Below, in pieces: positions 1 to 64,000 of a DNA stretch of 64,000 nucleotides. Below the pieces are notes generated by a model, which was not told the origin of the DNA, did not search any database, and saw only the letters and a list, made by a program, of their open reading frames with translations. Positions within the stretch are counted from its first letter, which is position 1. Every line of letters begins with the position of its first letter. Source of the DNA: a virus (lineage: Duplodnaviria > Heunggongvirae > Uroviricota > Caudoviricetes); the IMG/VR virus record IMGVR_UViG_3300028584_001240, one strand, 5' to 3'. The translations under genes and the position numbers were made by a program.

Positions 1-484
1 CATTTTTTCTCAAAATAATTTCGTTAATAATCTCATGATCACTGGTTTGCATATTCATCAAAACAGCACATTGTTGAATAACAGTATCAATTCTTGCAAT
101 AACATCTTCCTTTGAAACCTTACCCTTGTAAGAGCTGGTGGCAACCCCTGAATATTTTTGAATCGCTTCTGCGAAACGACCAACATAACCAGTCAAAGTA
201 ATGAATCCCATATGAATTTTTTCGATTTGATATGAACGCTTTTCACTAAAAGCATTAGCAATGATTGTATTTAAGATGTCAAAATCATCTGATAGATCAA
301 GATGAATAGACACGGCAACCAGTAAGGTGTCAATGGTTTCTTCAAGCATTTCTGAGCGGTCGTTAAGCACAATGGCTTCACCCAGTTCGCCCTGCTCTTC
401 TGTCAGTTTAGTATTTCGTTGAAACAACGTCTTTTTATCAAAAATCATTGAGTTTTTAACTAGCTTTTGTTGTAGATCAATCAT
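1..484 (-). CDS. MazG-like nucleoside triphosphate pyrophosphohydrolase domain protein, C-terminal part of gene (5' end outside window)
   Basis: Manual minus-strand translation from ATG (RC of 482-484): MIDLQQKLVKNSMIFDKK...LTEEQGELGEAIVLND...EETIDTLLV. The EExGELxEA ... EExxD pattern is typical of the MazG fold. GAGG SD sits 8 nt upstream. Not in ORF table because it is truncated by the window edge. Confidence 0.5.
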   Translation of the reverse strand, partial: MIDLQQKLVKNSMIFDKKTLFQRNTKLTEEQGELGEAIVLNDRSEMLEETIDTLLVAVSIHLDLSDDFDILNTIIANAFSEKRSYQIEKIHMGFITLTGYVGRFAEAIQKYSGVATSSYKGKVSKEDVIARIDTVIQQCAVLMNMQTSDHEIINEIILRKN

Positions 485-575
485 TATAATTCCTCTAAGT
501 TTGTCAATAATACTATATAAAAGCAGTATAGCAGACACCTATTTTTTTTTCAATTGTTTCCTTTGTCTAATTATC

Positions 576-866
576 TTAATGTAGACAAACAACACCTTCA
601 ATATGGCAATCACAGGTGCAAATTTCAATTTCTTTGCCATCAACAACCATTTTGTATTCAAAATAAAAGACAAGTGGTGGCATTTTCTTTAAAAATTGAA
701 AACGTCCTCTTTTCTGAGGTTGGTAAGATTTCTGCACACTAATAATAGGAACATCGTCATTGGCTTTATAACGCTTTTTATACGATTGTTGAAGTTTACC
801 TTCATCCAGTGTTCTATCCGGCTTTAAATACTGGTCGTAACAAAGCCTACAACATGCTGCTACCAT
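576..866 (-). CDS. small Cys-rich putative zinc-binding protein, paralog 1 of 4 (N-terminal ACCxxC; C-terminal CxCxCH...C.H)
   Basis: ORF table 96 aa, MVAACCRLCY...CTCDCHIEGVVCLH. Shares its Cys pattern with the next three ORFs. Confidence 0.55.
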   Translation of the reverse strand: MVAACCRLCYDQYLKPDRTLDEGKLQQSYKKRYKANDDVPIISVQKSYQPQKRGRFQFLKKMPPLVFYFEYKMVVDGKEIEICTCDCHIEGVVCLH

Positions 867-878
867 AATATTCTCCTA

Positions 879-1121
879 TTAATGCATACAATTAATGCCT
901 TCGACATGACAAGGACATGTGCAAAGGGATTGTTCTTTTTTACCATTGATAATATAAGTTCTTTCCAGTAACGGGAGATTGTCCCGAGTAAATGGATTCG
1001 TTTCTTGTCTAACTTCAATAACAGAACCTTTACCAAAAGCAGACTCAACAAATTGCTGACTAATCTCGCCATCGGCTTTAATATATTTTTTATAACAGTG
1101 GTCACAGCATGGCATTACCAT
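879..1121 (-). CDS. small Cys-rich putative zinc-binding protein, paralog 2
   Basis: 80 aa, MVMPCCDHCY...CTCPCHVEGINCMH. Confidence 0.55.
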   Translation of the reverse strand: MVMPCCDHCYKKYIKADGEISQQFVESAFGKGSVIEVRQETNPFTRDNLPLLERTYIINGKKEQSLCTCPCHVEGINCMH

Positions 1122-1143
1122 AATTTATTACTCCTAATTCTAT

Positions 1144-1395
1144 TTAATGCATAACACATAAGTTTGGGTCGTTCAGATGACAATCACAATCACATAACTT
1201 CGTTTCTTTACCATCATGAAGAACATACAAAACTTCCTGATCGGGAAGTTGTCGTCTGATTGAGCTAAATGGATGGGGTTCTTTTCGATATACAGTGGTT
1301 GCTTCCGAGCCAAAGTTCTTGGTTAGAAAAGACTTATTAACACTTTTATCCATTTCAATGTATCTGACTTCACTATATTGACAACATGCAAACAT
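1144..1395 (-). CDS. small Cys-rich putative zinc-binding protein, paralog 3
   Basis: Table ORF 1144..1449 overlaps the next gene. I chose internal Met MFACCQYSEV... as the likely true start because it matches the M-x-ACC N-termini of the paralogs. Ends CDCDCHLNDPNLCVMH. Confidence 0.45.
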   Translation of the reverse strand: MFACCQYSEVRYIEMDKSVNKSFLTKNFGSEATTVYRKEPHPFSSIRRQLPDQEVLYVLHDGKETKLCDCDCHLNDPNLCVMH

Positions 1396-1409
1396 GATAA
1401 TTCTCCAAT

Positions 1410-1664
1410 TTAATGCAAAACGTACAGTCCCATACCTTGAACATGGCATTCACAGGTACACAGTTTAATTTCTTCTTGCCCTTTAATCACATAGGTCACT
1501 TTAACATCTTTTAGTTTTCTTTCTGGTGTATTGTAGGGATTAGCTTCAATCCTGTGTTCAAAAGTGGCATTATCACCAAAATTTTCAACAAGAAACTCTT
1601 TTTTAATGCCACGATCTCCCATGATGTATGGGACATGTGCGTGTTTACAGCAAGCTTCACTCAT
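1410..1664 (-). CDS. small Cys-rich putative zinc-binding protein, paralog 4
   Basis: 84 aa, MSEACCKHAH...CTCECHVQGMGLYVLH. Confidence 0.55.
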   Translation of the reverse strand: MSEACCKHAHVPYIMGDRGIKKEFLVENFGDNATFEHRIEANPYNTPERKLKDVKVTYVIKGQEEIKLCTCECHVQGMGLYVLH

Positions 1665-1666
1665 AA

Positions 1667-2044
1667 TTATTTCACCTTATCTTTTAATAAAAATCCAAAA
1701 CTTAATACATACCTTGAACCACCTACAACTTTTGTCACTGAGTGTTTTGAGATGTCGGGTCTAAAAAACTTAATTCTAGGCCAATTAATGATACTGTTAT
1801 CAGCCACGAATTCACCACCAGAACGCGATTTTTTCAAAATAATATTTAAACGGTAATGTCTAAACCCTTCATCCACTTTGTCAACATGCTCAGGGATTTG
1901 AGATCCTTCTGGAAATTTAAGTAAATAGAGATCAAAAGGAATCGGCCACATAGATTCAAGCAAAGAAATCTTACTGTAACCAGAAGACTGCCGACCTTGT
2001 TTCCATGTAAACCTATCCGATAACTTCATTTTTAAAATCGCCAT
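1667..2044 (-). CDS. hypothetical protein; possible cupin or 2OG-Fe(II)-oxygenase-like small protein (HxD...H spacing)
   Basis: 125 aa ORF with IPEHVD...HYRLNI segment. Weak, pattern-only call. Confidence 0.3.
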   Translation of the reverse strand: MAILKMKLSDRFTWKQGRQSSGYSKISLLESMWPIPFDLYLLKFPEGSQIPEHVDKVDEGFRHYRLNIILKKSRSGGEFVADNSIINWPRIKFFRPDISKHSVTKVVGGSRYVLSFGFLLKDKVK

Positions 2045-2121
2045 AGTAAGAATCCATTTAAAAGTTAGGTCATATTATACATCAAAACAATACTCACTGT
2101 CAATTTAACAATTAATTAAAT

Positions 2122-2148
2122 AAAAAACCCGCACTAGGCGGGCTTTTT
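2122..2148. terminator. intrinsic terminator hairpin downstream of tyrS (cccgc-actag-gcggg flanked by A6 and T5)
   Basis: Sequence aaaaaacccgcactaggcgggcttttt read directly. Confidence 0.7.
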
Positions 2149-3408
2149 AATGAGTCGAAACTCTCGTTTACCACGTTGAAAGACAGCGAATTTACCAAAC
2201 TTGAAATCCGTAATTTCAAGAGCGTTCATATCATCCTCGCTGACTACCAACTTGTTACCGTTTACTTGAACCGCACCACTATGGATAAACTCTCGGCCTT
2301 GTCGTTTAGACTTAGCCAAACCAGTAGCGACCATCAAGTCAAGCACATTCAATGTTTCAGGAACAACAGCGACCATACCGTTCTTTTCAAGGTTGACAAA
2401 ATCATCTTCTTGCAAGCTATCAAAGTTGTTATCAAACAAAGCTTTGATGTTACGCAATACCGAATCAAGTGCTGCTTGACCATGAACAATAGCAGTTAAT
2501 TCCTCTGCCAAAAGCTGTTGAGCCATCGGTTTAGTGCGTTCTTTATCAGCTTCAAGGATAGCGTCAATTTCTTCAATAGACTTAAAGGACAGCATTTTGA
2601 AGAACTTCGGAATATCCGCATCGGCTACTTTCAACCAAAACTGGAAGAAATCAAAAGGGCTGGTCATTTCTGAAGATAACCAAACCGCACCGCTTTCACT
2701 TTTACCAAACTTCGTGCCATCCGCTTTGGTCAGCAAGGGAATGGTCAACCCAGTGGCTACGACATCATTACCTTCTTTACGATGGATAAGGTCAATACCA
2801 GCAGTGATGTTACCCCACTGATCGCTACCACCCAATTGAAGACGGCAATTTTTCTCTTTCATCAAGTGATGGAAGTCCATTGACTGCAGGAGCTGGTATG
2901 AGAACTCAGTAAAAGAAATACCTTGATCATCACGATCCAAGCGGCTACGTACCGAATCTTTACTCATCATAGCATTCACAGAGAAATGCTTACCCACATC
3001 ACGAAGGAAATCAATAACTGAAAGGTTAACAGTCCAATCATGGTTATCAACAAGTTCTACATCACCCAGAATATGTTTGATTTGACCAGCAATACCTGCT
3101 TTGAAACGATTAACGGTTTCCGCGTCATTCAAAGTACGTTCTTGTGCTTTAAAGCTAGGGTCACCAATCATGCCGGTAGCACCACCAATCAATGGGAACA
3201 CAGTATGGCCCGCTTTCTTAAAGCGAAGCATAGTAATCAATGGCAAAAGACTACCCACATGCAAAGACTCTGCTGTTGGGTCAAACCCGCAGTATAGGGA
3301 CAAGCCATTATCCATAAGGTCTGAAATTTTGCTTTCGTCTGTCATCTGAGAAACGAGGCCACGTTGTTTGAGTTCTTGAATAAATGCGTTCATAATATTT
3401 TTCTCCAC
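2134..3408 (-). CDS. tyrS: tyrosyl-tRNA synthetase, bacterial type with C-terminal S4 domain
   Basis: 424 aa. Class I HIGH-like motif (CGFDPTAESLHVGSL), KMSKS motif as KFGKSESG, and C-terminal S4-like KSKRQGREFIHSGAVQVNGNK. GGAG SD upstream of the ATG. Confidence 0.9.
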   Translation of the reverse strand: MEKNIMNAFIQELKQRGLVSQMTDESKISDLMDNGLSLYCGFDPTAESLHVGSLLPLITMLRFKKAGHTVFPLIGGATGMIGDPSFKAQERTLNDAETVNRFKAGIAGQIKHILGDVELVDNHDWTVNLSVIDFLRDVGKHFSVNAMMSKDSVRSRLDRDDQGISFTEFSYQLLQSMDFHHLMKEKNCRLQLGGSDQWGNITAGIDLIHRKEGNDVVATGLTIPLLTKADGTKFGKSESGAVWLSSEMTSPFDFFQFWLKVADADIPKFFKMLSFKSIEEIDAILEADKERTKPMAQQLLAEELTAIVHGQAALDSVLRNIKALFDNNFDSLQEDDFVNLEKNGMVAVVPETLNVLDLMVATGLAKSKRQGREFIHSGAVQVNGNKLVVSEDDMNALEITDFKFGKFAVFQRGKREFRLIKKPA

Positions 3409-3621
3409 GAAAATTTAATTGTGTTTGTGTATAGCTGATTTTTTAGTTAAATAGATAATGCCTCTAAAAGAAGCATAGAGCGGAGAAGTTCAATATCGAA
3501 CGGTGAAAGACTTTTGAAAGTGAAATGTTTTTGAAGCGTTCATGATGTAGTTCCTTTGATTGCGTTTCGTTTAATATGGCTATTCTATCAAAAAAACAAA
3601 AAGAAAGCAAGAAAATATTGC

Positions 3622-4251
3622 TTAATTATGTGATGGTTTCCATTGTTTCACTGGTTTTACTATGTCGGATTTAAAAATATCGTTACTACCTATTGTATAA
3701 TTGCTCATAATATCAAGCTTGAACAAATGACTATTATTTTTCAAAGTCTCGGAAGCAATTACATTGTAGACGGTCTTTTGATTTACAAATTCATTCTGGC
3801 TGATTTTATTCTTTTCGATGTTCTTTAATGTATCATTAGAAAGATAACTGCCAATTTCTTTCATGGATGAATGGAACTCATCAACGGTCTTGTTTTTACG
3901 ATGAGATAACATAGATTCTATCTGGTTGTCTGAAATCGCCAGATTGCTTGTATCAAGGGTTGGAAGGTCATTTTTCCACTCTGTTTCTATTTGTTTAATC
4001 TTTGGATAGAGATCAATAAAATCACGTCTTAAAACGACCACCTGTAAATCATTGTAATAGTTTTGAAAATAATTTTTAATATGATCACTTTTCGAATGTT
4101 GCATCAATTCATTGATAGTAAAAACTTGTTTCAATACGGCCAAATCATCCAAACCTTTCTGGTTAAGTGCGTTTAATTCTTTATCTTCTATGACATCAAG
4201 CATAACAACTACCATTTGTTTATTAATACAGTTTAACACAAAAATACACAA
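3622..4251 (-). CDS. hypothetical protein (true start may be an internal Met)
   Basis: 209 aa ORF with no recognisable motifs. Confidence 0.4.
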   Translation of the reverse strand: MCIFVLNCINKQMVVVMLDVIEDKELNALNQKGLDDLAVLKQVFTINELMQHSKSDHIKNYFQNYYNDLQVVVLRRDFIDLYPKIKQIETEWKNDLPTLDTSNLAISDNQIESMLSHRKNKTVDEFHSSMKEIGSYLSNDTLKNIEKNKISQNEFVNQKTVYNVIASETLKNNSHLFKLDIMSNYTIGSNDIFKSDIVKPVKQWKPSHN

Positions 4252-4285
4252 AAAAAAAGAGACATCGAAGTCTCTTAACTTTTTA
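4251..4285 (-). terminator. intrinsic terminator for gene 4299..4694 (gagac-atcgaa-gtctc + T9 on minus strand)
   Basis: RC reads aagagacttcgatgtctcttttttttt. Confidence 0.6.
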
Positions 4286-4298
4286 AACAGTCTTAGAA

Positions 4299-4694
4299 TT
4301 ATTGAGTAAGTGCTAATTCTACTATTTTGTAAAGGTTATCTACGCCACATTTTTCCAACATATCGATATCCACATTAAAAATATCAACCACTTCTTTTTC
4401 TACAGTTTTTGCCTGATAAATTAAGTCATCAAACATACTGAATACAAAGACTTTAAACACATCGCTTTCAATTGCACCCAAACCTGACCAGTGGTTGGCC
4501 GTTGTATCAACACCGGTTTCTTCTTTAAATTCACGAATCATGGCTTGAAGTGGTGTCTCATCCATTTCAATTTTTCCACCGGGGCCATTTAACAAACCAC
4601 GTTGCCATTCTGGGGTTAATTTGCGTATGAGCAATATTTTACGTTTGTCAGCACTGAAAGCTACGGCGAGAACATATTCTTTTTTATCTGTCAT
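4299..4694 (-). CDS. Nudix hydrolase
   Basis: 131 aa. Complete Nudix box GGKIEMDETPLQAMIREFKEETGV (Gx5Ex7REUxEExGU). Confidence 0.75.
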   Translation of the reverse strand: MTDKKEYVLAVAFSADKRKILLIRKLTPEWQRGLLNGPGGKIEMDETPLQAMIREFKEETGVDTTANHWSGLGAIESDVFKVFVFSMFDDLIYQAKTVEKEVVDIFNVDIDMLEKCGVDNLYKIVELALTQ

Positions 4695-4808
4695 AATAAT
4701 ACCCTTTTAGTTAAGTAATCTTTAAGAATACATCAAAAAATAAAAATTGAAAGAGTCGTTAAAAACATTTAAATTTAAATATATTATGATATAATAAGAA
4801 TAACAACT

Positions 4809-5885
4809 ATGTATTTTAATATGTATTTAAAAAGAGAATATATTGACGAAGCTGTCAAAAAAGATTTTTCAGAAAACCATCATGCAGAGTTCGCATGGGC
4901 GTATTACCAGAAAACTAAAGATGTTGAAAGTGTAGAACTCGCTATGGTGACCTTTGAACGTGATGAAAAAACACATAAGAGAGCTATTATCAAACAAAAG
5001 TATCTTTCAGATATTAACCAAAACAAATTGGGCGACAAATTTATTGACATTGGTGGAAATAAACCAAGATTAAGCAGCTCTTATTTAATCAATCCTAATT
5101 ATGACTACAAAGAAAATGAAATTACCAATATAGAATTAAAAACACTCAGCGAAGTTGAATTTAAAGAAATGTTTGGAACACTCAATACCATTAAATTAGA
5201 AGAAGCCAATGGATTGATGCAGAATTTTTGTAATCTAAAAGATCAAGGTGTTATCTATTCAAAAGAAGGTGAAGAATTCAGTTACAAAATTATTGAAAAC
5301 AGTGATATGACATTGGGTTCTTTATTGTTATTAGATGAATTGAGAGTATATAAGGACAATGTTCAAATAGGTTTTTTAAAGACTAAATACACTAATGATT
5401 CGATCATCAAAGAATTATTAGGACAAGATTATCAAGTACAAATCAATGACAATATGAGTGCTGATGAAAAGAAGGCATATTTAAAAGAAAAAGAAGTTGT
5501 ATTTACTGAAACTAATTATGACATCATCTTTAACATAAAAAAGAATGAATTAAAAGACCAGCTTAAGAAAATTCAAAGAGAATTGAAAATGTTTAATGAT
5601 GTTGCCACGATAGATTATTCAAAAATTAGTGATGAATTTAAGGGCAAAGGATTAGGCACACAAATATATTTAAAGATGGCTGAACATTACGATAATAAAA
5701 ATATTGTATTCAGAAGCTCTTCATTACAGTCTCCAAGTGCAAAAGGGTTATGGGAAAAGATGAAAAAAGAATATCCATCACAAATAGAAGAAATAAATAT
5801 AGCCGATCAAAACTATTACAAATTAAAAGGCAGCGGTCAGAAAGATAAAGTAACCCATAAAAGAAGAAACAAAAAGACTCTATGA
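4809..5885 (+). CDS. hypothetical Lys-rich protein
   Basis: 358 aa ORF. Upstream extended -10 (TGaTATAAT at 4787-4795). Hairpin with T-run at the 3' end. Confidence 0.5.
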   Translation: MYFNMYLKREYIDEAVKKDFSENHHAEFAWAYYQKTKDVESVELAMVTFERDEKTHKRAIIKQKYLSDINQNKLGDKFIDIGGNKPRLSSSYLINPNYDYKENEITNIELKTLSEVEFKEMFGTLNTIKLEEANGLMQNFCNLKDQGVIYSKEGEEFSYKIIENSDMTLGSLLLLDELRVYKDNVQIGFLKTKYTNDSIIKELLGQDYQVQINDNMSADEKKAYLKEKEVVFTETNYDIIFNIKKNELKDQLKKIQRELKMFNDVATIDYSKISDEFKGKGLGTQIYLKMAEHYDNKNIVFRSSSLQSPSAKGLWEKMKKEYPSQIEEINIADQNYYKLKGSGQKDKVTHKRRNKKTL

Positions 5886-5900
5886 AGAGTCTTTTTTTTA
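5871..5900. terminator. bidirectional intrinsic terminator between convergent genes (agactc-tatgaa-gagtct + T8)
   Basis: Read directly. Overlaps the stop codon of 4809..5885. Confidence 0.65.
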
Positions 5901-7892
5901 ACGATTAAATAATTTTGTTGCAATGTTTTTTAATAAGCTTTGTTTTTTAGAATCAGTATTAGCATCAATTTTTTCCTTTAACTCTTCTTTTAACGCCGGA
6001 TAACTTTTTAAATCATGTTTAATAATCTCTAATTGTAATATTTTAAACTCATCGTCATCATAAAGTTGATTATCATTTTTTAAGTGAGCGGCACTGTGAG
6101 AGCCGTCTTTATATAAGGTAATGCCAATAAGAGAATGATTATCAGCAGGCTCTTTGTTGAGATCATAAATGAAATATTGCTGACAGTCTTCTTTATAACT
6201 TTTAAAATGAACCTCATCTCGAACGATACACCAAGAAGTGCTACCAACCGCTGAGCTTTGTTGAAAGTTCTCTATTTTTAAAATAATCAGATTGTTATCA
6301 TTTTTAATCACTTCTGCATTAACAGACTTTGCTTTGTTAATAATGGCTTCTGTGTTAAATCCACTATTAATAGAATAAAGTTGTTTCAATGCTTTATTAA
6401 AGTCTTTACTGTTTTTGAAGGATGCTAGTTTTTTACCCAAGCTATCTTGTAATTCACTAGGTGGTATGTTTAAATCGTAGAGAAGTTCTAACGTCTTAAA
6501 AGCTTCTTCATCATAGAGATGTTGATACTTTTTACTGGATATACTGAGTCCGTATTGCTCTATTTTATGCTTACGAACAAAGGCATTCATTGAATCGTCT
6601 AACATTTCAAATAATGACTCATCTATTTCTTCAAGTAGATTATAGTCTTTTGATTTTAATATGGCTTCGTGTTCAAGATAGGTATCAGCAGCAATAAAAG
6701 CACGCTCACAATCATTGAAGTCTTCTTTTAACTTATTTACAAACATTTTAGCAATAGTAGGACTTTTTTTCAATCTATTAAACAATTCTTTTTGTATCAG
6801 CTTTTCAATTAGTGTATCTTTCAATTCTTTTGAATGAAGATCAACCCATTCACCTGTATTTTTTTTGATAGCTATACTGTTGTCATCAAAAATATTAATT
6901 TGACTGATATGTGAAGTTTTGTCATCAATTTTAATATCAACACGAATACGATTAACCGAATTCAAATCAGTATCAGCACGTTCCAATAACAGCAATTCAA
7001 CATTACTAGCGTTTTTAATAAAATTAACAAACTTATGGGCATAAGAATAAGTGAAATCAGCATTGTTTTTCATCAATTTATCAACAATGTCTTGTCGTAT
7101 TTTTTTGTATTCATTAATATGTTCGAAAATGTTGCTCTGCTTTATTAGATTATTCAAAAGGTTTTCTTGATTATAAAATTTTTCAAAAAATGAAAGGTTT
7201 CTCTTTAAATTGAAACAACTTTCTATGTAGGTTGATTTTTCTAAATCAGTTGGATTTCTTGATTTGAATATGTTTAAATCATAATCAACTTCTCTTAAAC
7301 TAATATCTATTTTCTCGATTTGACTTAAAATAGGTGTAATAACATCATCTGCTTTAATAGCGGCGAGTAGATCTTTAACTTTAAGATTTTGAGATGAAAG
7401 ATCGACACCTTCTAATTTAGCAATAGCTTCCCAACCTTTAAAATTAATCAATAAGTCATCATGGATAGACGAATGTGTTATTCTATGCAATGTTCTCATA
7501 ATTTCTCGAACAGAATATCTATATAAACTAGAACTAACCTGTTCAATATCATTAAAATCAGTATCAGTATGTAATTTTTTAAAGCCAATCATTTGTTGAG
7601 AGACTATATAATCACTAACACTCTGTTGATTATACAACCTATCAAGTGTAAAAAAATAATTATCAAATCGAGCATTATACTTATGCTCATTTTTACTATT
7701 GTATGTGCTATGAAATTGATTTCTTAATGTAAAATCTTCATAACTATCAAACTGATTGTCGTGGGCCGAACAAACACTTGTTATATCATCTCTTATTAAC
7801 ATAAATACATCGTGGTTTTTTATTATTATAACATATAATATAAAAAGTCTTAATCTATTTTTTACACTGAGTCGATTACATATTTTCTCCAA
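5898..7892 (-). CDS. large hypothetical protein (664 aa), paralog of 24585..26729 through shared C-terminal ~200 aa domain (SWCI...YFIYD...GITL...AAH)
   Basis: By eye: KKYQHLYDEEAFKTLELLYDLNI / SKYKHLYNAQSYKLFKELYDLGI, and LILKIENFQQSSAVGSTSWCIV / LILEISNFEQSKKLGSGSWCIS. Confidence 0.6.
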   Translation of the reverse strand: MEKICNRLSVKNRLRLFILYVIIIKNHDVFMLIRDDITSVCSAHDNQFDSYEDFTLRNQFHSTYNSKNEHKYNARFDNYFFTLDRLYNQQSVSDYIVSQQMIGFKKLHTDTDFNDIEQVSSSLYRYSVREIMRTLHRITHSSIHDDLLINFKGWEAIAKLEGVDLSSQNLKVKDLLAAIKADDVITPILSQIEKIDISLREVDYDLNIFKSRNPTDLEKSTYIESCFNLKRNLSFFEKFYNQENLLNNLIKQSNIFEHINEYKKIRQDIVDKLMKNNADFTYSYAHKFVNFIKNASNVELLLLERADTDLNSVNRIRVDIKIDDKTSHISQINIFDDNSIAIKKNTGEWVDLHSKELKDTLIEKLIQKELFNRLKKSPTIAKMFVNKLKEDFNDCERAFIAADTYLEHEAILKSKDYNLLEEIDESLFEMLDDSMNAFVRKHKIEQYGLSISSKKYQHLYDEEAFKTLELLYDLNIPPSELQDSLGKKLASFKNSKDFNKALKQLYSINSGFNTEAIINKAKSVNAEVIKNDNNLIILKIENFQQSSAVGSTSWCIVRDEVHFKSYKEDCQQYFIYDLNKEPADNHSLIGITLYKDGSHSAAHLKNDNQLYDDDEFKILQLEIIKHDLKSYPALKEELKEKIDANTDSKKQSLLKNIATKLFNR

Positions 7893-8574
7893 TATTATAC
7901 ATTTTCAACAACAGAAGTTCTCTTTTGGTTAATTTATTAAACTTTTTATCAAACAAAGACAAAGTGTGAGAGCTTAAATACTTTTCCAGCTCAGTTTTAA
8001 AACTCCTACTCAGGATAGAGCTGACATAGCGTTCACCTGTTAACGTTTTGGCATACAGCATCTGGTTATGCTGAAAGCAAACCGTTTCATCTTTTTTCGA
8101 AATAACAAAAGTGCTTTGATACTTGACAAAATGAGAACCAAACCGCAAAGCATTCAAATCTGAAAATTTGAACGATGAAGAATTCAAAACCTCAAAACCT
8201 TTAAAATAATAAGAAGCTCTGTCGAGATATATAAGGTTTTTCAACATCAAGCCTTCAGCACTTGGCGTGATGCCAGATAGCGTAATCTTATTAAGTGTTC
8301 GTCTGTTAATAAATCCAATTGGGATAAAAACGCCTAATTGTCCTCTGTTGTCATTGTAGTAACCAATAAAATATCTACGATCATTAAGTCCAATCAAATA
8401 AATATGACAATTATCTTCATCAAAATAGTATTTTAATTGAGGAAAAGCATATTTATTAACATGATTACCAATATCAAATCCACGAGTAAGATGCAGAAAA
8501 TCGGTGTCAGGTAATTCCGACATATCAGTTAAAAGAAGATCGTGAATCAGCGTTACATCAGGTTGTGTCATCAT
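7876..8574 (-). CDS. hypothetical protein (232 aa); near-terminal LLLLKMYNIGENM resembles the family tail with a 6-aa extension
   Basis: ORF table. Start overlaps the previous gene end. Confidence 0.45.
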   Translation of the reverse strand: MMTQPDVTLIHDLLLTDMSELPDTDFLHLTRGFDIGNHVNKYAFPQLKYYFDEDNCHIYLIGLNDRRYFIGYYNDNRGQLGVFIPIGFINRRTLNKITLSGITPSAEGLMLKNLIYLDRASYYFKGFEVLNSSSFKFSDLNALRFGSHFVKYQSTFVISKKDETVCFQHNQMLYAKTLTGERYVSSILSRSFKTELEKYLSSHTLSLFDKKFNKLTKRELLLLKMYNIGENM

Positions 8575-8627
8575 GAACCTCCAGATAAAAAAATATCTCC
8601 GAAGAGATATTTTAATTTGAAAACGTA

Positions 8628-9524
8628 TTAACGAATGCTTTCATTCGGGTGAGACATTGAAAAGAGTTTATCAATAGCCTTACCAATGGATGTTTCAAGA
8701 ACAGCGTCTAGACCGAACAAGCCAGCCAAACCACCACTTTTAGCCTTAACATCAGTATTCACCTGATACAGTTGGGCACCGTCTTTAAAAGCCTTCAAAA
8801 TAGCCGAGCGACTATCACCAATTTCATCAACAAGATGTTCCTTCAACACATCTTGTGCCATGTAAAAGTCACCTTCCATCAGCTTTTCAGGATTAATCAT
8901 AGGGCGATATTGCAATACATGGTTTTTGAACGCAGTGTGAATTTCAACCAGTTTTTGTTTGAAAATAGTTTCTTCGGCTTCACTTGGAAGTTTAGTAGGA
9001 ACCACAGAACGCTTATTGGTGCCTGCTGTGTAAACTCGAACATCAACACCGATTTTAGTCAGCACTTCTTCAAAGATAGGCACTTGCGAAACAACACCGA
9101 TAGAGCCAACAAAAGCAAACGGTTGAGCCACAATGCGATCACAGACCGAAGCCATCATATAACCACCACTGGCCGCGACTTCATCAACAAAACCAGTAAC
9201 CTTCAGACCGTGAGCACGAAGACGGTTGATTTGCTGAGCAGCATTCGCATAGGCGGTTACACTGCCACCGGGGCTTTTAATAATCATGTAGACAGCATCA
9301 CCACTTTTGGAGTTAAGGATAGTCATGTCCACATCACGTTCCAGTTTTTCAAACGCATTGCCTTTATCTTCGGCGTTAAAACGAAGAACAAAGATCTTAT
9401 TCAAATAAACGACATCTTTCGTTTTTGCTTTCAATTCACGTCGAACTTCACGACTCTCAATCTTTTTAATGAGTTCACGGTTCATATCTTTGATTTCTGT
9501 TTTAAAACGAATTTCTTTAGACAT
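8628..9524 (-). CDS. S49-family serine peptidase (SppA/SohB-like)
   Basis: 298 aa with a ClpP/crotonase-fold peptidase core (IIKSPGGSVTAYANAAQQI...VTGFVDEVAASGGYMMAS). Overall layout resembles SohB or short SppA. Confidence 0.7.
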   Translation of the reverse strand: MSKEIRFKTEIKDMNRELIKKIESREVRRELKAKTKDVVYLNKIFVLRFNAEDKGNAFEKLERDVDMTILNSKSGDAVYMIIKSPGGSVTAYANAAQQINRLRAHGLKVTGFVDEVAASGGYMMASVCDRIVAQPFAFVGSIGVVSQVPIFEEVLTKIGVDVRVYTAGTNKRSVVPTKLPSEAEETIFKQKLVEIHTAFKNHVLQYRPMINPEKLMEGDFYMAQDVLKEHLVDEIGDSRSAILKAFKDGAQLYQVNTDVKAKSGGLAGLFGLDAVLETSIGKAIDKLFSMSHPNESIR

Positions 9525-9601
9525 TTATTGCTCCTAGGCGTTATTAATGTGGGAATTATAATACATTTTTGAAACGTTGTAAAGGAATGATTTGTATCGA
9601 A

Positions 9602-9808
9602 TTATTTATGATAACGGGAAATTCTCGCAATCTCACCATCCATCCATTGAACAGCACTCAATTCTGGAAGAAGTTTATTCTCTGGTTCAAAGATAAAACG
9701 ACGAACACCACGAAGCAAACCATAACCATAGCTCAATTCAGAAACGATTTTGTAAAGGTTGCCACTGATTGAATACATCTTGCCGCAAATGAGAGGTTTA
9801 TGTTTCAT
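9602..9808 (-). CDS. small hypothetical protein (68 aa)
   Basis: AAGGAA SD upstream on the minus strand. The antisense 9569..9772 ORF is probably spurious. Confidence 0.35.
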   Translation of the reverse strand: MKHKPLICGKMYSISGNLYKIVSELSYGYGLLRGVRRFIFEPENKLLPELSAVQWMDGEIARISRYHK

Positions 9809-9917
9809 GGAGTTAATTCCTTGCTGGTCATTTAAGTAGGTCGCTATTGTATCAAAAATTTAATCACTAAGCAACTGAAATAGTATTAAAATAATCCTTT
9901 ACGGAAGTGTCATATTT

Positions 9918-9926
9918 TGTTATAAT
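9918..9926 (+). promoter_or_regulatory. candidate extended -10 promoter element TGtTATAAT for 9964 gene
   Basis: tgttataat read directly, about 40 nt upstream of SD aaggtgg and the ATG. Confidence 0.4.
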
Positions 9927-9963
9927 TTCCTTTAAATTTATTGATAATTATTGACAAGGTGGA

Positions 9964-10569
9964 ATGAAAAAAATGTTAAACAAAGAAGCACTACTCCATA
10001 AAATAAAAGAAAAAAGTACAAAGTTTCTAGAAATAAAAAATCCGGGTGAATTAAATTGTACACCAGAAGGAAACGTTATTGATTTTAATAATATATCATA
10101 CATTAGATTACATAAAGGTCTTTTTATCATCAATAAACACACCGCCAAAAGCTTTTTTAACATTGCTTTTGAAGGTGAAGAAGACGAATATTTAGAAAAA
10201 ATTATCGAAATTTTTAATATATACGCTCATTTTGATTACTTTTTGTATACACCTAAAGACGATGGTTTTAATGTTTACAGCAAAGGTTTTGAAGCGAACT
10301 ATATAGAAAGGAAAATTAAAAAAGAACCTGAAATTGAACAAAAAGAAGGCGTATTTTATTCCAACCTTTGTAAAGAAATATCGCTTGGGCCAATGATGGA
10401 ATGTACATTAGGTATGAAAAATACAGCTTATAGTTATAAAGAGTTATATGAAAACGTCATCTATCCACAATTTCAAGAAATGCTGAAAGAAAGCATTGGA
10501 TTAGAAATTACGCACATGAGCCAGTTTGATGACCGGGCTTTTGAACTATTAAAGATGGCAAGAATTTAA
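9964..10569 (+). CDS. hypothetical protein, C-terminal tail family (ends ...RAFELLKMARI)
   Basis: 201 aa. Met at -4 and Ile at -1, as in the big family. Confidence 0.5.
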   Translation: MKKMLNKEALLHKIKEKSTKFLEIKNPGELNCTPEGNVIDFNNISYIRLHKGLFIINKHTAKSFFNIAFEGEEDEYLEKIIEIFNIYAHFDYFLYTPKDDGFNVYSKGFEANYIERKIKKEPEIEQKEGVFYSNLCKEISLGPMMECTLGMKNTAYSYKELYENVIYPQFQEMLKESIGLEITHMSQFDDRAFELLKMARI

Positions 10570-10594
10570 CCACATTGCTGAACAGGAGGTAACC

Positions 10595-10930
10595 ATGTTA
10601 AATGCATTAAGGTATGTGTGGTCATTGTATGATTACTATACAAAGTTTAAACAATCCAGCGATTTCTTCATGCATGATGAATTATTGACGATTACACGTC
10701 TGCGAAATATGAACGGATTGATTGTTGACAGTCGCGGTGAACTTGGATGTTCCTCAATATCCATCAGTTCAAAATATGTAACATTGGACACACCACAAGC
10801 AACACTAGATTTATTTTTCAATAAGTCATGGCTCGAAGTGAAAGCTAAATATCCACGTAGACATTGGTATTATCAAATGGAAAAAAGAATGATTAATTAC
10901 CAACGTTCAAAAAATAAAAATGTAAAATAA
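10595..10930 (+). CDS. hypothetical protein (111 aa)
   Basis: Strong SD: caggaggtaaccATG. Confidence 0.5.
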   Translation: MLNALRYVWSLYDYYTKFKQSSDFFMHDELLTITRLRNMNGLIVDSRGELGCSSISISSKYVTLDTPQATLDLFFNKSWLEVKAKYPRRHWYYQMEKRMINYQRSKNKNVK

Positions 10931-10934
10931 ATAA

Positions 10935-10970
10935 AAAAGGCACCTAAGATAATTAGAATGCCTTTTTTTT
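10935..10970. terminator. hairpin + T8 (aggca...tgcct tttttttt), bidirectional terminator candidate
   Basis: Read directly between convergent genes. Confidence 0.45.
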
Positions 10971-10981
10971 GTAAACAATTT

Positions 10982-11791
10982 TTAAATAGCAGTCATCAAT
11001 AACAAATCTATTTTATCGGCAATATTTTCTTGTGGTATATCTAAAAATTCTTGATAAAATCCATTATGAAGATTACTCACATACATCATCAATATTTCAT
11101 CTGTAAAAACATCAATATCATGATCAGTAAAAAGGGTGCTGGCTTCTATAATATCTTCCAAGGTCACTAAGCCAGCTAAACTTTCTGGAAGTTTATATAC
11201 CTTTTTATCTGATAGGCTAAAATATAATGAAAAGGGTTGAGTATGATTAAAAAAACGGACTGTTGGAAATAAAGCTATCTTTCCATCGCGGGTTATTGAA
11301 AAGTTTCTAATGAATTCATATTGTCCAACATTTCTATAAGACCGACTAACACATGATGTTATACCATATTTATGGCTATCTTTTTCCAACATGTATGTTT
11401 TTGCAAAAGTATAAAATTCATGAGGCTTTATATCACTACTCAATTTCAATAATCTTGAGAAATTGGTGTTTTTTTGAAAAGAATTAAGAGCTTCATTGAT
11501 AAAATTAAAATCTTTTCTTGATGTTTTATGAATTTGAAACATTTGATTGAACTTGTCTAGATAAGAAAGATCTTTGAGACAAATTGAATGGAAAAGAGGT
11601 TGTCCCGGTGAAATACCGAAACTGAAAAATGGTTTATTTATATTAATGGGGTTCTTATGTTTTTTAAACAAAATATGAACTTGAGTGTCCATCATAGGAT
11701 ATTGTTCATATTCAAAAAATGTTGTTTTTGTTGTTTTGGTATTAAATGCCCCAGAAACAGCATTCCGAAAATTTTCCATAATAAGCTCCAA
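10982..11791 (-). CDS. C-terminal tail family protein (269 aa; ends ...DKIDLLLMTAI)
   Basis: ORF table. Tail motif with M at -4 and I at -1. Confidence 0.55.
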   Translation of the reverse strand: MELIMENFRNAVSGAFNTKTTKTTFFEYEQYPMMDTQVHILFKKHKNPININKPFFSFGISPGQPLFHSICLKDLSYLDKFNQMFQIHKTSRKDFNFINEALNSFQKNTNFSRLLKLSSDIKPHEFYTFAKTYMLEKDSHKYGITSCVSRSYRNVGQYEFIRNFSITRDGKIALFPTVRFFNHTQPFSLYFSLSDKKVYKLPESLAGLVTLEDIIEASTLFTDHDIDVFTDEILMMYVSNLHNGFYQEFLDIPQENIADKIDLLLMTAI

Positions 11792-11812
11792 AAATAATGA
11801 ATCATAATAACA

Positions 11813-12604
11813 TTATATACTATTCATTTCAACCAAGTTCATCATTTCAGCGTAATTAGAACAACTGTCAAAAATACTCTCAACCAGTTTCCTGTCGTTA
11901 AGGAGACTGTCAATATAGTAAAAGAAAATATCGTATGTCCAATTACTATCAATTGAAGTCTTTAAATCATTAATCTCAACACCATTATCGAACAATTGTT
12001 CAAAGGTCAATAAACACCTATCAGCATTGTTTCCACTAAACGTTGAAATATTCGCTGCTTTATTCAGTTCAGGCGATAGCAAAATTGAATAGGTCTTTTG
12101 TTTTAAAGAGATATCCAACACTAAGATTGGGCGAAATTTTCCAGAATTATCTAATACCATTCGCTTGTCATAAGAATAATAGAAGTTATGTCTTTTCGGT
12201 GAGTGATAAAGGTCTATATCTGATAATGTGCATGAATTATAAAACATATGCTCAACTCGCTGGTTAACAGTGACGACTCGATGAATGGATTTTAAATCAA
12301 AATCACCCTTGGTTTTAATCATATGAACAAGGGCATCATTCAAACAAAAAGATGAAAATGCTTTTTTGAGTAGCTTGTTTTCTTCTCGGGTATACATAAT
12401 ATCTGGAATACATGATAAATAGACATCTTCATTATAAAAAACTGAACGCGAAAGAACCTTCCCATGAAAATTTAACAAGGCGACTGGCTCATTGTTCTGA
12501 TGTGTTAATGAAAGTGTTGAACTGTTTAAAAATGTGGCCGAAACAAAATGACCATCAAAGGTTTTAGAAACAGCGTCAAGAAGCGTCTGGTTAATGTTTG
12601 ACAT
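11813..12604 (-). CDS. C-terminal tail family protein (263 aa; ends ...NLVEMNSI)
   Basis: ORF table. Tail motif. Confidence 0.55.
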   Translation of the reverse strand: MSNINQTLLDAVSKTFDGHFVSATFLNSSTLSLTHQNNEPVALLNFHGKVLSRSVFYNEDVYLSCIPDIMYTREENKLLKKAFSSFCLNDALVHMIKTKGDFDLKSIHRVVTVNQRVEHMFYNSCTLSDIDLYHSPKRHNFYYSYDKRMVLDNSGKFRPILVLDISLKQKTYSILLSPELNKAANISTFSGNNADRCLLTFEQLFDNGVEINDLKTSIDSNWTYDIFFYYIDSLLNDRKLVESIFDSCSNYAEMMNLVEMNSI

Positions 12605-12606
12605 TG

Positions 12607-13521
12607 TTAATACGTCAACATCTCAGTTACTTTCAATCGACCAATCAACTCGGATCTTGGTAAGGTCATCATTAATTTTTTCTCCTTCAATTTTAAGTTT
12701 TCAGCTCTACCAATAATATTGACCACACACTTTATGAATTTAGCATTAAATTTCTCAAATAGCTCATCAATAGAAGCTTCCATATTATCAGAAAACATAG
12801 GAACTGCATACTTAAATTTTAAAGTTGATAAGACAGGTAGGTTAAACAAAAACCCCGGCACGAATGCTCCTTTATCATCTCTCATCAATACAATTTCTAC
12901 TTTGGCCGGAGAAAATGAAAAGCTCGTTTGTTTTCTTGAGTTCTCAGTCTTTGAAAGATAACCATAATAAGATTTGCACAAACGTTGCTCTTTTGTATCT
13001 TTGTAAGTTTTAGTCTTCACAAAAAAATCTTTCAACTGTTGTGGAATAGCACTTTTTTCAAACTTTTCAAAGAATTCAAATTCATTAGTTTCTTTAATAT
13101 AACGATCAATAACCGTTTCCATAATGTAGGATGGAAAATCACGACTAGCCATCAACTGTTCAAATAAGGTGAGAACAACTTTACTTTTATCAATCTTATC
13201 ATTAAAAATTGAATAAACAGCTTGACCATCATACACATTGTTATAAACTCGTAAGTATTTATTATCAAAGGGCTTTGGCCCAGTCTCAAGGATAATTCTG
13301 AATCCATAAGTTTGATAGGGGTCATTAATTTCAATAGGATAAGTTTTAGGCCCATACTTATCAACCAGTATAGCTCTAATTTGTTTTATAAGTGGATCAT
13401 ATTCTTTCATAGCGGCCTCTTGTTTTTCTTTATTATCTTTTGTTGCTTGATTAAAAGTAGTCACTTTGACAGCACCACTGTTGATACTGCTAAGTAAGGC
13501 TGTTAGATCAATATTTTTCAT
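12607..13521 (-). CDS. C-terminal tail family protein (304 aa; ends ...LKVTEMLTY)
   Basis: ORF table. Tail motif. Confidence 0.55.
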   Translation of the reverse strand: MKNIDLTALLSSINSGAVKVTTFNQATKDNKEKQEAAMKEYDPLIKQIRAILVDKYGPKTYPIEINDPYQTYGFRIILETGPKPFDNKYLRVYNNVYDGQAVYSIFNDKIDKSKVVLTLFEQLMASRDFPSYIMETVIDRYIKETNEFEFFEKFEKSAIPQQLKDFFVKTKTYKDTKEQRLCKSYYGYLSKTENSRKQTSFSFSPAKVEIVLMRDDKGAFVPGFLFNLPVLSTLKFKYAVPMFSDNMEASIDELFEKFNAKFIKCVVNIIGRAENLKLKEKKLMMTLPRSELIGRLKVTEMLTY

Positions 13522-13536
13522 TATTAATATCCTATC

Positions 13537-14316
13537 TCAAATATGATGCATTGCAATGATGGAAAGGTGATCTTCAAAAGATTCCTTGTTAAGAGCTTTA
13601 AAGCCTGCTTCATCAATATCAAATAATTTTTTGAAAAGAGTTTGAACAATAGGATCGATTTCATTTTTGACTTTTGTCAAAAAGCCAGCAAGATTGTTCT
13701 GCATGGTGTGAGCACTAGACAAATGAATATCATGATCAATAGAACCAAACTTAATTTTAATATAAGGATACGAAGTAAATTGACCATCACGATATTGAAA
13801 CATCAGTTTAGTGGTCATCATGATCATTGAATTTTGAACTTTGTATAACTTAGCATTCAAAAAATGGTTTGAATAGCTTCTCATCGCATAAAAATAAGAA
13901 TGTGAGCTGTACGATCTAATGAAACCAAACTGTGATTTAAAGAGGTTCTTATCATGAAAATCTGAAGACTTTAATAAACTGTATTTGGTCGTAAAGTCTA
14001 AAAACCCCTTATTAAAATCTTTGATGAATGAATCAGCATCTTTATGCATAAGCATTTGAGATAGCTCATCAAGAAATGTTTCATTGATATCCGTTGAGAT
14101 GTGAATCGTCTTTTTATCTTGTCGATTAACATAGACATAAATAAATTTGTGCTCATTATTGACGCACACAGTAAATTTAATGACATCAGACTGACCCATA
14201 TCAACTTTATGTTTAATATTGGTTCCAATCACATCAAGATTAAATCTTTCTTTCAATAGATGACTAAAATCCTTCTTAATGACCAAAAGGTGATTGACTT
14301 CTTTTTTACTTGTCAT
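13537..14316 (-). CDS. C-terminal tail family protein (259 aa; ends ...LSIIAMHHI)
   Basis: ORF table. Tail motif. Confidence 0.55.
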   Translation of the reverse strand: MTSKKEVNHLLVIKKDFSHLLKERFNLDVIGTNIKHKVDMGQSDVIKFTVCVNNEHKFIYVYVNRQDKKTIHISTDINETFLDELSQMLMHKDADSFIKDFNKGFLDFTTKYSLLKSSDFHDKNLFKSQFGFIRSYSSHSYFYAMRSYSNHFLNAKLYKVQNSMIMMTTKLMFQYRDGQFTSYPYIKIKFGSIDHDIHLSSAHTMQNNLAGFLTKVKNEIDPIVQTLFKKLFDIDEAGFKALNKESFEDHLSIIAMHHI

Positions 14317-15125
14317 ACTTTTAACATCTCCAATACTTTAAAGTCATTAATCGAACCGTTAGCTTCACTGCTAATGCCAGCAACATTAAATTGATTGACA
14401 TAGAAAGTGTATAATTCAGGTGTTAGTTTATTCATGAAATCATTAATATAATCATTAAGTCCAACTAAGGTTGGGTTTTTATTAATAGCTACATTTCTAA
14501 CAATATCAACTGATGAAATAATGCTTATTGTTGTTGTGCTCAAATCCGGGTGCTCAGTATTTAATCTATAATGGTTAGTATCTAACAAATTAACAAACTG
14601 ACCAGAGTGTTCATCAATAAAGAATCGAGTTTTTCCAAATCCACGTAAATTGATACACAGATCAATAATGGGTTTAATTTTAAAATCTTCGGTCACCACA
14701 TAACCTAATTCGGTAAACAACATATTCCATGCATTCGTGTAATAGAACATAGGAGAGAGCGTTATTCTTTTTCCTACTATTTTCGACCTATTGAAAGTAT
14801 CAGCCTCAAAGAAAATAGGGTCTTTAAAAATAATTTTTGAAATCTCATGGTTAAACAAACTATCTGAAATCATTTGACACGTCTTAAAACTATCAAATTG
14901 TGTAAAAATAGAGTTGGCTGTCTCACGGAAATCAGGATCGGTTAATTTGTAGTAAGAAAATTTATGAGTTTCACTGTCATATCCAAAGTTAAGCACTTTA
15001 CTCATTGTCACATTGTTAAAAAGATAAAATGTCTGTTTGTCTTCATGAAAATCAAGAGAATAATCATCACCCAGTATTAAGCTGAATGCTTGTTTAATGC
15101 TATCAATGGTAGTGAATTCATTCAT
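14313..15125 (-). CDS. C-terminal tail family protein (270 aa; ends ...FKVLEMLKV)
   Basis: ORF table. 4-nt overlap with the downstream gene. Confidence 0.55.
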   Translation of the reverse strand: MNEFTTIDSIKQAFSLILGDDYSLDFHEDKQTFYLFNNVTMSKVLNFGYDSETHKFSYYKLTDPDFRETANSIFTQFDSFKTCQMISDSLFNHEISKIIFKDPIFFEADTFNRSKIVGKRITLSPMFYYTNAWNMLFTELGYVVTEDFKIKPIIDLCINLRGFGKTRFFIDEHSGQFVNLLDTNHYRLNTEHPDLSTTTISIISSVDIVRNVAINKNPTLVGLNDYINDFMNKLTPELYTFYVNQFNVAGISSEANGSINDFKVLEMLKV

Positions 15126-15886
15126 TAGATATTTTCCATAGTCATTAGTGTTAGATAACTTTTAATATCATCCTCAGAAAAACAGGTTATATCATCAAGA
15201 CAAAATTTTTCTGAAATAGTTGATGAAGCGTTTTTTAAAACAACAGCGTAAATGTTGCTGCACATTTTATTAACTCTATTCAAAAAGTCTTCGTCATCCT
15301 TTAAATCAAGAGAAATGGAATGAGCCGTAATAACAAATTGGATCATCTTACTAGATTTTAAAACGGAACCATCCAAATAGTAATAAGGTTTACTTTTAAG
15401 ACGTGCGTTCATGAAAGAAAATTCATTAAAATGGCTTTCAAATGAAATTTTACCTTGCAACATTTCTTTATGAATACAATATTTACTTTTTCTTTTTTTA
15501 TCATGGTAAATTTCACCCATAGGCTGAGCATTAAATTTAATATGCACTGAACCTACCTGAAATTCACTAAGAATGGCGTTGATAGAGTCTTTAATAAGAT
15601 GTAGTTGTTCATTTTCTTGTTTAGACATGAAAAACCAATAGAAGTCTCGAATCAGTCCGGGGTTGGCACTGGATTTAATAATAATTTCTTGAGTGTTGTG
15701 TAAATAATCTGCAGAAATAGAGTGCAATTTATTTTTTTCTGTTTTGTAGTAACAGGTAATAATAGATCCTGCTTGATCCGCATTGTCTTCAATAGAAAAA
15801 GAATCTAATTCACGAACTAAAACATCAACAATAAATTTTACAATATTGTTTTTAATAAACGTAGAATTGTCTAATAAAGTTGACAT
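15125..15886 (-). CDS. C-terminal tail family protein (253 aa; ends ...YLTLMTMENI)
   Basis: ORF table. GGAGA SD upstream. 1-nt overlap with the neighbour. Confidence 0.55.
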   Translation of the reverse strand: MSTLLDNSTFIKNNIVKFIVDVLVRELDSFSIEDNADQAGSIITCYYKTEKNKLHSISADYLHNTQEIIIKSSANPGLIRDFYWFFMSKQENEQLHLIKDSINAILSEFQVGSVHIKFNAQPMGEIYHDKKRKSKYCIHKEMLQGKISFESHFNEFSFMNARLKSKPYYYLDGSVLKSSKMIQFVITAHSISLDLKDDEDFLNRVNKMCSNIYAVVLKNASSTISEKFCLDDITCFSEDDIKSYLTLMTMENI

Positions 15887-15937
15887 GAATTAAATCTCCA
15901 AAATATGGCACAATTATACCATATTTTTAGGGTTAAA

Positions 15938-16771
15938 TCAATAAGCAGCCATTTCTGTTACAATGACATAATCAACAAGTTGTTGCATAGAGTATTCGGT
16001 AACTTCACCTAACGATTCATGGTCTTTAAGTCTAAGATTACGTTTAATGATATCATACAATTGGGAGCGAATACAGCGTTCATATTTATAAACTAACAAT
16101 TGAACGTCATCTTCACTAATACCTTTATTAGCATCCACCATAATAGTCAACTTAATATCAGCTAACAATGGGATGTTTAAAACATAAACAGGCAACAATT
16201 CACCTGTATAAGTAGACATATTTAAACTCATGGTACACACTGAATAGGCTGCTTTACTTTTTCTATTGCTAAATCGACGGCGTTGTTCAGCTTTACGACT
16301 ACGAGCTGAATAATAGAACATTGCCAAATGTTTTTTACTCGTTGATTTTCTTCGATGATTATCATCAGAAGTTAATGAATCAATGGATAAATCTTTTGGG
16401 TGATATTCCACAGAGTCAAACTGATTCCATTTTAACCCTGCTTCAAAAAACTTCTGAATAATAGCTTGAAGGTAGTTTTCATCCACAACAGGATCTTTAA
16501 AAAGTGTTGAATAAAGGTTCTTGTAGTCATCAATAGAACCATCCATGCCTACTTTTAAAAAGTTACCATTTTCACACGGTAACACGTAGGCATTAAGGAT
16601 GTTATAAGCACTCGATTTGTAACCTGTCTTTCTATTTTTAAAAATTGAAAAACCATCGTGTCCATAATCAACAGTGTATTGTTCAAAAGGGCGGTCCAAA
16701 CCATCTGACAGCACTGTTTTAGCATGATCTAACAGTGGCTGACAGATTTCTTTTGAATTGAGTTTAGACAC
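15938..16771 (-). CDS. C-terminal tail family protein (277 aa; ends ...VIVTEMAAY), GTG start directly abutting serS stop
   Basis: GTG at RC 16769-16771 with GGAG 8 nt upstream. serS TAA occupies 16772-16774. Confidence 0.55.
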   Translation of the reverse strand: MSKLNSKEICQPLLDHAKTVLSDGLDRPFEQYTVDYGHDGFSIFKNRKTGYKSSAYNILNAYVLPCENGNFLKVGMDGSIDDYKNLYSTLFKDPVVDENYLQAIIQKFFEAGLKWNQFDSVEYHPKDLSIDSLTSDDNHRRKSTSKKHLAMFYYSARSRKAEQRRRFSNRKSKAAYSVCTMSLNMSTYTGELLPVYVLNIPLLADIKLTIMVDANKGISEDDVQLLVYKYERCIRSQLYDIIKRNLRLKDHESLGEVTEYSMQQLVDYVIVTEMAAY

Positions 16772-18052
<1,281 letters not shown>

Positions 18053-18090
18053 TCAAATATTCGATATTCTAACACAGTAATACTATTTAT

Positions 18091-18855
18091 TCAATAGCGT
18101 TCGATAGCCAAAACTGGATAGTAACTCATAATCTCTTCGTTACTTAATGCATTTACTTGAGTATGCGTTAAATTATATAGACGAATAATTGTACCTAAAA
18201 TTTGTGTCTGATGGAGGTCATTAAATTGAGTGGCAAAAGTATGCATCTGCATTTTAACTAAACTATCCTGTTCACTTTTCTTCTGAAACCAAAAATCCAT
18301 ACCAAATGACATGAAGTGAAATTCATCATTAAGATAAAATTGATTATTCTCAAATATAAATTTAGCTATTTTATAAACCTTAAAAGTCTCAAAAGGTGTT
18401 GTAACTTCGGCATGAATAGTTTTATCCATCATGAGCGTTTTCCATGAACCAAATTTCAATATTCTTTTTGCAAAAGGTAAAACATTTATGTTTGAGATGA
18501 TTTTTAGTTGCTCGCTGTATTCACTTGCAGCCTTCATAAATAATGAAAAAGAATCTGTGCTTTGTTCACTGCAGTGTTTAATAAATTTATTATAAAGTGG
18601 CAAATATTTTTTGTTATCAATATCTAAGGTAATGTTATTTACTACATAATCACCTTTTTTAACATTATTATTGATAGTAAATCGAAAAATAGGCTTAGCT
18701 TTACTCGTATTGACATCTAAGCAACAAATTGTCCTACCACCAGTATACTGACCCAACCCAGTGCGGGTATGGAAAATAACAGAGCCTTTCATATTTTTTT
18801 CAAAGAAAGGTCTTAACTCTGAGATCATTGCTTGACATAATTCATTATCGTTCAT
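18091..18855 (-). CDS. C-terminal tail family protein, subfamily A paralog 1 (254 aa; ends ...SYYPVLAIERY)
   Basis: Shares PKFIFENNxFYL and SYYPVL blocks with the next two genes. Confidence 0.6.
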   Translation of the reverse strand: MNDNELCQAMISELRPFFEKNMKGSVIFHTRTGLGQYTGGRTICCLDVNTSKAKPIFRFTINNNVKKGDYVVNNITLDIDNKKYLPLYNKFIKHCSEQSTDSFSLFMKAASEYSEQLKIISNINVLPFAKRILKFGSWKTLMMDKTIHAEVTTPFETFKVYKIAKFIFENNQFYLNDEFHFMSFGMDFWFQKKSEQDSLVKMQMHTFATQFNDLHQTQILGTIIRLYNLTHTQVNALSNEEIMSYYPVLAIERY

Positions 18856-18873
18856 TTTTTGTGTTTCCTATCA

Positions 18874-19632
18874 TTAATAACGTTCCATTGACAATACTGG
18901 GTAATAAGACTGGAACTGTTTATCAGTCCAAAGACCAAACTCAGTAAAAGGCACATCATACAGTTCATTAATTTTTGAAGTAATAATTTCATAGTGATCT
19001 TCATAAAATTTATGAGCAAATTCTTTAACTTCAACCTTCATGACATCTACGTCTTCTGTTTTTTGAGCAAACGTATAGTGTTGACCTAGTGAAGTAAAAC
19101 TAAACTTATCATGTAAATAAAATTTATTATTTTCAAAAATAAATTTAGGTGTCTTATGAATGTTGATAACTTCAAAAGGAGTTGTCATAATGGCATGGAC
19201 AGCAAGATCCACTCTAATATAGTCACCATCTGCAATCAACTTTCTTTCCTCAAATGGCAATACATCAATAGCAGTTATTAATTTTAAATGATCAGTCTGT
19301 TTAAGTGTTTCATTCATAAACAAATTAAATGAATTAGAACTGTATTGGCTACACACAGCTATGAATTTATTCAATATGTTTAAATGTTTTTCATCGTGGA
19401 CTTTTATTTCGATAGATTTAAACTTTTGATCATAGATCCTTCTGTCTTTCATAATAATAAAAGATAATAAAAGTTGTCCGGTAGAGGACTGCATATGTAA
19501 AATATCCAAAGAAATACCATTAGGCTTAGTATTATTTAATGAAGCCTTAAACATAACAGGATAATTAAGATGTCGAGCCGCAAACAAGCTTAAAACTGAT
19601 TTCATACTCTCAACCAGTTGTTCTGTTGTCAT
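18874..19632 (-). CDS. C-terminal tail family protein, subfamily A paralog 2 (252 aa; ends ...SYYPVLSMERY)
   Basis: Paralog by eye. Confidence 0.6.
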   Translation of the reverse strand: MTTEQLVESMKSVLSLFAARHLNYPVMFKASLNNTKPNGISLDILHMQSSTGQLLLSFIIMKDRRIYDQKFKSIEIKVHDEKHLNILNKFIAVCSQYSSNSFNLFMNETLKQTDHLKLITAIDVLPFEERKLIADGDYIRVDLAVHAIMTTPFEVINIHKTPKFIFENNKFYLHDKFSFTSLGQHYTFAQKTEDVDVMKVEVKEFAHKFYEDHYEIITSKINELYDVPFTEFGLWTDKQFQSYYPVLSMERY

Positions 19633-20385
19633 TTAACAAACCTCCATCGCTAATACAGGGTAATAAGACATCAATAATTCTGGCGACCAATTAGAAACTT
19701 CATCAACAGGTGTATTATAGAGTTCACTCAATGCAGTAGTTATATAGAGAAAACATTTATTATAGAATAAATCGGCAAACTTTGAAACGTAATCATTAAT
19801 ATATTTTTCATTATTTTCTGTTCTTTTCATGAACTTAAAATTACCAACTTCCGAAGAAAATACAAATTCAGGATTAATATAGAATTTATTTTTTTCAAAG
19901 ATAAATCTAGGTCTTTGTTCTATTTCAATAGTTTCAAAGGCTGTTTCAAGGTTTGCATAAATTTGTGGATCGATAACACCATGCAATTTTGATGAATACT
20001 GAATAGTGCTGGAATCTTGTAGTATATTGACAGCTTTGATAAATTTCAAATGATTGCTTTGTCTAATCATAGCGTCCACAAATAATGAAAATGAATTAAA
20101 CCCATCAACACAATATTCCTTTACAAACAAATTATAGATGCCTAAATATTTTTGGTCACCAATCACTATATTAATTGAATGTCTTTTAGCCTCATTTGTC
20201 GATTCAAGAATAAAACTGAAAATAATGCTTCCTGATGCAGTGAGGACACGAACATCAGGAAAAAGATTATGACTGCCAACATTACCATTAGTCCGTTTCT
20301 GGAAAAAGACAGGTTCGAGCACATTATCTTTAAAAAATGGCTTTATTTTGGCTATAATTGAATCACATAAATCATTTATATTCAT
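19633..20385 (-). CDS. C-terminal tail family protein, subfamily A paralog 3 (250 aa; ends ...SYYPVLAMEVC)
   Basis: Paralog by eye. Abuts the previous gene and overlaps the next by 4 nt. Confidence 0.6.
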   Translation of the reverse strand: MNINDLCDSIIAKIKPFFKDNVLEPVFFQKRTNGNVGSHNLFPDVRVLTASGSIIFSFILESTNEAKRHSINIVIGDQKYLGIYNLFVKEYCVDGFNSFSLFVDAMIRQSNHLKFIKAVNILQDSSTIQYSSKLHGVIDPQIYANLETAFETIEIEQRPRFIFEKNKFYINPEFVFSSEVGNFKFMKRTENNEKYINDYVSKFADLFYNKCFLYITTALSELYNTPVDEVSNWSPELLMSYYPVLAMEVC

Positions 20386-21119
20386 ATTTTGTGCATCTCT
20401 AATAGTTGAACATATCGAACAATATCTTCATCTAATACTTCTTTTGGATCAAGCGTTATTTTTAAATTCTGCCGAATCCTATTAATAATAGATGATCTTG
20501 ATAAATTATAAAGACCTTTCTCTAAATCCTCATAATAAGATGGATGGTTATCCAATAATTGTGGGTGAGAACTGATGATTTTGTCAGAGAAATGAACAGA
20601 GCAATTTAATCGAAGGTCAAGATATAACTCTTTATTGTAAATAGTAAATACGCAATCATGTCGAATAGTTGTTAAGCCTAATACAGACGTGAACTTTGCC
20701 ACATTAGTTCCTGACAATTTATTAAAATCATTAACTCGGTTCACCCGATCAGATGTAAAAAGGTTAAAGATATTGTCTTCTGATTCGAGTTTGGTCATTT
20801 TGAATAATGATAATTGTTCATGTATGTTTTCAAACATTTTAATAATACGAGCATAGTGAGAATCAACTCGTTTAGCTTTCTTAACCATTTCACGTAAGTA
20901 AAGCTCACCTTCACCATCATAATGGTAAACGTTTAAGATAGGCAAGATGCCTTGTCTATCATTGATATAAATAATAAGTAAGTGTTGTTTCTTGTTGCCA
21001 GTATAAATACTCACTGTAAAAACTGGATTCACAGCCGGTACTTCTTCGACAACAACATCTACACTGAAATGTTCTTTAAAGAATTTAGTAAATACTGGAA
21101 TGATTAACTTTTTCAACAT
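20382..21119 (-). CDS. C-terminal tail family protein (245 aa; ends ...VQLLEMHKI)
   Basis: ORF table. Tail motif. Confidence 0.55.
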   Translation of the reverse strand: MLKKLIIPVFTKFFKEHFSVDVVVEEVPAVNPVFTVSIYTGNKKQHLLIIYINDRQGILPILNVYHYDGEGELYLREMVKKAKRVDSHYARIIKMFENIHEQLSLFKMTKLESEDNIFNLFTSDRVNRVNDFNKLSGTNVAKFTSVLGLTTIRHDCVFTIYNKELYLDLRLNCSVHFSDKIISSHPQLLDNHPSYYEDLEKGLYNLSRSSIINRIRQNLKITLDPKEVLDEDIVRYVQLLEMHKI

Positions 21120-21142
21120 ATCTGTAACTCCATCATTAAATT

Positions 21143-21952
21143 TTAAATTTTTGACATATCAATAACATCAATATAACTATCAAACAGTTCTTTACTAATA
21201 GTTTTAAGATCAATGTCCATATCCAAAAATTTTTTTCCAATACGATCTTTAAAGCTGTCATAAAAATAAGTGTAAAACATTCCCACTGATAATACCTCAG
21301 TTATACTGCTATTGGGGGAATGGACTAAAATAGGCGTTTCACCATTGTTATAAAATAAGAACGGACTTTGATCAAGAAACAATACCTTTGTCTGGAATGT
21401 AGCTGTAAACTCGCCATCGTCAAAGGATTGAGGAATACCACCTTTCAAATCAATTTTCTTAGTTTTAATAATCTTAGCGACAACTGGATTATAGGTAACA
21501 TTTTGAATGGCTACGTTAAACTTCTTATTAACAACAGAAGTATCCATATGGGAAAGCATAGAACTTGGTTTAAATTCTACATCACCCGTTTTGATAAATA
21601 AACCTACATCCAAACCTGCCTGAACATAGCTGTCATGAATCGCCTTCATGTAATTAAAATTAGTATTAAAGATTTTATCAAGGTAACGAAGCATACGAGC
21701 CGTCTTTTCTTCATCATCTTGTGTATTAAACGAAAAATGAAGTTCATAAGACTTAGAGTGACTGTTATTTTCCTTGGCAGTTTCTTCGATATAAAGAATA
21801 TCACCATTTTTATTAGGGATGCTCAACACGGAGAAAAATTTACGATCAAAAAATTTCGATTCACTGACTGATTTATCTTTATAGACAAAGCCTTCCGCAA
21901 ACAACTTGGCGGAATAATTTGAAGCAAATTGTTCTATAAATAGATTGTCCAT
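21143..21952 (-). CDS. C-terminal tail family protein (269 aa; ends ...YIDVIDMSKI)
   Basis: ORF table. Tail motif. Confidence 0.55.
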   Translation of the reverse strand: MDNLFIEQFASNYSAKLFAEGFVYKDKSVSESKFFDRKFFSVLSIPNKNGDILYIEETAKENNSHSKSYELHFSFNTQDDEEKTARMLRYLDKIFNTNFNYMKAIHDSYVQAGLDVGLFIKTGDVEFKPSSMLSHMDTSVVNKKFNVAIQNVTYNPVVAKIIKTKKIDLKGGIPQSFDDGEFTATFQTKVLFLDQSPFLFYNNGETPILVHSPNSSITEVLSVGMFYTYFYDSFKDRIGKKFLDMDIDLKTISKELFDSYIDVIDMSKI

Positions 21953-22005
21953 AGGATCTCCAATGAAAGATGACCCATTATATCATAAAAACATGTAAAA
22001 ATAAA

Positions 22006-22749
22006 TCAAATTTTAATCATTTTATAGACATTGATTGCTTTTTTAATAAATTCTTCCGATTCATGCATTAAAGAAATCTCTGTCTCTTTAAATATTTCAT
22101 TGTTAATTCTGTTCACAATGATTTTAAAGAATAACGATTCAAGTTCATGTTCTGCATAATCAACACCACAATAAGAGTATACATCATCATTATTATTAAA
22201 AATAAAATAATCATTATCAAAAGAATAGTAAGTTTTAGTGCTATAAAATACTTCACCATCGCTTGTAACATTAATGACATAATTATTTAATCGAAAGATT
22301 TTCTGACCACCCACTGTCTTTTTCATACTAGGTAAAACTTGGAAGAGCTTGTTATTAAACCGGGCATTGTATAAATTATCAGAAGCTGATTTCGTAAAAT
22401 CATCAATAGCGTCAACCACTTCACAGATCCCAAGATGTTCACAAATTTCTTTTTGAATAGCGTCTAGAATTTCATGTTTATGCGAGTTGAATGGAAAAAA
22501 AGATAGCTCTCTGTTTAAAATAACGGTTTTATTTTTTTCATTAATTTTCAATTGATCACAGCGATGAATGTCAACCAACAAACGTAAAGGCCGTTCATTA
22601 AAGAATGTAAATGTTAAAACATAATCGTCAGAAATCATTTTTAGCACAGAAATACTGGGAGAATGAGTAACCTTATGTACAGAATAGCCACCCAAACAAA
22701 AATCAGTGTGGTAACGCTCTAAAAATTTATTAATAATTACTTCTAACAT
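22006..22749 (-). CDS. C-terminal tail family protein (247 aa; ends ...INVYKMIKI)
   Basis: ORF table. Tail motif. Confidence 0.55.
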   Translation of the reverse strand: MLEVIINKFLERYHTDFCLGGYSVHKVTHSPSISVLKMISDDYVLTFTFFNERPLRLLVDIHRCDQLKINEKNKTVILNRELSFFPFNSHKHEILDAIQKEICEHLGICEVVDAIDDFTKSASDNLYNARFNNKLFQVLPSMKKTVGGQKIFRLNNYVINVTSDGEVFYSTKTYYSFDNDYFIFNNNDDVYSYCGVDYAEHELESLFFKIIVNRINNEIFKETEISLMHESEEFIKKAINVYKMIKI

Positions 22750-22758
22750 GTAATATCC

Positions 22759-23538
22759 TTAAATAGTCAGCATTTCTAATAATTGTATTTGTTCTTGATA
22801 TTTGTTATCAAAGTCAATGTCAAAATCAATATTTTTAAAACTTCTGTTGATATTTTTACGAATGGCACGTCTTCTTTTAACTGAAATATAATTTAAAAGC
22901 TGTTCTTTGTTCATATAGTGTTCATCAACTGAATAATGTTCATCAACATTATTAAATTTGATAGCAATAACGTCCCTATCAGAAAAGATGATGTCAATAT
23001 TATAGTTAACAATGATGTTCATATCAGTATCAAAACCTAAATGTTTACCAATAACGGTATTCATTTTAACTCGTCTATTTATTTTTTTATAAAAATCTTT
23101 ATATCCAATTTCGTAAATCAATTTATTAGTATTAAAGAAATCATGACAAGAATCCGAAATGGCATTGAACCGTTTAAATGATTGAATGGAGTCTAGTTGT
23201 TCATCATCAGTTTTAATAAAATCAAATATCTCAAAAACTCTTTTATATTCAATAGTAATAAAAGGTGCAGCCTTCAAAAAATCACGATAAATAGGCTGCT
23301 CTGGTGTTTTTAATGTAGCTAATTGAATTTTTATAGTGCTAGTGTGTGGGATAATTTCAAAAATATAGCAAGTCTCATCATTAAGATGAAAAGAGACATT
23401 AGACGAACCACTCGTATTGTAGCCATATTTCATTTCACTATCTGGCTTATTTTGGGAAATAATAGAGCCATACTTTTCAATAAACAAAGCAGTCAATCGA
23501 ACGAGTTCAGCATGTGTATTGCTCATATTACACCTCAA
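22759..23538 (-). CDS. C-terminal tail family protein (259 aa; ends ...IQLLEMLTI)
   Basis: ORF table. The start may be the internal Met MSNTH. Confidence 0.55.
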   Translation of the reverse strand: MRCNMSNTHAELVRLTALFIEKYGSIISQNKPDSEMKYGYNTSGSSNVSFHLNDETCYIFEIIPHTSTIKIQLATLKTPEQPIYRDFLKAAPFITIEYKRVFEIFDFIKTDDEQLDSIQSFKRFNAISDSCHDFFNTNKLIYEIGYKDFYKKINRRVKMNTVIGKHLGFDTDMNIIVNYNIDIIFSDRDVIAIKFNNVDEHYSVDEHYMNKEQLLNYISVKRRRAIRKNINRSFKNIDFDIDFDNKYQEQIQLLEMLTI

Positions 23539-24142
23539 TCATATCACAAAGAGACACATGAGAACGAATCGTTTCATCAGGCAATTCAAAAAAGAACTTC
23601 TTAGTCATCCCAACATTAGTTTTTTTGTTAACAATATAATGAAGAGAACCCATTGTTTCGACATAAAACAAATTAAGAAGTTCTTCCATAGTAACTTTTT
23701 TATGACTTTCGTTAACCTCACTAGGATGGCGGTAAGTGAGCCAAATATCACCCGTATCCAAATCAAACCAGAGATCTTTTTTATTCATTAGGTGGACCGG
23801 CCAGCAAAGGCGAAGAAAGTTACCAGAATAGATGTTTTTTATCCCCTCTTCTCGGGCTTCAAATTCTGTGTCGAAGCGATAATAGATAATCGAAGTTTTA
23901 GCGACTTTACCACTACTGGACTTACGACGATACGCTGTGCTGTATGTAATTCGTTCAAAATTATTGGATTGAGATTTCATGTAAGTGAATGTTGCTTCAA
24001 AACCATTCTCCATAACACGTCTCATAAAGCTTTCCACTGAAAAGCCAACATCCTGAAAAGCTCCAAGGTCAACACTCTTTTGAAATGCAGACTGAATAAA
24101 GGTCTTTACAGTAGTGAAATCAAATGAATTTAAATCTCTCAT
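23528..24142 (-). CDS. C-terminal tail family protein (204 aa; ends ...VSLCDMIEV)
   Basis: ORF table. Tail motif. Confidence 0.5.
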   Translation of the reverse strand: MRDLNSFDFTTVKTFIQSAFQKSVDLGAFQDVGFSVESFMRRVMENGFEATFTYMKSQSNNFERITYSTAYRRKSSSGKVAKTSIIYYRFDTEFEAREEGIKNIYSGNFLRLCWPVHLMNKKDLWFDLDTGDIWLTYRHPSEVNESHKKVTMEELLNLFYVETMGSLHYIVNKKTNVGMTKKFFFELPDETIRSHVSLCDMIEV

Positions 24143-24253
24143 GGTGATATAGCTCCAAAAAATGATGTCCCATCATAACATATTGGGTCATTTTGAGCAA
24201 GAAATAAAAAAGGCAACCGTTTTTGGCTGCCTATGGTATTTAAGTGGTTAAAA

Positions 24254-24409
24254 TCAATAACCGAGTGCTTTTTCTCGTAGCTGTTCGAAACGATCCCATG
24301 CTTGTTCTTTCGATACCCGTGGTGCAAATTTGGCTTCATGCTGTTTCCATGCCAGCTCAATTTCACGTTCTTTGCGTTCAGTTTTGGTGTTCACTACAAT
24401 TTTAGCCAT
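24254..24409 (-). CDS. small hypothetical protein (~51 aa, MAKIVVNTKTERKEREIELAWKQHEAKFAPRVSKEQAWDRFEQLREKALGY)
   Basis: Manual translation. GAGGAT SD upstream. Locally higher GC. Below the 60-aa cutoff of the ORF track. The overlapping 75-aa table ORF (24139..24366) is probably spurious. Confidence 0.45.
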   Translation of the reverse strand: MAKIVVNTKTERKEREIELAWKQHEAKFAPRVSKEQAWDRFEQLREKALGY

Positions 24410-24525
24410 ATCTAAATCCTCATTTAATTAAGCTTATGTGTTTGAGCTTTAAATATAGCAATATTTATCTTTATTGTCAATAGCCGAAAATAAACGAATT
24501 AAAGGCTTTAAAATAAGTAAATAAA

Positions 24526-24555
24526 TTGACAGATATCGTCATATTTTGCTATAAT
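24526..24555 (+). promoter_or_regulatory. near-consensus sigma70 promoter (TTGACA, 18 nt spacer, TATAAT) upstream of 24585 gene
   Basis: ttgacagatatcgtcatattttgctataat read directly. SD agaggtg follows at 24570-24576. Confidence 0.6.
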
Positions 24556-24584
24556 AGCCCAAATTTTAAAGAGGTGTTTATTGT

Positions 24585-26729
24585 ATGCATATCAATCCTA
24601 AGTTTTACAAAGTGCTTGAAGAACTGTGTTTGAAACAACAAGGTTATCACTATCATGGTTATAATTCAAGTTTCGATAGAGACTATGGGGCATTTGTTTA
24701 TTTAGACGATCTAGCGGACACTTGTAGATATGAAGCATTTAAAAAATATAATTTATCTGATATTCGTAATGATAATGATTTTAAACTGTGTTTAGGTTTA
24801 GAATTCCTAGATATGGATTTATCCATGCTCAGTATGACCAATAGAAAACTTGAAATGTGTAATTACATGGATTTTGACAGTGAGTCTCGACAATTCATGC
24901 CATCCATGATGAAAAGAAACAAAGATTTCTCAAAAGAAGAAATTATAAAAACATTTGAATACAAACTGATGAATTTTGAAAGTTCTATACAAATGAGCTA
25001 TCATGCGATCAGAGAAACATTTATGGTTCGAAATTTTTTAAATTGCACACCACTGGTAGATGAATGGTTGTCGTTTGCAAAGAAACATAATGTATCCATT
25101 GACAGTGAAATGGCACCTGTCCTTGAGTTTTTAGAAAAAGATAAGGATAGCTTTAAAATCTATCAGCAATTGATGTCTGATTTTAGTGATATTAGAAATA
25201 ATTCGATAGGGTTTATCAAGAAATCTCACAGTATCATGAGAGAGATTTATTACAACAAACCACACCACGGATTTGAAGGCTTTATTAATCCACACTATGG
25301 AATGAATTCAAACGACAATCGAATGACTGGTGAGCAATATGTTGTAGATAAGGAAATTATCAATGAGGTAGACACGCTTCAAGAAAAAATTGATTTTTTG
25401 AAAAATAACATCAAAAAGGCTATTAGTTCTGTTAAAAACGATGAATATGATGAAGTCGAAATTAGAAACAATAATAAAGTATTAGTCACTGCAATCTATT
25501 CAGCCTATAAGAAACTGAAAGATAAAATTGCTCTACCTGTAACAAAAGCAAAGTTTTTCAGTGAAGATGTAACGCTTTTGACACCTAATAAAATATGTGA
25601 CGAACATGCTATTGAGACTTTTTTAGAAAAAAGAACGAAAGATGTTATGTTGATTGCTGAGAATATTTCTCATCAAAATATCCATTATAAAAAAGTAATC
25701 GTTTTTGAAGATAAAAGTTTAGCTGTTTTGGTGGATGGTCAAGAACGATTTGAAGTTTTTGTTGATATTAATGAAACCAAACACCTTGTAAAAGCAGCAA
25801 TGGTTGGTTACTTGAAACACATGCTTAGAAAAAACCCAACAATTGCCAAGGTTATCAGCAATGCATTTGAAAGTAATATTAACAAAATAAATGAGAGTAC
25901 TGAGCGGTATCATGATAGACCATTCCAGCTCAATAAAATTATGGTATCTATTGATACTTATTTCAAAAATGAAAACATTTTAAAATCCTTGAAATTTGAT
26001 TTCATTGAAACTTGCAAAAAATTATCTTCATTTGAAAAAATTGATGACAAGATGCATAAATTAATTCGTGAACATAAAATTAAAAAATACGCTGAAAGCA
26101 TTGTGAGTAGCAAGTATAAACATTTGTATAATGCTCAAAGTTATAAGTTATTTAAGGAACTCTATGATTTAGGGATCGATTTGAAGATTGTTCAAGAAAT
26201 GATTGGTAAAAAGTTGGCGGCTGTTGAAACTGAAAAAATGTTTAATGAACATATTAAAAGTTTAATCAATAGTTTTAATGATTTTGATATGGAATCCATT
26301 AAAATTAAAGCTTCATCTAACAAAGTAAACGTTATTTCAGATACTGATAATATTCTTATTCTTGAAATCTCTAACTTTGAGCAATCTAAGAAATTAGGAA
26401 GCGGTTCTTGGTGCATTAGTCGAAACAAGACGTATTTTGACCAATATGTTGAAAGAGATGGAAAGCAATATTTCATTTATGATTTCAATCAAACATCAAA
26501 AAGTGTTAAATCACTGGTGGGCATCACTTTAACAAGTACAAAAACGGTAAAAGCGGCTCATAGTAAAAGTGATGGACATTTTAGCGACAAGAAGATGATT
26601 GATTATCTCATTGAGAAGGTGACGAAACTAGAAGAACAAGTCAAACCAAAAGTGACTGCAGTTAGAAAGACTAGAAAGAAAAAAGAAATTGATGGTGTCG
26701 ATATTACTCATTTAACCATTGGCTTCTAA
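24585..26729 (+). CDS. large hypothetical protein (714 aa), paralog of 5898..7892 (shared C-terminal SWCI/YFIYD domain)
   Basis: ORF table, compared by eye. Followed by a terminator and three tandem small membrane-protein genes. Confidence 0.6.
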   Translation: MHINPKFYKVLEELCLKQQGYHYHGYNSSFDRDYGAFVYLDDLADTCRYEAFKKYNLSDIRNDNDFKLCLGLEFLDMDLSMLSMTNRKLEMCNYMDFDSESRQFMPSMMKRNKDFSKEEIIKTFEYKLMNFESSIQMSYHAIRETFMVRNFLNCTPLVDEWLSFAKKHNVSIDSEMAPVLEFLEKDKDSFKIYQQLMSDFSDIRNNSIGFIKKSHSIMREIYYNKPHHGFEGFINPHYGMNSNDNRMTGEQYVVDKEIINEVDTLQEKIDFLKNNIKKAISSVKNDEYDEVEIRNNNKVLVTAIYSAYKKLKDKIALPVTKAKFFSEDVTLLTPNKICDEHAIETFLEKRTKDVMLIAENISHQNIHYKKVIVFEDKSLAVLVDGQERFEVFVDINETKHLVKAAMVGYLKHMLRKNPTIAKVISNAFESNINKINESTERYHDRPFQLNKIMVSIDTYFKNENILKSLKFDFIETCKKLSSFEKIDDKMHKLIREHKIKKYAESIVSSKYKHLYNAQSYKLFKELYDLGIDLKIVQEMIGKKLAAVETEKMFNEHIKSLINSFNDFDMESIKIKASSNKVNVISDTDNILILEISNFEQSKKLGSGSWCISRNKTYFDQYVERDGKQYFIYDFNQTSKSVKSLVGITLTSTKTVKAAHSKSDGHFSDKKMIDYLIEKVTKLEEQVKPKVTAVRKTRKKKEIDGVDITHLTIGF

Positions 26730-26740
26730 CTAGAGTATGT

Positions 26741-26766
26741 AAAAAAGACACTTCGGTGTCTTTTTT
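26741..26766 (+). terminator. intrinsic terminator (gacac-ttcg-gtgtc + T6)
   Basis: aaaaaagacacttcggtgtctttttt read directly. Confidence 0.65.
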
Positions 26767-26876
26767 ATTATCTGATGATTGCAAAAGGAAATCGTCATAT
26801 TATAATACTTAAAGTAGCAAAATAAATTAGATGTATTATTTAAACCACAACCTAAAACAATTATAATAAGGAAATT

Positions 26877-27317
26877 ATGAACACGCAGGATCAATCAATA
26901 TTAACTACAATTTATAGAATATTTATAGGACTCACAATCTGTGGGCCAATCATGGCATTATTCATTTCACTGCCCTTTGGACTACCAGTGGTGTTAACAA
27001 TCGCTCTAATAGCCAACTTAATAATGTCTATGAAATATTACAACGAACTGGTTCGCTCATCTTTTGATAGAGAGATTAGAAAATTACTTCATTTTTTTAC
27101 GACATCAATTACTATTTTGTTTCTAACATCCATACCTGCTTTAATAACTTCATACACTGTTGTAAATGACATGACTGCGACGATGGATATGATTGCTGTG
27201 GTTATTAAATTTATAGGATCTATCGTTGCATGGGGATATTACTTAGTTGTTTTGATAAAGGAATATCATCAATTTGAAAAAATGAAAAATAAAAAAAATA
27301 ATATATTTATAGCTTGA
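26877..27317 (+). CDS. small multi-pass membrane protein, paralog 1 of 3 (146 aa, ~4 predicted TM segments, KYY motif)
   Basis: Hydrophobic segments read from the ORF translation. Related to the next two ORFs. Confidence 0.55.
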   Translation: MNTQDQSILTTIYRIFIGLTICGPIMALFISLPFGLPVVLTIALIANLIMSMKYYNELVRSSFDREIRKLLHFFTTSITILFLTSIPALITSYTVVNDMTATMDMIAVVIKFIGSIVAWGYYLVVLIKEYHQFEKMKNKKNNIFIA

Positions 27318-27334
27318 AAACAACAATAATATTT

Positions 27335-27358
27335 AAAAGGCACTTAGGTGTCTTTTTT
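27335..27358 (+). terminator. terminator-like hairpin ggcac-ttag-gtgtc + T7 (member of repeated terminator motif)
   Basis: Read directly. Confidence 0.5.
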
Positions 27359-27875
27359 TAGTTCATTCGATTGTAAAAGAACAACTACATATTATAATAA
27401 TATAAACAACAATCAAAGATGTGTCCTCATGGATGACAACAACCGATATTCAACATTGAATAATATTTATAAAGCGTTAATTTTTATGACGTTTGCAGTG
27501 CCTACACTTTGTTTTTACATTGCGTTTCAATCGTATATACTTGCCATTCTTTTACTACTTTTATTCATTATTGTTCCACATGCCTTAATTTGGACAAAAT
27601 ATTATAAGCTTACTGACCATGACACTTTTCAATTGCATATTAAAAAAATATTGATGGCTTTTTGGATATCCGGTGGGATACTTTTAGTTTCTTTGTTGCC
27701 AATGTTAGTTTTTGTTGGAGCCGATGGTGGTCAACCCACTGGCGGCGAATATCTAATGATGTTCTTAGCAGCAATTGGATGTTTCATAGGGCCAGCGTTT
27801 TCTTGGTCTTATTATGGCTACAAATTGATGAAAAATTATAGTTTACTTGATAAACAAATAAGAGGTGAGATATGA
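27348..27875 (+). CDS. small multi-pass membrane protein, paralog 2 (175 aa; true start possibly the later Met MDDNN)
   Basis: ORF table. Hydrophobic segments and KYY motif. Confidence 0.5.
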   Translation: MSFFSSFDCKRTTTYYNNINNNQRCVLMDDNNRYSTLNNIYKALIFMTFAVPTLCFYIAFQSYILAILLLLLFIIVPHALIWTKYYKLTDHDTFQLHIKKILMAFWISGGILLVSLLPMLVFVGADGGQPTGGEYLMMFLAAIGCFIGPAFSWSYYGYKLMKNYSLLDKQIRGEI

Positions 27876-28300
27876 ATAGTTTTAACGAATACGAGTGTTT
27901 AAAGAACATTTATTCAAGAATGATCATGCTCACAGCTATATCACCAATAGCTGTCTTATTTTTTGGCCCATTTTTGTTTTTATATATATTGATACCTAAT
28001 CTTTATATTTATGTTAAATATTATAAAAGACATGGCAATACAAAATTTGAAGGGCATATCAGAAAAATACTTAAAACATGTTTAATTTCGTTAAGTGTTC
28101 TATTTATATTTTTGTTACCACTTATATCAATGGCCTTCATAGACTTTACAAAAATATATCAAGGAACAGCTTATATGATTTTAATGGTAGCAATGATTTG
28201 TGTTGGTGTTGGTCTTTTGATTTCGTGGGCTTATTATTTTCATAACTTAATGAAGCTATCAAAAACTATAGATGAAAATGACTTTAACAAACTTATTTAA
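27872..28300 (+). CDS. small multi-pass membrane protein, paralog 3 (142 aa)
   Basis: ATGA start/stop overlap with the previous gene. KYY motif. Terminator follows. Confidence 0.55.
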   Translation: MNSFNEYECLKNIYSRMIMLTAISPIAVLFFGPFLFLYILIPNLYIYVKYYKRHGNTKFEGHIRKILKTCLISLSVLFIFLLPLISMAFIDFTKIYQGTAYMILMVAMICVGVGLLISWAYYFHNLMKLSKTIDENDFNKLI

Positions 28301-28302
28301 AT

Positions 28303-28327
28303 AAAAAGGCACCTACGTGCCTTTTTT
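28303..28327. terminator. bidirectional terminator ggcac-ctac-gtgcc + T6
   Basis: aaaaaggcacctacgtgcctttttt read directly. Confidence 0.65.
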
Positions 28328-28332
28328 AATGC

Positions 28333-28746
28333 TTATTTTCCGTGCCATACATAACAGGGCTTAACCGCACAAATCGTGTAGCTATTGCTACCGACATGGC
28401 CCCAGTCTTCAACATACACACGCCAGCCAAGATCATTTGAACCATCATGTTGACAATCACCTTCCCACGGCTCTTTGAGTTCAATATGTTTTGCATCACG
28501 ACTGGCAAGCCACTGCTTAGCAAACGTATATGCTTCTGCAGCATAAATAGGTTCAGGAAACGCAATCGCTTCTGGTGTATTGTACCATAGAAAGACCAGC
28601 CCTTTGGTCGGCATGACAATATATCCTTTGGCTGATGCACCTTGTTCATTGTAATTACTTTGAATGTGAAACGCTAGTTTGATAGCTAGCTCAAGGTGTT
28701 CATCATCTTCGCCATTAACGTTAAAAATACGGTTATCGAAACTCAT
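28333..28746 (-). CDS. hypothetical protein (137 aa), locally higher GC
   Basis: Chosen over the overlapping 28326..28649 ORF because it is longer with better codon texture. Confidence 0.45.
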   Translation of the reverse strand: MSFDNRIFNVNGEDDEHLELAIKLAFHIQSNYNEQGASAKGYIVMPTKGLVFLWYNTPEAIAFPEPIYAAEAYTFAKQWLASRDAKHIELKEPWEGDCQHDGSNDLGWRVYVEDWGHVGSNSYTICAVKPCYVWHGK

Positions 28747-28799
28747 AGGGCAGACCTCTTAAAATAGATGGCTAAGTATATAGTAATTAGACGATTAGG

Positions 28800-29573
28800 T
28801 CAAATCAAAGACATCTCAGCTAAAGAAATATATTGTGGAAGATTCTTTTTATCTTGTAAAAACGTATCATTATCCATTTTCAGTAATTTAATTAAGACAA
28901 CACGAATACGTCTGAACGCATATCGTTTCAAGTGTCTAAACAATTGTGCTTCATTGACAACTTTATAATTTTTTCTATTACGACCGACTGAACTTAATGA
29001 TGTTAGGGTGCTCACTCGAAGTTGTTTGATATCATCCACTGGTTTAGAGATTTCAACTCGTACAACATAGCCATAGTTAACTAAAAAATCAATGTTAATT
29101 AATAGTTTTGGGGTTTCAGTAAAATCAAAAGACACACTGAAAAATATTTTGCTCCGCATAGCGACATCAGCCGCCCGGTATAAAGGTTTTTTTACATCGT
29201 GAAAATTTAAAGGTGTGATATCAACAGGAAGACTCATCTCATCAATATTAGGAAACGTTTTCAAACTTTTTTCATACGAATCATATGAGATCAATTTGTG
29301 TTCATCAAAACATTGAGCAACAGATGTCATCATGCCTACGATGGTAACAAATGACAGTTCGAAATAATTGCAAATATGTTCCATAATTTCTCTATTACAT
29401 CGTATATTTAAACTAGAACGATTAGCATTACAAATAAAACCAGTAGATTTAAAACTATTATACCTTGGAAATATATCGACTAATTGATTATCATGCTCAA
29501 ATGGAATGACAGATGACAAATGTTGTTGAAACTTTCGGATTTCATCCGCTTCCAGTGAAGTAATTTTTTGCAT
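28800..29573 (-). CDS. C-terminal tail family protein (257 aa; ends ...YISLAEMSLI)
   Basis: ORF table. Tail motif. Confidence 0.55.
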   Translation of the reverse strand: MQKITSLEADEIRKFQQHLSSVIPFEHDNQLVDIFPRYNSFKSTGFICNANRSSLNIRCNREIMEHICNYFELSFVTIVGMMTSVAQCFDEHKLISYDSYEKSLKTFPNIDEMSLPVDITPLNFHDVKKPLYRAADVAMRSKIFFSVSFDFTETPKLLINIDFLVNYGYVVRVEISKPVDDIKQLRVSTLTSLSSVGRNRKNYKVVNEAQLFRHLKRYAFRRIRVVLIKLLKMDNDTFLQDKKNLPQYISLAEMSLI

Positions 29574-30274
29574 TAAATAGTATCCATAGCAATCAGTGTC
29601 ATATATCGTCCAATGTCGTCAAATTCGGCTGATTTAATATCTTGTCGGCTGAACAATTTAATCTTCTTTGTCGTCAACAAACAAAGAACACGTTGTCGAA
29701 TAGCTTTTTTAATGATGTCATCAATTGATTGCATGTTATAATCAGGTGTAACACTCAGTAAGAAACGTTCTTTACGAGCCGTAGGTAAATAAATATCCAG
29801 AATCGGTTCAAAATGGTCACCTTTAACAATGAATCGCATTACTAATCGTACACTTGGATAAATATTATACCCTTTTCTAATGGTGTAAAAGGTTTCTTTA
29901 TTGGCAATGACATTCCTATCTTTCAGAGGAACCATCATTTCATAATTAAAACTATCGGCATGAAAGTTTTCAATATCAAAGGTAGGTTGATGACTGACAG
30001 TGGTTGTCAATTGAGTGTTTTCCATGCGTGACATATACAGATCAACAATTTCTCTCACAATCTTGAAATCCATTGAAAATAATCCATAAATCTCTTTAAG
30101 CATATTAAGATTTAAGGCAGTAACATTCACTTCAAAAACATCGGCTTTAATTTGACTTAGAGTCATGTATTGAGTGTAATTATTTTCCTCAATAAAATAT
30201 TTAAAGATACCTTCTTGATGGGCTTTTTTGTATTCATTGATTTCATTGATAACAATCTGTTTAAAGTTTTTCAT
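29573..30274 (-). CDS. C-terminal tail family protein (233 aa; ends ...MTLIAMDTI)
   Basis: ORF table. 1-nt overlap with the neighbour. Confidence 0.55.
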   Translation of the reverse strand: MKNFKQIVINEINEYKKAHQEGIFKYFIEENNYTQYMTLSQIKADVFEVNVTALNLNMLKEIYGLFSMDFKIVREIVDLYMSRMENTQLTTTVSHQPTFDIENFHADSFNYEMMVPLKDRNVIANKETFYTIRKGYNIYPSVRLVMRFIVKGDHFEPILDIYLPTARKERFLLSVTPDYNMQSIDDIIKKAIRQRVLCLLTTKKIKLFSRQDIKSAEFDDIGRYMTLIAMDTI

Positions 30275-30275
30275 T

Positions 30276-31013
30276 TTAAATTTTTTCCATGCTAAGAACG
30301 GTTAAGTATTGTTTAAGCGTTTCTTCATCAAATTCAACAGCGTCAAAACATTCTTCTGGGTAAGCGTCAATCAAGAAGGCTTTAAACTCACTCAGCACAC
30401 CTTCTTTGACTACTTTTTGGGCGACTTCATATAATTCATCGTTACCAAGAATAACAGAGAAATAGCCCTCTTCTGAGAGTGGGAATGTGATTTTAGCCCT
30501 TGGTTGAATGACACCATCTTGAAAATGCAAAAACAACTGAATATAAATACGGGCGTCTTTTAGATTTAATCCACCACTGAATTCCTTAGAGTAGTAATTA
30601 CCCTCTGCAGCGACTCCTGCAAAGGAATCATACTTACTGGTAAACTCTTCACGAAAGACAGCTTTTATATAAGAATCGTCATAACGGTCATGCATTTTGA
30701 AATCACGCATGTAGCTGACGTATGCTTCGCAAATAGAATCTACTTTGTCAAAATCAAAACCAAACGATTTATAAATTTGACGTTCAATCAATGAAAACTT
30801 GGTTTTCAAAACATAGATATCTGAATAGTCTTTAAATAGATTTTTTTCAACATTGATAGGTGTGAAATAATCAAGTTCCGACCATTTTACTGAATACTTT
30901 GTTAACTTTAATGATGTCTCATGAGCACCATTAAATAAAAGTTTATTCGTATCAAATGAATAGGCATTCAAGGTATTAACAAAATCTTTAAGCCCTTCGT
31001 TCATTGTACTCAT
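30276..31013 (-). CDS. C-terminal tail family protein (245 aa; ends ...YLTVLSMEKI)
   Basis: ORF table. Tail motif. Confidence 0.55.
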   Translation of the reverse strand: MSTMNEGLKDFVNTLNAYSFDTNKLLFNGAHETSLKLTKYSVKWSELDYFTPINVEKNLFKDYSDIYVLKTKFSLIERQIYKSFGFDFDKVDSICEAYVSYMRDFKMHDRYDDSYIKAVFREEFTSKYDSFAGVAAEGNYYSKEFSGGLNLKDARIYIQLFLHFQDGVIQPRAKITFPLSEEGYFSVILGNDELYEVAQKVVKEGVLSEFKAFLIDAYPEECFDAVEFDEETLKQYLTVLSMEKI

Positions 31014-31429
31014 GAGTTAAAACCTACACTGGATTCTGCTGTTTTAATGGAAACCCAATCCACCAAGGAAAGGACACTGAAATCACACATTTCATTAGTA
31101 ACAATAAAGGAACCCAGTGGGATTTTGAAATCTCCATGAACAAAGACTGAATGGTTTGTTTCAAAGTTAATTTGTTCGTCAAATGAATGCGTGAATGCCG
31201 CCAACGCTTCATCATAGCCAGCCATACCTTCTTCAAGTTTCTGGCAAGCACTCAAATCTTGTTGAACTTGCTCATAAAGATCTCGCCAACGGGTAATGAA
31301 AATAAACAAAGCATTTCTCAACAAATTATCAAATTCAATAACAGAATGATTAGATTCAATAACAATCACTGAAGCTTCGCTATTTTTACCATGATGGGTA
31401 AATGTTCTTGAAATAACAATCTGATTCAT
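31010..31429 (-). CDS. hypothetical protein (139 aa)
   Basis: 4-nt overlap with the downstream family gene. No tail motif. Confidence 0.45.
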   Translation of the reverse strand: MNQIVISRTFTHHGKNSEASVIVIESNHSVIEFDNLLRNALFIFITRWRDLYEQVQQDLSACQKLEEGMAGYDEALAAFTHSFDEQINFETNHSVFVHGDFKIPLGSFIVTNEMCDFSVLSLVDWVSIKTAESSVGFNS

Positions 31430-31490
31430 AATACGCTCTCTCTATAAAAATAATGCTTAAATTATAACACAACGATGAATTTTAGGCAAT

Positions 31491-31516
31491 AAAAAAGAAC
31501 CCGTAGGTTCTTTTTT
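31491..31516 (-). terminator. intrinsic terminator gaacc-cgta-ggttc + T6
   Basis: aaaaaagaacccgtaggttctttttt read directly. Lies between the start of 31010..31429 and the 3' end of 31533..32441, so it can terminate only the latter, on the minus strand. Confidence 0.6.
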
Positions 31517-31532
31517 AATTAAGCTTAGTCAA

Positions 31533-32441
31533 TTAAACTTTGTGGTGACCCAACTCAGTAGATCTCAAACCGGCTACCAAACTAGTCAACTCTTTAAGTT
31601 CAGCGTTAGTGCCTGCGTCACTGATAATAAGTGAACCTTTACCGTTTGCAACATCACGTAATGTGTCAAATTTGTTCAATTGAAGAATCATAGCTACTGC
31701 CATTTCATTAGAGATATTCAACGAAGAAGAAAGATTTTCAATCGCTTCATTAAAACCACGACTAATAGCAAGACGTTGATCAGCAATACCTTCACCTTGT
31801 AATTTCTTAGACTCTTTTTGTGCCTGAGCTTCTGCAACAATAGTAATTCTTGAAGCTTCTGCACGGTTCTTGGCAGCTTCTTTTTCACGCTCAGATGCAG
31901 TTACTGAGTTGTATGAGTCTTGAACATCACTGGTTGGAATTGGTTCGTCAACGAGAACCGCAACAATTTTGAAACCAAATTCTTCCATCTTTTTAGACAA
32001 CACTTCTTCAATGACATCTTGAATTTCATCACGAACGCTATAAAGTTCCAAGAATGTTTTCTTACCCACTTCTGAACGAACAAGGTTGCTAACATAACTA
32101 ATGATTTGTGTTTCTGGATCATCAAGTTCATAAGCAGCTTTTTCAGCATCAAGTACATGGTACTGAACGTTTATTGGGTATTTAATAAATAAGTTGTCAT
32201 TAGTTTTCAATTCAAGCACAGTGCTCAATTGTAAAATGTTCAAAGGAACAACTTTATCAACAGCTTGAATCGGCCAAGGAAGTTTAAAAGACAAACCAGC
32301 TTCTTTGATTGCAGAAAACTTACCAAATGTAACAATTACTGAAACATGTTTGTTTTTGGTCAAAACAACACATGAGTAAACTAATAGTCCTATTAATCCT
32401 ACTAATAGTAGTATCATAAAAGCATTTCCGAACATATACAT
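31533..32441 (-). CDS. SPFH/band-7 (stomatin/HflC/YqiK-like) membrane protein
   Basis: 302 aa. N-terminal TM segment followed by an SPFH domain, then an Ala/Glu-rich coiled-coil (EREKEAAKNRAEASRITIVAEAQAQKESKK). Confidence 0.7.
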   Translation of the reverse strand: MYMFGNAFMILLLVGLIGLLVYSCVVLTKNKHVSVIVTFGKFSAIKEAGLSFKLPWPIQAVDKVVPLNILQLSTVLELKTNDNLFIKYPINVQYHVLDAEKAAYELDDPETQIISYVSNLVRSEVGKKTFLELYSVRDEIQDVIEEVLSKKMEEFGFKIVAVLVDEPIPTSDVQDSYNSVTASEREKEAAKNRAEASRITIVAEAQAQKESKKLQGEGIADQRLAISRGFNEAIENLSSSLNISNEMAVAMILQLNKFDTLRDVANGKGSLIISDAGTNAELKELTSLVAGLRSTELGHHKV

Positions 32442-32520
32442 TTCTCCTTTTAAATTAATGCTTTTCTAGTATAAATTAAAGAAGATAAATGTCAAATTTG
32501 AAAATCTCAAAAATGATACA

Positions 32521-32546
32521 CAAAAAAAAATGAGGCCGAAGCCTCA
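32521..32546 (-). terminator. intrinsic terminator (tgaggc-cgaa-gcctca, T9 on minus strand)
   Basis: RC reads aatgaggcttcggcctcattttttttt. Confidence 0.65.
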
Positions 32547-32566
32547 TTAACAAGTATTATAATCAG

Positions 32567-33097
32567 TTAAAAGTCAACAGGAAGTTCAATGCGTTCACTT
32601 GCGACCAGTTCCCAGAAGCTGGTGTAAATCATGGCGTCCGTCAGTTGTCGAGTAAGTTTTTCGTTATAAATATATTCACAAATTGCACGAATTCTCATTT
32701 CAGCTTCACGGTATCCACGAACGAAAGGTTGCCAATTTAATTCTGAACCTGTATTGAATTGTTGGAAAAGGAGATAAATAAAAGCGAGTTCTTTTTGTTT
32801 CTTAGCGGCTTCGCCAAATTGTTTAATATTTTCTTTATTAACACCTTGTGCAGAGATGCGACGCTGAATGCTTGCAAACTGATAAAGCATATTGTCAATG
32901 GCAAAGGCATAGCTGATTGAATAGTATTTAAAAGCTTCTGCTGTATCAGCAAGGTTATAGTTTTCAACAGATTGTTCAAACATCAAGCGTGAATCGACCA
33001 GTTTTTTACGAGTTGGAGCTTCGATTAAGTCTGTCTCTAAATAGTGAGCATTGCCACTTTTTTGCGATTTAAAAAGCTTACTTAGTGAAGAATTCAT
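32567..33097 (-). CDS. hypothetical protein (176 aa)
   Basis: ORF table. No motif recognised. Confidence 0.45.
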   Translation of the reverse strand: MNSSLSKLFKSQKSGNAHYLETDLIEAPTRKKLVDSRLMFEQSVENYNLADTAEAFKYYSISYAFAIDNMLYQFASIQRRISAQGVNKENIKQFGEAAKKQKELAFIYLLFQQFNTGSELNWQPFVRGYREAEMRIRAICEYIYNEKLTRQLTDAMIYTSFWELVASERIELPVDF

Positions 33098-33226
33098 GGT
33101 TAGCTCCTGTCGATTGAGTAGAACTTATTATAGCACAATTTTTATGAAAACAAAATATTTTAATGCTCCACTTATCTTTTTTTTTAAATATGATAAAATG
33201 AATTAAAACAATAACAAGGAAAATTA

Positions 33227-34099
33227 ATGACTTTATTTCGTAAAAAAACTGCTGATGAAATGCAATCAAAAATATTAGATACCATCCAAGAATACAGAGA
33301 ATCATTGCATGAAAAACAAAAAATAGAAGAAAAAGTTGAAAGCAGTAGATTTAAGGCTATTGCTGGCATGTTAACAATGTCTGCGGCTTCACTGGGTGCT
33401 TTTGGTGTAATAACCGTAGCTTCTTCTGGTTTGATTGCAGCTCCACTTGCTGCAGCAATAGTAACAGCAAGTGTACCTATTAGTAGTGTCGCCTTAGCCT
33501 ATGCTGGTGTAAATCATCTTGTTAGAAAATATCATGAAAGTAAACTTTCGAATGGCTTCGGTATAAAATCAATGTTGACTGATGAAGATTTTGTTAAAAA
33601 AGCTGGAAGTAAATTTGATAAAAAAATAAATAATATTTTATCACAAACATCTGACCATAAACGATTGCAATATAGCCAACTTGATGAATTAAAAAAGGCT
33701 ATTATTAATGATAATGGAACTTCATTAGATGATGCGTTGAAAGCAATAAATCTACCAGATACAAAGCATAAAAAAGTATTCAAAGAAAATATATCAGGAC
33801 AACTTGAAGCTAGTTTAGAAAGAATTATGCCAAAGTCATTTTATTCAAGTAGAAAAGAAAGTTTGAAAACAGGATTAGGATTAACCGTTGCAATGGGCGG
33901 TGCAGTAGCTGCTGTTGGCGGAATGTCAGCCGCTTCTTTAATGGTCACTGGATTAGGTGTAATTGGTGGGGTTGGAGCCTTAGCGTGGTCAGGAATAAGA
34001 ATGGCAGCCGAAGCTATCGAAAATCGTCAAATCAAGAAAGAATTTGGTGTGAAAAATGACGAAGAAGCTGGAAAAAGAAAGACAAAATTAGCACTATAA
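33227..34099 (+). CDS. hypothetical membrane protein with two Gly/Ala-rich (glycine-zipper-like) hydrophobic segments
   Basis: 290 aa. Segments AGMLTMSAASLGAFGVITVASSGLIAAPLAAAIV and GLGLTVAMGGAVAAVGGMSAASLMVTGLGVIGGVGALAWSG. Confidence 0.5.
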   Translation: MTLFRKKTADEMQSKILDTIQEYRESLHEKQKIEEKVESSRFKAIAGMLTMSAASLGAFGVITVASSGLIAAPLAAAIVTASVPISSVALAYAGVNHLVRKYHESKLSNGFGIKSMLTDEDFVKKAGSKFDKKINNILSQTSDHKRLQYSQLDELKKAIINDNGTSLDDALKAINLPDTKHKKVFKENISGQLEASLERIMPKSFYSSRKESLKTGLGLTVAMGGAVAAVGGMSAASLMVTGLGVIGGVGALAWSGIRMAAEAIENRQIKKEFGVKNDEEAGKRKTKLAL

Positions 34100-34124
34100 A
34101 AAAAGGCACTTAGGTGCCTTTTTT
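34098..34124. terminator. bidirectional terminator ggcac-ttag-gtgcc + T6
   Basis: aaaaaaggcacttaggtgcctttttt read directly. Confidence 0.65.
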
Positions 34125-34133
34125 CAATCTTGA

Positions 34134-34433
34134 TTAGTTGGTTTTCAATTCAGTCGTTAGTCTGGAAACAAACCATTCTTCAAGTGTTTGAATGCTTGGC
34201 TCGGAGAATTCAAAACCTTTTTGTTTTTCTTTATTTTTAAAGTATCCAAAATACATCAATTCGAATTCTCGACCGATGAATTGGAATACATATTCCTTAC
34301 GCTCAACAGCCGCAAGGCAAGCAGTCATCATATCATAAAGAAATTTTTCTTTGCTTTCATATTCAAATGGAACGATGTCAGTCCCATACCAAGTGAACTC
34401 ATCACCGATAGAATATTCCATAACAAATCGCAT
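34134..34433 (-). CDS. hypothetical protein (~99 aa from MRFVMEYSIGDEF...)
   Basis: Table ORF 34134..34613 is extended through an AT-rich intergenic region. The internal Met is preceded by GAGGAT SD. Confidence 0.4.
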   Translation of the reverse strand: MRFVMEYSIGDEFTWYGTDIVPFEYESKEKFLYDMMTACLAAVERKEYVFQFIGREFELMYFGYFKNKEKQKGFEFSEPSIQTLEEWFVSRLTTELKTN

Positions 34434-34600
34434 ATTGAAATCCTCAACTGGTTTAATTGAAGCTATTATAACAGAAAACAAAGAAAAAGTAACTATTTTT
34501 TTATGTTCTTTTTTGTTGATAAAATTAAGGATAAGTGATAAAATCAAGAATAACTTTACTGGCTTTTTTTGGCTTGTATTAAAACAGATTAGGAAAATTA

Positions 34601-35494
34601 ATGAAAATAACACCCAAAGAATTAGAAGTCTTGAAAATCTATACTCAACAACTTAAACTGAGTGTTGTTGATGGCGTATTGCAGTTAAACGATGAACCAT
34701 TAGACTTATTTCCCTATCTTTTAAATAAATATCGTGGACTTCATGATATTCATATAGATTTTACGTCTCAAAGCATTAGAAATAATAATAAAGGTACTTT
34801 GTCTGTCTATGATAATAGTTTTACAGTGCTCACAGGTGACATTTTAATTAATGAAAACAATGTAAGATTTTTAGTTGATGGGTTTACATTTGAAAATGAT
34901 GAATTCTGTAAATATGTGTTAGAAATGAAGTCACTCAAACAAAATAGTAAAGATTTCTCAATGACATTAAATTATGAGAACTTTGGTAAATATAGATTAC
35001 GATGTGGAATGAATAATTCAACAATTTTGATGAGAATGTTAGCCGATCCATTGAATGAAACAAAATTTAAATTTCCTTATTTTAATTACGAAGAGTCGAG
35101 AGTAATTAAAGATAATACTGTATTGTATGAAACAATATGTAAAACTGAAATTGAAGAAGTTGACAAATATAGATCTTTATATGTAGCAAAAATACATGAA
35201 CTAATAAAAACATGTCAATTTGAACAGGGGCGATTAATTAATATTAAAACAACAGTTGATCTCAATTCAGCAGATATTTTATTTGACACGAATTTTATTT
35301 TGAATAAAAGTGAACAAAGAAAAATGTTGGAATATGTGTTCAATAACTATGATGAAATCAATGTTCCATTATATTCCTCAATCATAAAAAAGAGTGAAAA
35401 TTTTACAGCGAAAACATTTCAAACAGATGTTGTTTTCAATAGCCGAGAAATCATTAAAAACTTCTTAGACCTAACAGATATGGCAACTATATGA
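34601..35494 (+). CDS. C-terminal tail family protein (297 aa; ends ...NFLDLTDMATI)
   Basis: ORF table. Tail motif. Confidence 0.55.
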   Translation: MKITPKELEVLKIYTQQLKLSVVDGVLQLNDEPLDLFPYLLNKYRGLHDIHIDFTSQSIRNNNKGTLSVYDNSFTVLTGDILINENNVRFLVDGFTFENDEFCKYVLEMKSLKQNSKDFSMTLNYENFGKYRLRCGMNNSTILMRMLADPLNETKFKFPYFNYEESRVIKDNTVLYETICKTEIEEVDKYRSLYVAKIHELIKTCQFEQGRLINIKTTVDLNSADILFDTNFILNKSEQRKMLEYVFNNYDEINVPLYSSIIKKSENFTAKTFQTDVVFNSREIIKNFLDLTDMATI

Positions 35495-35587
35495 CGCCAT
35501 TATTTTATCCTCTAAAAACAAGATAAATATTTGACTTTAATAAGATTTAGCGTAATCTATAGTTAACTATAATTTATAATATAAGGT

Positions 35588-36343
35588 ATGATCGTGACTA
35601 AGACATTAAAATTAACCACACTGCTAATTGCTATGGCGGGAATACTGCCATCTCTAGCTGCTTACAGAATCGCAATTCCATTAGAAACAACACAAGGTGG
35701 TGCTCTTCCAAACGGAAGCATCGTTATAGGGAATGTTAATCAACCAACTCAACCAACACCACCAAGTACTAACTGTGTTTATAATAGTGAATCTTATGTT
35801 CAAATGCTTAAAATAAGTAATCCTACATTTGAAGCTGGAGATAGAGTTTTTATCTATAATAATAATCTTGTAGGTTATGATAGTCCATCAAATGGACTTA
35901 CACCACCTAACGGATTAACTGCTGGAACTCAACAAGCTGAGTTAATTGAAACTACTGACTTTGAGCTTTGTGGTGATAATCTAGAAAGTTATCCAGCATT
36001 ACCACCAATTGGCGGTGGTGGACCACCACCGGGACCAATAGATCCTCCAGTAGATGATCATACAGGACCGGATTGGACACCTGAATGTATATTGAATACA
36101 ACGACTGATTATGCAGCAATAAACACGCTCAATAATTCTCGTGAATTTCATTCAACGACATTTGGATTAAATCATGTTGCAGTCCAAAATTGGAATTATG
36201 TTCCTGCTGATTATGATCCAAATAATCCATCATCATATATATATTTTGATAAATCAGAACAAACAGGAGATCCACGAGTTTCTGGACCAAATCCTGATTT
36301 TACATATTCTGAAATATGTAGAGTTAGAAAAAGAGACTTATAA
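35588..36343 (+). CDS. secreted Pro/Gly-rich protein (signal peptide; PPIGGGGPPPGPIDPP)
   Basis: 251 aa. N-terminal hydrophobic signal-like segment LTTLLIAMAGILPSLAAY. Confidence 0.5.
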   Translation: MIVTKTLKLTTLLIAMAGILPSLAAYRIAIPLETTQGGALPNGSIVIGNVNQPTQPTPPSTNCVYNSESYVQMLKISNPTFEAGDRVFIYNNNLVGYDSPSNGLTPPNGLTAGTQQAELIETTDFELCGDNLESYPALPPIGGGGPPPGPIDPPVDDHTGPDWTPECILNTTTDYAAINTLNNSREFHSTTFGLNHVAVQNWNYVPADYDPNNPSSYIYFDKSEQTGDPRVSGPNPDFTYSEICRVRKRDL

Positions 36344-36451
36344 AAAATAAAGCACTTAGAAATAGGTGCTTTTTTTTGCTATGTAATAATTGTGTAAAGC
36401 TCATTGTAAATGATTATTATTTTGATATGATATGATCAAGATAACACCACA

Positions 36452-36874
36452 ATGGAGTTTACCATGAAAAAGATAATCACAAGTTTAGTTTTAGCCAGCA
36501 CATTACTATCAGTAGGTGTAGCTCAAGCACGCGGTGGACATCATCACGGCGGTGGAAATGATTTCGGTAGATTTGTGGGTTACACTGCGGCTGCAGCTTT
36601 AACAGTTGGTGCTGTATCCTATGTCATTAATTCTGGAAATAACAATGCTTACAATAGAGGTTATAATGATAGGGCTAGGTATCAAGCAGCAGCCAGAGAA
36701 CAAGCGGCTTACGATTATGAAATGAGCAGACGTTATCAGCCACAACCTGTATACTATTCACAACCTGTCTATTACGCTCCACCAGTAAGACAACAAGTTA
36801 TTTATGTTGATAGACCTGTTTACTACACACCACCTGTGCAAAGAGTGTATTACAATGGATACTACCCATATTAA
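36452..36874 (+). CDS. secreted His/Gly-rich protein with Tyr/Pro-rich repeats (GGHHHGGG; QPVYY x3)
   Basis: 140 aa. Signal peptide KKIITSLVLASTLLSVGVAQA. Repeats PVYYSQPVYYAPPV...PVYYTPPV. Confidence 0.55.
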   Translation: MEFTMKKIITSLVLASTLLSVGVAQARGGHHHGGGNDFGRFVGYTAAAALTVGAVSYVINSGNNNAYNRGYNDRARYQAAAREQAAYDYEMSRRYQPQPVYYSQPVYYAPPVRQQVIYVDRPVYYTPPVQRVYYNGYYPY

Positions 36875-36915
36875 AGAATAAAAAAAGACCTGAAAAGGTC
36901 TTTTTTGTTGTGTTG

Positions 36916-37086
36916 TTATTTCTCGTAATGTTCATTCATCCGTTGAAGATCTTCTGGGCTTAAATCCTTACCATCCCAATCAAGAATACCAAGTCTATCA
37001 TCAATACGCCATTGAGATTCAGCGTCTAATTTACCATAGTTAGTTGGACGTTCAAAACTTTTTTCAAACATTTCTCTTTGATTCAT
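36916..37086 (-). CDS. small hypothetical protein (~56 aa, MNQREMFEKSFERPTNYGKLDAESQWRIDDRLGILDWDGKDLSPEDLQRMNEHYEK)
   Basis: Manual translation. Below the ORF-track cutoff. Confidence 0.3.
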   Translation of the reverse strand: MNQREMFEKSFERPTNYGKLDAESQWRIDDRLGILDWDGKDLSPEDLQRMNEHYEK

Positions 37087-37130
37087 ATTTGCTCTCCAAT
37101 TAAAAATACATTAGGACCATCATGCTTTGC

Positions 37131-37215
37131 ACCATGCACTGAAGGAGTCGAACCTTCTAGTTTAGGGACTCGAACCCCGCTTAACACAACAGACTACTGC
37201 CGTTCGCCATCACGT
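37131..37215 (-). pseudogene. degenerate tRNA-like element with two tandem T-arm-like motifs; no complete cloverleaf found
   Basis: RC contains GCGGGGTTCGAGTCCC and GAAGGTTCGACTCCTTC (GGTTCGAnTCC T-loop consensus twice). I could not fold an acceptor stem or an anticodon arm. Confidence 0.3.
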
Positions 37216-37255
37216 CCTAAATCTGGTGAATGGATGTAAACCATCTCATTCATGT

Positions 37256-38095
37256 TTATACACTAATCATATCATTAAGCTTTAAAACATCTCGATAATC
37301 AAGATTAAAATCAATACCATATTCATCATTTAATCTTGGCTTCAAGTTTTTACAAGCCAAATCATAGAGATAACGATATACATAATCTTGCAATTCACTT
37401 TCAGCAATCACCAATGTTTCTTCTGGCACTAATTCATCTAATACTGCCAAGTCACTTTTATAATTTTCTTTTGGCTGACTGGTAATAAAAAGCTCTTGTG
37501 AACTTTTGGTATATACCATATTGACAACGACTTTATTTAAATCTTGTGTAAATAAAAGCTTGTCAGTTTCTAAACTTTCATAAAAAGCAAAAATACAGAT
37601 TGAATATTTTAACACAAATTGAAAGAAACTTCTATGTATATCTACAAAATCAGTACCTGAAAAATAAAATTCATTATCATGCTGCATAATACAGATTTCA
37701 CGTTGTTCAAGATTCGGGCCATCAGTGTAACTGAAAAAATAAAGCATTTCTTTTGGGTGTAAAATAAAACTAATATTATGTTTATCTTTAAAAATAGCAA
37801 AAAGCTTATCAACCAAGACATCAGAAACATGAAAAAAGATAGGGTATGCTAAATAACACATTACTCCATCAATTGTAGCCGTTTCATTAACGTAGAGTTT
37901 ACGAGCAATAGTTTTCAAAACGCATTGATTATTTTTATAAAAATAAATATCTTTGAGATCTTTCAACGTACATGACACCCCATTACTGGAAAATGCATGC
38001 ATCGTTTTTGTCATGTCATCATAATAGAAACTGATTTCAACGCCGTAAATACGAGACGTTTTAATAAACCAGTGTTGTTCAACATTCGGATGCAT
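37256..38095 (-). CDS. C-terminal tail family protein (279 aa; ends ...LKLNDMISV)
   Basis: ORF table. Tail motif. Confidence 0.5.
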   Translation of the reverse strand: MHPNVEQHWFIKTSRIYGVEISFYYDDMTKTMHAFSSNGVSCTLKDLKDIYFYKNNQCVLKTIARKLYVNETATIDGVMCYLAYPIFFHVSDVLVDKLFAIFKDKHNISFILHPKEMLYFFSYTDGPNLEQREICIMQHDNEFYFSGTDFVDIHRSFFQFVLKYSICIFAFYESLETDKLLFTQDLNKVVVNMVYTKSSQELFITSQPKENYKSDLAVLDELVPEETLVIAESELQDYVYRYLYDLACKNLKPRLNDEYGIDFNLDYRDVLKLNDMISV

Positions 38096-38149
38096 AACAA
38101 GACCTCAAAAAAATAAACCTTATAGAATTATAAGATTTATGTAATAATG

Positions 38150-38224
38150 TTGAAGAGGAAGGATTTGAACCTCCGACATACCCGCCCAAAATGCAGGCTG
38201 CTCTACCCACTGAGCTACCCTTCA
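38150..38224 (-). tRNA. tRNA, anticodon most likely UUU (Lys); no encoded CCA
   Basis: RC is TGAAGGG-TA-GCTC-AGTGGGTA-GAGC-...CCTGC-ATTTTGG-GCGGG...GGAGG-TTCAAAT-CCTTC-CTCTTCA. Acceptor stem (one G-U), D-arm and T-arm fold well. Junction spacing around the anticodon stem is slightly non-canonical, so the isotype is tentative. Confidence 0.6.
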
Positions 38225-38272
38225 AACTCTTTATAAAACAATAGAGCAACTAGGTTACTCTATTTTTTAAAT

Positions 38273-38349
38273 TGGTCGGAGTGGCAGGATTTGAACCTGC
38301 GGCATCTTGCTCCCAAAGCAAGCGGTCTACCGGGCTGACCTACACTCCG
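38273..38349 (-). tRNA. tRNA-Pro (anticodon UGG) with genomically encoded CCA
   Basis: RC is CGGAGTG-TA-GGTC-AGCCCGGTA-GACC-G-CTTGC-TTTGGGA-GCAAG-ATGCC-GCAGG-TTCAAAT-CCTGC-CACTCCG-A-CCA. Perfect cloverleaf, G37. Confidence 0.85.
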
Positions 38350-38521
38350 TTTCGATAAGTAAATAATACGATATTCATACTGCATTGTCAACATTTTTTT
38401 TTATGATTGAAATTTTATCAAAAATACAACACTTTAAAATTTTTAAAAATAATATTACTTATTGGTTTTTATTGACTTTTTATAAAAAATGGTAAACTGT
38501 TGAAAACATTTAATTTATTTT

Positions 38522-39259
38522 ATGAAGAATTGGCAAATATTTGAAAAGAATTGTTTGGACTATCTTAACCAGACCAACCTCGATGTAATGATGAAATATA
38601 CATCGAAAGGAAGTTCTGACTCCACAATATCAGATATCCAAGTCATGGAAAATGATGTATTGTCTTATTACATAGAAGCCAAAATGCCAAAATCTCAGTG
38701 TGGTCAATTTGTGCTACTAAAAAATGACAATAACGAGTTCTATTTTAGTGAAAGAAATAAGATTGCGATTAATGAATCTTCAAAAGAAATAATTGAATAT
38801 ATTAACAACAATCAATTAAATGAAATTGAAAAGAAAAACATTCCATTAGTTTTGTCACAAGAATTAATTGTAGATTACATTCTTACGCATTACAAAGAAA
38901 AAGAAGTAAAGTATATCATTACAAAGAAAAAAGATGATTACCAACTAATACCATTGAATAAAAATGACTTATTAAATGCCTTTGAATTTAGTGCAACATT
39001 ACGAATGAAGAAAAGCGGTTCAAGAAGTCTCACAAAATCTTTTGAAGATAAGCTAATTCATCATATAGAGAAAGAGTTCATCAGCAAAGAGAACATAGAC
39101 AATAAAACAATGTATCTGTTAAACAAAGAAGGTGATTTCATCATTCATATAGATGGTTATGACTTATTTTTCAAACAACAAGAAAATAAAATGTATGTGG
39201 TAAGAATATTGTCAAACACAAACAATTATTGTGTAATATTTTCATTGAATTTAAAATAA
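38522..39259 (+). CDS. hypothetical protein (245 aa)
   Basis: ORF table. Long AT-rich upstream region. Confidence 0.45.
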   Translation: MKNWQIFEKNCLDYLNQTNLDVMMKYTSKGSSDSTISDIQVMENDVLSYYIEAKMPKSQCGQFVLLKNDNNEFYFSERNKIAINESSKEIIEYINNNQLNEIEKKNIPLVLSQELIVDYILTHYKEKEVKYIITKKKDDYQLIPLNKNDLLNAFEFSATLRMKKSGSRSLTKSFEDKLIHHIEKEFISKENIDNKTMYLLNKEGDFIIHIDGYDLFFKQQENKMYVVRILSNTNNYCVIFSLNLK

Positions 39260-39295
39260 TGATAACATCTATGCCAATTATTATCATGAAAGACA

Positions 39296-39325
39296 AAAAC
39301 CGCATCTCTGCGGTTTTATATTTTC
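39296..39325. terminator. bidirectional terminator aaccgca-tctc-tgcggtt + T-rich
   Basis: Read directly between convergent genes. Confidence 0.55.
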
Positions 39326-39336
39326 AACAATTTCTC

Positions 39337-39999
39337 TTAAATAGTGGACATTTCAAACAGTAAACATAATGAATCATAATCCATAGTTTCAGGTGTAACA
39401 CCTACTTTGTATTCATCTGGAATGTCTTCATATCGTGTTCTTAATAAGGCTTTGATGGCTTTGCTTTGATCGGTAATTCCATGCTCAATAAACACATCGC
39501 CACGAGTAAATGAATACTCTCGAAGATCGACAAAAAAGCCAGTCTTCTTGTAATTTTCTATGTCATCTTGTTTGTATTCAGCAAACGTTCCTTTTTCTTT
39601 ATTCAAATTAATACAATGATTGAATCCATTGTTCCAACGAATAATCACACGACTAGGTTTAAGAATATCGTCAATAATATCAGAATCATAATGAACCGAT
39701 ATCGTATAGTGATAATTGTCATAACGCATGATGGGATATTTTAACATAGTAGCAAATGAATTAAATTTATCCATAAAACGCAAACTGTAATTAAAATACG
39801 ATTCGGTTGTGATATTATTTGTTTTTAAAATGTCATTAACTAAATCGGCCCAACCACTATAAGCACAATCTTTAATAATACGTTTATCTTTCCAGTAGAA
39901 ATGAAAAATATGTCTTCTCGACTTTGATGGTGTTTTAAAGTTGATTTGATCATCGTTTTTAATGTAACGAGATCCTACTGCTTTATCAAATTTCTTCAT
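39337..39999 (-). CDS. C-terminal tail family protein (220 aa; ends ...LCLLFEMSTI)
   Basis: ORF table. Tail motif. Confidence 0.55.
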   Translation of the reverse strand: MKKFDKAVGSRYIKNDDQINFKTPSKSRRHIFHFYWKDKRIIKDCAYSGWADLVNDILKTNNITTESYFNYSLRFMDKFNSFATMLKYPIMRYDNYHYTISVHYDSDIIDDILKPSRVIIRWNNGFNHCINLNKEKGTFAEYKQDDIENYKKTGFFVDLREYSFTRGDVFIEHGITDQSKAIKALLRTRYEDIPDEYKVGVTPETMDYDSLCLLFEMSTI

Positions 40000-40037
40000 A
40001 TGTGTACCTATCTATTAAAAGGTAACAAAACACGCTA

Positions 40038-40406
40038 TCAATGCAGTGTTTTCACCTTGGATGCGTTATAGAAACTCAGCTTCTGAGCGAGTTCCCCAAT
40101 GAGTGATGTTCGCGTAACTTCACAGATAGGATTGAAAATAGATTGAAGATGATCAAGACTGAGCTTATTATACTCTGCAATTTTCTGCATTTCCTGAAAA
40201 TCATCGGCGGTCTTAGGCTCCATAAAAAGCAAAATAAGAAAATCACCAACCTCAGATTCATCAGTAACCATAGCTTCTGGATGGCCGAGGGATTCAAGGA
40301 TAATAGCTGTTTCTTTTTCAAAGATATCCACTAAATCGCTATCTGCTTTCTGAACGTCTACTTTGTTAGTCATCTCGCCTCCAATATTATTGTCTAATAA
40401 TAGCAA
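40038..40406 (-). CDS. hypothetical acidic protein (122 aa)
   Basis: ORF table. Confidence 0.4.
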   Translation of the reverse strand: MLLLDNNIGGEMTNKVDVQKADSDLVDIFEKETAIILESLGHPEAMVTDESEVGDFLILLFMEPKTADDFQEMQKIAEYNKLSLDHLQSIFNPICEVTRTSLIGELAQKLSFYNASKVKTLH

Positions 40407-40492
40407 AAAAATACCATAATGTCAAACTTAAAGAAACTTGAAAGAACGTCTTAATTGTGTTAAAATAATGAAAATTTAATGGGAATTAATAG

Positions 40493-41266
40493 ATGAAAAT
40501 TAGAACGGGTATACTGACCAATGAGTACAAAGAAGAAACCACTTATGAATGGCCGGAAGGTTCGGGTTCGCAGGCGGGTGGTGGTTCACTTGATGGTATT
40601 GGTTCCGTAGTCTTTTTTGAAGTCTTTATTAAAGACATGAGTTATATCCGTGGTGAAGGTGCTACACTGGCAGATGCTGAAAAAGCCGCTTGGGATAAAT
40701 ACCAAGTGTATATGGGCTGTGAGCATGAATTTCAACGGTTCAGCGATACAAGCCAATTGGGTAAATGTAAGCACTGCAGTATGAAAAAAGACAAGCTGTT
40801 TAAAATGCTAACCACTTGCAACACCTGTGGCAAACATGAAGTCATCCATAATATTAGTTATGAATACTATTGTTATGAACACTACATGACTAAACTTGTA
40901 GACAACATTAAGACCTGTGACGATAACAGAGAACTGATTGCACAAGAAAAATGGCTGGGTTGTCATAAAGTGCTTGAAGAAGCTGGTGTTTTTGATGGCC
41001 TGACGGATGTTGAAATTCATACAGTCTTTCATAAAAACTATCATGGCTTCTTTGAATACATGATGGATGTTTGTAAAACTCTACAAAAAGAACACAACCC
41101 AACCAGTAAGTTGCATTATATTGATGTATTGGAAATGATGGAACATGATTCAACTGCTTTGAAAGCAATTTTCAACATTTATCTTTCTGAATGTAAAGGT
41201 GTGAACGTAAATAAAGATATTCAAGAACTTGAAGATTTGCTAATTACTTTCGTAAAAAGTAAATAA
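40493..41266 (+). CDS. hypothetical protein with two CxxC pairs (CKHC...CNTC), possible zinc ribbon
   Basis: 257 aa ORF. Confidence 0.45.
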   Translation: MKIRTGILTNEYKEETTYEWPEGSGSQAGGGSLDGIGSVVFFEVFIKDMSYIRGEGATLADAEKAAWDKYQVYMGCEHEFQRFSDTSQLGKCKHCSMKKDKLFKMLTTCNTCGKHEVIHNISYEYYCYEHYMTKLVDNIKTCDDNRELIAQEKWLGCHKVLEEAGVFDGLTDVEIHTVFHKNYHGFFEYMMDVCKTLQKEHNPTSKLHYIDVLEMMEHDSTALKAIFNIYLSECKGVNVNKDIQELEDLLITFVKSK

Positions 41267-41313
41267 AAGAATTAAACTTAACATTTTAAAAAGAATTGAT
41301 GAGGAATTGAAAA

Positions 41314-42333
41314 ATGACACCTATTGACCACGCAGCTATTTATGATTTCGCCAATGAACATCTTAAAAAAACTGATAAAAGCAAATCAGTTGTGAAAGCA
41401 TTAGCAGAAGATATTTTTAATACTTATTTTAAAGAGAACTTTAATAGTCAAACTATTAATCTACAAGGACATCTGAGAGCTGTTGTTGATAATAGGCCAA
41501 TGGCTGACTTTGAAAATCAACGACTATGGAGAGATTTAAAAGAAAGATACCTAAGCGTAATTGACTCTTATTTGTTAGCTCCTTTGGTTAAAGGAATTCA
41601 CAAGAAAGAAGAAATTGTGCCATTTTTCAAAAAAGGTGAAAATAATCCGCACTGGATGGAAGAAATTCACTGTGTTGATTGTGGTTGCAATCTCAAAGTA
41701 AAAAAGAAAGGTGACGCCTATACCAATGACTTGAAAGAAGACGAAGAACAATATTGGGTCTATGTCAAAGAAGCACAATCAGCGTGTAAATTCCCAGAAG
41801 GCGTAGGTCATTATAGCAACGTGATTGATGTACCATCAGGTAAATTAATTTTTTCAAACTATTTATTGAATTTGTTTGATAGAGAACTCGCCATTACATC
41901 CGATGAATACATCAGTGATAAATGTGGCTACCGAAATAGTATTAACAGTGATTATGGCGTAAAATTAAACACAGAGTTTTGGAATAACTTAAAAGTTATT
42001 TATATTCAAGTTGGTAATACATCACCGAACTTGTATCAAAATCCAAAAACTCATGAAATTACCTGCAAGATTGGTAAAGCTAAGAAGGATTCCATAAAAA
42101 AAGGTAAAATTGATACATCAATATGGGCTGTTTTTGGCATGGATTATGATGAATTTATCAAACTATGTAAAGAAAATGGAAAAAATACCGAAAATATTGA
42201 CGATATAGAAGCACTCGAAGCTCAGTACAAACCTGTCTATATTGATGTTCCGGTTGGTAAATATGAAGTTACTTCCTATAATGCGGCTAAATATGATGAT
42301 CAAGATACTTTCTTTACCATTAAAGCAGTATAA
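41314..42333 (+). CDS. hypothetical protein (339 aa; HCVDCGC motif)
   Basis: ORF table. Confidence 0.45.
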   Translation: MTPIDHAAIYDFANEHLKKTDKSKSVVKALAEDIFNTYFKENFNSQTINLQGHLRAVVDNRPMADFENQRLWRDLKERYLSVIDSYLLAPLVKGIHKKEEIVPFFKKGENNPHWMEEIHCVDCGCNLKVKKKGDAYTNDLKEDEEQYWVYVKEAQSACKFPEGVGHYSNVIDVPSGKLIFSNYLLNLFDRELAITSDEYISDKCGYRNSINSDYGVKLNTEFWNNLKVIYIQVGNTSPNLYQNPKTHEITCKIGKAKKDSIKKGKIDTSIWAVFGMDYDEFIKLCKENGKNTENIDDIEALEAQYKPVYIDVPVGKYEVTSYNAAKYDDQDTFFTIKAV

Positions 42334-42362
42334 CAAACAATTAAACTTAAAAAGAGTGAGAC

Positions 42363-42683
42363 ATGGAAAAATATACAATACGTTCTATTTTAAACGAACC
42401 AACCCAAAGTCCAGAAGGTTGCTTTTGTCTACCAATTGACCATCAATCATGGACATTAGACACCATTGGCTCCTTTACAGACGACAGTAGTAATTATGCA
42501 CCAGATTCAGAAGAATATTTGCCATTAGAAGTAAAAGATGGATCATGGATTGTTACACTGGATACTGCAACCATTGAAGATATTGTATTAAATGTTAAAG
42601 ATCAAAAAGAAAATGCAACAGTAGATGATTTATTGATTGCTTTTATCTATTATTTTGAAAATGATGCTTTTTTAATCCTTTGA
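42363..42683 (+). CDS. hypothetical acidic protein (106 aa)
   Basis: ORF table. Confidence 0.4.
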   Translation: MEKYTIRSILNEPTQSPEGCFCLPIDHQSWTLDTIGSFTDDSSNYAPDSEEYLPLEVKDGSWIVTLDTATIEDIVLNVKDQKENATVDDLLIAFIYYFENDAFLIL

Positions 42684-42736
42684 TTTATTAATAGGTTTAT
42701 GATATAATAAGTCATTATTTTAAAAGGAGTATCATC

Positions 42737-43831
42737 ATGGGTGGTAATGCATTAGCTCTTGCCGTAGTAAACGGTAACCCTGAGCCGGTTGGCGTGGAAT
42801 CGAAACGTCTCCATAAAAAAGATTTTGATAGCTTGACAGCGAAAGTCGTCAAGGTATTGAATGTTGCCATCGAAAAAGCAAACTCTATGGGTGCTCATAT
42901 TGTTGATGCTCCCCATGAAGTCAAAGCTTATCGTCAAAAAGAAACTTTTGGTGATCTCGATTTGCTGGTAGACGGTGAATTATTTAGCTTCGTTCCTTAT
43001 GAAGAAGTGATGGAAATGCTTCGTGTGGAATTTAATCACACTGGCCCATTGCCTTACAAGCCAAAAGACAAGAAAGATATGGTGATGAGTATCGGTCTGC
43101 CTTCGGATGAAAAAGATGTTTATTTTCAGCTTGACTTGATTGCTTCTGAGCGAGATTATTATAAGTTTCACTCTTCTTATTTGAATTGGAACGATTTGGG
43201 TAACTTGGTAGGTGTTGTTGCCAGCTCTAATGGTTTCTTGAAATATGGTCATGATGGTCTTCGGTATTTGTTCAGGGATGGTGATAACCTCTTCGAAAGC
43301 GTTGTGTTGACGAATGATTGGGATGAAGCGTTGGAGTTCTTTGGTTACTCACAAGAGCGTTATTATGCTGGTTTTGATAACCTCTTGGAAATTTATGAGT
43401 ATGCAGCATCAAGCCGCTATTTCAGCCCAAGCCTGTATGCATTTGAGAACCGTAACCATACACAACGTACCCGTGACCGTAAACGTCCAACGTATAATGG
43501 CTTCTTGAACTGGATTGAAGAACAAGATGCTCTGGGTTACTTTAAGGACAAGAAACCGATGGACAGTGATAAATGGAAAGAACGTGTTTATGAATTCTTC
43601 CCAAGTTTTGCACAAACCGAGAAGGATACTTGGGCTAAACTTGAACGCCGTAAAGTGTTTAAGGAATACTTTAATGGTGGGCGTCTCTTGAAATTTAAGC
43701 CAGAACTACAAAAGCAAGCAATCAGTGACTATTTGAAAGCACTTGAACAAAGTGTTCCAGACATTGAAGAATTTGTAGTCACTTATAAAGACGTTGCAAT
43801 GGAAATGCTTGTAAAAATGAAAGAAGCTTGA
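42737..43831 (+). CDS. hypothetical protein, possible Pol-beta-superfamily nucleotidyltransferase fold (G-D-L-D-L-L-V motif); noticeably higher GC than neighbours
   Basis: 364 aa. The ETFGDLDLLVDG segment resembles the DxD strand of minimal nucleotidyltransferases. SD aaggag before the ATG. Confidence 0.35.
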   Translation: MGGNALALAVVNGNPEPVGVESKRLHKKDFDSLTAKVVKVLNVAIEKANSMGAHIVDAPHEVKAYRQKETFGDLDLLVDGELFSFVPYEEVMEMLRVEFNHTGPLPYKPKDKKDMVMSIGLPSDEKDVYFQLDLIASERDYYKFHSSYLNWNDLGNLVGVVASSNGFLKYGHDGLRYLFRDGDNLFESVVLTNDWDEALEFFGYSQERYYAGFDNLLEIYEYAASSRYFSPSLYAFENRNHTQRTRDRKRPTYNGFLNWIEEQDALGYFKDKKPMDSDKWKERVYEFFPSFAQTEKDTWAKLERRKVFKEYFNGGRLLKFKPELQKQAISDYLKALEQSVPDIEEFVVTYKDVAMEMLVKMKEA

Positions 43832-43885
43832 TTTGAAAGCCCCTCGTGAAAATCTGGGGCTTATTTTTAAGGATATTTTTAAAAT

Positions 43886-44614
43886 ATGAATGAGAAATAC
43901 ACAATAGTCCAGAATGATAGTTTAGAATTTGATGAATTGTTCGATGTCAGTCAAATTAATATGAGTTATTATTTTTCAAATTGGGTTAACAATGAGATTA
44001 AAATGACAAAAATTATTAAAAAACTTTATCTGGAAGGTATAAAAGTTGATATGATTAATATGTATGCAAATCCAGACAAGGGAGATCACCGTGAATATTG
44101 TGATGTTGAGAATCGTGATGATAGAATATATTACAATTTTATTAGTCAATTATTAAAACAATCTCATGCTAGAAATGACTTCAATTATTATGAACATTTA
44201 CCATTATCTGATCGAAAAGGTTATATGGATATTTGCTATCTCTTCAATAGGCCAAAAATAGAAATAAGATATCACACTAAAACAATTAGCACTATTTTTA
44301 CATTTACTGAGACTGGTTTGGTTATTGTATACAAAATTAACAATAATGACAGTAATAAAATGATGATAGAAATAAAAATCAATGAGAATAATGAAATATT
44401 ATCAACAATTGTTCACTTTAATGGAAAGATTTATAAAGAACCAGAAAAGATAAAATTAAGTCATAAACAGCTAGATTATCTTATTGCTTTATGTCATTAT
44501 GGCATGATAGAAGAGAAAGATTTTAATGTAGAGCCATATATTGATAAGGTGTTAGCAGAAGATTATAAAGATGTAATTAATTATTTTAAAGTAAAAGAGA
44601 TGACTTACATATGA
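43886..44614 (+). CDS. C-terminal tail family protein, subfamily B paralog 1 (242 aa; ends ...NYFKVKEMTYI)
   Basis: Shares SNKMM, QLDYLI and KVKEM blocks with the next gene. Confidence 0.6.
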   Translation: MNEKYTIVQNDSLEFDELFDVSQINMSYYFSNWVNNEIKMTKIIKKLYLEGIKVDMINMYANPDKGDHREYCDVENRDDRIYYNFISQLLKQSHARNDFNYYEHLPLSDRKGYMDICYLFNRPKIEIRYHTKTISTIFTFTETGLVIVYKINNNDSNKMMIEIKINENNEILSTIVHFNGKIYKEPEKIKLSHKQLDYLIALCHYGMIEEKDFNVEPYIDKVLAEDYKDVINYFKVKEMTYI

Positions 44615-45405
44615 CAAATCAATATATCGTAAAAATACTCAGCTCAAAACATGTCTTTGATGAGACATCTAATAAGGGTGTTGAGAATAAATATTTAACT
44701 GTAAAAACAGAAAATGAAGACTTTAAAAAGTTATTGGATATTAGTGCTATAAACAGCAGATATTATTTTTCAGCGTGCTTAAATATTAAAGATAAAGTTA
44801 CTCAACATCTAAAAGAGACGAATAAAAAATTCGCAGACGTTAGACCTTATCACGCTCCTGATAAAGATGATTGCACGGAATATACAGATGTAAAAAATCA
44901 GAACTCTACTGTATACATGGATTTTATTGAGAACCTTGTTAAAAATGCACATGCAAGAAGTCATTTAACATTTGTGGACTATATTAAAGACATTCATAAA
45001 AAAGCTGACGTTATTTTTTCTCACTTTTTTGACAATGCTAAGATAAGTATCACCTATTTTACAAAACCTATCATGCTTTGTATGAATTTTGATAAAAATG
45101 GATTGAATATTGTCTATATGCTAAATAGTTGTGACAGCAATAAAATGATGTTAGACATTACTATTAATCACAACACTGAAATTATCTCAACAGAAGTTTA
45201 CTTTAATTTTAATAATACAAGATCAAATGAAACAGATATGATTACTTTAAACCATCAACAATTAGATTACCTTATTGTATTAAGTCATTATGCTGACGGT
45301 GAAGAGATTGATTTTATGGTTGAAAAATATGTTGATGACATTTTAGCTGAGAACTATCAAGATTTACTCGATTACATTAAAGTTAAAGAAATGATGCACA
45401 TCTAA
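44611..45405 (+). CDS. C-terminal tail family protein, subfamily B paralog 2 (264 aa; ends ...DYIKVKEMMHI)
   Basis: ATGA overlap with the previous gene. Confidence 0.6.
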   Translation: MTNQYIVKILSSKHVFDETSNKGVENKYLTVKTENEDFKKLLDISAINSRYYFSACLNIKDKVTQHLKETNKKFADVRPYHAPDKDDCTEYTDVKNQNSTVYMDFIENLVKNAHARSHLTFVDYIKDIHKKADVIFSHFFDNAKISITYFTKPIMLCMNFDKNGLNIVYMLNSCDSNKMMLDITINHNTEIISTEVYFNFNNTRSNETDMITLNHQQLDYLIVLSHYADGEEIDFMVEKYVDDILAENYQDLLDYIKVKEMMHI

Positions 45406-45420
45406 TTAACTTTAACTTCA

Positions 45421-45455
45421 AAAAAAAGAACTGTCTATGCAGTTCTTTTTTTTGT
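45421..45455. terminator. bidirectional terminator gaactg-tctatg-cagttc flanked by A8 and T8
   Basis: Read directly. Confidence 0.65.
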
Positions 45456-45466
45456 CGTCCAGTTTT

Positions 45467-45829
45467 TTAAGCTGTTGTAAGACTACGCTCATGTAGTTTT
45501 TTGGCTAAATCTACCAATTTATCATCAAGTTCAACAATACAAACACCCTCAAACAGTTTGGTAACAGCCGAAAAAGCGTTCAACGCATCCATTTTTTTAT
45601 CTTGCATTTCTCTTACAGAGTAAGTGCGAGGTTCAAACCTTGCTACACCTGAATATTCATTAGTATAGAATAAACTAGAAACTTCTGTATTGTCAGATAC
45701 TTTAAAATGTGGAACATTAACAGCATCTAAAATTTTATCAACTTCAGCTCTGTAAGCATTAACCAATGCAGTTGGTGGTGGCGTATATTCAGGAAAAAGA
45801 ACATCGGATATAAATTTTGGTAGCTTCAT
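45467..45829 (-). CDS. hypothetical protein (120 aa)
   Basis: ORF table. Confidence 0.45.
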   Translation of the reverse strand: MKLPKFISDVLFPEYTPPPTALVNAYRAEVDKILDAVNVPHFKVSDNTEVSSLFYTNEYSGVARFEPRTYSVREMQDKKMDALNAFSAVTKLFEGVCIVELDDKLVDLAKKLHERSLTTA

Positions 45830-45908
45830 TATAATCTCCTATTAGAAGCACTATAATAACATAAACAAGCAGAAATGACAATAAAAATGATTAATTGAAA
45901 GAAAAATA

Positions 45909-45937
45909 AAAAAACTGTTGACATTTTTTTAATTAAA
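45909..45937 (+). promoter_or_regulatory. candidate sigma70-type promoter (TTGACA, 17 nt spacer, cacaat) for thrS leader
   Basis: ttgacatttttttaattaaagatcacaat read directly. Confidence 0.4.
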
Positions 45938-45969
45938 GATCACAATATAAGTAATTGGAGAAAATTCAG

Positions 45970-46047
45970 ATGAAATTATTTGCAGTAAACACAACGACTA
46001 CAACAACTCAGTTCAATAGCTGGGCTGGTCGATTGTTGCTGTCTTAA
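45970..46047 (+). CDS. Thr-rich leader peptide MKLFAVNTTTTTTQFNSWAGRLLLS (six consecutive Thr codons)
   Basis: Manual translation. GGAG SD 8 nt upstream. Followed by a terminator hairpin with an alternative pairing, in the classic thr/trp-type attenuator arrangement. Confidence 0.7.
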   Translation: MKLFAVNTTTTTTQFNSWAGRLLLS

Positions 46048-46067
46048 AATAATCGGAACCACAAAAA

Positions 46068-46092
46068 CCCAGCTAAACGGCTGGGTTTTTTT
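46068..46092 (+). terminator. attenuator terminator cccagc-taaac-gctggg + T7; AGCTGGG at 46018-46024 in the leader can pair with CCCAGCT (antiterminator)
   Basis: Read directly. Confidence 0.65.
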
Positions 46093-46148
46093 ATGCCTAA
46101 AATAAATGATTAACACAAACACAAACTAAACTATCAAGGGGAAATAAA

Positions 46149-47327
46149 ATGAACGACAAATTAAATGAAGAAAAGAGATACATGAAAGTCGCCAAAGAAA
46201 TGAACTTATTCATGTTGGCTGAAAGTGCAGGTGTTGTTTACTGGAAACCAGAAGGGCTTAAATTGTATGAGAATTTAAAATCTTTTATTCGTAAACACCA
46301 TGAAGACGCTGGTTATCTTGAAGTCAAGAGTCCATCCATTGTGGTGCCTAGCTTATTTGAGCAGTCTGGTCATATGGATAAATACAAAGATAACATGTTC
46401 TTTCTCAATTCATCAGAAGCCAGTAACTACGCTCTCCGTCCTATGAGCTGTCCCAACCATATCCTAATCTATCAATCAGAAAAAAGAAGCTACCGTGAAC
46501 TCCCATTACCAATATTTGAGTTTGGTGAGGTGTTTCGTAATGAAGCGTCTGGTGCATTACAAGTGTTATTCAGACAAAGACAATTCTGTCAGGATGATAG
46601 TCATGTGTTTGTGAATGAAGAAAATCTAATCAGTTCGGTCAATCAATACATACAGATGAGCCAAAAAGCGTATGAAGAACTCGGATTCAAAAAGATTAAA
46701 TACGCCATTGCGTTACGTCCAGAAAAAAGATTTGGTGATGACATCTTATGGGATAAAGCCGAAGAAGCCTTGCGAGAAGCCTGCAGAATGAATAATCTTG
46801 ATTTCGTAGAAAACGAAAATGACGGGGCTTTCTATGGCCCGAAACTAGAACTCCAAGTAGAAGACAAACTCGGCAGATCATGGCAATTAGGTGTGATACA
46901 GCTTGATTATGTTCTTCCAGAACGTTTTGGACTTGAATACATTGATGCCGATAACAAACCTAAGCGTCCTATTATTCTCCACCATGCCGTATTAGGTTCA
47001 CTTGAACGCATGATAGGGATCTTGTTGGAGTCCTTTGGTAAAGACATACCTGACTTCTTACACCCTATGAAATCAGTGGTTATTCCAGTATCCGAAAAAT
47101 CTATGGAGTATGCAAAGGTCGTATTCTCTCATATGGATAAGAAATCATCTAAACTGGATCAAAGTGCTGATTCATTAGGTAAGAAGATTCGATACTGGAA
47201 AGAACGTGGTGTTCCTGAGATCATTGTAGTCGGTGAAGCTGAACAAAGTAAATATGACAATGAAGGTGTGATTAGTTTTGTCGTCAATCTTGGTGCTGTC
47301 AAAGAAGTCAGAGAAATTAAGCCATAA
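46149..47327 (+). CDS. thrS: threonyl-tRNA synthetase-like protein: catalytic core plus anticodon-binding domain only (N-terminal TGS and editing domains absent)
   Basis: 392 aa. Class II ThrRS blocks KSPSIVVPSLFEQSGHMDKYKDNMF, ALRPMSCPNH and FRQRQFCQDDSHVF align by eye with ThrRS from about residue 240 onward. Confidence 0.75.
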   Translation: MNDKLNEEKRYMKVAKEMNLFMLAESAGVVYWKPEGLKLYENLKSFIRKHHEDAGYLEVKSPSIVVPSLFEQSGHMDKYKDNMFFLNSSEASNYALRPMSCPNHILIYQSEKRSYRELPLPIFEFGEVFRNEASGALQVLFRQRQFCQDDSHVFVNEENLISSVNQYIQMSQKAYEELGFKKIKYAIALRPEKRFGDDILWDKAEEALREACRMNNLDFVENENDGAFYGPKLELQVEDKLGRSWQLGVIQLDYVLPERFGLEYIDADNKPKRPIILHHAVLGSLERMIGILLESFGKDIPDFLHPMKSVVIPVSEKSMEYAKVVFSHMDKKSSKLDQSADSLGKKIRYWKERGVPEIIVVGEAEQSKYDNEGVISFVVNLGAVKEVREIKP

Positions 47328-47347
47328 CAATCAACACCACTGAGAAT

Positions 47348-47371
47348 TAAAGAGGCTTCGGCCTCTTTTTC
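47348..47371. terminator. terminator agaggc-ttcg-gcctct + T5 (UUCG tetraloop)
   Basis: Read directly. Confidence 0.65.
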
Positions 47372-47991
47372 TATTGATAAAACATAATAACGGCTTTCTT
47401 TTCATCCTCAGACATCTCAGTAACAGTCTTGTCAAGAATGTGTTTAAAATAAGCCTCTCTGAAGGTTTCATTGATAACTCTTATTTGTTCATTGACATTT
47501 TGAAGTTGAGTGTGATTAAATTCAAGTTGAATGTATCCTGTTGGCGTTTGCATCGTCAAGTAAGGTAATGCGAGCGGCTTACTATTGTCAGGTCTAAAAT
47601 AAAATACATTGCTATAATAAAAACTTTTTGTCTCTAATGTATATTTCTCTGGATGTCTTTTATGCTTTTCAATGAGACGAACATTTTCCAAGAAAGTTAA
47701 AAAGAGTTTTCTAGTCTGAATGTGTTCAGAGTAATCAATAACTAAATTATTCTCAGTTATCGCTTTTGAATTAAATTTAACAGTGTTCATGAAAAACATG
47801 TCATATTGATCTATCGTATCTTTATCAAGATGGAAGAAAGCTTCACCCACAATAATAAAGTTATTTTCACTGAGTGCTTTATCAAATGCTATTTTATTAG
47901 AATGTCTATATATTTCACCTTCACAATGTGTGTAAGTGTGTTTTTGATTATCTAATTTATCTCTTAAAAAACGTTTAAAATCCTTAATCAT
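47371..47991 (-). CDS. C-terminal tail family protein, subfamily C paralog 1 (206 aa; ends ...EKKAVIMFYQ)
   Basis: ORF table. Tandem with the three following genes. Confidence 0.55.
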   Translation of the reverse strand: MIKDFKRFLRDKLDNQKHTYTHCEGEIYRHSNKIAFDKALSENNFIIVGEAFFHLDKDTIDQYDMFFMNTVKFNSKAITENNLVIDYSEHIQTRKLFLTFLENVRLIEKHKRHPEKYTLETKSFYYSNVFYFRPDNSKPLALPYLTMQTPTGYIQLEFNHTQLQNVNEQIRVINETFREAYFKHILDKTVTEMSEDEKKAVIMFYQ

Positions 47992-48000
47992 AAAAAGCCC

Positions 48001-48669
48001 TCAATAGTAATACATCTTAACAATTTGCTTTTCTGATTTAGTAAGCTTCTCTGTCGTGTCCTTTTTGTCAATAAGTTGTGAATAGTACCTAATAAAAAAT
48101 TCATTGTCAATCATTTTAACGGCATTCTCAAAACTATATTCATTGTTTTTTACAATAATATAAAGTTCTGGAAATTCTTTATACTTTTTAAATTTTAAAA
48201 CGATTTTTTGATAGATATTTCCATGTAACGAATGGTAAACATACACTGGATAGATTTCAATATGATCAAGGTTAGCATACACTGGGTTTTTCTTTTTATT
48301 TATTTCATCGCCTTTATTGATAAGACGAAGATGATTTGTAATCACCTTAAAAAATTTTTTAGCATGATAATTATCAACATTCTCAAAATAGACCTTTCTA
48401 GGCGATTCTTTTTTTGATAATAGATTAGGTTTAATGTCGAAAGAGCACTCATGCTCTGAGTCATGTTGGAAATAAGTCAGATTACCAATAGCATAAAATC
48501 TATCATAACCTGATCTTATTTTCGGTGTGCCATCTGGATTTACCGCTTCCTGAACAATAGTGTAACCAGAAGATATTTGATATCTATAATTAATATTACT
48601 GACGGAATGCTTTAAATAGTAATTAAAGGACGCCATATTGTCAGGTAAATCGAATTTTCCTATATCCAT
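48001..48669 (-). CDS. C-terminal tail family protein, subfamily C paralog 2 (222 aa; ends ...EKQIVKMYYY)
   Basis: ORF table. Confidence 0.55.
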   Translation of the reverse strand: MDIGKFDLPDNMASFNYYLKHSVSNINYRYQISSGYTIVQEAVNPDGTPKIRSGYDRFYAIGNLTYFQHDSEHECSFDIKPNLLSKKESPRKVYFENVDNYHAKKFFKVITNHLRLINKGDEINKKKNPVYANLDHIEIYPVYVYHSLHGNIYQKIVLKFKKYKEFPELYIIVKNNEYSFENAVKMIDNEFFIRYYSQLIDKKDTTEKLTKSEKQIVKMYYY

Positions 48670-48673
48670 AATA

Positions 48674-49414
48674 TTAATAGTAAACCATTTTAATCAACTC
48701 TTGTTCTTTTTTGTTAAAGAATTTGCCACGCTCAATTTTTTCACGATCAACAATACCATTATAATAACGTGTTTGAAATGTTTTTTCCATATCATCAATA
48801 GCGGCTAAAAATTTGTTGTCATCATTTAAAATAACAATTTTATGTTCTGGGTAGCCATTGCTTGCTTTAAATTTAAGGAGAGCACATTTACTAACGATTT
48901 GACTAATACGATCATATCTGTAGAAGCACCTAACCATAAGCGATTTTGAATCAAAATTAATAAGTTCACGTTTTTTATGCAAAAGAGTAGCTTCATTTAA
49001 AAGTTTAAGGTGCCGTTTTAATCTCACCCAAAATTCATCAACATGAAACCTATAAACATAATCAAATTTAATAGGTTTACCTGTATCATCTTTTGAAGTG
49101 AGCAGTGTAAAAGAGACTTCGAAATCAGAATCCCAATTACATTCACGACCATTAACAATACTGGCAACCTGATAAAATTTATCATAATACCGAATATGAC
49201 CACTGCCCCAACCAGAAGTTTCATAGACTCTAATTCTATGACCATCAGTCGTTAAGGGATAACGATGAACATAAATGGAATCATCACCATACTCATATTC
49301 GGCATTTGAAAATTTCGAAGAAAAGTATTTTGCAAGTTCAGTCGCTTTATTAATTTCAGTGGAAGGCATAAACATAATAAGAGAACCTTTTTTTAATTTA
49401 AGTAAGTGTATCAA
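48674..49414 (-). CDS. C-terminal tail family protein, subfamily C paralog 3 (246 aa; ends ...EQELIKMVYY)
   Basis: ORF table. Confidence 0.55.
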   Translation of the reverse strand: MIHLLKLKKGSLIMFMPSTEINKATELAKYFSSKFSNAEYEYGDDSIYVHRYPLTTDGHRIRVYETSGWGSGHIRYYDKFYQVASIVNGRECNWDSDFEVSFTLLTSKDDTGKPIKFDYVYRFHVDEFWVRLKRHLKLLNEATLLHKKRELINFDSKSLMVRCFYRYDRISQIVSKCALLKFKASNGYPEHKIVILNDDNKFLAAIDDMEKTFQTRYYNGIVDREKIERGKFFNKKEQELIKMVYY

Positions 49415-50142
49415 TAATAGGTCATTTTTACAAGTTCTTTTAAACGTTCATCCCATTTTGAAATATCCAATAGAGCATAAACATCATCAAAACTCATATT
49501 AGGATAAGCTTCTTTTATTTTGTCTTTGTAATACAGTTTAAAAAACTCAATGTCCATATTTTTTAACGTATTCTGTGTAGTTAACATATTATCCGTTACA
49601 TAGTAGACTGGAAGGATTTCACTAGATGATTTGTTACTTTTCATAAACTGAACAGCTAGAGTTCTTGAAATTTTTTTATTAAGCTGATCATATTTGAAAT
49701 TAAATTTAATTGAAAAGTCGTTGCAGACAATAAATTGATAATCGTCAGAAATATTTTTTTGATTGAGAAGTGTTAAGTGTTGATTAGTATGTTGCATAAA
49801 CAAATCAATCATTGGTGAAGATAAATCACCAAAACGTTCAGAATAAATATCATCGTATTTAGAAGATAATTCAAAAAAAAGTGAACTTGGTGTGTCACCT
49901 TTACCAACATGAGCAATAGTTTCCGACTTAGCGGCTGTGCCACCATACATTCCATAAGTAAAAGGAGCTTCTTTAAGTGCTTCAATAATCCGATTACCCT
50001 CTTTATCTAATGGATAACGACAGATTCCAATTGGATTAGTACCATACTCGTAGTGTTCATTTGTAAAGTTGTTTACAAAATAATCAAGGAATCCATACAA
50101 GGGAAACTGTTTCTTTTTTTCTTCATCAATGACTTCATTCAT
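49411..50142 (-). CDS. C-terminal tail family protein, subfamily C paralog 4 (243 aa; ends ...LKELVKMTYY)
   Basis: ORF table. 4-nt overlap with the downstream gene. Confidence 0.55.
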   Translation of the reverse strand: MNEVIDEEKKKQFPLYGFLDYFVNNFTNEHYEYGTNPIGICRYPLDKEGNRIIEALKEAPFTYGMYGGTAAKSETIAHVGKGDTPSSLFFELSSKYDDIYSERFGDLSSPMIDLFMQHTNQHLTLLNQKNISDDYQFIVCNDFSIKFNFKYDQLNKKISRTLAVQFMKSNKSSSEILPVYYVTDNMLTTQNTLKNMDIEFFKLYYKDKIKEAYPNMSFDDVYALLDISKWDERLKELVKMTYY

Positions 50143-50164
50143 AGTCGTTCCTTAATTTCGAATG

Positions 50165-50190
50165 CAAAAACGGATGGCCGAAGCCATCCG
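50165..50190 (-). terminator. terminator cggatggc-cgaa-gccatccg + T5 on minus strand
   Basis: RC read directly. Confidence 0.6.
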
Positions 50191-50208
50191 TAAACAGTAA
50201 ACATTTTA

Positions 50209-50859
50209 TCAATCTTTCTTGCCCATAATACTGAGGATTCGCAAGAACAAGTTGATGATGTCCATATACAGTGCAGCGGCTGAGTCTACGGCGTTATCGA
50301 CAGTTTTAGGAAGTGCCGAAGCTTTACCCCAGTCGTAACCGATATAACCACAGAAGATAGCAGCAATAATCCAGTCCATAATGCCCAAGTCCATTTTAAA
50401 CACAAAGGTCAAAATCAATTCAGCAATAATAGATGCCAGCAAACCCCAAAACAGACCTGATGCAATACTCTCAAAGAACTTAGGATAGGCAGTGCCCAAC
50501 ACCATCATAATACACGTTACCACCGTTGTAACCTGCATGGCATTGATAACCAGCTCAGGTGAATACTGTGATGTTACCATATTCACAATCAAACCAAATG
50601 GCACTGCCACAAAGTTAAAACCTATAAAGCTGACAAGAGCGTTATCAGATTTAGTAAACAAATAAATACCAAACAAGCAGCTTGCAAAATAACCAATCAA
50701 GAAAACCCAAATATTAATGGACAACAGACTGGCTACTGGAATGGTTTTAACGATAAAGACGTTCATCAAAAAACCATACAGCAATACAGCACCAATGATA
50801 AAATTATACAATCGTGTAGAAATTGTATTTTCCGAAGCATAAGCCGTAGATGTTTTCAT
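50209..50859 (-). CDS. Bax-inhibitor-1/YccA (TMBIM) family membrane protein
   Basis: 216 aa, about 7 TM segments. C-terminal AALYMDIINLFLRILSIMG matches the family signature (D-I-I-N-L-F-L). Confidence 0.65.
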   Translation of the reverse strand: MKTSTAYASENTISTRLYNFIIGAVLLYGFLMNVFIVKTIPVASLLSINIWVFLIGYFASCLFGIYLFTKSDNALVSFIGFNFVAVPFGLIVNMVTSQYSPELVINAMQVTTVVTCIMMVLGTAYPKFFESIASGLFWGLLASIIAELILTFVFKMDLGIMDWIIAAIFCGYIGYDWGKASALPKTVDNAVDSAAALYMDIINLFLRILSIMGKKD

Positions 50860-50928
50860 TTATTTTAAAACTCCAAGTAGTTAATGTTAAGGCCATATTA
50901 TAGCAAAAATCAGACATATTTACAACAA

Positions 50929-51498
50929 TTAAATGCAAATCATGCGAATAACTTCACGTTCTTCTGGTGTCATGCTTGCTAAGGGTTTAATCAATTCTTC
51001 TGGAATAGGTTGACCAAAATAGCTAATGTAATAATCTAACACTTTTCTTTCCATTTCTTCAATATTACTGTCATTTACTTCAAAAAGAGACATGTGATAA
51101 TCACCATATTCAAGCTCGTTAAATTCAAAGAGATGAACCTTTTGAATATGCCCAGATAAATTGATAAAATAATAAGCATACTCATTATAACATTCATCAT
51201 ATTTTTCAGGATTGAAAAACTCATCATAATCTTTAATGATATTATATAGCTTGGACTCAAATGAATATTTTTCTTCAAGATAATTTAAAAAATCACTCCA
51301 ATTGTGATGATCTGGGTTAATGCCAAAAGCATGACCTTCATCCAATGTGATGTGATCAACTAGATTGTGTTCATGGACAAGCTTTGGCCGGGTCAATCTA
51401 AAAGATTTTTTAGTAATCCCTTTCGAGATAAGAAAATCTTTGACCTGTTCATAAATTGTGTCATAGGAAAACTCTTTGGTTTCAATCATCAATATCAC
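50929..51498 (-). CDS. C-terminal tail family protein, subfamily D paralog 1 (189 aa; ends ...TPEEREVIRMICI)
   Basis: ORF table. Confidence 0.55.
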   Translation of the reverse strand: MILMIETKEFSYDTIYEQVKDFLISKGITKKSFRLTRPKLVHEHNLVDHITLDEGHAFGINPDHHNWSDFLNYLEEKYSFESKLYNIIKDYDEFFNPEKYDECYNEYAYYFINLSGHIQKVHLFEFNELEYGDYHMSLFEVNDSNIEEMERKVLDYYISYFGQPIPEELIKPLASMTPEEREVIRMICI

Positions 51499-51555
51499 CT
51501 TTAAAATAGATGAATCATTATAGCATTATAATAACAAAAAATCCACACAATCTAT

Positions 51556-52122
51556 CTAAATATGAATCATTTCAAGTAACGATATTTCTTCTTTTGATAA
51601 TTGACTTAATGGTCTTTTTAATTCTTCTGGTGTGTTGGCATTTCCAAAATACTGAAAATAGTAATCGAAAATTCTAGTTTCTAATGAGCGTAAATTAGTG
51701 TCATCAAATTCAAGAAACTTCATATAATCATTGCCCAACTCAATGTCAGTAAAGTCAAATGAATAAACTTTTCTCAGTCTTTGATCCATATCAAAAGCAT
51801 AATGACCATTAACATAATAACAGTCTTTTCTCGGATGCTTATTAAAAAAGTCATCATAAAAACCCAGTGTTTTTTCAAGGCGGCTCTCAAAAGAATAACG
51901 ATGGTCTAAATATTCAGCCAAAGGTTCACAAAAAGGATGGTTCCATTTGATTTTAAAACAATGCCCCATCGAAATAGTTTGATTATCAAAAATAATTTCA
52001 CGAGTCAGAATCTCTGGAATTGCTGCACAGAAGTCTTCCTTTTTGATAGAATTAATCAAACAAAAAGTTTGAAGAGATTCAAAGACAGTCTCATCAGTAA
52101 ACTTATAGGTTTCAATCGTCAT
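51556..52122 (-). CDS. C-terminal tail family protein, subfamily D paralog 2 (188 aa; ends ...SKEEISLLEMIHI)
   Basis: Shares DYYxxYFG, PEEL and RPL blocks with its neighbours. Confidence 0.55.
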   Translation of the reverse strand: MTIETYKFTDETVFESLQTFCLINSIKKEDFCAAIPEILTREIIFDNQTISMGHCFKIKWNHPFCEPLAEYLDHRYSFESRLEKTLGFYDDFFNKHPRKDCYYVNGHYAFDMDQRLRKVYSFDFTDIELGNDYMKFLEFDDTNLRSLETRIFDYYFQYFGNANTPEELKRPLSQLSKEEISLLEMIHI

Positions 52123-52137
52123 ATAAAACTCCTAGAA

Positions 52138-52758
52138 TCAAAACACATACATCAAAAATACTTTATATTCCTCTGGTGTCATCTTAGTAATAGGTTTTCT
52201 AAGTTCATCAGGTAAATCCGGCATATAACGAATATACGCTCTATTAAAGAATTCCTCAATCATTTCATAGTAAAGCGTATCATCCATGCCTTCATACATA
52301 ATAATTTCAACACCATCATCGTCTTCATTACAACAATCCGTCAATCTAAGCGTTCTAGCCACTTTAAGCAATCCATTTTTATCAAAATAAAAAGCTTCTT
52401 CATAATCATCAAATGGGTCGTCTTGAACATTAAGACTATTAGCAATTTGGTAAATTTTATCCATAATAGGAAAATGGATATCACCATCATTATTCTGTGT
52501 GCAATGTGCGGCTGCTAATTGAGTTAGCTTACGTTCACAGCTTTCAAGTTGCCAAAAAATAGTGAAACAATCCACCGAAATTTTACTGTATTCACAATAG
52601 TTATTATAGGTGGCAACATTCCCCATCACTTCATCAGTGGTATAGACCTTACCGTCTTTAGTAAATGTAATAGTATCTATAAATTTCCTAATATCATCAA
52701 TTGTGTATTCTTTTGAGATTTTAGGGTAGTTAGTATATTGATAAAAGTCGTGTTTCAT
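52138..52758 (-). CDS. C-terminal tail family protein, subfamily D paralog 3 (206 aa; ends ...TPEEYKVFLMYVF)
   Basis: ORF table. Confidence 0.55.
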   Translation of the reverse strand: MKHDFYQYTNYPKISKEYTIDDIRKFIDTITFTKDGKVYTTDEVMGNVATYNNYCEYSKISVDCFTIFWQLESCERKLTQLAAAHCTQNNDGDIHFPIMDKIYQIANSLNVQDDPFDDYEEAFYFDKNGLLKVARTLRLTDCCNEDDDGVEIIMYEGMDDTLYYEMIEEFFNRAYIRYMPDLPDELRKPITKMTPEEYKVFLMYVF

Positions 52759-53618
52759 ATTGTCTCCATCATTAATAAAGCAAGATAACGATCACGCATC
52801 TCAGTATTAGACAAATCAATCTGGTCTTTTTTCAACCCGTAACGTTGCTTAATGATAGGAAGAAGCCTACTGATAAATTGTGCTTCCATGATTTCAGGCA
52901 ATTGGTCTTTATTAATAGGTCGAGACATCGAAATAAGGTCTTCATAAGATCGAGCCGCAAACACTTGTCTAGTAGTATACACTGTATCAGCATAAACATC
53001 CACAATAAAACTGGCCGCATAGTCTTGGTCAAACCAAGTATCTACAATAAATATGGGTTTAAGGTTGTTGTGTTGATCAATATAAAAATGAAGTTGACTT
53101 TTAATCAAAGAAACCTTTATATGGCTGTATCGTTTATTTTTTTTGTAAGCCTGATTAAATTTTAATTGGGCAATGTTACAACGGCAACATACATCATCTT
53201 GGGCATATTTAGATTTAAAAGAAATATAAGCCACAGGATTTGCAGCTACTGTTTCAAAATCATTCTGCACAATAGACAATATGCCAGATGAAGACATATT
53301 TTTAGCAACATCAATATAAGCTTTTAATACATTGTCAACAGTTTCTCTTTTGATGTTAAAGGCTTTGCAGAAAGTGTGTTCAAACTCATTACGATCTTCT
53401 TTTACAAAGTGATCGACTTTAAAGATTGCACGATTTTTATGAATAAAAACATTAAAGTGACTGTCTGTATTAGTGATTTTAAATTCAAACTGTCCAAAAG
53501 TGCCGGGAACACTTCCGCCTTCTGATGGCGTGTTGATAGCTACATGGGAACTGAGAGCTTGATGTATGTGATCAGCAAAAATTTCTTCTGGCCGTAGACT
53601 GTTTGTAATAGATTGCAT
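52755..53618 (-). CDS. C-terminal tail family protein (287 aa; ends ...RYLALLMMETI)
   Basis: ORF table. 4-nt overlap. Confidence 0.55.
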   Translation of the reverse strand: MQSITNSLRPEEIFADHIHQALSSHVAINTPSEGGSVPGTFGQFEFKITNTDSHFNVFIHKNRAIFKVDHFVKEDRNEFEHTFCKAFNIKRETVDNVLKAYIDVAKNMSSSGILSIVQNDFETVAANPVAYISFKSKYAQDDVCCRCNIAQLKFNQAYKKNKRYSHIKVSLIKSQLHFYIDQHNNLKPIFIVDTWFDQDYAASFIVDVYADTVYTTRQVFAARSYEDLISMSRPINKDQLPEIMEAQFISRLLPIIKQRYGLKKDQIDLSNTEMRDRYLALLMMETI

Positions 53619-53675
53619 AACATCTCCCCAATAATAAGCTTTATTATAGCAAAAAAATAAAGGAGACGCAAGATG

Positions 53676-53710
53676 AAAAAAACCAACACGAATGTTGGTT
53701 TTTTATTTTA
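53676..53710 (-). terminator. terminator aaccaaca-cgaa-tgttggtt flanked by A/T runs
   Basis: Read directly. Confidence 0.55.
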
Positions 53711-53717
53711 AAGTTTA

Positions 53718-54950
53718 TTATTTTACAATAACCGTCGCCGTTAATGGAACACTACATCTTTCTTCATTGTTAACAGTCTTACATGCTGATATATAATAAG
53801 GATAAGTTCCAACTGCTGCTGGTGCATTAGTTGGAAAAGCTACAACTGCAGCCGTTGCTGAGTTAGTTGCCTTTCTAACAAGTGTTGATCCTGCTGATTT
53901 AGAGAACACATCAAAGGTTAATGCTGTATTAGGAGCTACTGTATTTTGGTATCTCACATTATTAATCATAGCAATAGTAGCCGTAGGTGATGCTTCAATC
54001 GTTAATGGCTTTGTTATGGATGCACTACCACCTGCTTCATTATAAGCAGCTAACACAATATTGAATGTGCCTTCACATACACCACATACAGTTTTTTGAA
54101 CGCCTGATGTTGCATCAACAAAAGTACTTGGAAAACCAGTATACGAACTAGATGATCTTATTTGATAACTTGTTGCATTAGTTGCATTAAAATTAAGTGC
54201 ATAAGTTTGACCACCATAAATGACACTTGGAAACTCAAATGAATTGATTACTGGTATAGCCACAGACTTCACCGTTACACTTTTTGTAAAGACTTTACCT
54301 TCTTCATTGGTAGCTTCAAGTGTGTAAATGGTATCACCAATTGGGTGAACTCGACCATAAGTTACAGTTTTAAGTGTTTTAGTTAATAATGCTGAATAGC
54401 CAAGATTATTCGTTAACTTTAATGTCGTAGGTGTTGGCATATCCCATGTAAATACCAAAGAAGTGTTAGTATTAGATACTACTGGTTTATCAACGGTGAA
54501 GCTAGTAATCATATTGACATCAGCTACATCTACTGTCAGTGTACGTTGTTCACTATTACCAAATGAGTCAATACCTTCCAATATATAATTAAAATTTCCA
54601 CTATTAGATTGAGTAACATTACGGCTAGTTGTTTTATTATCTATTACTTGTCCATTAAATTTTAATGTCACTGCATTTTTAATAGACCAATCAAATTTTG
54701 AAATATCACCTTTATTAACTGTATTTGAGTCTACAGTAAATGAAATAATTTCAATTTTATCTTTATCGTCAGGAATTGGATTTTCTTCAACAGGTGGAAT
54801 TTCTTCTACTGGCGGAACTTCTACTATAGGTTTACTGACAAACACAATGTTTGATTTATCAGGAGAAATTATGACTGTGTATTGGTTTGCAGCATAAGTG
54901 CTTGAAACTAACATCATGGATAATAATGTTATTTTTAGATTTTTATTCAT
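53718..54950 (-). CDS. secreted repetitive protein with Pro/Glu repeats (PPVEEIPPVEENPIP) and probable Ig-like beta domains
   Basis: 410 aa. Signal peptide MNKNLKITLLSMMLVSSTYAANQ. Confidence 0.5.
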   Translation of the reverse strand: MNKNLKITLLSMMLVSSTYAANQYTVIISPDKSNIVFVSKPIVEVPPVEEIPPVEENPIPDDKDKIEIISFTVDSNTVNKGDISKFDWSIKNAVTLKFNGQVIDNKTTSRNVTQSNSGNFNYILEGIDSFGNSEQRTLTVDVADVNMITSFTVDKPVVSNTNTSLVFTWDMPTPTTLKLTNNLGYSALLTKTLKTVTYGRVHPIGDTIYTLEATNEEGKVFTKSVTVKSVAIPVINSFEFPSVIYGGQTYALNFNATNATSYQIRSSSSYTGFPSTFVDATSGVQKTVCGVCEGTFNIVLAAYNEAGGSASITKPLTIEASPTATIAMINNVRYQNTVAPNTALTFDVFSKSAGSTLVRKATNSATAAVVAFPTNAPAAVGTYPYYISACKTVNNEERCSVPLTATVIVK

Positions 54951-55002
54951 ATACTTTATTATGGTTTTGTTATTATTATAATCATTTTCTAACGAAAGTC
55001 AA

Positions 55003-55027
55003 TAAAAAAGCCTCCGAAGAGGCTTTA
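55003..55027 (-). terminator. terminator gcctc-ttcg-gaggc + T6 (minus strand) downstream of ligA
   Basis: RC reads aaagcctcttcggaggctttttt. Confidence 0.6.
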
Positions 55028-55043
55028 TATATTGTTAAGTAAA

Positions 55044-56918
55044 TCAGACTGCAATGTATTTTGCAACAAATTCAGCTTCGGTCAAGATTTCAATATCAAC
55101 ACCTTTCGCTTTCAAGGCTTGGGCGTCAGCAAGTTTACTACCAGCACTTTCACCGTAAACAAGAATTTGTGTTGTCTTGCTTGCTTTGCTTTGGATCTTC
55201 GCACCTTTCGATGTGAAGAACGCTTCAATCTCTTTACGTGAGTAGCTAACCATTGTACCAGTTACCACCACGTTCTTACCAGAGAATGGACTATCATTGT
55301 CAACAACTGCTTGTGAAGACAATTCAAGATTGAACAAAGGACGCAAGGTATTAATCAATTCAAGTTTTTCTTGAATACCGGCTGGAATGAGAACGCTATT
55401 CACTGGGCCGTAACCTTTCATCTTAATCAACTTACCTTCTTCGACTTCATGCAGTGCGTCGATATTGAAGACTTTAAGCAACTTTTTAGAGTCGCCTTTA
55501 CCAAGACTCGAAATACCGAAGGCTGCAAGGAAACGCCAGTCTTCAATTTGACTTGATTTACTGGTTTCAAGAGCGGCGACCAAGTTAGGGCTTTCACCTT
55601 TACCAAAACCAGCGGTCAAGAAATCCTGCTCTTTCATTGCGTAAATCTTTTCCAAGGTGTCGAAACCTGCTTCAACCAACTTAGCGACTGTTTTACCACC
55701 AAAACCATCGTTGTTAGCCAATGTTGCAAAGAAGTGCAACAAGGTCTGGCTAATTTGTTCCGAGCAACCTGAATGGTTAGGGCAGAAAAGGAAGTGACTT
55801 TCCCATTCAAGCACAGTGTTACAGCAAGGGCAGTTCGTTGGAACTTCGTATTCAGCTTGGGTAATCACTTTTTCAATTTTAGGGATTACTTCACCACTAC
55901 GAATGATTTCAATGACGGCACCTACACCCATTTTGTTCGTGCGAACGTTGTTCATGTGGTGAGCGGTTACGTTACTAATCGTTGCACCAGACACAAGAAC
56001 AGGAGCCACAGCAAGAACCGGCGTGATAGTGCCAGTGCGACCTACTTGAAGTTTAACATCAAGCACAGTAGTCTGTGCAGTTTCACCACGTTCTTTAAAT
56101 GCACACTGCCATTTATTGTGATGGTTGTTGTAGCCCATGTATTCTTTGATTTCTGGAACAATGGATTCAATCACGAAACCGTCAATCAAGTAAGGAATAG
56201 CAGCACGCAAATCGTTGTTGATTTGTACAAGGTTAGCAAGAATGTCATCAGCCGTGCCAACATAAGCCTGCAACGTGGTGTAAGGCACAAAATGAATCGC
56301 ACCGTCATCCAAAGCCTTCTGAGTTTCAGGGCGTGTATCTTCCTGAGACAATACGCTGCTCATCATGTTACGTGGATGTGGGAACATCGAAGCAAGGTTC
56401 TCTGCGAAATAAGTCTTGTCAATCACCAACTCGCCACGACCTTCTGCATTTTCTTTACGAATAACACCTTTATCGTAGATGTAAGTAATGTCGTTACCAC
56501 GAATGCCATCACCACGAGTAGATAGTTTTTCTGTTTCATGGCAACCCGCAAAACCATCAAGTTTGCAAGTAACTTTATACATGGATTTTACATGAAGATC
56601 CTGAGCTACGTCTTCAACACGTTTAAACCATTTAGCCAAGGCTTCGGAAGTGTAGAATTTTTCGGTTGACAGCATAGGGGAAGAGTGAGTAATAGCGTTT
56701 TCGCCAACTTCTTCCAATTCAATTTCATCAAACCATGTTGATTCAGGGAATTTAGCACGAAAATCTTCAACAACAGCGTCATAATTTTCATCGGCAATTG
56801 GATCAAGACCAAACAATGCAGTCTTTGGCAACGATTTACGGTAGCAATCGTTATAATCTTCAAGCAGCTCAATGAAAGCAGCTTCGGTTGTTGGGTATTT
56901 GATGTCATTGATATTCAT
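55044..56918 (-). CDS. ligA: NAD-dependent DNA ligase
   Basis: 624 aa. Adenylation motif CKLDGFAG (KxDG), Cys4 zinc finger CPCCNTVLEWESHFLFCPNHSGC, HhH region and C-terminal BRCT domain. Confidence 0.88.
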   Translation of the reverse strand: MNINDIKYPTTEAAFIELLEDYNDCYRKSLPKTALFGLDPIADENYDAVVEDFRAKFPESTWFDEIELEEVGENAITHSSPMLSTEKFYTSEALAKWFKRVEDVAQDLHVKSMYKVTCKLDGFAGCHETEKLSTRGDGIRGNDITYIYDKGVIRKENAEGRGELVIDKTYFAENLASMFPHPRNMMSSVLSQEDTRPETQKALDDGAIHFVPYTTLQAYVGTADDILANLVQINNDLRAAIPYLIDGFVIESIVPEIKEYMGYNNHHNKWQCAFKERGETAQTTVLDVKLQVGRTGTITPVLAVAPVLVSGATISNVTAHHMNNVRTNKMGVGAVIEIIRSGEVIPKIEKVITQAEYEVPTNCPCCNTVLEWESHFLFCPNHSGCSEQISQTLLHFFATLANNDGFGGKTVAKLVEAGFDTLEKIYAMKEQDFLTAGFGKGESPNLVAALETSKSSQIEDWRFLAAFGISSLGKGDSKKLLKVFNIDALHEVEEGKLIKMKGYGPVNSVLIPAGIQEKLELINTLRPLFNLELSSQAVVDNDSPFSGKNVVVTGTMVSYSRKEIEAFFTSKGAKIQSKASKTTQILVYGESAGSKLADAQALKAKGVDIEILTEAEFVAKYIAV

Positions 56919-57003
56919 GTATTAAGCTCCGTTTGATTTCATATATTATACCATTTTAAATGGTCTAGATCAAGTAAATTAAGGCTTTGAAGGTGATTTT
57001 TTG

Positions 57004-57822
57004 TTAAATTTTCATCATATCGAAAAGTGTATTGATTGATTCGACATCAAAGCTCTCAAAATCAATAGTGGTGCCAGTGAAGGCTTCAAAACGAGCTTTA
57101 TAGTTAATGTTAAACAGCTCACGTTTAATCACATACGTCAACTCCGTTAAGAAGTCATCGAATTTTTCAAATGTCTTGGATGTTTGAAAAAGAACATTTT
57201 CTTTATCTAGGTCATCAAGACTAATGATTTTTACATTGTAATAAAAAACATTATTCAGTTTTCTGAAATTAATAATCAATTCTTGATGATTTTTCTGACC
57301 CATCATTACAGAACTGAACTTGGTTGGTGTATGAAAAGTATGTTGAATGCCTGCAATGTATTCATTAAAAATAATATCATAGGTTAACGACACTGGTATA
57401 GTGCTGTTTGTACGATAATTGCCGTGGTCGTCATAGATTTCAGCGGGCACAGTCATTCGATTAAATCGTTTATCATACCAAAAGCTGGATAGCTTACTGC
57501 TCATCCGTTGTGGGGTCTTAAATCGGCTTTCAAAGCCAGTACCTGATGTGAATAGTCGATAGTCAAACATCACCGTAAACAGATTAGTACAAATTTCAAA
57601 CATCTGTTCTTGACTGAATGGGGCTTCATACTCCATGTTATTAATCAAAGCAGTATATGCCTTATTAAAGCCAACTTGTAAATCAATACCATCTCTCGTC
57701 ACTTTGGGCAAGTTATGAATTACTAAGCCATTATCCACCATTTTTAGGCAGGATTTCATAAAAGGTTTAATCTCGTGATCATCAAAACCAGATTTATAAT
57801 GTTTAGCCATCAGTTCAATCAT
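57004..57822 (-). CDS. C-terminal tail family protein (272 aa; ends ...INTLFDMMKI)
   Basis: ORF table. Confidence 0.5.
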   Translation of the reverse strand: MIELMAKHYKSGFDDHEIKPFMKSCLKMVDNGLVIHNLPKVTRDGIDLQVGFNKAYTALINNMEYEAPFSQEQMFEICTNLFTVMFDYRLFTSGTGFESRFKTPQRMSSKLSSFWYDKRFNRMTVPAEIYDDHGNYRTNSTIPVSLTYDIIFNEYIAGIQHTFHTPTKFSSVMMGQKNHQELIINFRKLNNVFYYNVKIISLDDLDKENVLFQTSKTFEKFDDFLTELTYVIKRELFNINYKARFEAFTGTTIDFESFDVESINTLFDMMKI

Positions 57823-57938
57823 AACCAGCCCTCTAAAATTTTGTATATTGTATCAAAATAAATAAAAAAAGTCATCTTTTATTTAAAAAAAATGACTTCG
57901 TAGACAATAAAAAAGGCTAATCGTTTAGCCTTCTAAAT

Positions 57939-59210
57939 TTAAATGCAATTTCTTGCCAATAGTTTTTCTGCTACTTGTTGAATGTCTTTTTCTTTGGCAT
58001 CACACACTGGCAGTTTCTTATGATTTTTAGAAACAAATGTATAGGATTTTACCACCAAATCCAACCATTCAGGTTCAATTTCACCAGTTTCTGGTAGTTT
58101 GTACATAGGACTTTTATAACTATAAATACTAATGTAGCCATATTCTTTACTACCATGCACCATCTCGGTATCCCGTTTGTAAGTGCTGAGCATGTCTTCA
58201 TCAAAAGCAATATAGTATTTACCAGCAGAGTTCTTTTTCCATTTGCAATCACTTGACCACATGCCATAAGTATACAACAAATTAATATTGTCATAAGTCA
58301 TATATTCCATAACAGAAGCTAAACTGGTAACATCATAAGGTTTAGCTTTCTCAATCGAGAACTCCTGTGCCAAGCTCTCTCCAATAAAAGAAGACGTAAG
58401 AATAACATAAGGGTTTTCATTTTTAATAAAAACACCATTTTCAATGACAACACAAGGTTCAGCGTTATCAATGTAATGTTTTACAATTTCTGGATATTCA
58501 CCAATAACAATTGTGTCGTGAGGAAATTGTTCACCATCGACATTTTCTTCAAGCTCTTCAAAAACACGAATAGTGCCAGTATTCACATCACGTTCATACA
58601 GAATGAATTTAGTCACACACGCTGATGTACTGGTATATGAGACAATTTCTTTTGCACCTATTTGATGTTTATGAAAACAATCACTACGCATTTCAAATTC
58701 ATTTTCATAATCAGTTGAAGCGTCAAAAATAACATCAATATCACTTTTAAAACCAAAATTATAAAGAGCCATGTCTTCTTCAAAATAATGATATTTATCG
58801 TCAAAATGATTAAGATTAAGGGCAACCATCATTTTTTTCAACAATGAAATACTGGACACATGAAATTGATAAGATGACATCATGCTAAATGAACCATCAT
58901 TCTTCATTCGTTCCCATTCTTTTGGACTGGTTAACAGAGCGGTCATGATATGTTCTCGTTGGTAATCCATATTTTCAGCAAATTTTTCTTGTGCAATACG
59001 ATATACACTGAAAAGTTCATCCAGTTTAAAAATATACTGAAAACCATCATAAGGTTTTGATGTAATCAAGGTGGTTTCTGTTTTATTATTATGGTTTTTG
59101 ATCTCAGACAACTTCTTAAAGTCACCATTTTTAAGAGCTGTCAAAAATACATCTTCCAGCTCCATAACAATAGCAGCCGAAAATTTAGGCAAATCAATAT
59201 TTCGCATCAT
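57939..59210 (-). CDS. hypothetical protein (423 aa)
   Basis: ORF table. No motif recognised. Confidence 0.5.
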   Translation of the reverse strand: MMRNIDLPKFSAAIVMELEDVFLTALKNGDFKKLSEIKNHNNKTETTLITSKPYDGFQYIFKLDELFSVYRIAQEKFAENMDYQREHIMTALLTSPKEWERMKNDGSFSMMSSYQFHVSSISLLKKMMVALNLNHFDDKYHYFEEDMALYNFGFKSDIDVIFDASTDYENEFEMRSDCFHKHQIGAKEIVSYTSTSACVTKFILYERDVNTGTIRVFEELEENVDGEQFPHDTIVIGEYPEIVKHYIDNAEPCVVIENGVFIKNENPYVILTSSFIGESLAQEFSIEKAKPYDVTSLASVMEYMTYDNINLLYTYGMWSSDCKWKKNSAGKYYIAFDEDMLSTYKRDTEMVHGSKEYGYISIYSYKSPMYKLPETGEIEPEWLDLVVKSYTFVSKNHKKLPVCDAKEKDIQQVAEKLLARNCI

Positions 59211-59225
59211 AAAGTAATCCTCTAA

Positions 59226-59819
59226 TTAAGCTTTGGCTTTGTTGATAAGAAAAGCGATCATTTTGGCTTCTGGGTCTTTACACTTTTTAAGGTATTCAGC
59301 ACAAATATCAAGAAGTTCATCATCAGGCATTTTGTTATCAACTGCCACACTAAGTTCGCTAACCCTGACCAGTTCGTACAATTTTTTCTCAAAATACTCA
59401 GCTTTATCGATCTCATCTTCAAGATAATGGTGCGAAATTATTGAAATTAGTCGAGCATATTCAGCGTATTCGTTTAAATCAAGGTTTGAATGGTTAAATA
59501 CTTTCTTGCCATCAAAATCAAGGCCAACGAGTTCAAGCAGGCTATGAGGAATCATTGCTTTAACAACAGATTCAAGTCGTTCAATATGAGACTTTGCTCG
59601 TTCAATTTCGCCATCCGTAAGAGCCATGAAAACTTCATTGAGTTTAAATCTAACTTCTTCATCACGTTTAATATCATCCAAACCCAGACACGATTCAGAA
59701 AAGTATTCCAACATATGAGTTTTCATTTCATATTCACTTTTAGCTTGAGCAATCTCATAGCCAAGGGTCTTTAACACTCGATTGAAATCACTGCTGGCTC
59801 GCTTAAATAGATAAATCAT
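59226..59819 (-). CDS. hypothetical helical protein (197 aa)
   Basis: ORF table. Confidence 0.45.
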   Translation of the reverse strand: MIYLFKRASSDFNRVLKTLGYEIAQAKSEYEMKTHMLEYFSESCLGLDDIKRDEEVRFKLNEVFMALTDGEIERAKSHIERLESVVKAMIPHSLLELVGLDFDGKKVFNHSNLDLNEYAEYARLISIISHHYLEDEIDKAEYFEKKLYELVRVSELSVAVDNKMPDDELLDICAEYLKKCKDPEAKMIAFLINKAKA

Positions 59820-59846
59820 TAGAAATCTCCGTAAAGTAGATGATTA

Positions 59847-60287
59847 TTATAACACACCTTCACTGTTTTTGCTTCTTTTTAATGTTAAAATAAATCTTTT
59901 TTTATCAATATTTGAAATGCTTTCAATTGCTTTAAAACTCAGCAGAGTTTTAAAGACACTGTATTGCTGATAGTTAATACGATAATCCTTTATATATGCC
60001 AAAGCCATAGGCTCAGTCAAGGTTAAAAAGTATTTAATGTCATCGGCAAAACCATAATCAGTAAACAATTTATTAATCGCTTTAATGGTTAACGTATTAA
60101 GGTATTTAATGGTAAGCACATGGCCTACGTTATCCATGAAAATAAGAGGATTCTGAGGATCAATACATTCATCATTCATAGCATTAATAACAATGGCAAG
60201 ATAATTCTCTGGATAACCATCTTTTTCACATTGTAGTCTGTAACGAATTAAATTTACCCATTCTGCTGATGTATTTTTCATAACCAC
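59847..60287 (-). CDS. hypothetical protein (146 aa)
   Basis: ORF table. Confidence 0.45.
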   Translation of the reverse strand: MVMKNTSAEWVNLIRYRLQCEKDGYPENYLAIVINAMNDECIDPQNPLIFMDNVGHVLTIKYLNTLTIKAINKLFTDYGFADDIKYFLTLTEPMALAYIKDYRINYQQYSVFKTLLSFKAIESISNIDKKRFILTLKRSKNSEGVL

Positions 60288-60343
60288 CTCTACTTATTGC
60301 ATATTTTGTATAAAGATATTAACAAAAAAATATAAAAATCGCA

Positions 60344-60856
60344 ATGTTTTTTTTAGAAATAAATGCTATAATAAGAAATAATCAAACAAGAAAGGTTGCA
60401 AAAATGAGTGTATTAGAAGAAATTAAAGCAAAACTTGAAACCAATGAAGCATTGGACAAAGAAATCGGAAAAGCATTTAGCAATATCTATTCTTGTACAA
60501 GAGTATGGGCGGCATGGAGTTATGATACAATGACAGCAGATGACTTTCCTCCATTTGAAAAAGGTGATGAAGCCTTTGATGAGTTTGTTAAAGAATTAAA
60601 AACTTCTTTATTGACTGAAAATATTGATAATCCTGATAAGTTTTATGATCTTGTTGAAAAACATATTTGCAACTATGAATTGTATTACAATGAAGACGTT
60701 GATCGCTATTTTTATTCACAGGCTTTCAATGATGATTTTCTTGGTGAAACAGATTTAACCGATATTTATCCAGCGGCTAAAAAATATCAAGAAGTTCATG
60801 CACCAAAGCCAGAAACACCAGAAGTAAAAGTTAAACCGATTAAAAACAAGCCTTGA
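60344..60856 (+). CDS. hypothetical acidic protein (170 aa)
   Basis: ORF table. Possibly starts at the internal MSVLEEIKAK, which has SD aaaggttg upstream. Confidence 0.45.
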   Translation: MFFLEINAIIRNNQTRKVAKMSVLEEIKAKLETNEALDKEIGKAFSNIYSCTRVWAAWSYDTMTADDFPPFEKGDEAFDEFVKELKTSLLTENIDNPDKFYDLVEKHICNYELYYNEDVDRYFYSQAFNDDFLGETDLTDIYPAAKKYQEVHAPKPETPEVKVKPIKNKP

Positions 60857-60867
60857 TAACACTACAA

Positions 60868-60897
60868 ATAAAAACCACATAACGATGTGGTTTTTTT
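60868..60897. terminator. bidirectional terminator ccacat-aacg-atgtgg + T7
   Basis: aaaaccacataacgatgtggttttttt read directly. Confidence 0.65.
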
Positions 60898-60912
60898 GTA
60901 TTCAAATATTAT

Positions 60913-61692
60913 TCAAATATAAGACATTCTGATAAGATCAAGCTCTCTTTTATTAAACATCTTATTGGTTCTTAAAAAATGAGTAAAGCTACTACCATAC
61001 AGTTTAGTCACACTTATCTCACATGTTTTAAGAATATCACTCAGTAAAATAGATTCCAGTTCACCTGATTTAAAGACAAAATAATGCACATCATAAATAT
61101 TAACATCGTGTAAAGTGGTGCCATCTTCTTGAAGTATGCTTTTAATGGGGCGTTCAACCACCATAGGCACTGTGCCATTAATACCTTTCTGCAAAGGTCT
61201 GCAGTCTTCCAAGAAATACCAAATTTGGTCGATTTTAAACGTGGTATCATCAATTTCATATGACATGCTTTTTAAATAAAGATCTTTTAACAATCTTTTA
61301 GGTTTTGCAAATTTAATCATCCGTGGCAATCCTGACGGACTAAATGCTATGTTATATGACAAAGAATATTCGCTTCCTTTTTCAAAGGATGCACTAGTTA
61401 TTACAAAATAGGATTGCTCTTTTTTATCAACAACCGCCGAGGCAAGTTCAAGGACACATCCTTTGTTATTACTATATCTATAAATAATTTCATTAACTTC
61501 AAACCCAATATCATTAAAAAATTGATTGAGTTCATCCGTGTCCAAGTCAAACTTCAAGCAATAATTTGAACTTTCAATAATATTCATAACCAGCGGTTTG
61601 TATTCTTCACAGTTTTCTTTATTGATTAGATAATGATCAACATAATGAAATTCAATTCTAGATAAGTAATCTTCTTCAGTAGCTTCTGGCAT
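60913..61692 (-). CDS. C-terminal tail family protein, subfamily E paralog 1 (259 aa; ends ...KRELDLIRMSYI)
   Basis: Shares LQKGINGxxxMxxExP, NIYDVxY and DIL.xC blocks with the next two genes. Confidence 0.6.
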   Translation of the reverse strand: MPEATEEDYLSRIEFHYVDHYLINKENCEEYKPLVMNIIESSNYCLKFDLDTDELNQFFNDIGFEVNEIIYRYSNNKGCVLELASAVVDKKEQSYFVITSASFEKGSEYSLSYNIAFSPSGLPRMIKFAKPKRLLKDLYLKSMSYEIDDTTFKIDQIWYFLEDCRPLQKGINGTVPMVVERPIKSILQEDGTTLHDVNIYDVHYFVFKSGELESILLSDILKTCEISVTKLYGSSFTHFLRTNKMFNKRELDLIRMSYI

Positions 61693-61713
61693 ATTTAACT
61701 CCCTAAATCGTAT

Positions 61714-62496
61714 TTAGATATACATCATCTCAATGATATCCCGCTCTCTTTTAGTAAACATTTTAGACATAGTAAGAAAATCAGTGTAATCAGTGCCATA
61801 CATTCTAGCACAACTAAAATCACACTGTGTTAATATATCAATCAGTCGAACTTCCTTAGATTTACCATGTACAGTATAGTAAACATCATAGATATTTACA
61901 TTGTAAAATGACTGAGTGTTTTCAACAATTCTTTTTAATGGATGTTCAATAATCATTGTTATATAGCCATTAATACCTTTTTGTAGCTTTCTGTTATCGT
62001 TAAAACAATAACCAATTTGGTCGATCTTAAGAGTATCACAGTCTATGATATAATGAATAGATTTAAGGGTAAGTCCTTTCAATATTTTGTTTGCTGATTT
62101 AAATGTTCGAGAAACAGCAACACCTTGTAAATTGTAAGACGTAAAATAACTGTGAACGTAACGATCATTCTTAGTAAACTCAACCCATTGCAAGACATAG
62201 CGGTCTTGTACAACCTCACCCTCAATGACAGCAGTTAAATCAATCTCACATCCTTGGTTGTCATTGAATTTCAACGTATTTTCTTCAGATAAAAATCCAG
62301 ATAATGAGAGAAATTCATTCAATTGTGCTCGTTTTAAATCAAATTTTATGATGTAAGAATAATCTTTCAACATCTCAATGAGATTGTCTTTGTATTCATG
62401 CATATTATTTTCGTTAATAATATGTGTCTCCAAATAACGATATTCAATTTTGGCTTCTAACTTGGTAGGTTTTAGTGTATTCATAACAATCGTCAC
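61714..62496 (-). CDS. C-terminal tail family protein, subfamily E paralog 2 (260 aa; ends ...KRERDIIEMMYI)
   Basis: Paralog by eye. Confidence 0.6.
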   Translation of the reverse strand: MTIVMNTLKPTKLEAKIEYRYLETHIINENNMHEYKDNLIEMLKDYSYIIKFDLKRAQLNEFLSLSGFLSEENTLKFNDNQGCEIDLTAVIEGEVVQDRYVLQWVEFTKNDRYVHSYFTSYNLQGVAVSRTFKSANKILKGLTLKSIHYIIDCDTLKIDQIGYCFNDNRKLQKGINGYITMIIEHPLKRIVENTQSFYNVNIYDVYYTVHGKSKEVRLIDILTQCDFSCARMYGTDYTDFLTMSKMFTKRERDIIEMMYI

Positions 62497-62576
62497 TCAA
62501 TAATTCTTTGTATATTATACTATTTTACTTAATAAATCAATTGAAATGTTGATTTTCTTTTTTAATTTGTTATCCT

Positions 62577-63341
62577 ATGCCTAAGAAAAGGATACTGACC
62601 ATGAATATGAAAAAAGTTAAATTAGCAGACGTATTTGAAAAGTATGGCTCTCATTATATGGTGAAATATCATGCCAGTATAGAAAATGGTATTATTTTTG
62701 AAATTGAAAAAAAATTTGGACATTCTAGAGCTAAAAATACATTTTCGACGGAATATAATATTTTTACAACTTTTAATCCACTACTTGACGAAGATTACAA
62801 AAATCTAGTTGAATATCACAGTGAAGAAATCGCTCAACTAAATAAAGGTTCTTTCTTATCAACACTCATTAATAAAGATAAAAAAGAAAAAATTAAATAC
62901 CATCAAAACAGACTAGAAGCCTTAAATGAAGTGTATGCCACCAGCGAAAAAGATAGATATATCACCAATGAGAATGATGTTGTGGTTCTCTATACTTCTG
63001 AGATTAATGTAGGTGATCATTTGCATATTGTTGATTTAAGAAATAAAGAAGAAATTAACCTTGAAACAGTTTATGTAGATGAATTGGTTCCTTTTTTTGA
63101 TGATGATAAAAACATACGATTAAAAATAAACATAAGGGCTTTTAATGTTGATAAAGTTGAATTAGACAATATCAACTTCGTTGATAACTATTGTTCTCCA
63201 ATAACTGATTATCATGTATTTAATGATCGTGAAAAAGCTTATGATTTTTCAATAGAAGAACTCATGAAAAACGAATACAATGAAAACATAAAAATGAGAT
63301 TAAAGCTTGCCAAAAAGATAGACAATTTATTTGGATATTAG
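62577..63341 (+). CDS. hypothetical protein (254 aa)
   Basis: ORF table. No tail motif. Confidence 0.45.
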   Translation: MPKKRILTMNMKKVKLADVFEKYGSHYMVKYHASIENGIIFEIEKKFGHSRAKNTFSTEYNIFTTFNPLLDEDYKNLVEYHSEEIAQLNKGSFLSTLINKDKKEKIKYHQNRLEALNEVYATSEKDRYITNENDVVVLYTSEINVGDHLHIVDLRNKEEINLETVYVDELVPFFDDDKNIRLKINIRAFNVDKVELDNINFVDNYCSPITDYHVFNDREKAYDFSIEELMKNEYNENIKMRLKLAKKIDNLFGY

Positions 63342-64000
63342 ATATAAGTCATTTCGATGACTTTCAGTTCATCCTCATCAAAAACATTCTCAATATTCAT
63401 GAAGTGTTCCATATTATTGCCAATCAACCTATCAAAGCTAAAACCACATGTCTGAATAATATCAGATAAGGTGAAAGATCGAATACGATCTGTATCAGAA
63501 GTAATAATATAGACAATATCAAATATGGAGACATTGTTGAATAACTGATCATCAATAGTAATACTTAATAATGGTTCTTCTTCAATGCGATGAATATTAT
63601 AGTCAAGCTTATGTGCAAATGTTTTAAGCGAGTTTGAAGTATGTAATTCAATATGATTTAAATCGAAAAGATCGCATGAATGATGAATGCTTATGATATC
63701 ATACGTTTCTTTATCGAGTTTTATGACATAGTTAAAATCTACTGAGTATGTGCCCTTAGAATACTGTTCATATTGACTCTTGTAACTGATGTCAATTCTA
63801 TACATATGCTCAAATTCAAAAGAAATTCTTTTAACATTATCAGGGTAGTTAAGTGTTGATAAATAATAACCCTGTTTATGTTTAGGGGATGTACGGATAG
63901 ATAGAGTTAAGTGATAACCTGAACTATTCTTATAAATAGATCTTTCTTGTCGTTTAAAACCTAGCTTATTAAGAAATGAATCAATCTCGCCAACTGGCAA
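63338..64000 (-). CDS. C-terminal tail family protein, subfamily E paralog 3, 5' end outside window (ends ...DELKVIEMTYI)
   Basis: The ORF runs to the window edge. 4-nt overlap with the convergent gene. Confidence 0.55.
   Translation of the reverse strand: MPVGEIDSFLNKLGFKRQERSIYKNSSGYHLTLSIRTSPKHKQGYYLSTLNYPDNVKRISFEFEHMYRIDISYKSQYEQYSKGTYSVDFNYVIKLDKETYDIISIHHSCDLFDLNHIELHTSNSLKTFAHKLDYNIHRIEEEPLLSITIDDQLFNNVSIFDIVYIITSDTDRIRSFTLSDIIQTCGFSFDRLIGNNMEHFMNIENVFDEDELKVIEMTYI

Follow-up and report, generated by a model that had tools for sequence, protein, structure and literature searches.

Positions 10,982-24,142 of the window, which here means the whole analysed stretch of 64,000 nucleotides (64 kb), hold 15 minus-strand ORFs of 204-304 aa together with a seryl-tRNA synthetase gene (serS). 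This layout, with 15 co-directional genes and an embedded serS, was described in the original prediction and is confirmed by the ORF list. The short spacers and start/stop overlaps described with it are also present: after two start codons were corrected from gene calls in related contigs, junctions range from -4 to +53 nt (-4, -4, -1, 0, 0, 1, 2, 9, 15, 18, 23, 33, 47, 51 and 53 nt). Comparison of synteny, suggested at the same time, indicates that gene order is kept in at least seven related metagenomic contigs. The features of the array are as follows.

24211-24232, minus strand: intrinsic terminator closing the unit of an upstream 51-aa ORF; upstream boundary of the array
24172-24200, minus strand: promoter-like element of g1 (TTGCTC, 17 nt, TGtTATGAT), 29 nt before ATG
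23528-24142, minus strand: g1, 204 aa, tail ...CDMIEV
22759-23526, minus strand: g2, 255 aa, tail ...LEMLTI; starts at ATG 23526, with TTG 23538 probably unused (L005 and L011 gene calls)
22006-22749, minus strand: g3, 247 aa, tail ...YKMIKI
21977-21985, minus strand: conserved box TGATATAAT preceding g4
21143-21952, minus strand: g4, 269 aa, tail ...IDMSKI
20382-21119, minus strand: g5, 245 aa, tail ...LEMHKI; structure predicted
19633-20385, minus strand: g6A, 250 aa, subfamily A, tail ...AMEVC
18874-19632, minus strand: g7A, 252 aa, subfamily A, tail ...SMERY; structure predicted
18091-18855, minus strand: g8A, 254 aa, subfamily A, tail variant ...AIERY
18066-18094, minus strand: promoter-like element of serS (TTGAAT, 17 nt, TGtTAGAAT), 22 nt before ATG
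16772-18043, minus strand: serS, bacterial-type seryl-tRNA synthetase, 423 aa, without the tail
16769-16781, minus strand: serS/g9 coupling junction (GGAG, 6 nt, TAA, GTG), with identical layout in all four lineages
15938-16771, minus strand: g9, 277 aa, GTG start, tail ...TEMAAY; paralog of g13
15913-15941, minus strand: promoter-like element of g10 (TTGATT, 17 nt, TGGTATAAT)
15125-15886, minus strand: g10, 253 aa, tail ...TMENI
14313-15125, minus strand: g11, 270 aa, tail ...LEMLKV
13537-14316, minus strand: g12, 259 aa, tail ...AMHHI
12607-13521, minus strand: g13, 304 aa, tail ...TEMLTY; paralog of g9
11813-12604, minus strand: g14, 263 aa, tail ...VEMNSI
11804-11812, minus strand: TG-extended -10 box preceding g15
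10982-11779, minus strand: g15, 265 aa, tail ...LLMTAI; starts at ATG 11779 rather than TTG 11791 (related-contig gene calls)
10933-10968, both strands: bidirectional intrinsic terminator after g15; downstream boundary of the array

All 15 are real protein-coding genes under purifying selection because dN/dS is 0.06-0.30 across them, compared with 0.09-0.13 for serS. Orthologs of g1 are 82-94% identical and conserve the tail (dN/dS 0.09-0.13), while g9 is the most conserved member (orthologs 96, 90 and 71% identical; dN/dS 0.06-0.07). Some gene bodies are exchanged alleles: g2 has 71% nucleotide identity to L011 and g11 has 74-77%, compared with ~92% for their neighbours, and the g15 allele is exchanged in L001 (48% amino acid and 58% nucleotide identity). 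Pfam, PHROG and PADLOC searches of the array genes gave no matches, GTDB representative genomes gave none for family members, and an exhaustive search of 1.84 billion representative proteins returned three clusters, all of them orthologs. Judged by these searches, each of the 15 genes is restricted to one lineage.

Sequence relatedness beyond the C-terminal tail is detectable only within subfamily A and between g9 and g13 (hhalign E = 2.5e-5; shuffle z = 10.2), with a weak signal between g1 and g3 (shuffle z = 5.9). Most members show no detectable homology to one another (hhalign probabilities <7%), and the shift in shuffle z-scores is tiny (mean 0.26 vs 0.12, p = 0.003). The proposed family thus holds at sequence level for these groups and not for most members, which show no detectable relationship beyond the tail; predicted structure adds a shared topology only for the two modelled proteins, g5 and g7A. 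The subfamily A genes at 18091-20385 were previously interpreted as a clear recent triplication, but they are only 31-33% identical pairwise by BLASTP (30-37% in global alignments) and form three deep clades in a tree, which makes the duplication ancient. g6A is present in the window, L005, L011 and L092 and absent from L001, L009, L110 and L111.

The tail follows the pattern [LVI](-7)-hydrophobic(-6)-x-M(-4)-x-x-[I/Y/V](-1)-COOH. Fourteen array genes end in M-x-x-[IVYC]; in the remaining one, g8A, position -4 is Ile, but it is Met in the L001 ortholog. Across the window, 34 of 75 ORFs carry the tail vs 0.86 expected, and it is never present on recognisable enzymes. All of these tails have L, V or I at -7, Glu occupies -5 in only 13 of the 34, and an acidic stretch often lies upstream of the tail helix. 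Background rates in control loci are 0.5-1%: unrelated IMG/VR loci have four tails among 788 ORFs (0.5%), and the surroundings of serS in other phages and in bacteria have 0-1 for every ~20 ORFs. Distant relatives are also tail-bearing (7 of 23 ORFs in L094, 4 of 13 in L193). Between window and L009 orthologs, the last eight residues are 77% identical vs 57% for the body, with conservation of 100% at -4 and 93% at -1; Met(-4) is unchanged in all 14 pairs. The signal lies at the protein level, since synonymous codons in the tail vary and the DNA past it lacks conservation. Chains end exactly three residues past Met across sequence-unrelated subfamilies of 188-304 aa, and such constant spacing from the free C-terminus is a hallmark of C-terminal recognition motifs. 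This shared ending, together with one predicted fold in the two members modelled, suggests that the proteins carry a common tag for docking or sorting.

Two members, g5 and g7A, are not detectably similar in sequence, yet their AlphaFold models agree in topology, as judged by the order of secondary-structure elements and by shared weak neighbours. An N-terminal helix, a 4-strand sheet, two helices and a 6-9-strand sheet are followed by a long helix, a variable linker of ~10 residues and the short tail helix. Neither model has a convincing match among PDB and viral structures. From the shared tail and the shared topology of these models, we infer that all 15 proteins belong to a single structural superfamily and have diverged extremely far. 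About half of the window genes, including other paralog clusters on both strands, would be members of it.

Conserved promoter-like boxes of the sigma-70 extended -10 type precede five genes, g1, g4, serS, g10 and g15, at distances of 22-29 nt. The serS element is nearly invariant in L011, L001 and L009, the g1 element is conserved in the same contigs, and the g10 -10 box is conserved in all four lineages; a hairpin over the g10 upstream spacer (-12.7 kcal/mol) is not conserved in L001 or L009. The motif TGNTATAAT occurs 21 times in the window vs 7.6 expected, and its 12 intergenic copies all point towards a start codon that follows within 13-37 nt. Terminators were detected only at the two ends of the array and none was found within 10982-24142. 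The upstream one (-14.5 kcal/mol, z = -4.0) has a conserved stem and a variable loop among relatives; the downstream one (-13.9 kcal/mol, z = -4.1) belongs to a stereotyped AAAGGCAC...GTGCCTTT family with four more copies in the window, and L001 has a different hairpin at that site. These conserved signals predict at least five tandem transcription units (g1-g3, g4-g8A, serS-g9, g10-g14 and g15) that would be driven by host-type sigma-70 extended -10 promoters, with read-through between units likely because internal terminators are absent. Given the five promoter-like boxes, a single 13 kb promoter-to-terminator operon is not supported.

SerRS matches NCBIfam TIGR00414 (482 bits vs a cutoff of 302) and is 89-93% identical among close relatives. 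Matches among 185,579 representative genomes are 47-54% identical, about equally across several phyla, with Moraxella the best in GTDB representative genomes (54%). By these measures, serS encodes an ordinary synthetase of bacterial type, and the gene has its own predicted promoter. Its place is constant in all relatives, even where SerRS identity has fallen to 74%, so there is no sign of recent insertion; other IMG/VR contigs of 415-561 kb also have serS. As originally described, its stop codon (TAA, 16774-16772) directly abuts the g9 start (GTG, 16771-16769), which leaves no space for a promoter between them. The g9 Shine-Dalgarno sequence GGAG (16781-16778) lies 6 nt upstream, within the last serS codons. 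The abutting junction is kept in L011, L001, L009, L092, L110 and L111, whereas in the distant L094, with a SerRS of 74% identity, serS and g9 share 11 nt. With no room for a promoter, a ribosome-binding site inside serS and a conserved junction, serS and g9 are very probably transcribed together and coupled in translation, and the pair would form a bicistron. Co-transcription of serS with the family, as first proposed, therefore holds for g9 at least and not for one 13 kb unit. A promoter and a terminator of its own had been named as signs of independent transcription; serS has a promoter-like element but no terminator of its own.

Interspersed with orphan genes in the window are genes for TyrRS, SerRS, a truncated ThrRS and an NAD-dependent ligase, as well as two tRNA genes; Pfam domains are present in only ~16% of ORFs. 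The N-terminal domains of ThrRS are missing, as is the membrane anchor of a SohB-like protease, and the LigA score falls short of the NCBIfam cutoff. One relative is a 437 kb IMG/VR viral contig, and two independent contigs of the lineage reach 1,843,594 and 1,859,102 bp; to our knowledge, 1.84-1.86 Mb is far above any known phage. Within the 64 kb window no capsid or terminase gene was recognised, no secretion-system or sliding-clamp gene was seen and the sole portal-family match is weak and unassigned. The best reading of this gene content is a very large, uncultured, phage-like genome with bacterial expression signals.

In phage T4, small and non-essential early genes are densely packed in co-directional clusters that have several sigma-70 early promoters but few terminators. 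The array resembles these clusters in its single orientation, start/stop overlaps, several host-type promoters, border-only terminators and mostly orphan content. It differs in that its proteins are larger (~250 aa) and have a common C-terminal motif and, for the two modelled members, a common predicted fold, and in its embedded, translationally coupled tRNA synthetase; the present genome is also many times larger than that of T4. Tandem paralogs, fast divergence and gene-sized gain, loss and allele exchange recall multigene families of jumbo phages and giant viruses. Known expansions of that kind are usually recognisable repeat or domain families (e.g., ankyrin repeats, BTB domains), whereas array members have no relatives outside the lineage in the protein search above and are united by a motif of terminal tetrapeptide scale. 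Huge phages encode aminoacyl-tRNA synthetases (Al-Shayeb et al. 2020, PMC7162821), and the window likewise has bacterial-type synthetases and tRNA genes dispersed among orphans, but the conserved zero-spacer serS-g9 coupling is specific to the present lineage.

These observations are best explained, with a probability of about 0.5, by early-type accessory genes of a giant phage-like genome whose tails are a common C-terminal docking tag. The array would be an accessory-gene block bounded by intrinsic terminators. By inference, the docking idea is analogous to the interchangeable C-terminal tails with which T4 gp43, gp55 and gp33 bind the gp45 sliding clamp (PMC2988020). Those tails combine a short hydrophobic/acidic C-terminal epitope with a variable linker on otherwise unrelated proteins that share one hub (PMC2988020); the gp43 C-terminus reads ...EEKASLDFLFG. 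The array epitope is similarly placed at the extreme C-terminus, after a variable linker, on otherwise unrelated proteins. In contrast, it reads [LVI]-h-x-M-x-x-[IYV] rather than SLDFL[FY] and occurs on ~45% of ORFs rather than on three replication/transcription proteins; no carrier is recognisable as polymerase or sigma-like, and the window has no clamp gene.

The tail could also be a core-packing C-terminal helix of one ancient, fast-diverging fold, with the array a lineage-specific paralog expansion and no signal involved. This is a possible, if unlikely, explanation that draws on the shared fold of the g5 and g7A models and on conservation at -1, -4, -7/-8 and -10 along one helical face, as in a core-packing helix. 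The g5 tail helix has fairly high confidence (pLDDT ~87) and could pack onto the domain as a structural element, but that of g7A is low (53-70) and a variable linker precedes the helix. A buried site would, moreover, normally tolerate L, I, V or M, yet Met is nearly invariant at -4 and every protein stops three residues later, whatever its subfamily. Far less credible is the view from which this work began, one 13 kb operon of a cargo-like family with serS inserted and a recent local triplication: 16 co-directional genes with short spacers and no detected internal terminator agree with it, but the promoter-like boxes (one for serS), the depth of the subfamily A clades and the constant position of serS make it very improbable.

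Exported effectors of an unusual ~1.85 Mb bacterium, with the tail as a C-terminal secretion signal, would have parallels in type I (C-terminal helix plus terminal 4-residue motif), type IV and type VII (L-x-x-x-M-x-F) signals, and C-terminal signals are typical of ATPase-coupled secretion. The two megabase-sized contigs, the sigma-70 promoters, Shine-Dalgarno sequences and intrinsic terminators, the singly dispersed housekeeping-type genes and the acidic stretch before the tail helix fit such a cell. It is nonetheless a doubtful candidate: family members have no GTDB match, SerRS is distant from every representative genome, Pfam coverage is far below that of any known bacterium, the reduced ThrRS, anchorless protease and low-scoring LigA are typical of viral copies, one relative is classed as viral, the window has no visible secretion system and ~45% of genes as exported effectors would be unprecedented. 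Timed removal of early proteins by a protease that reads C-termini, such as host ClpXP or a SohB/S49-like protease, with the tail as a degradation tag, is more doubtful still. The motif is strictly C-terminal with a nonpolar last residue, like the ssrA and MuA degron class, tail genes lie behind predicted host-type, early-looking promoters, and the gene for a soluble SohB/S49-like protease, ~1.5 kb past the downstream terminator, adjoins the array in all relatives, including L094. However, S49 and SohB proteases are not known to recognise C-terminal tags, PHROG groups this protein with head-maturation proteases, the motif is unlike known ClpX C-motifs and the Glu at -5 needed for T4-type L-x-E cleavage is present in a minority of tails.

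If the tails are docking tags, one hydrophobic face of the terminal helix and the free carboxylate would form a short docking motif that ties a large, fast-diverging protein set to one common candidate receptor. Tethering, sorting, packaging or turnover of these proteins could be the consequence.

The 15 minus-strand genes g1–g15, encoding proteins of 204-304 aa, occupy 10982-24142 together with a 423-aa serS gene according to the ORF list. The g2 start was moved to ATG 23526 and the g15 start to ATG 11779 (gene calls on related contigs differ here from the ORF list), and the junctions then measure -4, -4, -1, 0, 0, 1, 2, 9, 15, 18, 23, 33, 47, 51, and 53 nt. The original prediction described co-directional genes with an embedded serS whose stop codon abuts the GTG of the next family gene, which is correct by the ORF list and by reading of the junctions. 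At the boundary between serS and that next gene, g9, a GGAG inside serS is followed after 6 nt by TAA, which abuts the GTG start. This layout is the same in three related metagenomic loci (L011, L001, and L009); the two genes also abut in L092, L110, and L111, and they overlap by 11 nt in the distant relative L094. The predicted linkage of serS to the next family gene therefore holds in every relative examined. Abutment or overlap, a Shine-Dalgarno sequence within the upstream gene, and conservation of the arrangement are all found, and g9 would be translationally coupled to serS, which has its own predicted promoter and no terminator.

Transcription signals are distributed along the array. 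TG-extended -10 boxes with plausible -35 elements lie in the four longest spacers and upstream of g1, and these five promoter-like boxes stand 22-29 nt before g1, g4, serS, g10, and g15. All five are kept in L011, L001, and L009, even where flanking genes are ~50% identical, and the serS element (TTGAAT-17-TGtTAGAAT) is almost invariant across these loci. The window contains 21 copies of TGNTATAAT, where 7.6 would be expected; the 12 that are intergenic, including the one before the DNA ligase gene, are all oriented toward a start codon 13-37 nt away. Strong intrinsic terminators (hairpin plus T-run) occur solely upstream of g1 (24211-24232) and after g15 (10933-10968), with no strong terminator inside the array, where scan matches are weak and fall within coding sequence. 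Terminators at the ends and none between them agree with the operon originally proposed; a sole upstream promoter does not, given the five predicted boxes, and a single polycistronic unit including serS is not borne out because conserved predicted promoters, that of serS among them, lie within and upstream of the array. On these predicted signals, the array would comprise five tandem promoter-led units with read-through, and may be expressed early from host-type promoters. The terminator after g15 belongs to a stereotyped palindromic family and is replaced by a different hairpin in L001. The bidirectional A-run/T-run design of this family suggests one reused module.

Stereotyped palindromic terminator, AAAAGGCAC-(4-5 nt)-GTGCCTTTTTT, found after several genes
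26743-26766
27335-27358
28304-28327
34101-34124
10933-10968

Subfamily A (g6A, g7A, and g8A, at 18091-20385) had been taken for a recent triplication, which the comparison contradicts. The three copies are only 30-37% identical at the amino-acid level, and a neighbour-joining tree groups each with its positional orthologs, by position rather than by genome, in three deep clades; the duplications are therefore old. The window, L005, L011, and L092 have g6A, which is missing exactly as a whole gene from L001, L009, L110, and L111. A chimeric-deletion origin for the two-copy state of L001 and L009 is ruled out by windowed identity. The copy-number difference is cassette-like loss or gain rather than recent amplification.

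All 15 array genes are under purifying selection, with dN/dS values of 0.06-0.30 compared to 0.09-0.13 for serS. Across lineages, SerRS proteins are 89-93% identical, compared to 37-96% for the family genes. Three genes carry gene-sized blocks of high divergence with sharp edges near gene borders, among relatives that are otherwise ~92% identical:

22860-23520, divergent block in g2
14400-15120, divergent block in g11
10982-11779, divergent block in g15

Block edges fall close to gene starts and shortly before the codons of the tail. Gene-sized divergence with such edges indicates putative cassette-like allele exchange by recombination. A variable patch also occurs in the N-terminal part of serS (17820-17940).

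The family had been defined by its C-terminal tail, and clustering beyond the tail holds for two groups only. BLASTP among array proteins connects g6A, g7A, and g8A alone (31-33% identity). These three are related at 100% probability in hhalign comparisons of ortholog alignments, which add g9/g13 (E = 2.5e-5) and leave every other pair below 7% probability. With tails removed, shuffle z-scores reach 10.2 for g9/g13 and 5.9, a hint, for g1/g3; the bulk of pairs of tail-bearing proteins lies barely above controls (mean 0.26 vs 0.12, p = 0.003). Significant sequence or profile similarity does not extend across all 15 members, and in a MAFFT alignment of the whole set the near-invariant positions are the start Met and the tail Met only. 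AlphaFold2 models of g7A (pLDDT 82.8) and g5 (pLDDT 89.3), two proteins with no detectable sequence similarity to each other, have a common order of elements: a helix, four strands, two helices, six to nine strands, a long helix, a linker, and a short terminal helix (in g5, linker 220-229 and tail helix 230-242). Because these two models, of 15 proteins, share this order, the array proteins probably belong to a single, highly diverged structural superfamily.

Database searches return almost nothing for these proteins, whose genes are real and restricted to this lineage. An exhaustive HMMER search of 1.84 billion representative proteins with a g5 profile recovered its own orthologs only, and close relatives of a family member were found in neither GTDB representative genomes nor IMG/VR. 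Tail-bearing proteins have no match in Pfam, PHROGs, NCBIfam, PADLOC, or PDB sequence profiles; the sole Pfam match on a tail gene is a sub-threshold one to Imm42 (E = 0.0076), in a gene outside the array. An anti-phage defence or polymorphic-toxin immunity array is not supported, with PADLOC recognising 0 of the 15 genes.

Several other features adjoin the array:

24254-24409 (-), 51-aa ORF (MAKIVVNTKTERKEREIELAWKQ...) separating the array from the divergent 714-aa gene
24585-26729 (+), 714-aa gene, one of two large paralogs flanking the array region
5898-7892 (-), 664-aa gene, the other large paralog
8628-9524 (-), soluble SohB/S49-type protease without an N-terminal membrane segment
26877-28300 (+), three tandem tail-less paralogs of 142-175 aa

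The 51-aa ORF has a near-consensus, TG-extended promoter (TTGACA-17-TATATT) and its own terminator, and is called at the same position in L001, L002, L005, L009, L011, L092, L110, and L111. The 714-aa gene adjoins g1, and the 664-aa gene lies ~3 kb past g15, beyond the S49 gene. The two are 35% identical over their C-terminal ~340 aa, share an invariant ...SWCIS...QYFIYD... block, and match nothing in Pfam, PHROGs, or PDB. A separate cluster at 1317-20017 of L115, on a related 604 kb contig, contains nine ORFs of 500-670 aa at 26% GC; seven of them (583-672 aa) are mutually 26-36% identical, and one ORF matched the 664/714-aa family. The place of the S49-type protease just past the array is kept in every relative, L094 included, and PHROGs groups this protein with head-maturation proteases. 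At the position of the tail-less paralogs, relatives carry two to five similar-sized genes, a small fast-changing family beside the array.

The C-terminal tail, [LVI]-h-x-M-x-x-[IYV]-COOH, is the most widespread feature of the window. Fourteen of the 15 array genes end in M-x-x-[I/V/Y/C], with Ile in place of Met in g8A, and the tail is present on 34 of the 75 ORFs compared to 0.86 expected from composition. Counting back from the C-terminus, every tail has L, V, or I at position -7, position -6 is mostly hydrophobic, position -10 is often Tyr, and position -1 is Ile in 23 cases, Tyr in 6, and Val in 3. The tail codons differ at synonymous positions and DNA after the stop codons is not conserved, so the tail is a protein-level signal; the same two observations rule out an integron-like cassette array and a DNA recombination site, promoter, or terminator at gene ends. 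Compared with L009, the most divergent of the close relatives, window proteins keep 77% identity in their last 8 residues and 57% in their bodies, and residue -4 is the same in all 14 genes compared. A T4-type prohead-protease site (L-x-E, then cleavage) at -7 to -5 is ruled out, since just 13 of the 34 tails have Glu at -5. Some tails (e.g., ...REREVIRMICI) may resemble sigma-70 region 4.1 or LuxR helix 1. None of the recognisable enzymes of the window carries the tail.

Unrelated IMG/VR loci show the motif at background, in 4 of 788 ORFs, and serS neighbourhoods of other huge phages and of bacteria have 0-1 per ~20 ORFs, compared to 7 of 23 ORFs in L094 (SerRS 74% identical) and 4 of 13 in L193, an IMG/VR contig that shares its source metagenome with L092 (391 kb). 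Within the window, 20 further tail ORFs lie outside the array on both strands, several of them in distinct paralog clusters, each with its own version of the tail (e.g., ...KMYYY, ...RMICI, and ...EMMYI). In ORF 7876-8574, four more residues come after the motif (...LKMYNIGENM).

Examples of tail ORFs or clusters outside the array
9964-10569 (+)
28800-31013 (-)
34601-35494 (+)
37256-38095 (-)
39337-39999 (-)
43886-45405 (+)
47371-50142 (-)
50929-53618 (-)
57004-57822 (-)
60913-64000 (-)

The window (~32% GC, 90% coding density) also encodes NAD-dependent ligase, NUDIX, SPFH, and Bax1-I proteins among orphan genes, along with the following translation genes besides serS:

46149-47327 (+), bacterial-type TyrRS
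2134-3408 (-), reduced ThrRS, with catalytic and anticodon-binding domains and without N-terminal editing domains
38149-38349 (-), tRNA-Lys(UUU) and tRNA-Pro(UGG)

An Rfam search returned two tRNAs and nothing else. Huge phage-like genomes commonly have an aminoacyl-tRNA synthetase amid orphan genes; what is unusual here is a C-terminal motif at proteome scale, together with the length of the contigs on which it occurs. The original observation is largely right, and its interpretation partly right. Megablast against deposited phages gave no close match to the window, and the best SerRS match among GTDB representative genomes is 54%. The array occurs on contigs of 1,843,594 bp (L001, ENA ERZ27281805 k141_522346) and 1,859,102 bp (L110, JGI 3300031134 Ga0308158_10000001) from independent assemblies; other contigs of the lineage measure 604, 520, 437, and 391 kb, and the 437 kb relative is an IMG/VR contig, which supports a huge-phage reading. 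Known phage genomes reach about 735 kb (PMC7162821), whereas these contigs, at 1.84-1.86 Mb, are 2.5x the largest described phage genome and outside the known phage range. Sampled genes are ~85% orphans with bacterial-type signals. The 64 kb window yielded no recognisable capsid or terminase; a PHROG 'portal protein' family match (E = 1.9e-9) is weak and unassigned to a gene, and a 'tail protein' family match has E = 1.5e-4. Sampling of the giant contigs by flanking paralogs and terminator motif recovered only loci close by, an additional paralog array (L115), and the tail-bearing L193. The 1.84-1.86 Mb contigs could represent a very large phage-like or otherwise unclassified genome, be it of a phage, of another giant element, or of a cell.

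The nearest phage precedent for a shared terminal peptide is the set of interchangeable clamp-binding tails of T4 gp43, gp55, and gp33, in which a hydrophobic/acidic epitope occupies the extreme C-terminus behind a flexible linker (PMC2988020). The array tail is likewise hydrophobic/acidic, at the extreme C-terminus, and behind a linker. Its pattern, [LVI]-h-x-M-x-x-[IYV], is unlike the T4 consensus (S/T)LDFL(F/Y), and the gp43 tail reads ...SLDFLFG. T4 tails occur on polymerase, sigma-like, and co-activator proteins, whereas here all carriers are orphan proteins and make up ~45% of ORFs. No gp45-like clamp was recognised within the window. Because the pattern differs and ~45% of ORFs carry the tail, we say that it would work like T4 clamp tails and claim no membership among them.

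By this analogy the tail would act as a docking motif. Its fixed distance to the free C-terminus, near-invariant Met, and single hydrophobic helical face are typical of C-terminal recognition, and it sits behind a variable linker on proteins without other sequence similarity. A terminal helix of this kind could also be purely structural, or could be a degron, and in the genome of a cell-like host it could be a secretion signal. A bolder reading of the tail, to which we give a probability of about one in four, is that it may be an undescribed kind of proteome-scale address tag. Roughly every second protein of a ~1.85 Mb genome would bear such a tag, and that genome, ~85% orphan genes with bacterial-type expression signals, is neither a known bacterium nor within known phage size. 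The tag would direct fast-evolving two-lobed proteins, hundreds of them, to a single receptor, such as a packaging, export, compartment, or turnover machine.

The array would illustrate the extent to which proteins of one family can diverge with their fold and terminal motif kept. Conserved serS-g9 coupling makes g9 and its paralog g13, which both contain segments rich in Arg/Lys, first candidates for a link to translation, and the 1.84-1.86 Mb contigs merit attention in their own right. Should the tail prove to be a tag for docking or sorting, a simple sequence rule, an amphipathic helix followed by M-x-x-[I/Y/V]-stop, would group hundreds of unclassifiable proteins of this giant uncultured element by function, and the tail peptide would offer a direct experimental handle on their hub.

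Follow-up and report, generated by a model that had tools for sequence, protein, structure and literature searches.

Why aminoacyl-tRNA synthetases are found in very large phages and phage-like elements, and at what point they are put to use, is largely unexplained. The stretch of viral DNA analyzed here (64 kb, hereafter the window, to which all coordinates refer) encodes a truncated threonyl-tRNA synthetase (ThrRS), and its thrS gene carries a regulatory logic that can be read. This raises the question of how, and in response to what signal, the gene is expressed. Our answer, to which we assign a probability of roughly 85%, is that a classical ribosome-mediated leader-peptide transcription attenuator sets the expression of this single gene by the supply of charged tRNA-Thr. 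The mechanism itself is textbook knowledge, and the locus adds a new example of it.

The carrier replicon and its relatives

The replicon is phage-like, with bacterial expression signals and with most genes lacking a recognizable family. The window showed no DNA similarity to any of 50,697 phage records, and the best phage protein match was 41% identical. Relatives are located on contigs of up to 1.85 Mb, and the long contigs include Ga0247725_1000001 (1.54 Mb), Ga0310127_000002 (1.04 Mb) and IMGVR_UViG_3300031133_000383 (437 kb). These megabase contigs, together with an AT-rich sequence holding few recognizable genes, prompted consideration of an origin from a giant virus with a eukaryotic host. 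This was rejected because 63% of long ORFs in the window have a Shine-Dalgarno-like motif before them (versus 6% background), and because genes overlap in arrays and the expression signals include sigma-70-type promoters as well as intrinsic terminators.

For comparison, 13 orthologous loci from large phage-like elements, both AT-rich and GC-rich, were retrieved protein by protein (ThrRS 57%–100% identical); about 120 protein clusters are known from which further leaders could be drawn. Several counts given below are limited to the first 11 of these loci, or to 11 loci that were folded, with L254 and L255 looked at additionally. A scan of IMG/VR with the single ThrRS protein gave no match, and profile scans of GTDB genomes and metagenomes returned mostly ordinary full-length thrS, the sole close relative (L084) being identical to L164. 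A DNA pattern built from two elements of the leader described below (segment 2 and the terminator) recovered from IMG/VR the known 437-kb contig and L252, an unrelated GC-rich contig without a Thr run that was discarded as a chance match.

A ThrRS without TGS and editing domains

The thrS gene (46149–47327, plus strand) encodes a 392-amino acid ThrRS in which HMM matches, alignment and an AlphaFold model identify a class II catalytic core and an anticodon-binding domain only. The protein scored 392.4 bits against TIGR00418 (thrS; cutoff 383.65) and also matched PF00587 and PF03129. Its counterpart is the catalytic plus anticodon-binding fragment of Escherichia coli ThrRS (residues 242–642, of which the alignment covers 242–601 only), and it starts at the equivalent of about E. 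coli residue 234–242. The zinc ligands C101, H152 and H278 correspond to E. coli C334, H385 and H511 (an offset of 233), and are invariant in 35 homologs. The model (pLDDT 89.7) superposes on truncated E. coli ThrRS (1EVK) with TM-scores of 0.90/0.88 and an rmsd of 1.6 Å, while the TM-score normalized to full-length 1QF6 is only 0.56. Model and sequence alike also match 3UGQ and 3A31. The two-domain architecture is common to the window ThrRS, E. coli delta-N ThrRS (1EVK/1EVL), yeast mitochondrial MST1 (3UGQ) and Aeropyrum pernix ThrRS-1 (3A31), all of which are without the editing domain, whether naturally or by truncation.

The TGS (N1) and editing (N2) domains of bacterial ThrRS are absent from the protein, and tblastn searches of the window with 11 N-terminal regions revealed no significant match to a separate TGS or editing homolog (best E-value 0.03). 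The initial annotation had proposed a ThrRS-like protein lacking both domains, and this is confirmed by the TIGR00418 score, the alignment, the zinc ligands and the model superposition. The core is closest (about 40%–45% identity) to full-length ThrRS of Burkholderiales-type proteobacteria. Among the phage-borne ThrRS loci fetched, the editing domain is missing as a rule, so the short ThrRS is typical of its setting and no oddity of this gene. Truncated E. coli ThrRS is known to mischarge Ser, according to the account of Dock-Bregeon 2000 given in PMC7373986, and archaeal short ThrRS enzymes are partnered by a free-standing editing protein (PMC7373986).

Downstream of thrS, a terminator scan identified a terminator-like hairpin (AAAGAGGCTTCGGCCTCTTT, 47349–47368) that closes the unit, and the following gene (47371–47991) lies on the opposite strand. 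Together, these features indicate that thrS forms a single-gene transcription unit.

A leader ORF with a run of threonine codons

Upstream of thrS, on the same strand, lies a leader ORF of 25 codons plus a stop (MKLFAVNTTTTTTQFNSWAGRLLLS*, 45970–46047; stop codon 46045–46047). Six consecutive Thr codons (ACA ACG ACT ACA ACA ACT, 45991–46008, plus strand) provide the putative regulatory codons at which a ribosome would stall, and they are cognate to the enzyme encoded downstream, as is characteristic of the attenuator class. This is the sole run of at least four Thr codons in the six frames of the whole window, where the chance expectation for runs of at least six ACN codons is about 0.004. A Shine-Dalgarno sequence for the leader (GGAG, 45957–45960, plus strand) lies 9 nt 5' of its ATG, and that of thrS (AAGGGG, 46136–46141, plus strand) lies 7 nt 5' of the thrS start. 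A 25-codon leader with a GGAG motif and six consecutive Thr codons had been described in the initial annotation, and the translation matches it exactly. Its leader and hairpin are likewise present, with corrected positions: the ATG is at 45970, and the hairpin reads CCCAGCT-AAAC-GGCTGGG, one G having been dropped.

A consensus scan placed a putative sigma-70-type promoter at 45918–45946 on the plus strand (−35 TTGACA, 45918–45923; 17-nt spacer; −10 CACAAT, 45941–45946), so that the leader ORF, with its own translation start, sits directly 3' of this putative promoter, as in other members of the attenuator class. Among the first 11 orthologous loci, TTGA(C/T)N-17-TAnnnT occurs at the equivalent place, 19–34 nt 5' of the leader ATG, in nine, and near-consensus equivalents were recognized by eye in L250, L251 and L254. 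Of the first 11 loci, eight have a Shine-Dalgarno-like motif before the leader ATG, and the other three (L249–L251) have no clear one.

Mutually exclusive RNA pairings between leader and thrS

Folding places an intrinsic terminator (segments 3:4) at 46063–46092 on the plus strand, between the leader ORF and thrS (AAAAACCCAGCT / AAAC / GGCTGGGTTTTT). It consists of CCCAGCT (46068–46074), the loop AAAC (46075–46078), GGCTGGG (46079–46085) and a T7 tract (46086–46092), and the stem reaches 12 bp once flanking A and U residues are counted. A scan of the remaining sequence up to thrS (46093–46148) detected no promoter-like site; a terminator in this position with no promoter-like site after it is a further hallmark of the attenuator class.

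Segment 2 (46017–46042, plus strand) comprises the core TAGCTGGG (46017–46024) and a G/U-rich stretch (46026–46042), and in the folds its partner is either segment 1 or segment 3. Segment 3 (46048–46075, plus strand) comprises AATAATCGGAACC and CCCAGCTA, and pairs either with segment 2 or, via CCCAGCT, with segment 4. Within the core, AGCTGGG (46018–46024) is the exact complement of CCCAGCT, and pairing of TAGCTGGG with CCCAGCTA (46068–46075) supplies the antiterminator expected of an attenuator. The duplex between the core and the 5' arm of the terminator has a ΔG of −13.0 kcal/mol, and only 0.2% of same-length windows drawn randomly from the 64 kb held a site as good. The antiterminator (2:3; fold of 46007–46078) reached −21.5 kcal/mol with the leader stop codon in its apical loop, and its inner hairpin gave z = −2.95 versus shuffles. 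In 11 of 11 loci the leader stop falls within the loop or upper stem of this inner hairpin.

Segment 1 (45982–46013, plus strand) consists of the Thr codons and their flanks, and in minimum free energy (MFE) folds it pairs with segment 2 when free of ribosomes; 12 of the 18 Thr-codon bases pair downstream, both in the leader ORF alone and in the full leader. Folding of 11 of the 13 orthologous loci gave 1:2 plus terminator for the full leader every time, and in each MFE structure the Thr codons paired with the G/U-rich part of segment 2, which corresponds to the anti-antiterminator of known attenuators. Judged from sequence and predicted folds, the four-segment layout is thus complete, with 1:2, 2:3 and 3:4 pairings and the Thr run. 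The mutually exclusive terminator and antiterminator of the initial annotation therefore proved to be stable alternative pairings.

When the Thr codons are masked and the transcript stops short of segment 4, the predicted fold is 2:3. Masking of the second Thr codon brought the antiterminator closer in energy to the terminator in 10 of 11 loci, and had no effect on the gap in L247. At equilibrium, the terminator state was still favored under a masking ribosome in 9 of 11 loci, by 0.1–7.4 kcal/mol. Hence the switch must be kinetic, as in the trp attenuator.

Proposed course of attenuation

From these elements we infer how the leader would be translated, where the ribosome would stall, how a kinetic choice between the pairings would be made and in which direction thrS would respond. 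Host RNA polymerase would start at the sigma-70-type promoter, and a ribosome loading at the GGAG/ATG would trail it. With plentiful Thr-tRNA(Thr), the ribosome would pass the six Thr codons and reach the stop codon. As the stop sits in the apical loop of 2:3, a ribosome there would separate segments 2 and 3, the CCCAGCT:GGCTGGG stem would form and transcription would terminate at T7, upstream of thrS. The segment 2 core ends 21 nt before the stop codon, so a terminating ribosome would not lie on the core, and would only melt the inner 2:3 hairpin to part the two segments. If no ribosome loaded, segment 1 would pair with segment 2, and the terminator would form again.

With scarce Thr-tRNA(Thr), a ribosome stalled on the Thr codons would cover segment 1 and free segment 2, the core of which starts 9 nt past the final Thr codon, roughly where the front of the stalled ribosome would lie. 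The free segment 2 would then take segment 3 before segment 4 is made, no terminator would form and thrS would be transcribed. The product, predicted to be an active ThrRS without an editing domain, would give the phage-like replicon extra threonylation capacity.

Conservation across orthologous loci

Equivalents of the leader ORF, 18–26 codons long, are present in 13 of 13 orthologous loci. Consecutive Thr codons number 5–9 in 12 of them, while L248 encodes TTTITTT, and the two GC-rich loci use ACC/ACG. When the Thr runs are aligned, codon positions 1 and 2 (A and C) are invariant and position 3 is variable; the motif GCTGGGCTGG, moreover, falls in different reading frames in different loci. 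This pattern indicates that constraint acts on coding in the Thr run and on the RNA in the segment that follows it. Outside the run the leader peptide is not conserved, with flanking residues differing between loci.

The persistence of the run bears on what the leader would sense. It may respond to translation stress in general (any slowing of ribosomes, or loss of coupling during infection), with the Thr run merely a slow patch. Such an architecture reads ribosome position, so any stall early in the leader would give read-through, and the structure terminates without a ribosome. The retention of cognate codons for one amino acid at nearly every locus, across differences in GC content and codon choice, nevertheless argues for amino-acid specificity. 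We regard an unspecific response as quite improbable, and it widens the attenuation reading more than it competes with it.

An equivalent terminator lies 15–32 nt past the leader stop and 37–60 nt before thrS in the first 11 loci. In the terminator alignment, 95% of cells are paired, with compensatory changes in 8 of 10 pairs, and none of 500 shuffles equaled the observed percentage paired or covariation score. RNAalifold recovered this helix unaided. A segment complementary to the 5' arm of the terminator follows the Thr run by 4–16 nt and co-varies with the arm in 13 of 13 loci. For example, segments 2/3/4 read GCUGGG / CCCAGC / GCUGGG in the window, GCUGGAU / AUCCAGC / GCUGGAU in L254, CUGGGC / GCCCAG / CUGGGC in L245, CGGGCC / GGCCCG / CCGGGCC in L251, and UGCCAG / CUGGCA / UGUCAGG in L255.

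The best site for the 5' arm starts 4–12 nt after the run in 10 of the first 11 loci. Antiterminator duplexes ranged from −9.8 to −14.5 kcal/mol, each among the best 0.2%–2% of random windows from its own locus (10 of the first 11 loci). Of the loci looked at additionally, L254 has its site about 13 nt after the run (best 1.5%), and L255 has a weaker one about 16 nt after it (−9.2 kcal/mol, best 15%), with segment 2 past the leader stop; the pairing register is shifted in L250. An alignment not fitted to the structure showed 84% of antiterminator cells paired, versus 23%–56% with the partner slid. In this alignment the antiterminator core is highly conserved, with changes on both sides in 2 of 7 pairs only.

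These data also bear on an account without any sensing of tRNA-Thr, in which the short ORF is an independent gene or is untranslated, the hairpin is a constitutive terminator or a stabilizing stem, and thrS owes its expression to leak-through at a fixed level or to a start site of its own. Such an account would sit well with the terminator being the most stable element and the sole helix reported by RNAalifold, and with its being favored at equilibrium in most loci. It does not sit well with a peptide kept only in its Thr run while its flanks and the frame of the following RNA motif vary, nor with regulatory codons cognate to the downstream enzyme. Moreover, the segment complementary to the 5' arm holds its position and co-varies with both arms of the terminator, and the window's short spacer before thrS carries no promoter-like site. 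We consider this account very unlikely.

Because every one of the 13 related loci examined has the attenuator layout, and retains it with co-variation, we take it to be real. The reading of the locus as ribosome-stalling attenuation, made in the initial annotation, thus gains support from folding, from this conservation and from the identity of the ThrRS.

Comparison with known leaders and thrS controls

A scan of the window at Rfam gathering scores returned two tRNAs only, and a permissive leader scan gave sub-threshold matches that included Thr_leader and Phe_leader. The E. coli thrL-thrABC leader (RF00506, Thr_leader) resembles the window element in its Thr regulatory codons and in its four segments ending in a terminator, but controls threonine biosynthesis and not a synthetase, and its model scored 18.5 bits against a gathering score of 55. 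The E. coli thrL leader mixes Thr with Ile codons, versus a pure Thr run in the window. E. coli pheM-pheST likewise combines a short leader rich in cognate codons with an intrinsic terminator upstream of the synthetase gene and with alternative pairings that the ribosome reads. It differs in amino acid and is unrelated in sequence (Phe_leader, RF01859, 22.3 bits against a gathering score of 55), and it is a chromosomal operon for a full-size enzyme, whereas the window holds a lone truncated thrS in a phage-like replicon. Judging by its elements, the attenuator would function like the Thr_leader and Phe_leader families while lying outside their membership.

The initial annotation had called the wiring of the gene unusual. 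An attenuator does precede a ThrRS gene, but the claim goes too far. Among synthetase genes, pheST is a known case of leader-peptide attenuation and serves as the model for such attenuators, which are also predicted for trpS and leuS in Streptomyces (PMC1262725), and work on Streptomyces lividans has put forward a thrL-thrS leader (PMC8079986). The latter likewise involves an upstream short ORF with cognate codons proposed to attenuate the synthetase. Its peptide (MKRVRPFLETTPGFVPAR), however, holds two Thr only, and the authors saw no clear U-rich terminator (PMC8079986), whereas the Thr codons of the window number six in a row, its terminator is canonical and its alternative pairings are conserved.

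Further precedent comes from Burkholderiales-type thrS genes, which are preceded by a conserved upstream ORF, 'MTPRT...'. Here too the short ORF encodes Thr, a GC hairpin and U tract come next, and thrS begins just beyond; this leader is the nearest cellular counterpart of the window element. It differs in having 2–7 Thr codons that are often not consecutive, in showing no sequence similarity and in preceding a full-length thrS with an editing domain. Among about 220–236 other thrS loci, anything similar was found in the Burkholderiales group only. No description of the 'MTPRT...' leader was found in the papers searched or Rfam, and both it and the window leader are absent from Rfam 15. Literature searches on thrS leader peptides, phage synthetase attenuators, megabase phages and editing-less phage ThrRS returned only the precedents cited here.

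The E. coli thrS translational operator and the Bacillus thrS/thrZ T-box resemble the proposed attenuator in feeding the state of tRNA-Thr back on the ThrRS level. The former is bound by protein as a tRNA mimic and the latter binds uncharged tRNA to the leader RNA; neither signature is present in the window. The leader could in principle be an RNA operator of this kind, read by a non-ribosomal factor, either as a T-box (as in Bacillus thrS) or as a mimic of the tRNA-Thr anticodon arm bound by ThrRS (as in E. coli thrS). Both are documented controls of thrS (PMC7373986; for the T-box, PMC1262725 and general knowledge). Yet a covariance model found no T-box in 45850–46200 even at E ≤ 10, and neither the window nor six related loci contained a leader family at Rfam gathering score. 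The element spans only about 125 nt from leader ATG to T tract (about 180 nt from the promoter), its loops vary between loci and have no anticodon-like loop in common. In addition, conservation in the ACN run has a three-base period, which indicates that the run is decoded. The enzyme itself has no N-terminal region of the kind on which repression by E. coli ThrRS depends, a requirement given in PMC7373986, which cites Caillet 2003. An RNA operator is therefore extremely improbable.

The ribosome-mediated attenuator, by contrast, fits the loss of the N-terminal domains, because that region is required for E. coli-type autoregulation but dispensable for attenuation by the ribosome. The device is also specific to thrS, since no cognate leader was seen at other synthetase genes. 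Upstream of TyrRS (2134–3408, minus strand) lies an ORF (MNASKTFHFQKSFTVRY) that contains no Tyr run, and a clear terminator is missing there; SerRS has just 47 nt upstream, and ArgRS in L249 is preceded by tandem repeats and no Arg leader.

Implications for synthetases in large phage-like elements

The leader provides independent, non-homology evidence that the truncated ThrRS handles threonine. The element is compact, and its features look compatible with transfer to E. coli-type expression signals. Considered alongside the Burkholderiales 'MTPRT' leaders, it suggests that control of thrS by attenuation is commoner than one would expect from the E. coli and Bacillus models.

Under attenuation, thrS expression should rise with a shortage of charged tRNA-Thr, which argues for a demand-driven supplement to host charging and not for a constitutive replacement. 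More tentatively, these virus-like bacterial replicons (a clade of about 0.4 to 1.85 Mb) might use the attenuator during infection as a sensor of host tRNA-Thr charging, deploying the editing-less ThrRS only when host threonylation lags. In this reading, regulated expression might also curb Ser-for-Thr mistranslation by a ThrRS unable to proofread. If this somewhat doubtful extension were true, the locus would be the first documented leader-peptide attenuator in a virus-encoded translation gene, and would offer a direct reason for the presence of synthetases in huge phages.

Threonine-codon leader upstream of thrS

The 392-aa threonyl-tRNA synthetase (ThrRS) gene of the window (thrS) is preceded by a short open reading frame on the plus strand, here called the leader ORF, which runs from an ATG at 45970 to a TAA at 46045-46047 and translates as MKLFAVNTTTTTTQFNSWAGRLLLS. 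Read from the sequence, it carries a GGAG Shine-Dalgarno motif 9 nt 5' of the ATG and six consecutive Thr codons (45991-46008); a run of six ACN codons has a chance expectation of ~0.004 in the window, and no other run of at least four Thr codons was found in any of its frames. Further downstream on the same strand, a hairpin with arms CCCAGCT (46068-46074) and GGCTGGG (46079-46085) and an AAAC loop is followed by a T7 tract (46086-46092), its stem amounting to 12 bp when flanking A and U residues are included. The segment AGCTGGG (46018-46024) is perfectly complementary to CCCAGCT. A consensus scan of the window found a promoter-like site (TTGACA-17-CACAAT, 45918-45946, plus strand) and none between the hairpin and thrS, and a further hairpin (47349-47368) closes thrS, which is thereby a single-gene unit.

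Conservation across orthologous loci

DNA fetched around twelve more family members gave 13 distinct loci, with the window counted in (L-numbers denote fetched thrS loci). The ThrRS proteins of the orthologous loci share 57% to 85% identity with that of the window, and two loci are GC-rich. A leader of 18-26 codons and an intrinsic terminator were present in all 13, and 5-9 consecutive Thr codons in 12, with L248 encoding TTTITTT. In the first 11 loci, the terminator lay 15-32 nt 3' of the leader stop and 37-60 nt 5' of thrS, and a sigma-70-type promoter was located 19-34 nt 5' of the leader ATG in nine (promoters of L250, L251 and L254 were assigned by eye). Across the aligned Thr runs, the codon bases A and C are invariant and the third base is variable; residues flanking the run lack conservation, and the RNA motif GCTGGGCTGG falls in different reading frames at different loci. 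The Thr run is thus under constraint as codons, and the segment following it as RNA.

Alternative pairings and proposed mechanism

The terminator helix co-varies, with 95% of cells paired and both sides changed in 8 of 10 pairs; none of 500 shuffles attained the percentage paired or the covariation score of the real alignment, and RNAalifold found the helix again unaided. We designate as segment 1 the Thr codons and their flanks (45982-46013), as segment 2 the stretch at 46017-46042 (core 46017-46024, then G/U-rich), as segment 3 that holding the terminator 5' arm (46048-46075), and as segment 4 the terminator 3' arm. In 10 of the first 11 loci, the best binding site of the terminator 5' arm lay 4-12 nt 3' of the Thr run, with antiterminator duplex energies of -9.8 to -14.5 kcal/mol, each among the best 0.2%-2% relative to random windows of its own locus. 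The L254 site is consistent with this pattern (best 1.5%), the L255 antiterminator is weaker (-9.2 kcal/mol, best 15%), and that of L250 pairs in a shifted register. On an unfitted alignment, 84% of antiterminator cells pair, compared to 23%-56% with the partner slid. The three interacting segments also vary jointly (e.g., window GCUGGG/CCCAGC/GCUGGG; L254 GCUGGAU/AUCCAGC/GCUGGAU; L245 CUGGGC/GCCCAG/CUGGGC; L251 CGGGCC/GGCCCG/CCGGGCC).

Folding of the whole leader paired the Thr codons with the G/U-rich stretch after the segment 2 core and formed the terminator in 11 of 11 loci folded. With the Thr codons occupied by a ribosome and segment 4 untranscribed, segments 2 and 3 formed a long interrupted hairpin (2:3), the outer helix of which joins the segment 2 core to the terminator 5' arm, and the apical region of which contains the leader stop codon (11/11 loci). 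At equilibrium, the terminator state was favoured in most loci, both with the ribosome masked (0.1-7.4 kcal/mol) and without a ribosome (0.4-15 kcal/mol); in the stalled state, the antiterminator was favoured in two loci. In the trp attenuator, the choice is kinetic, as 2:3 is formed before segment 4 exists, and we infer that the choice in the window leader is kinetic in a similar way.

Under the proposed mechanism, plentiful Thr-tRNA would allow the ribosome to reach the stop codon within the 2:3 hairpin, and the terminator would form. Scarce Thr-tRNA would instead stall the ribosome on segment 1, leaving segment 2 free to capture segment 3, and polymerase would read through into thrS. The initial annotation had proposed such an attenuator from the leader ORF, Thr codons, Shine-Dalgarno motif, hairpin with T7 and AGCTGGG complementarity. 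These elements were recovered with minor corrections of detail and, together with the alternative folds, the conservation and co-variation in 13 loci and the identity of the ThrRS, support a Thr-codon attenuator before thrS as a real feature.

A ThrRS without N-terminal domains

The product of the ORF at 46149-47327 scored 392 bits against the NCBIfam thrS equivalog model, passing its cutoff of 383.65; the protein has both a class II core and an HGTP anticodon-binding domain. Its aligned region on E. coli ThrRS comprises residues 242-601, and it is alignable over its full length with the crystallised truncated E. coli enzyme. The zinc ligands of the E. coli enzyme (C334, H385 and H511) have aligned counterparts in C101, H152 and H278, which do not vary among 35 homologues. 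An AlphaFold model (pLDDT 89.7, pTM 0.88) superposed on the truncated E. coli ThrRS 1EVK (TM 0.90/0.88, rmsd 1.6 Å); on full-length 1QF6, its coverage was confined to the C-terminal part (target-normalised TM 0.56). No TGS or editing homologue was found in the window by tblastn with eleven bacterial N-terminal regions as queries. HMM, alignment, superposition and tblastn results hence agree with the original description of a ThrRS-like core and anticodon-binding domain lacking TGS and editing domains. Sequence and structure matches provide precedents for short ThrRS without editing in yeast mitochondria, crenarchaea and an engineered E. coli fragment (PMC7373986).

Among ~240 other thrS loci fetched, every other short ThrRS (386-435 aa) without N-terminal domains was on an IMG/VR viral contig, mostly of 95-578 kb (L166, L183, L204-L206, L211, L214, L215, L217, L220, L222-L224, L228, L234-L236, L238, L239, L242, L243), and none of these loci had a Thr-run leader. 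It seems that phage-borne ThrRS generally lack the editing domain and that the attenuator is particular to the clade of the window ThrRS. At L254, the database gene call (2001-3248, 415 aa; P0112 in our list of ThrRS homologues) begins within the leader region. A leader (starting at 1943), terminator and Shine-Dalgarno motif can be read from the sequence here, and thrS itself probably starts near 2094. In the list, some of the 395-415-aa lengths may be similarly over-extended gene calls.

As described in PMC7373986 (citing Caillet 2003), E. coli ThrRS uses its N-terminal region to repress translation of its own mRNA. This route is closed to the window ThrRS because that region is missing. Attenuation works without any need for the ThrRS protein, providing a rationale for this control of an N-terminally short enzyme.

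Comparison with known attenuators

The window element has the architecture of the thr, trp and his leaders, and would share its mode of working with the pheM-pheST attenuator. No Rfam family covers it, with scores of 18.5 bits for Thr_leader and 22.3 bits for Phe_leader below the gathering score of 55. Synthetase-gene attenuation was predicted for Streptomyces trpS and leuS (PMC1262725), and S. lividans transcriptomics reported a thrL-thrS leader that contains two Thr codons and lacks a clear terminator (PMC8079986).

Across ~220-236 other thrS loci, a plausibly leader-placed Thr-rich short ORF occurred in one Burkholderiales-type group only. Among the loci fetched, 28 of Burkholderiales type share a conserved short ORF upstream that begins with MTPRT (or MRPPT/MTPPT). 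ORFs of this type (L005-L011, L014, L019-L022, L025, L028, L032, L033, L036, L038, L051, L086, L087, L094, L096, L106, L110, L115, L131, L133, L140, L156; mostly at about locus positions 1570-1670) have 10-21 codons, including 2-7 Thr, and mostly lie ~110-200 nt 5' of full-length thrS. A GC-rich hairpin and U tract followed in all six inspected (L005, L014, L032, L087, L096, L156), three loci scanned gave no Rfam match at gathering score, and no mention of such a leader was found in the literature searched. The arrangement has the appearance of a Thr attenuator controlling a cellular thrS gene. At the Sutterella locus L058, a different Thr-rich upstream ORF precedes a similar hairpin and U tract. 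Given these leaders and the synthetase precedents, the wiring of thrS, initially described as unusual, is therefore not unique. The window attenuator is the clearest and best-conserved example known to us and, among cases found here, only its clade places such a thrS attenuator on a phage-like replicon.

A 17-codon ORF, MNASKTFHFQKSFTVRY (3490-3543, minus strand), lies between a promoter-like site (TTGCTT-17-TAGAAT, ~3582-3610, minus strand) and the TyrRS gene of the window. It contains three Phe and, as its last residue, the only Tyr; no clear terminator is present, and the ORF does not match a Tyr attenuator. On a related replicon (L249, ~4430-4520), ~15-nt tandem repeats (TAAAATATAAGTTAT and variants) are situated directly 5' of an ArgRS gene.

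Carrier replicon

The window has a GC content of ~32%, and Shine-Dalgarno motifs precede 63% of its long ORFs, compared to a 6% background. It encodes, on the minus strand, bacterial-type TyrRS (2134-3408; its C-terminal domain is S4-like) and SerRS (16772-18043), adjacent tRNA-Lys(UUU) and tRNA-Pro(UGG) (38149-38349) and an NAD-dependent DNA ligase (55044-56918). An S49 protease matches phage head-maturation proteases, jumbo and huge phages encode homologues of one ORF, and most other ORFs had no Pfam or PHROGs match. The translation-related genes (thrS, TyrRS, SerRS and both tRNAs) cluster amid otherwise unannotatable DNA. Long same-strand arrays of ORFs of ~190-300 aa each, in which stop and start codons frequently overlap, occur at about 10982-24142, 28800-31429, 47371-53618 and 60913-64000 (minus strand) and 43886-45405 (plus strand). 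BLAST revealed several small groups of tandem paralogues within them (e.g., 18091-20385, 48001-50142, 60913-64000); similar C-terminal motifs recur in many products (...KMVYY, ...KMTYY, ...VKEMTYI), and no product tested matched Pfam or PHROGs.

Short-ThrRS homologues are common in metagenomes (56%-100% identity, all 359-415 aa), on contigs up to 1.0-1.85 Mb; the five behind P0001, P0015, P0034, P0063 and P0098 have sizes of 1.04, 1.33, 1.36, 1.54 and 1.85 Mb. No ThrRS relative above 45% identity was found in 185,579 GTDB species genomes, and IMG/VR has one 437-kb relative on file. The window's bacterial expression signals and phage-type genes, and the short ThrRS on viral contigs, identify the carrier as a phage-like replicon of large size. 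The literature searched yielded no description of megabase replicons bearing ThrRS relatives. If viral, they would be larger than any phage genome of the searched collection, whose maximum is 735 kb (LR756501).
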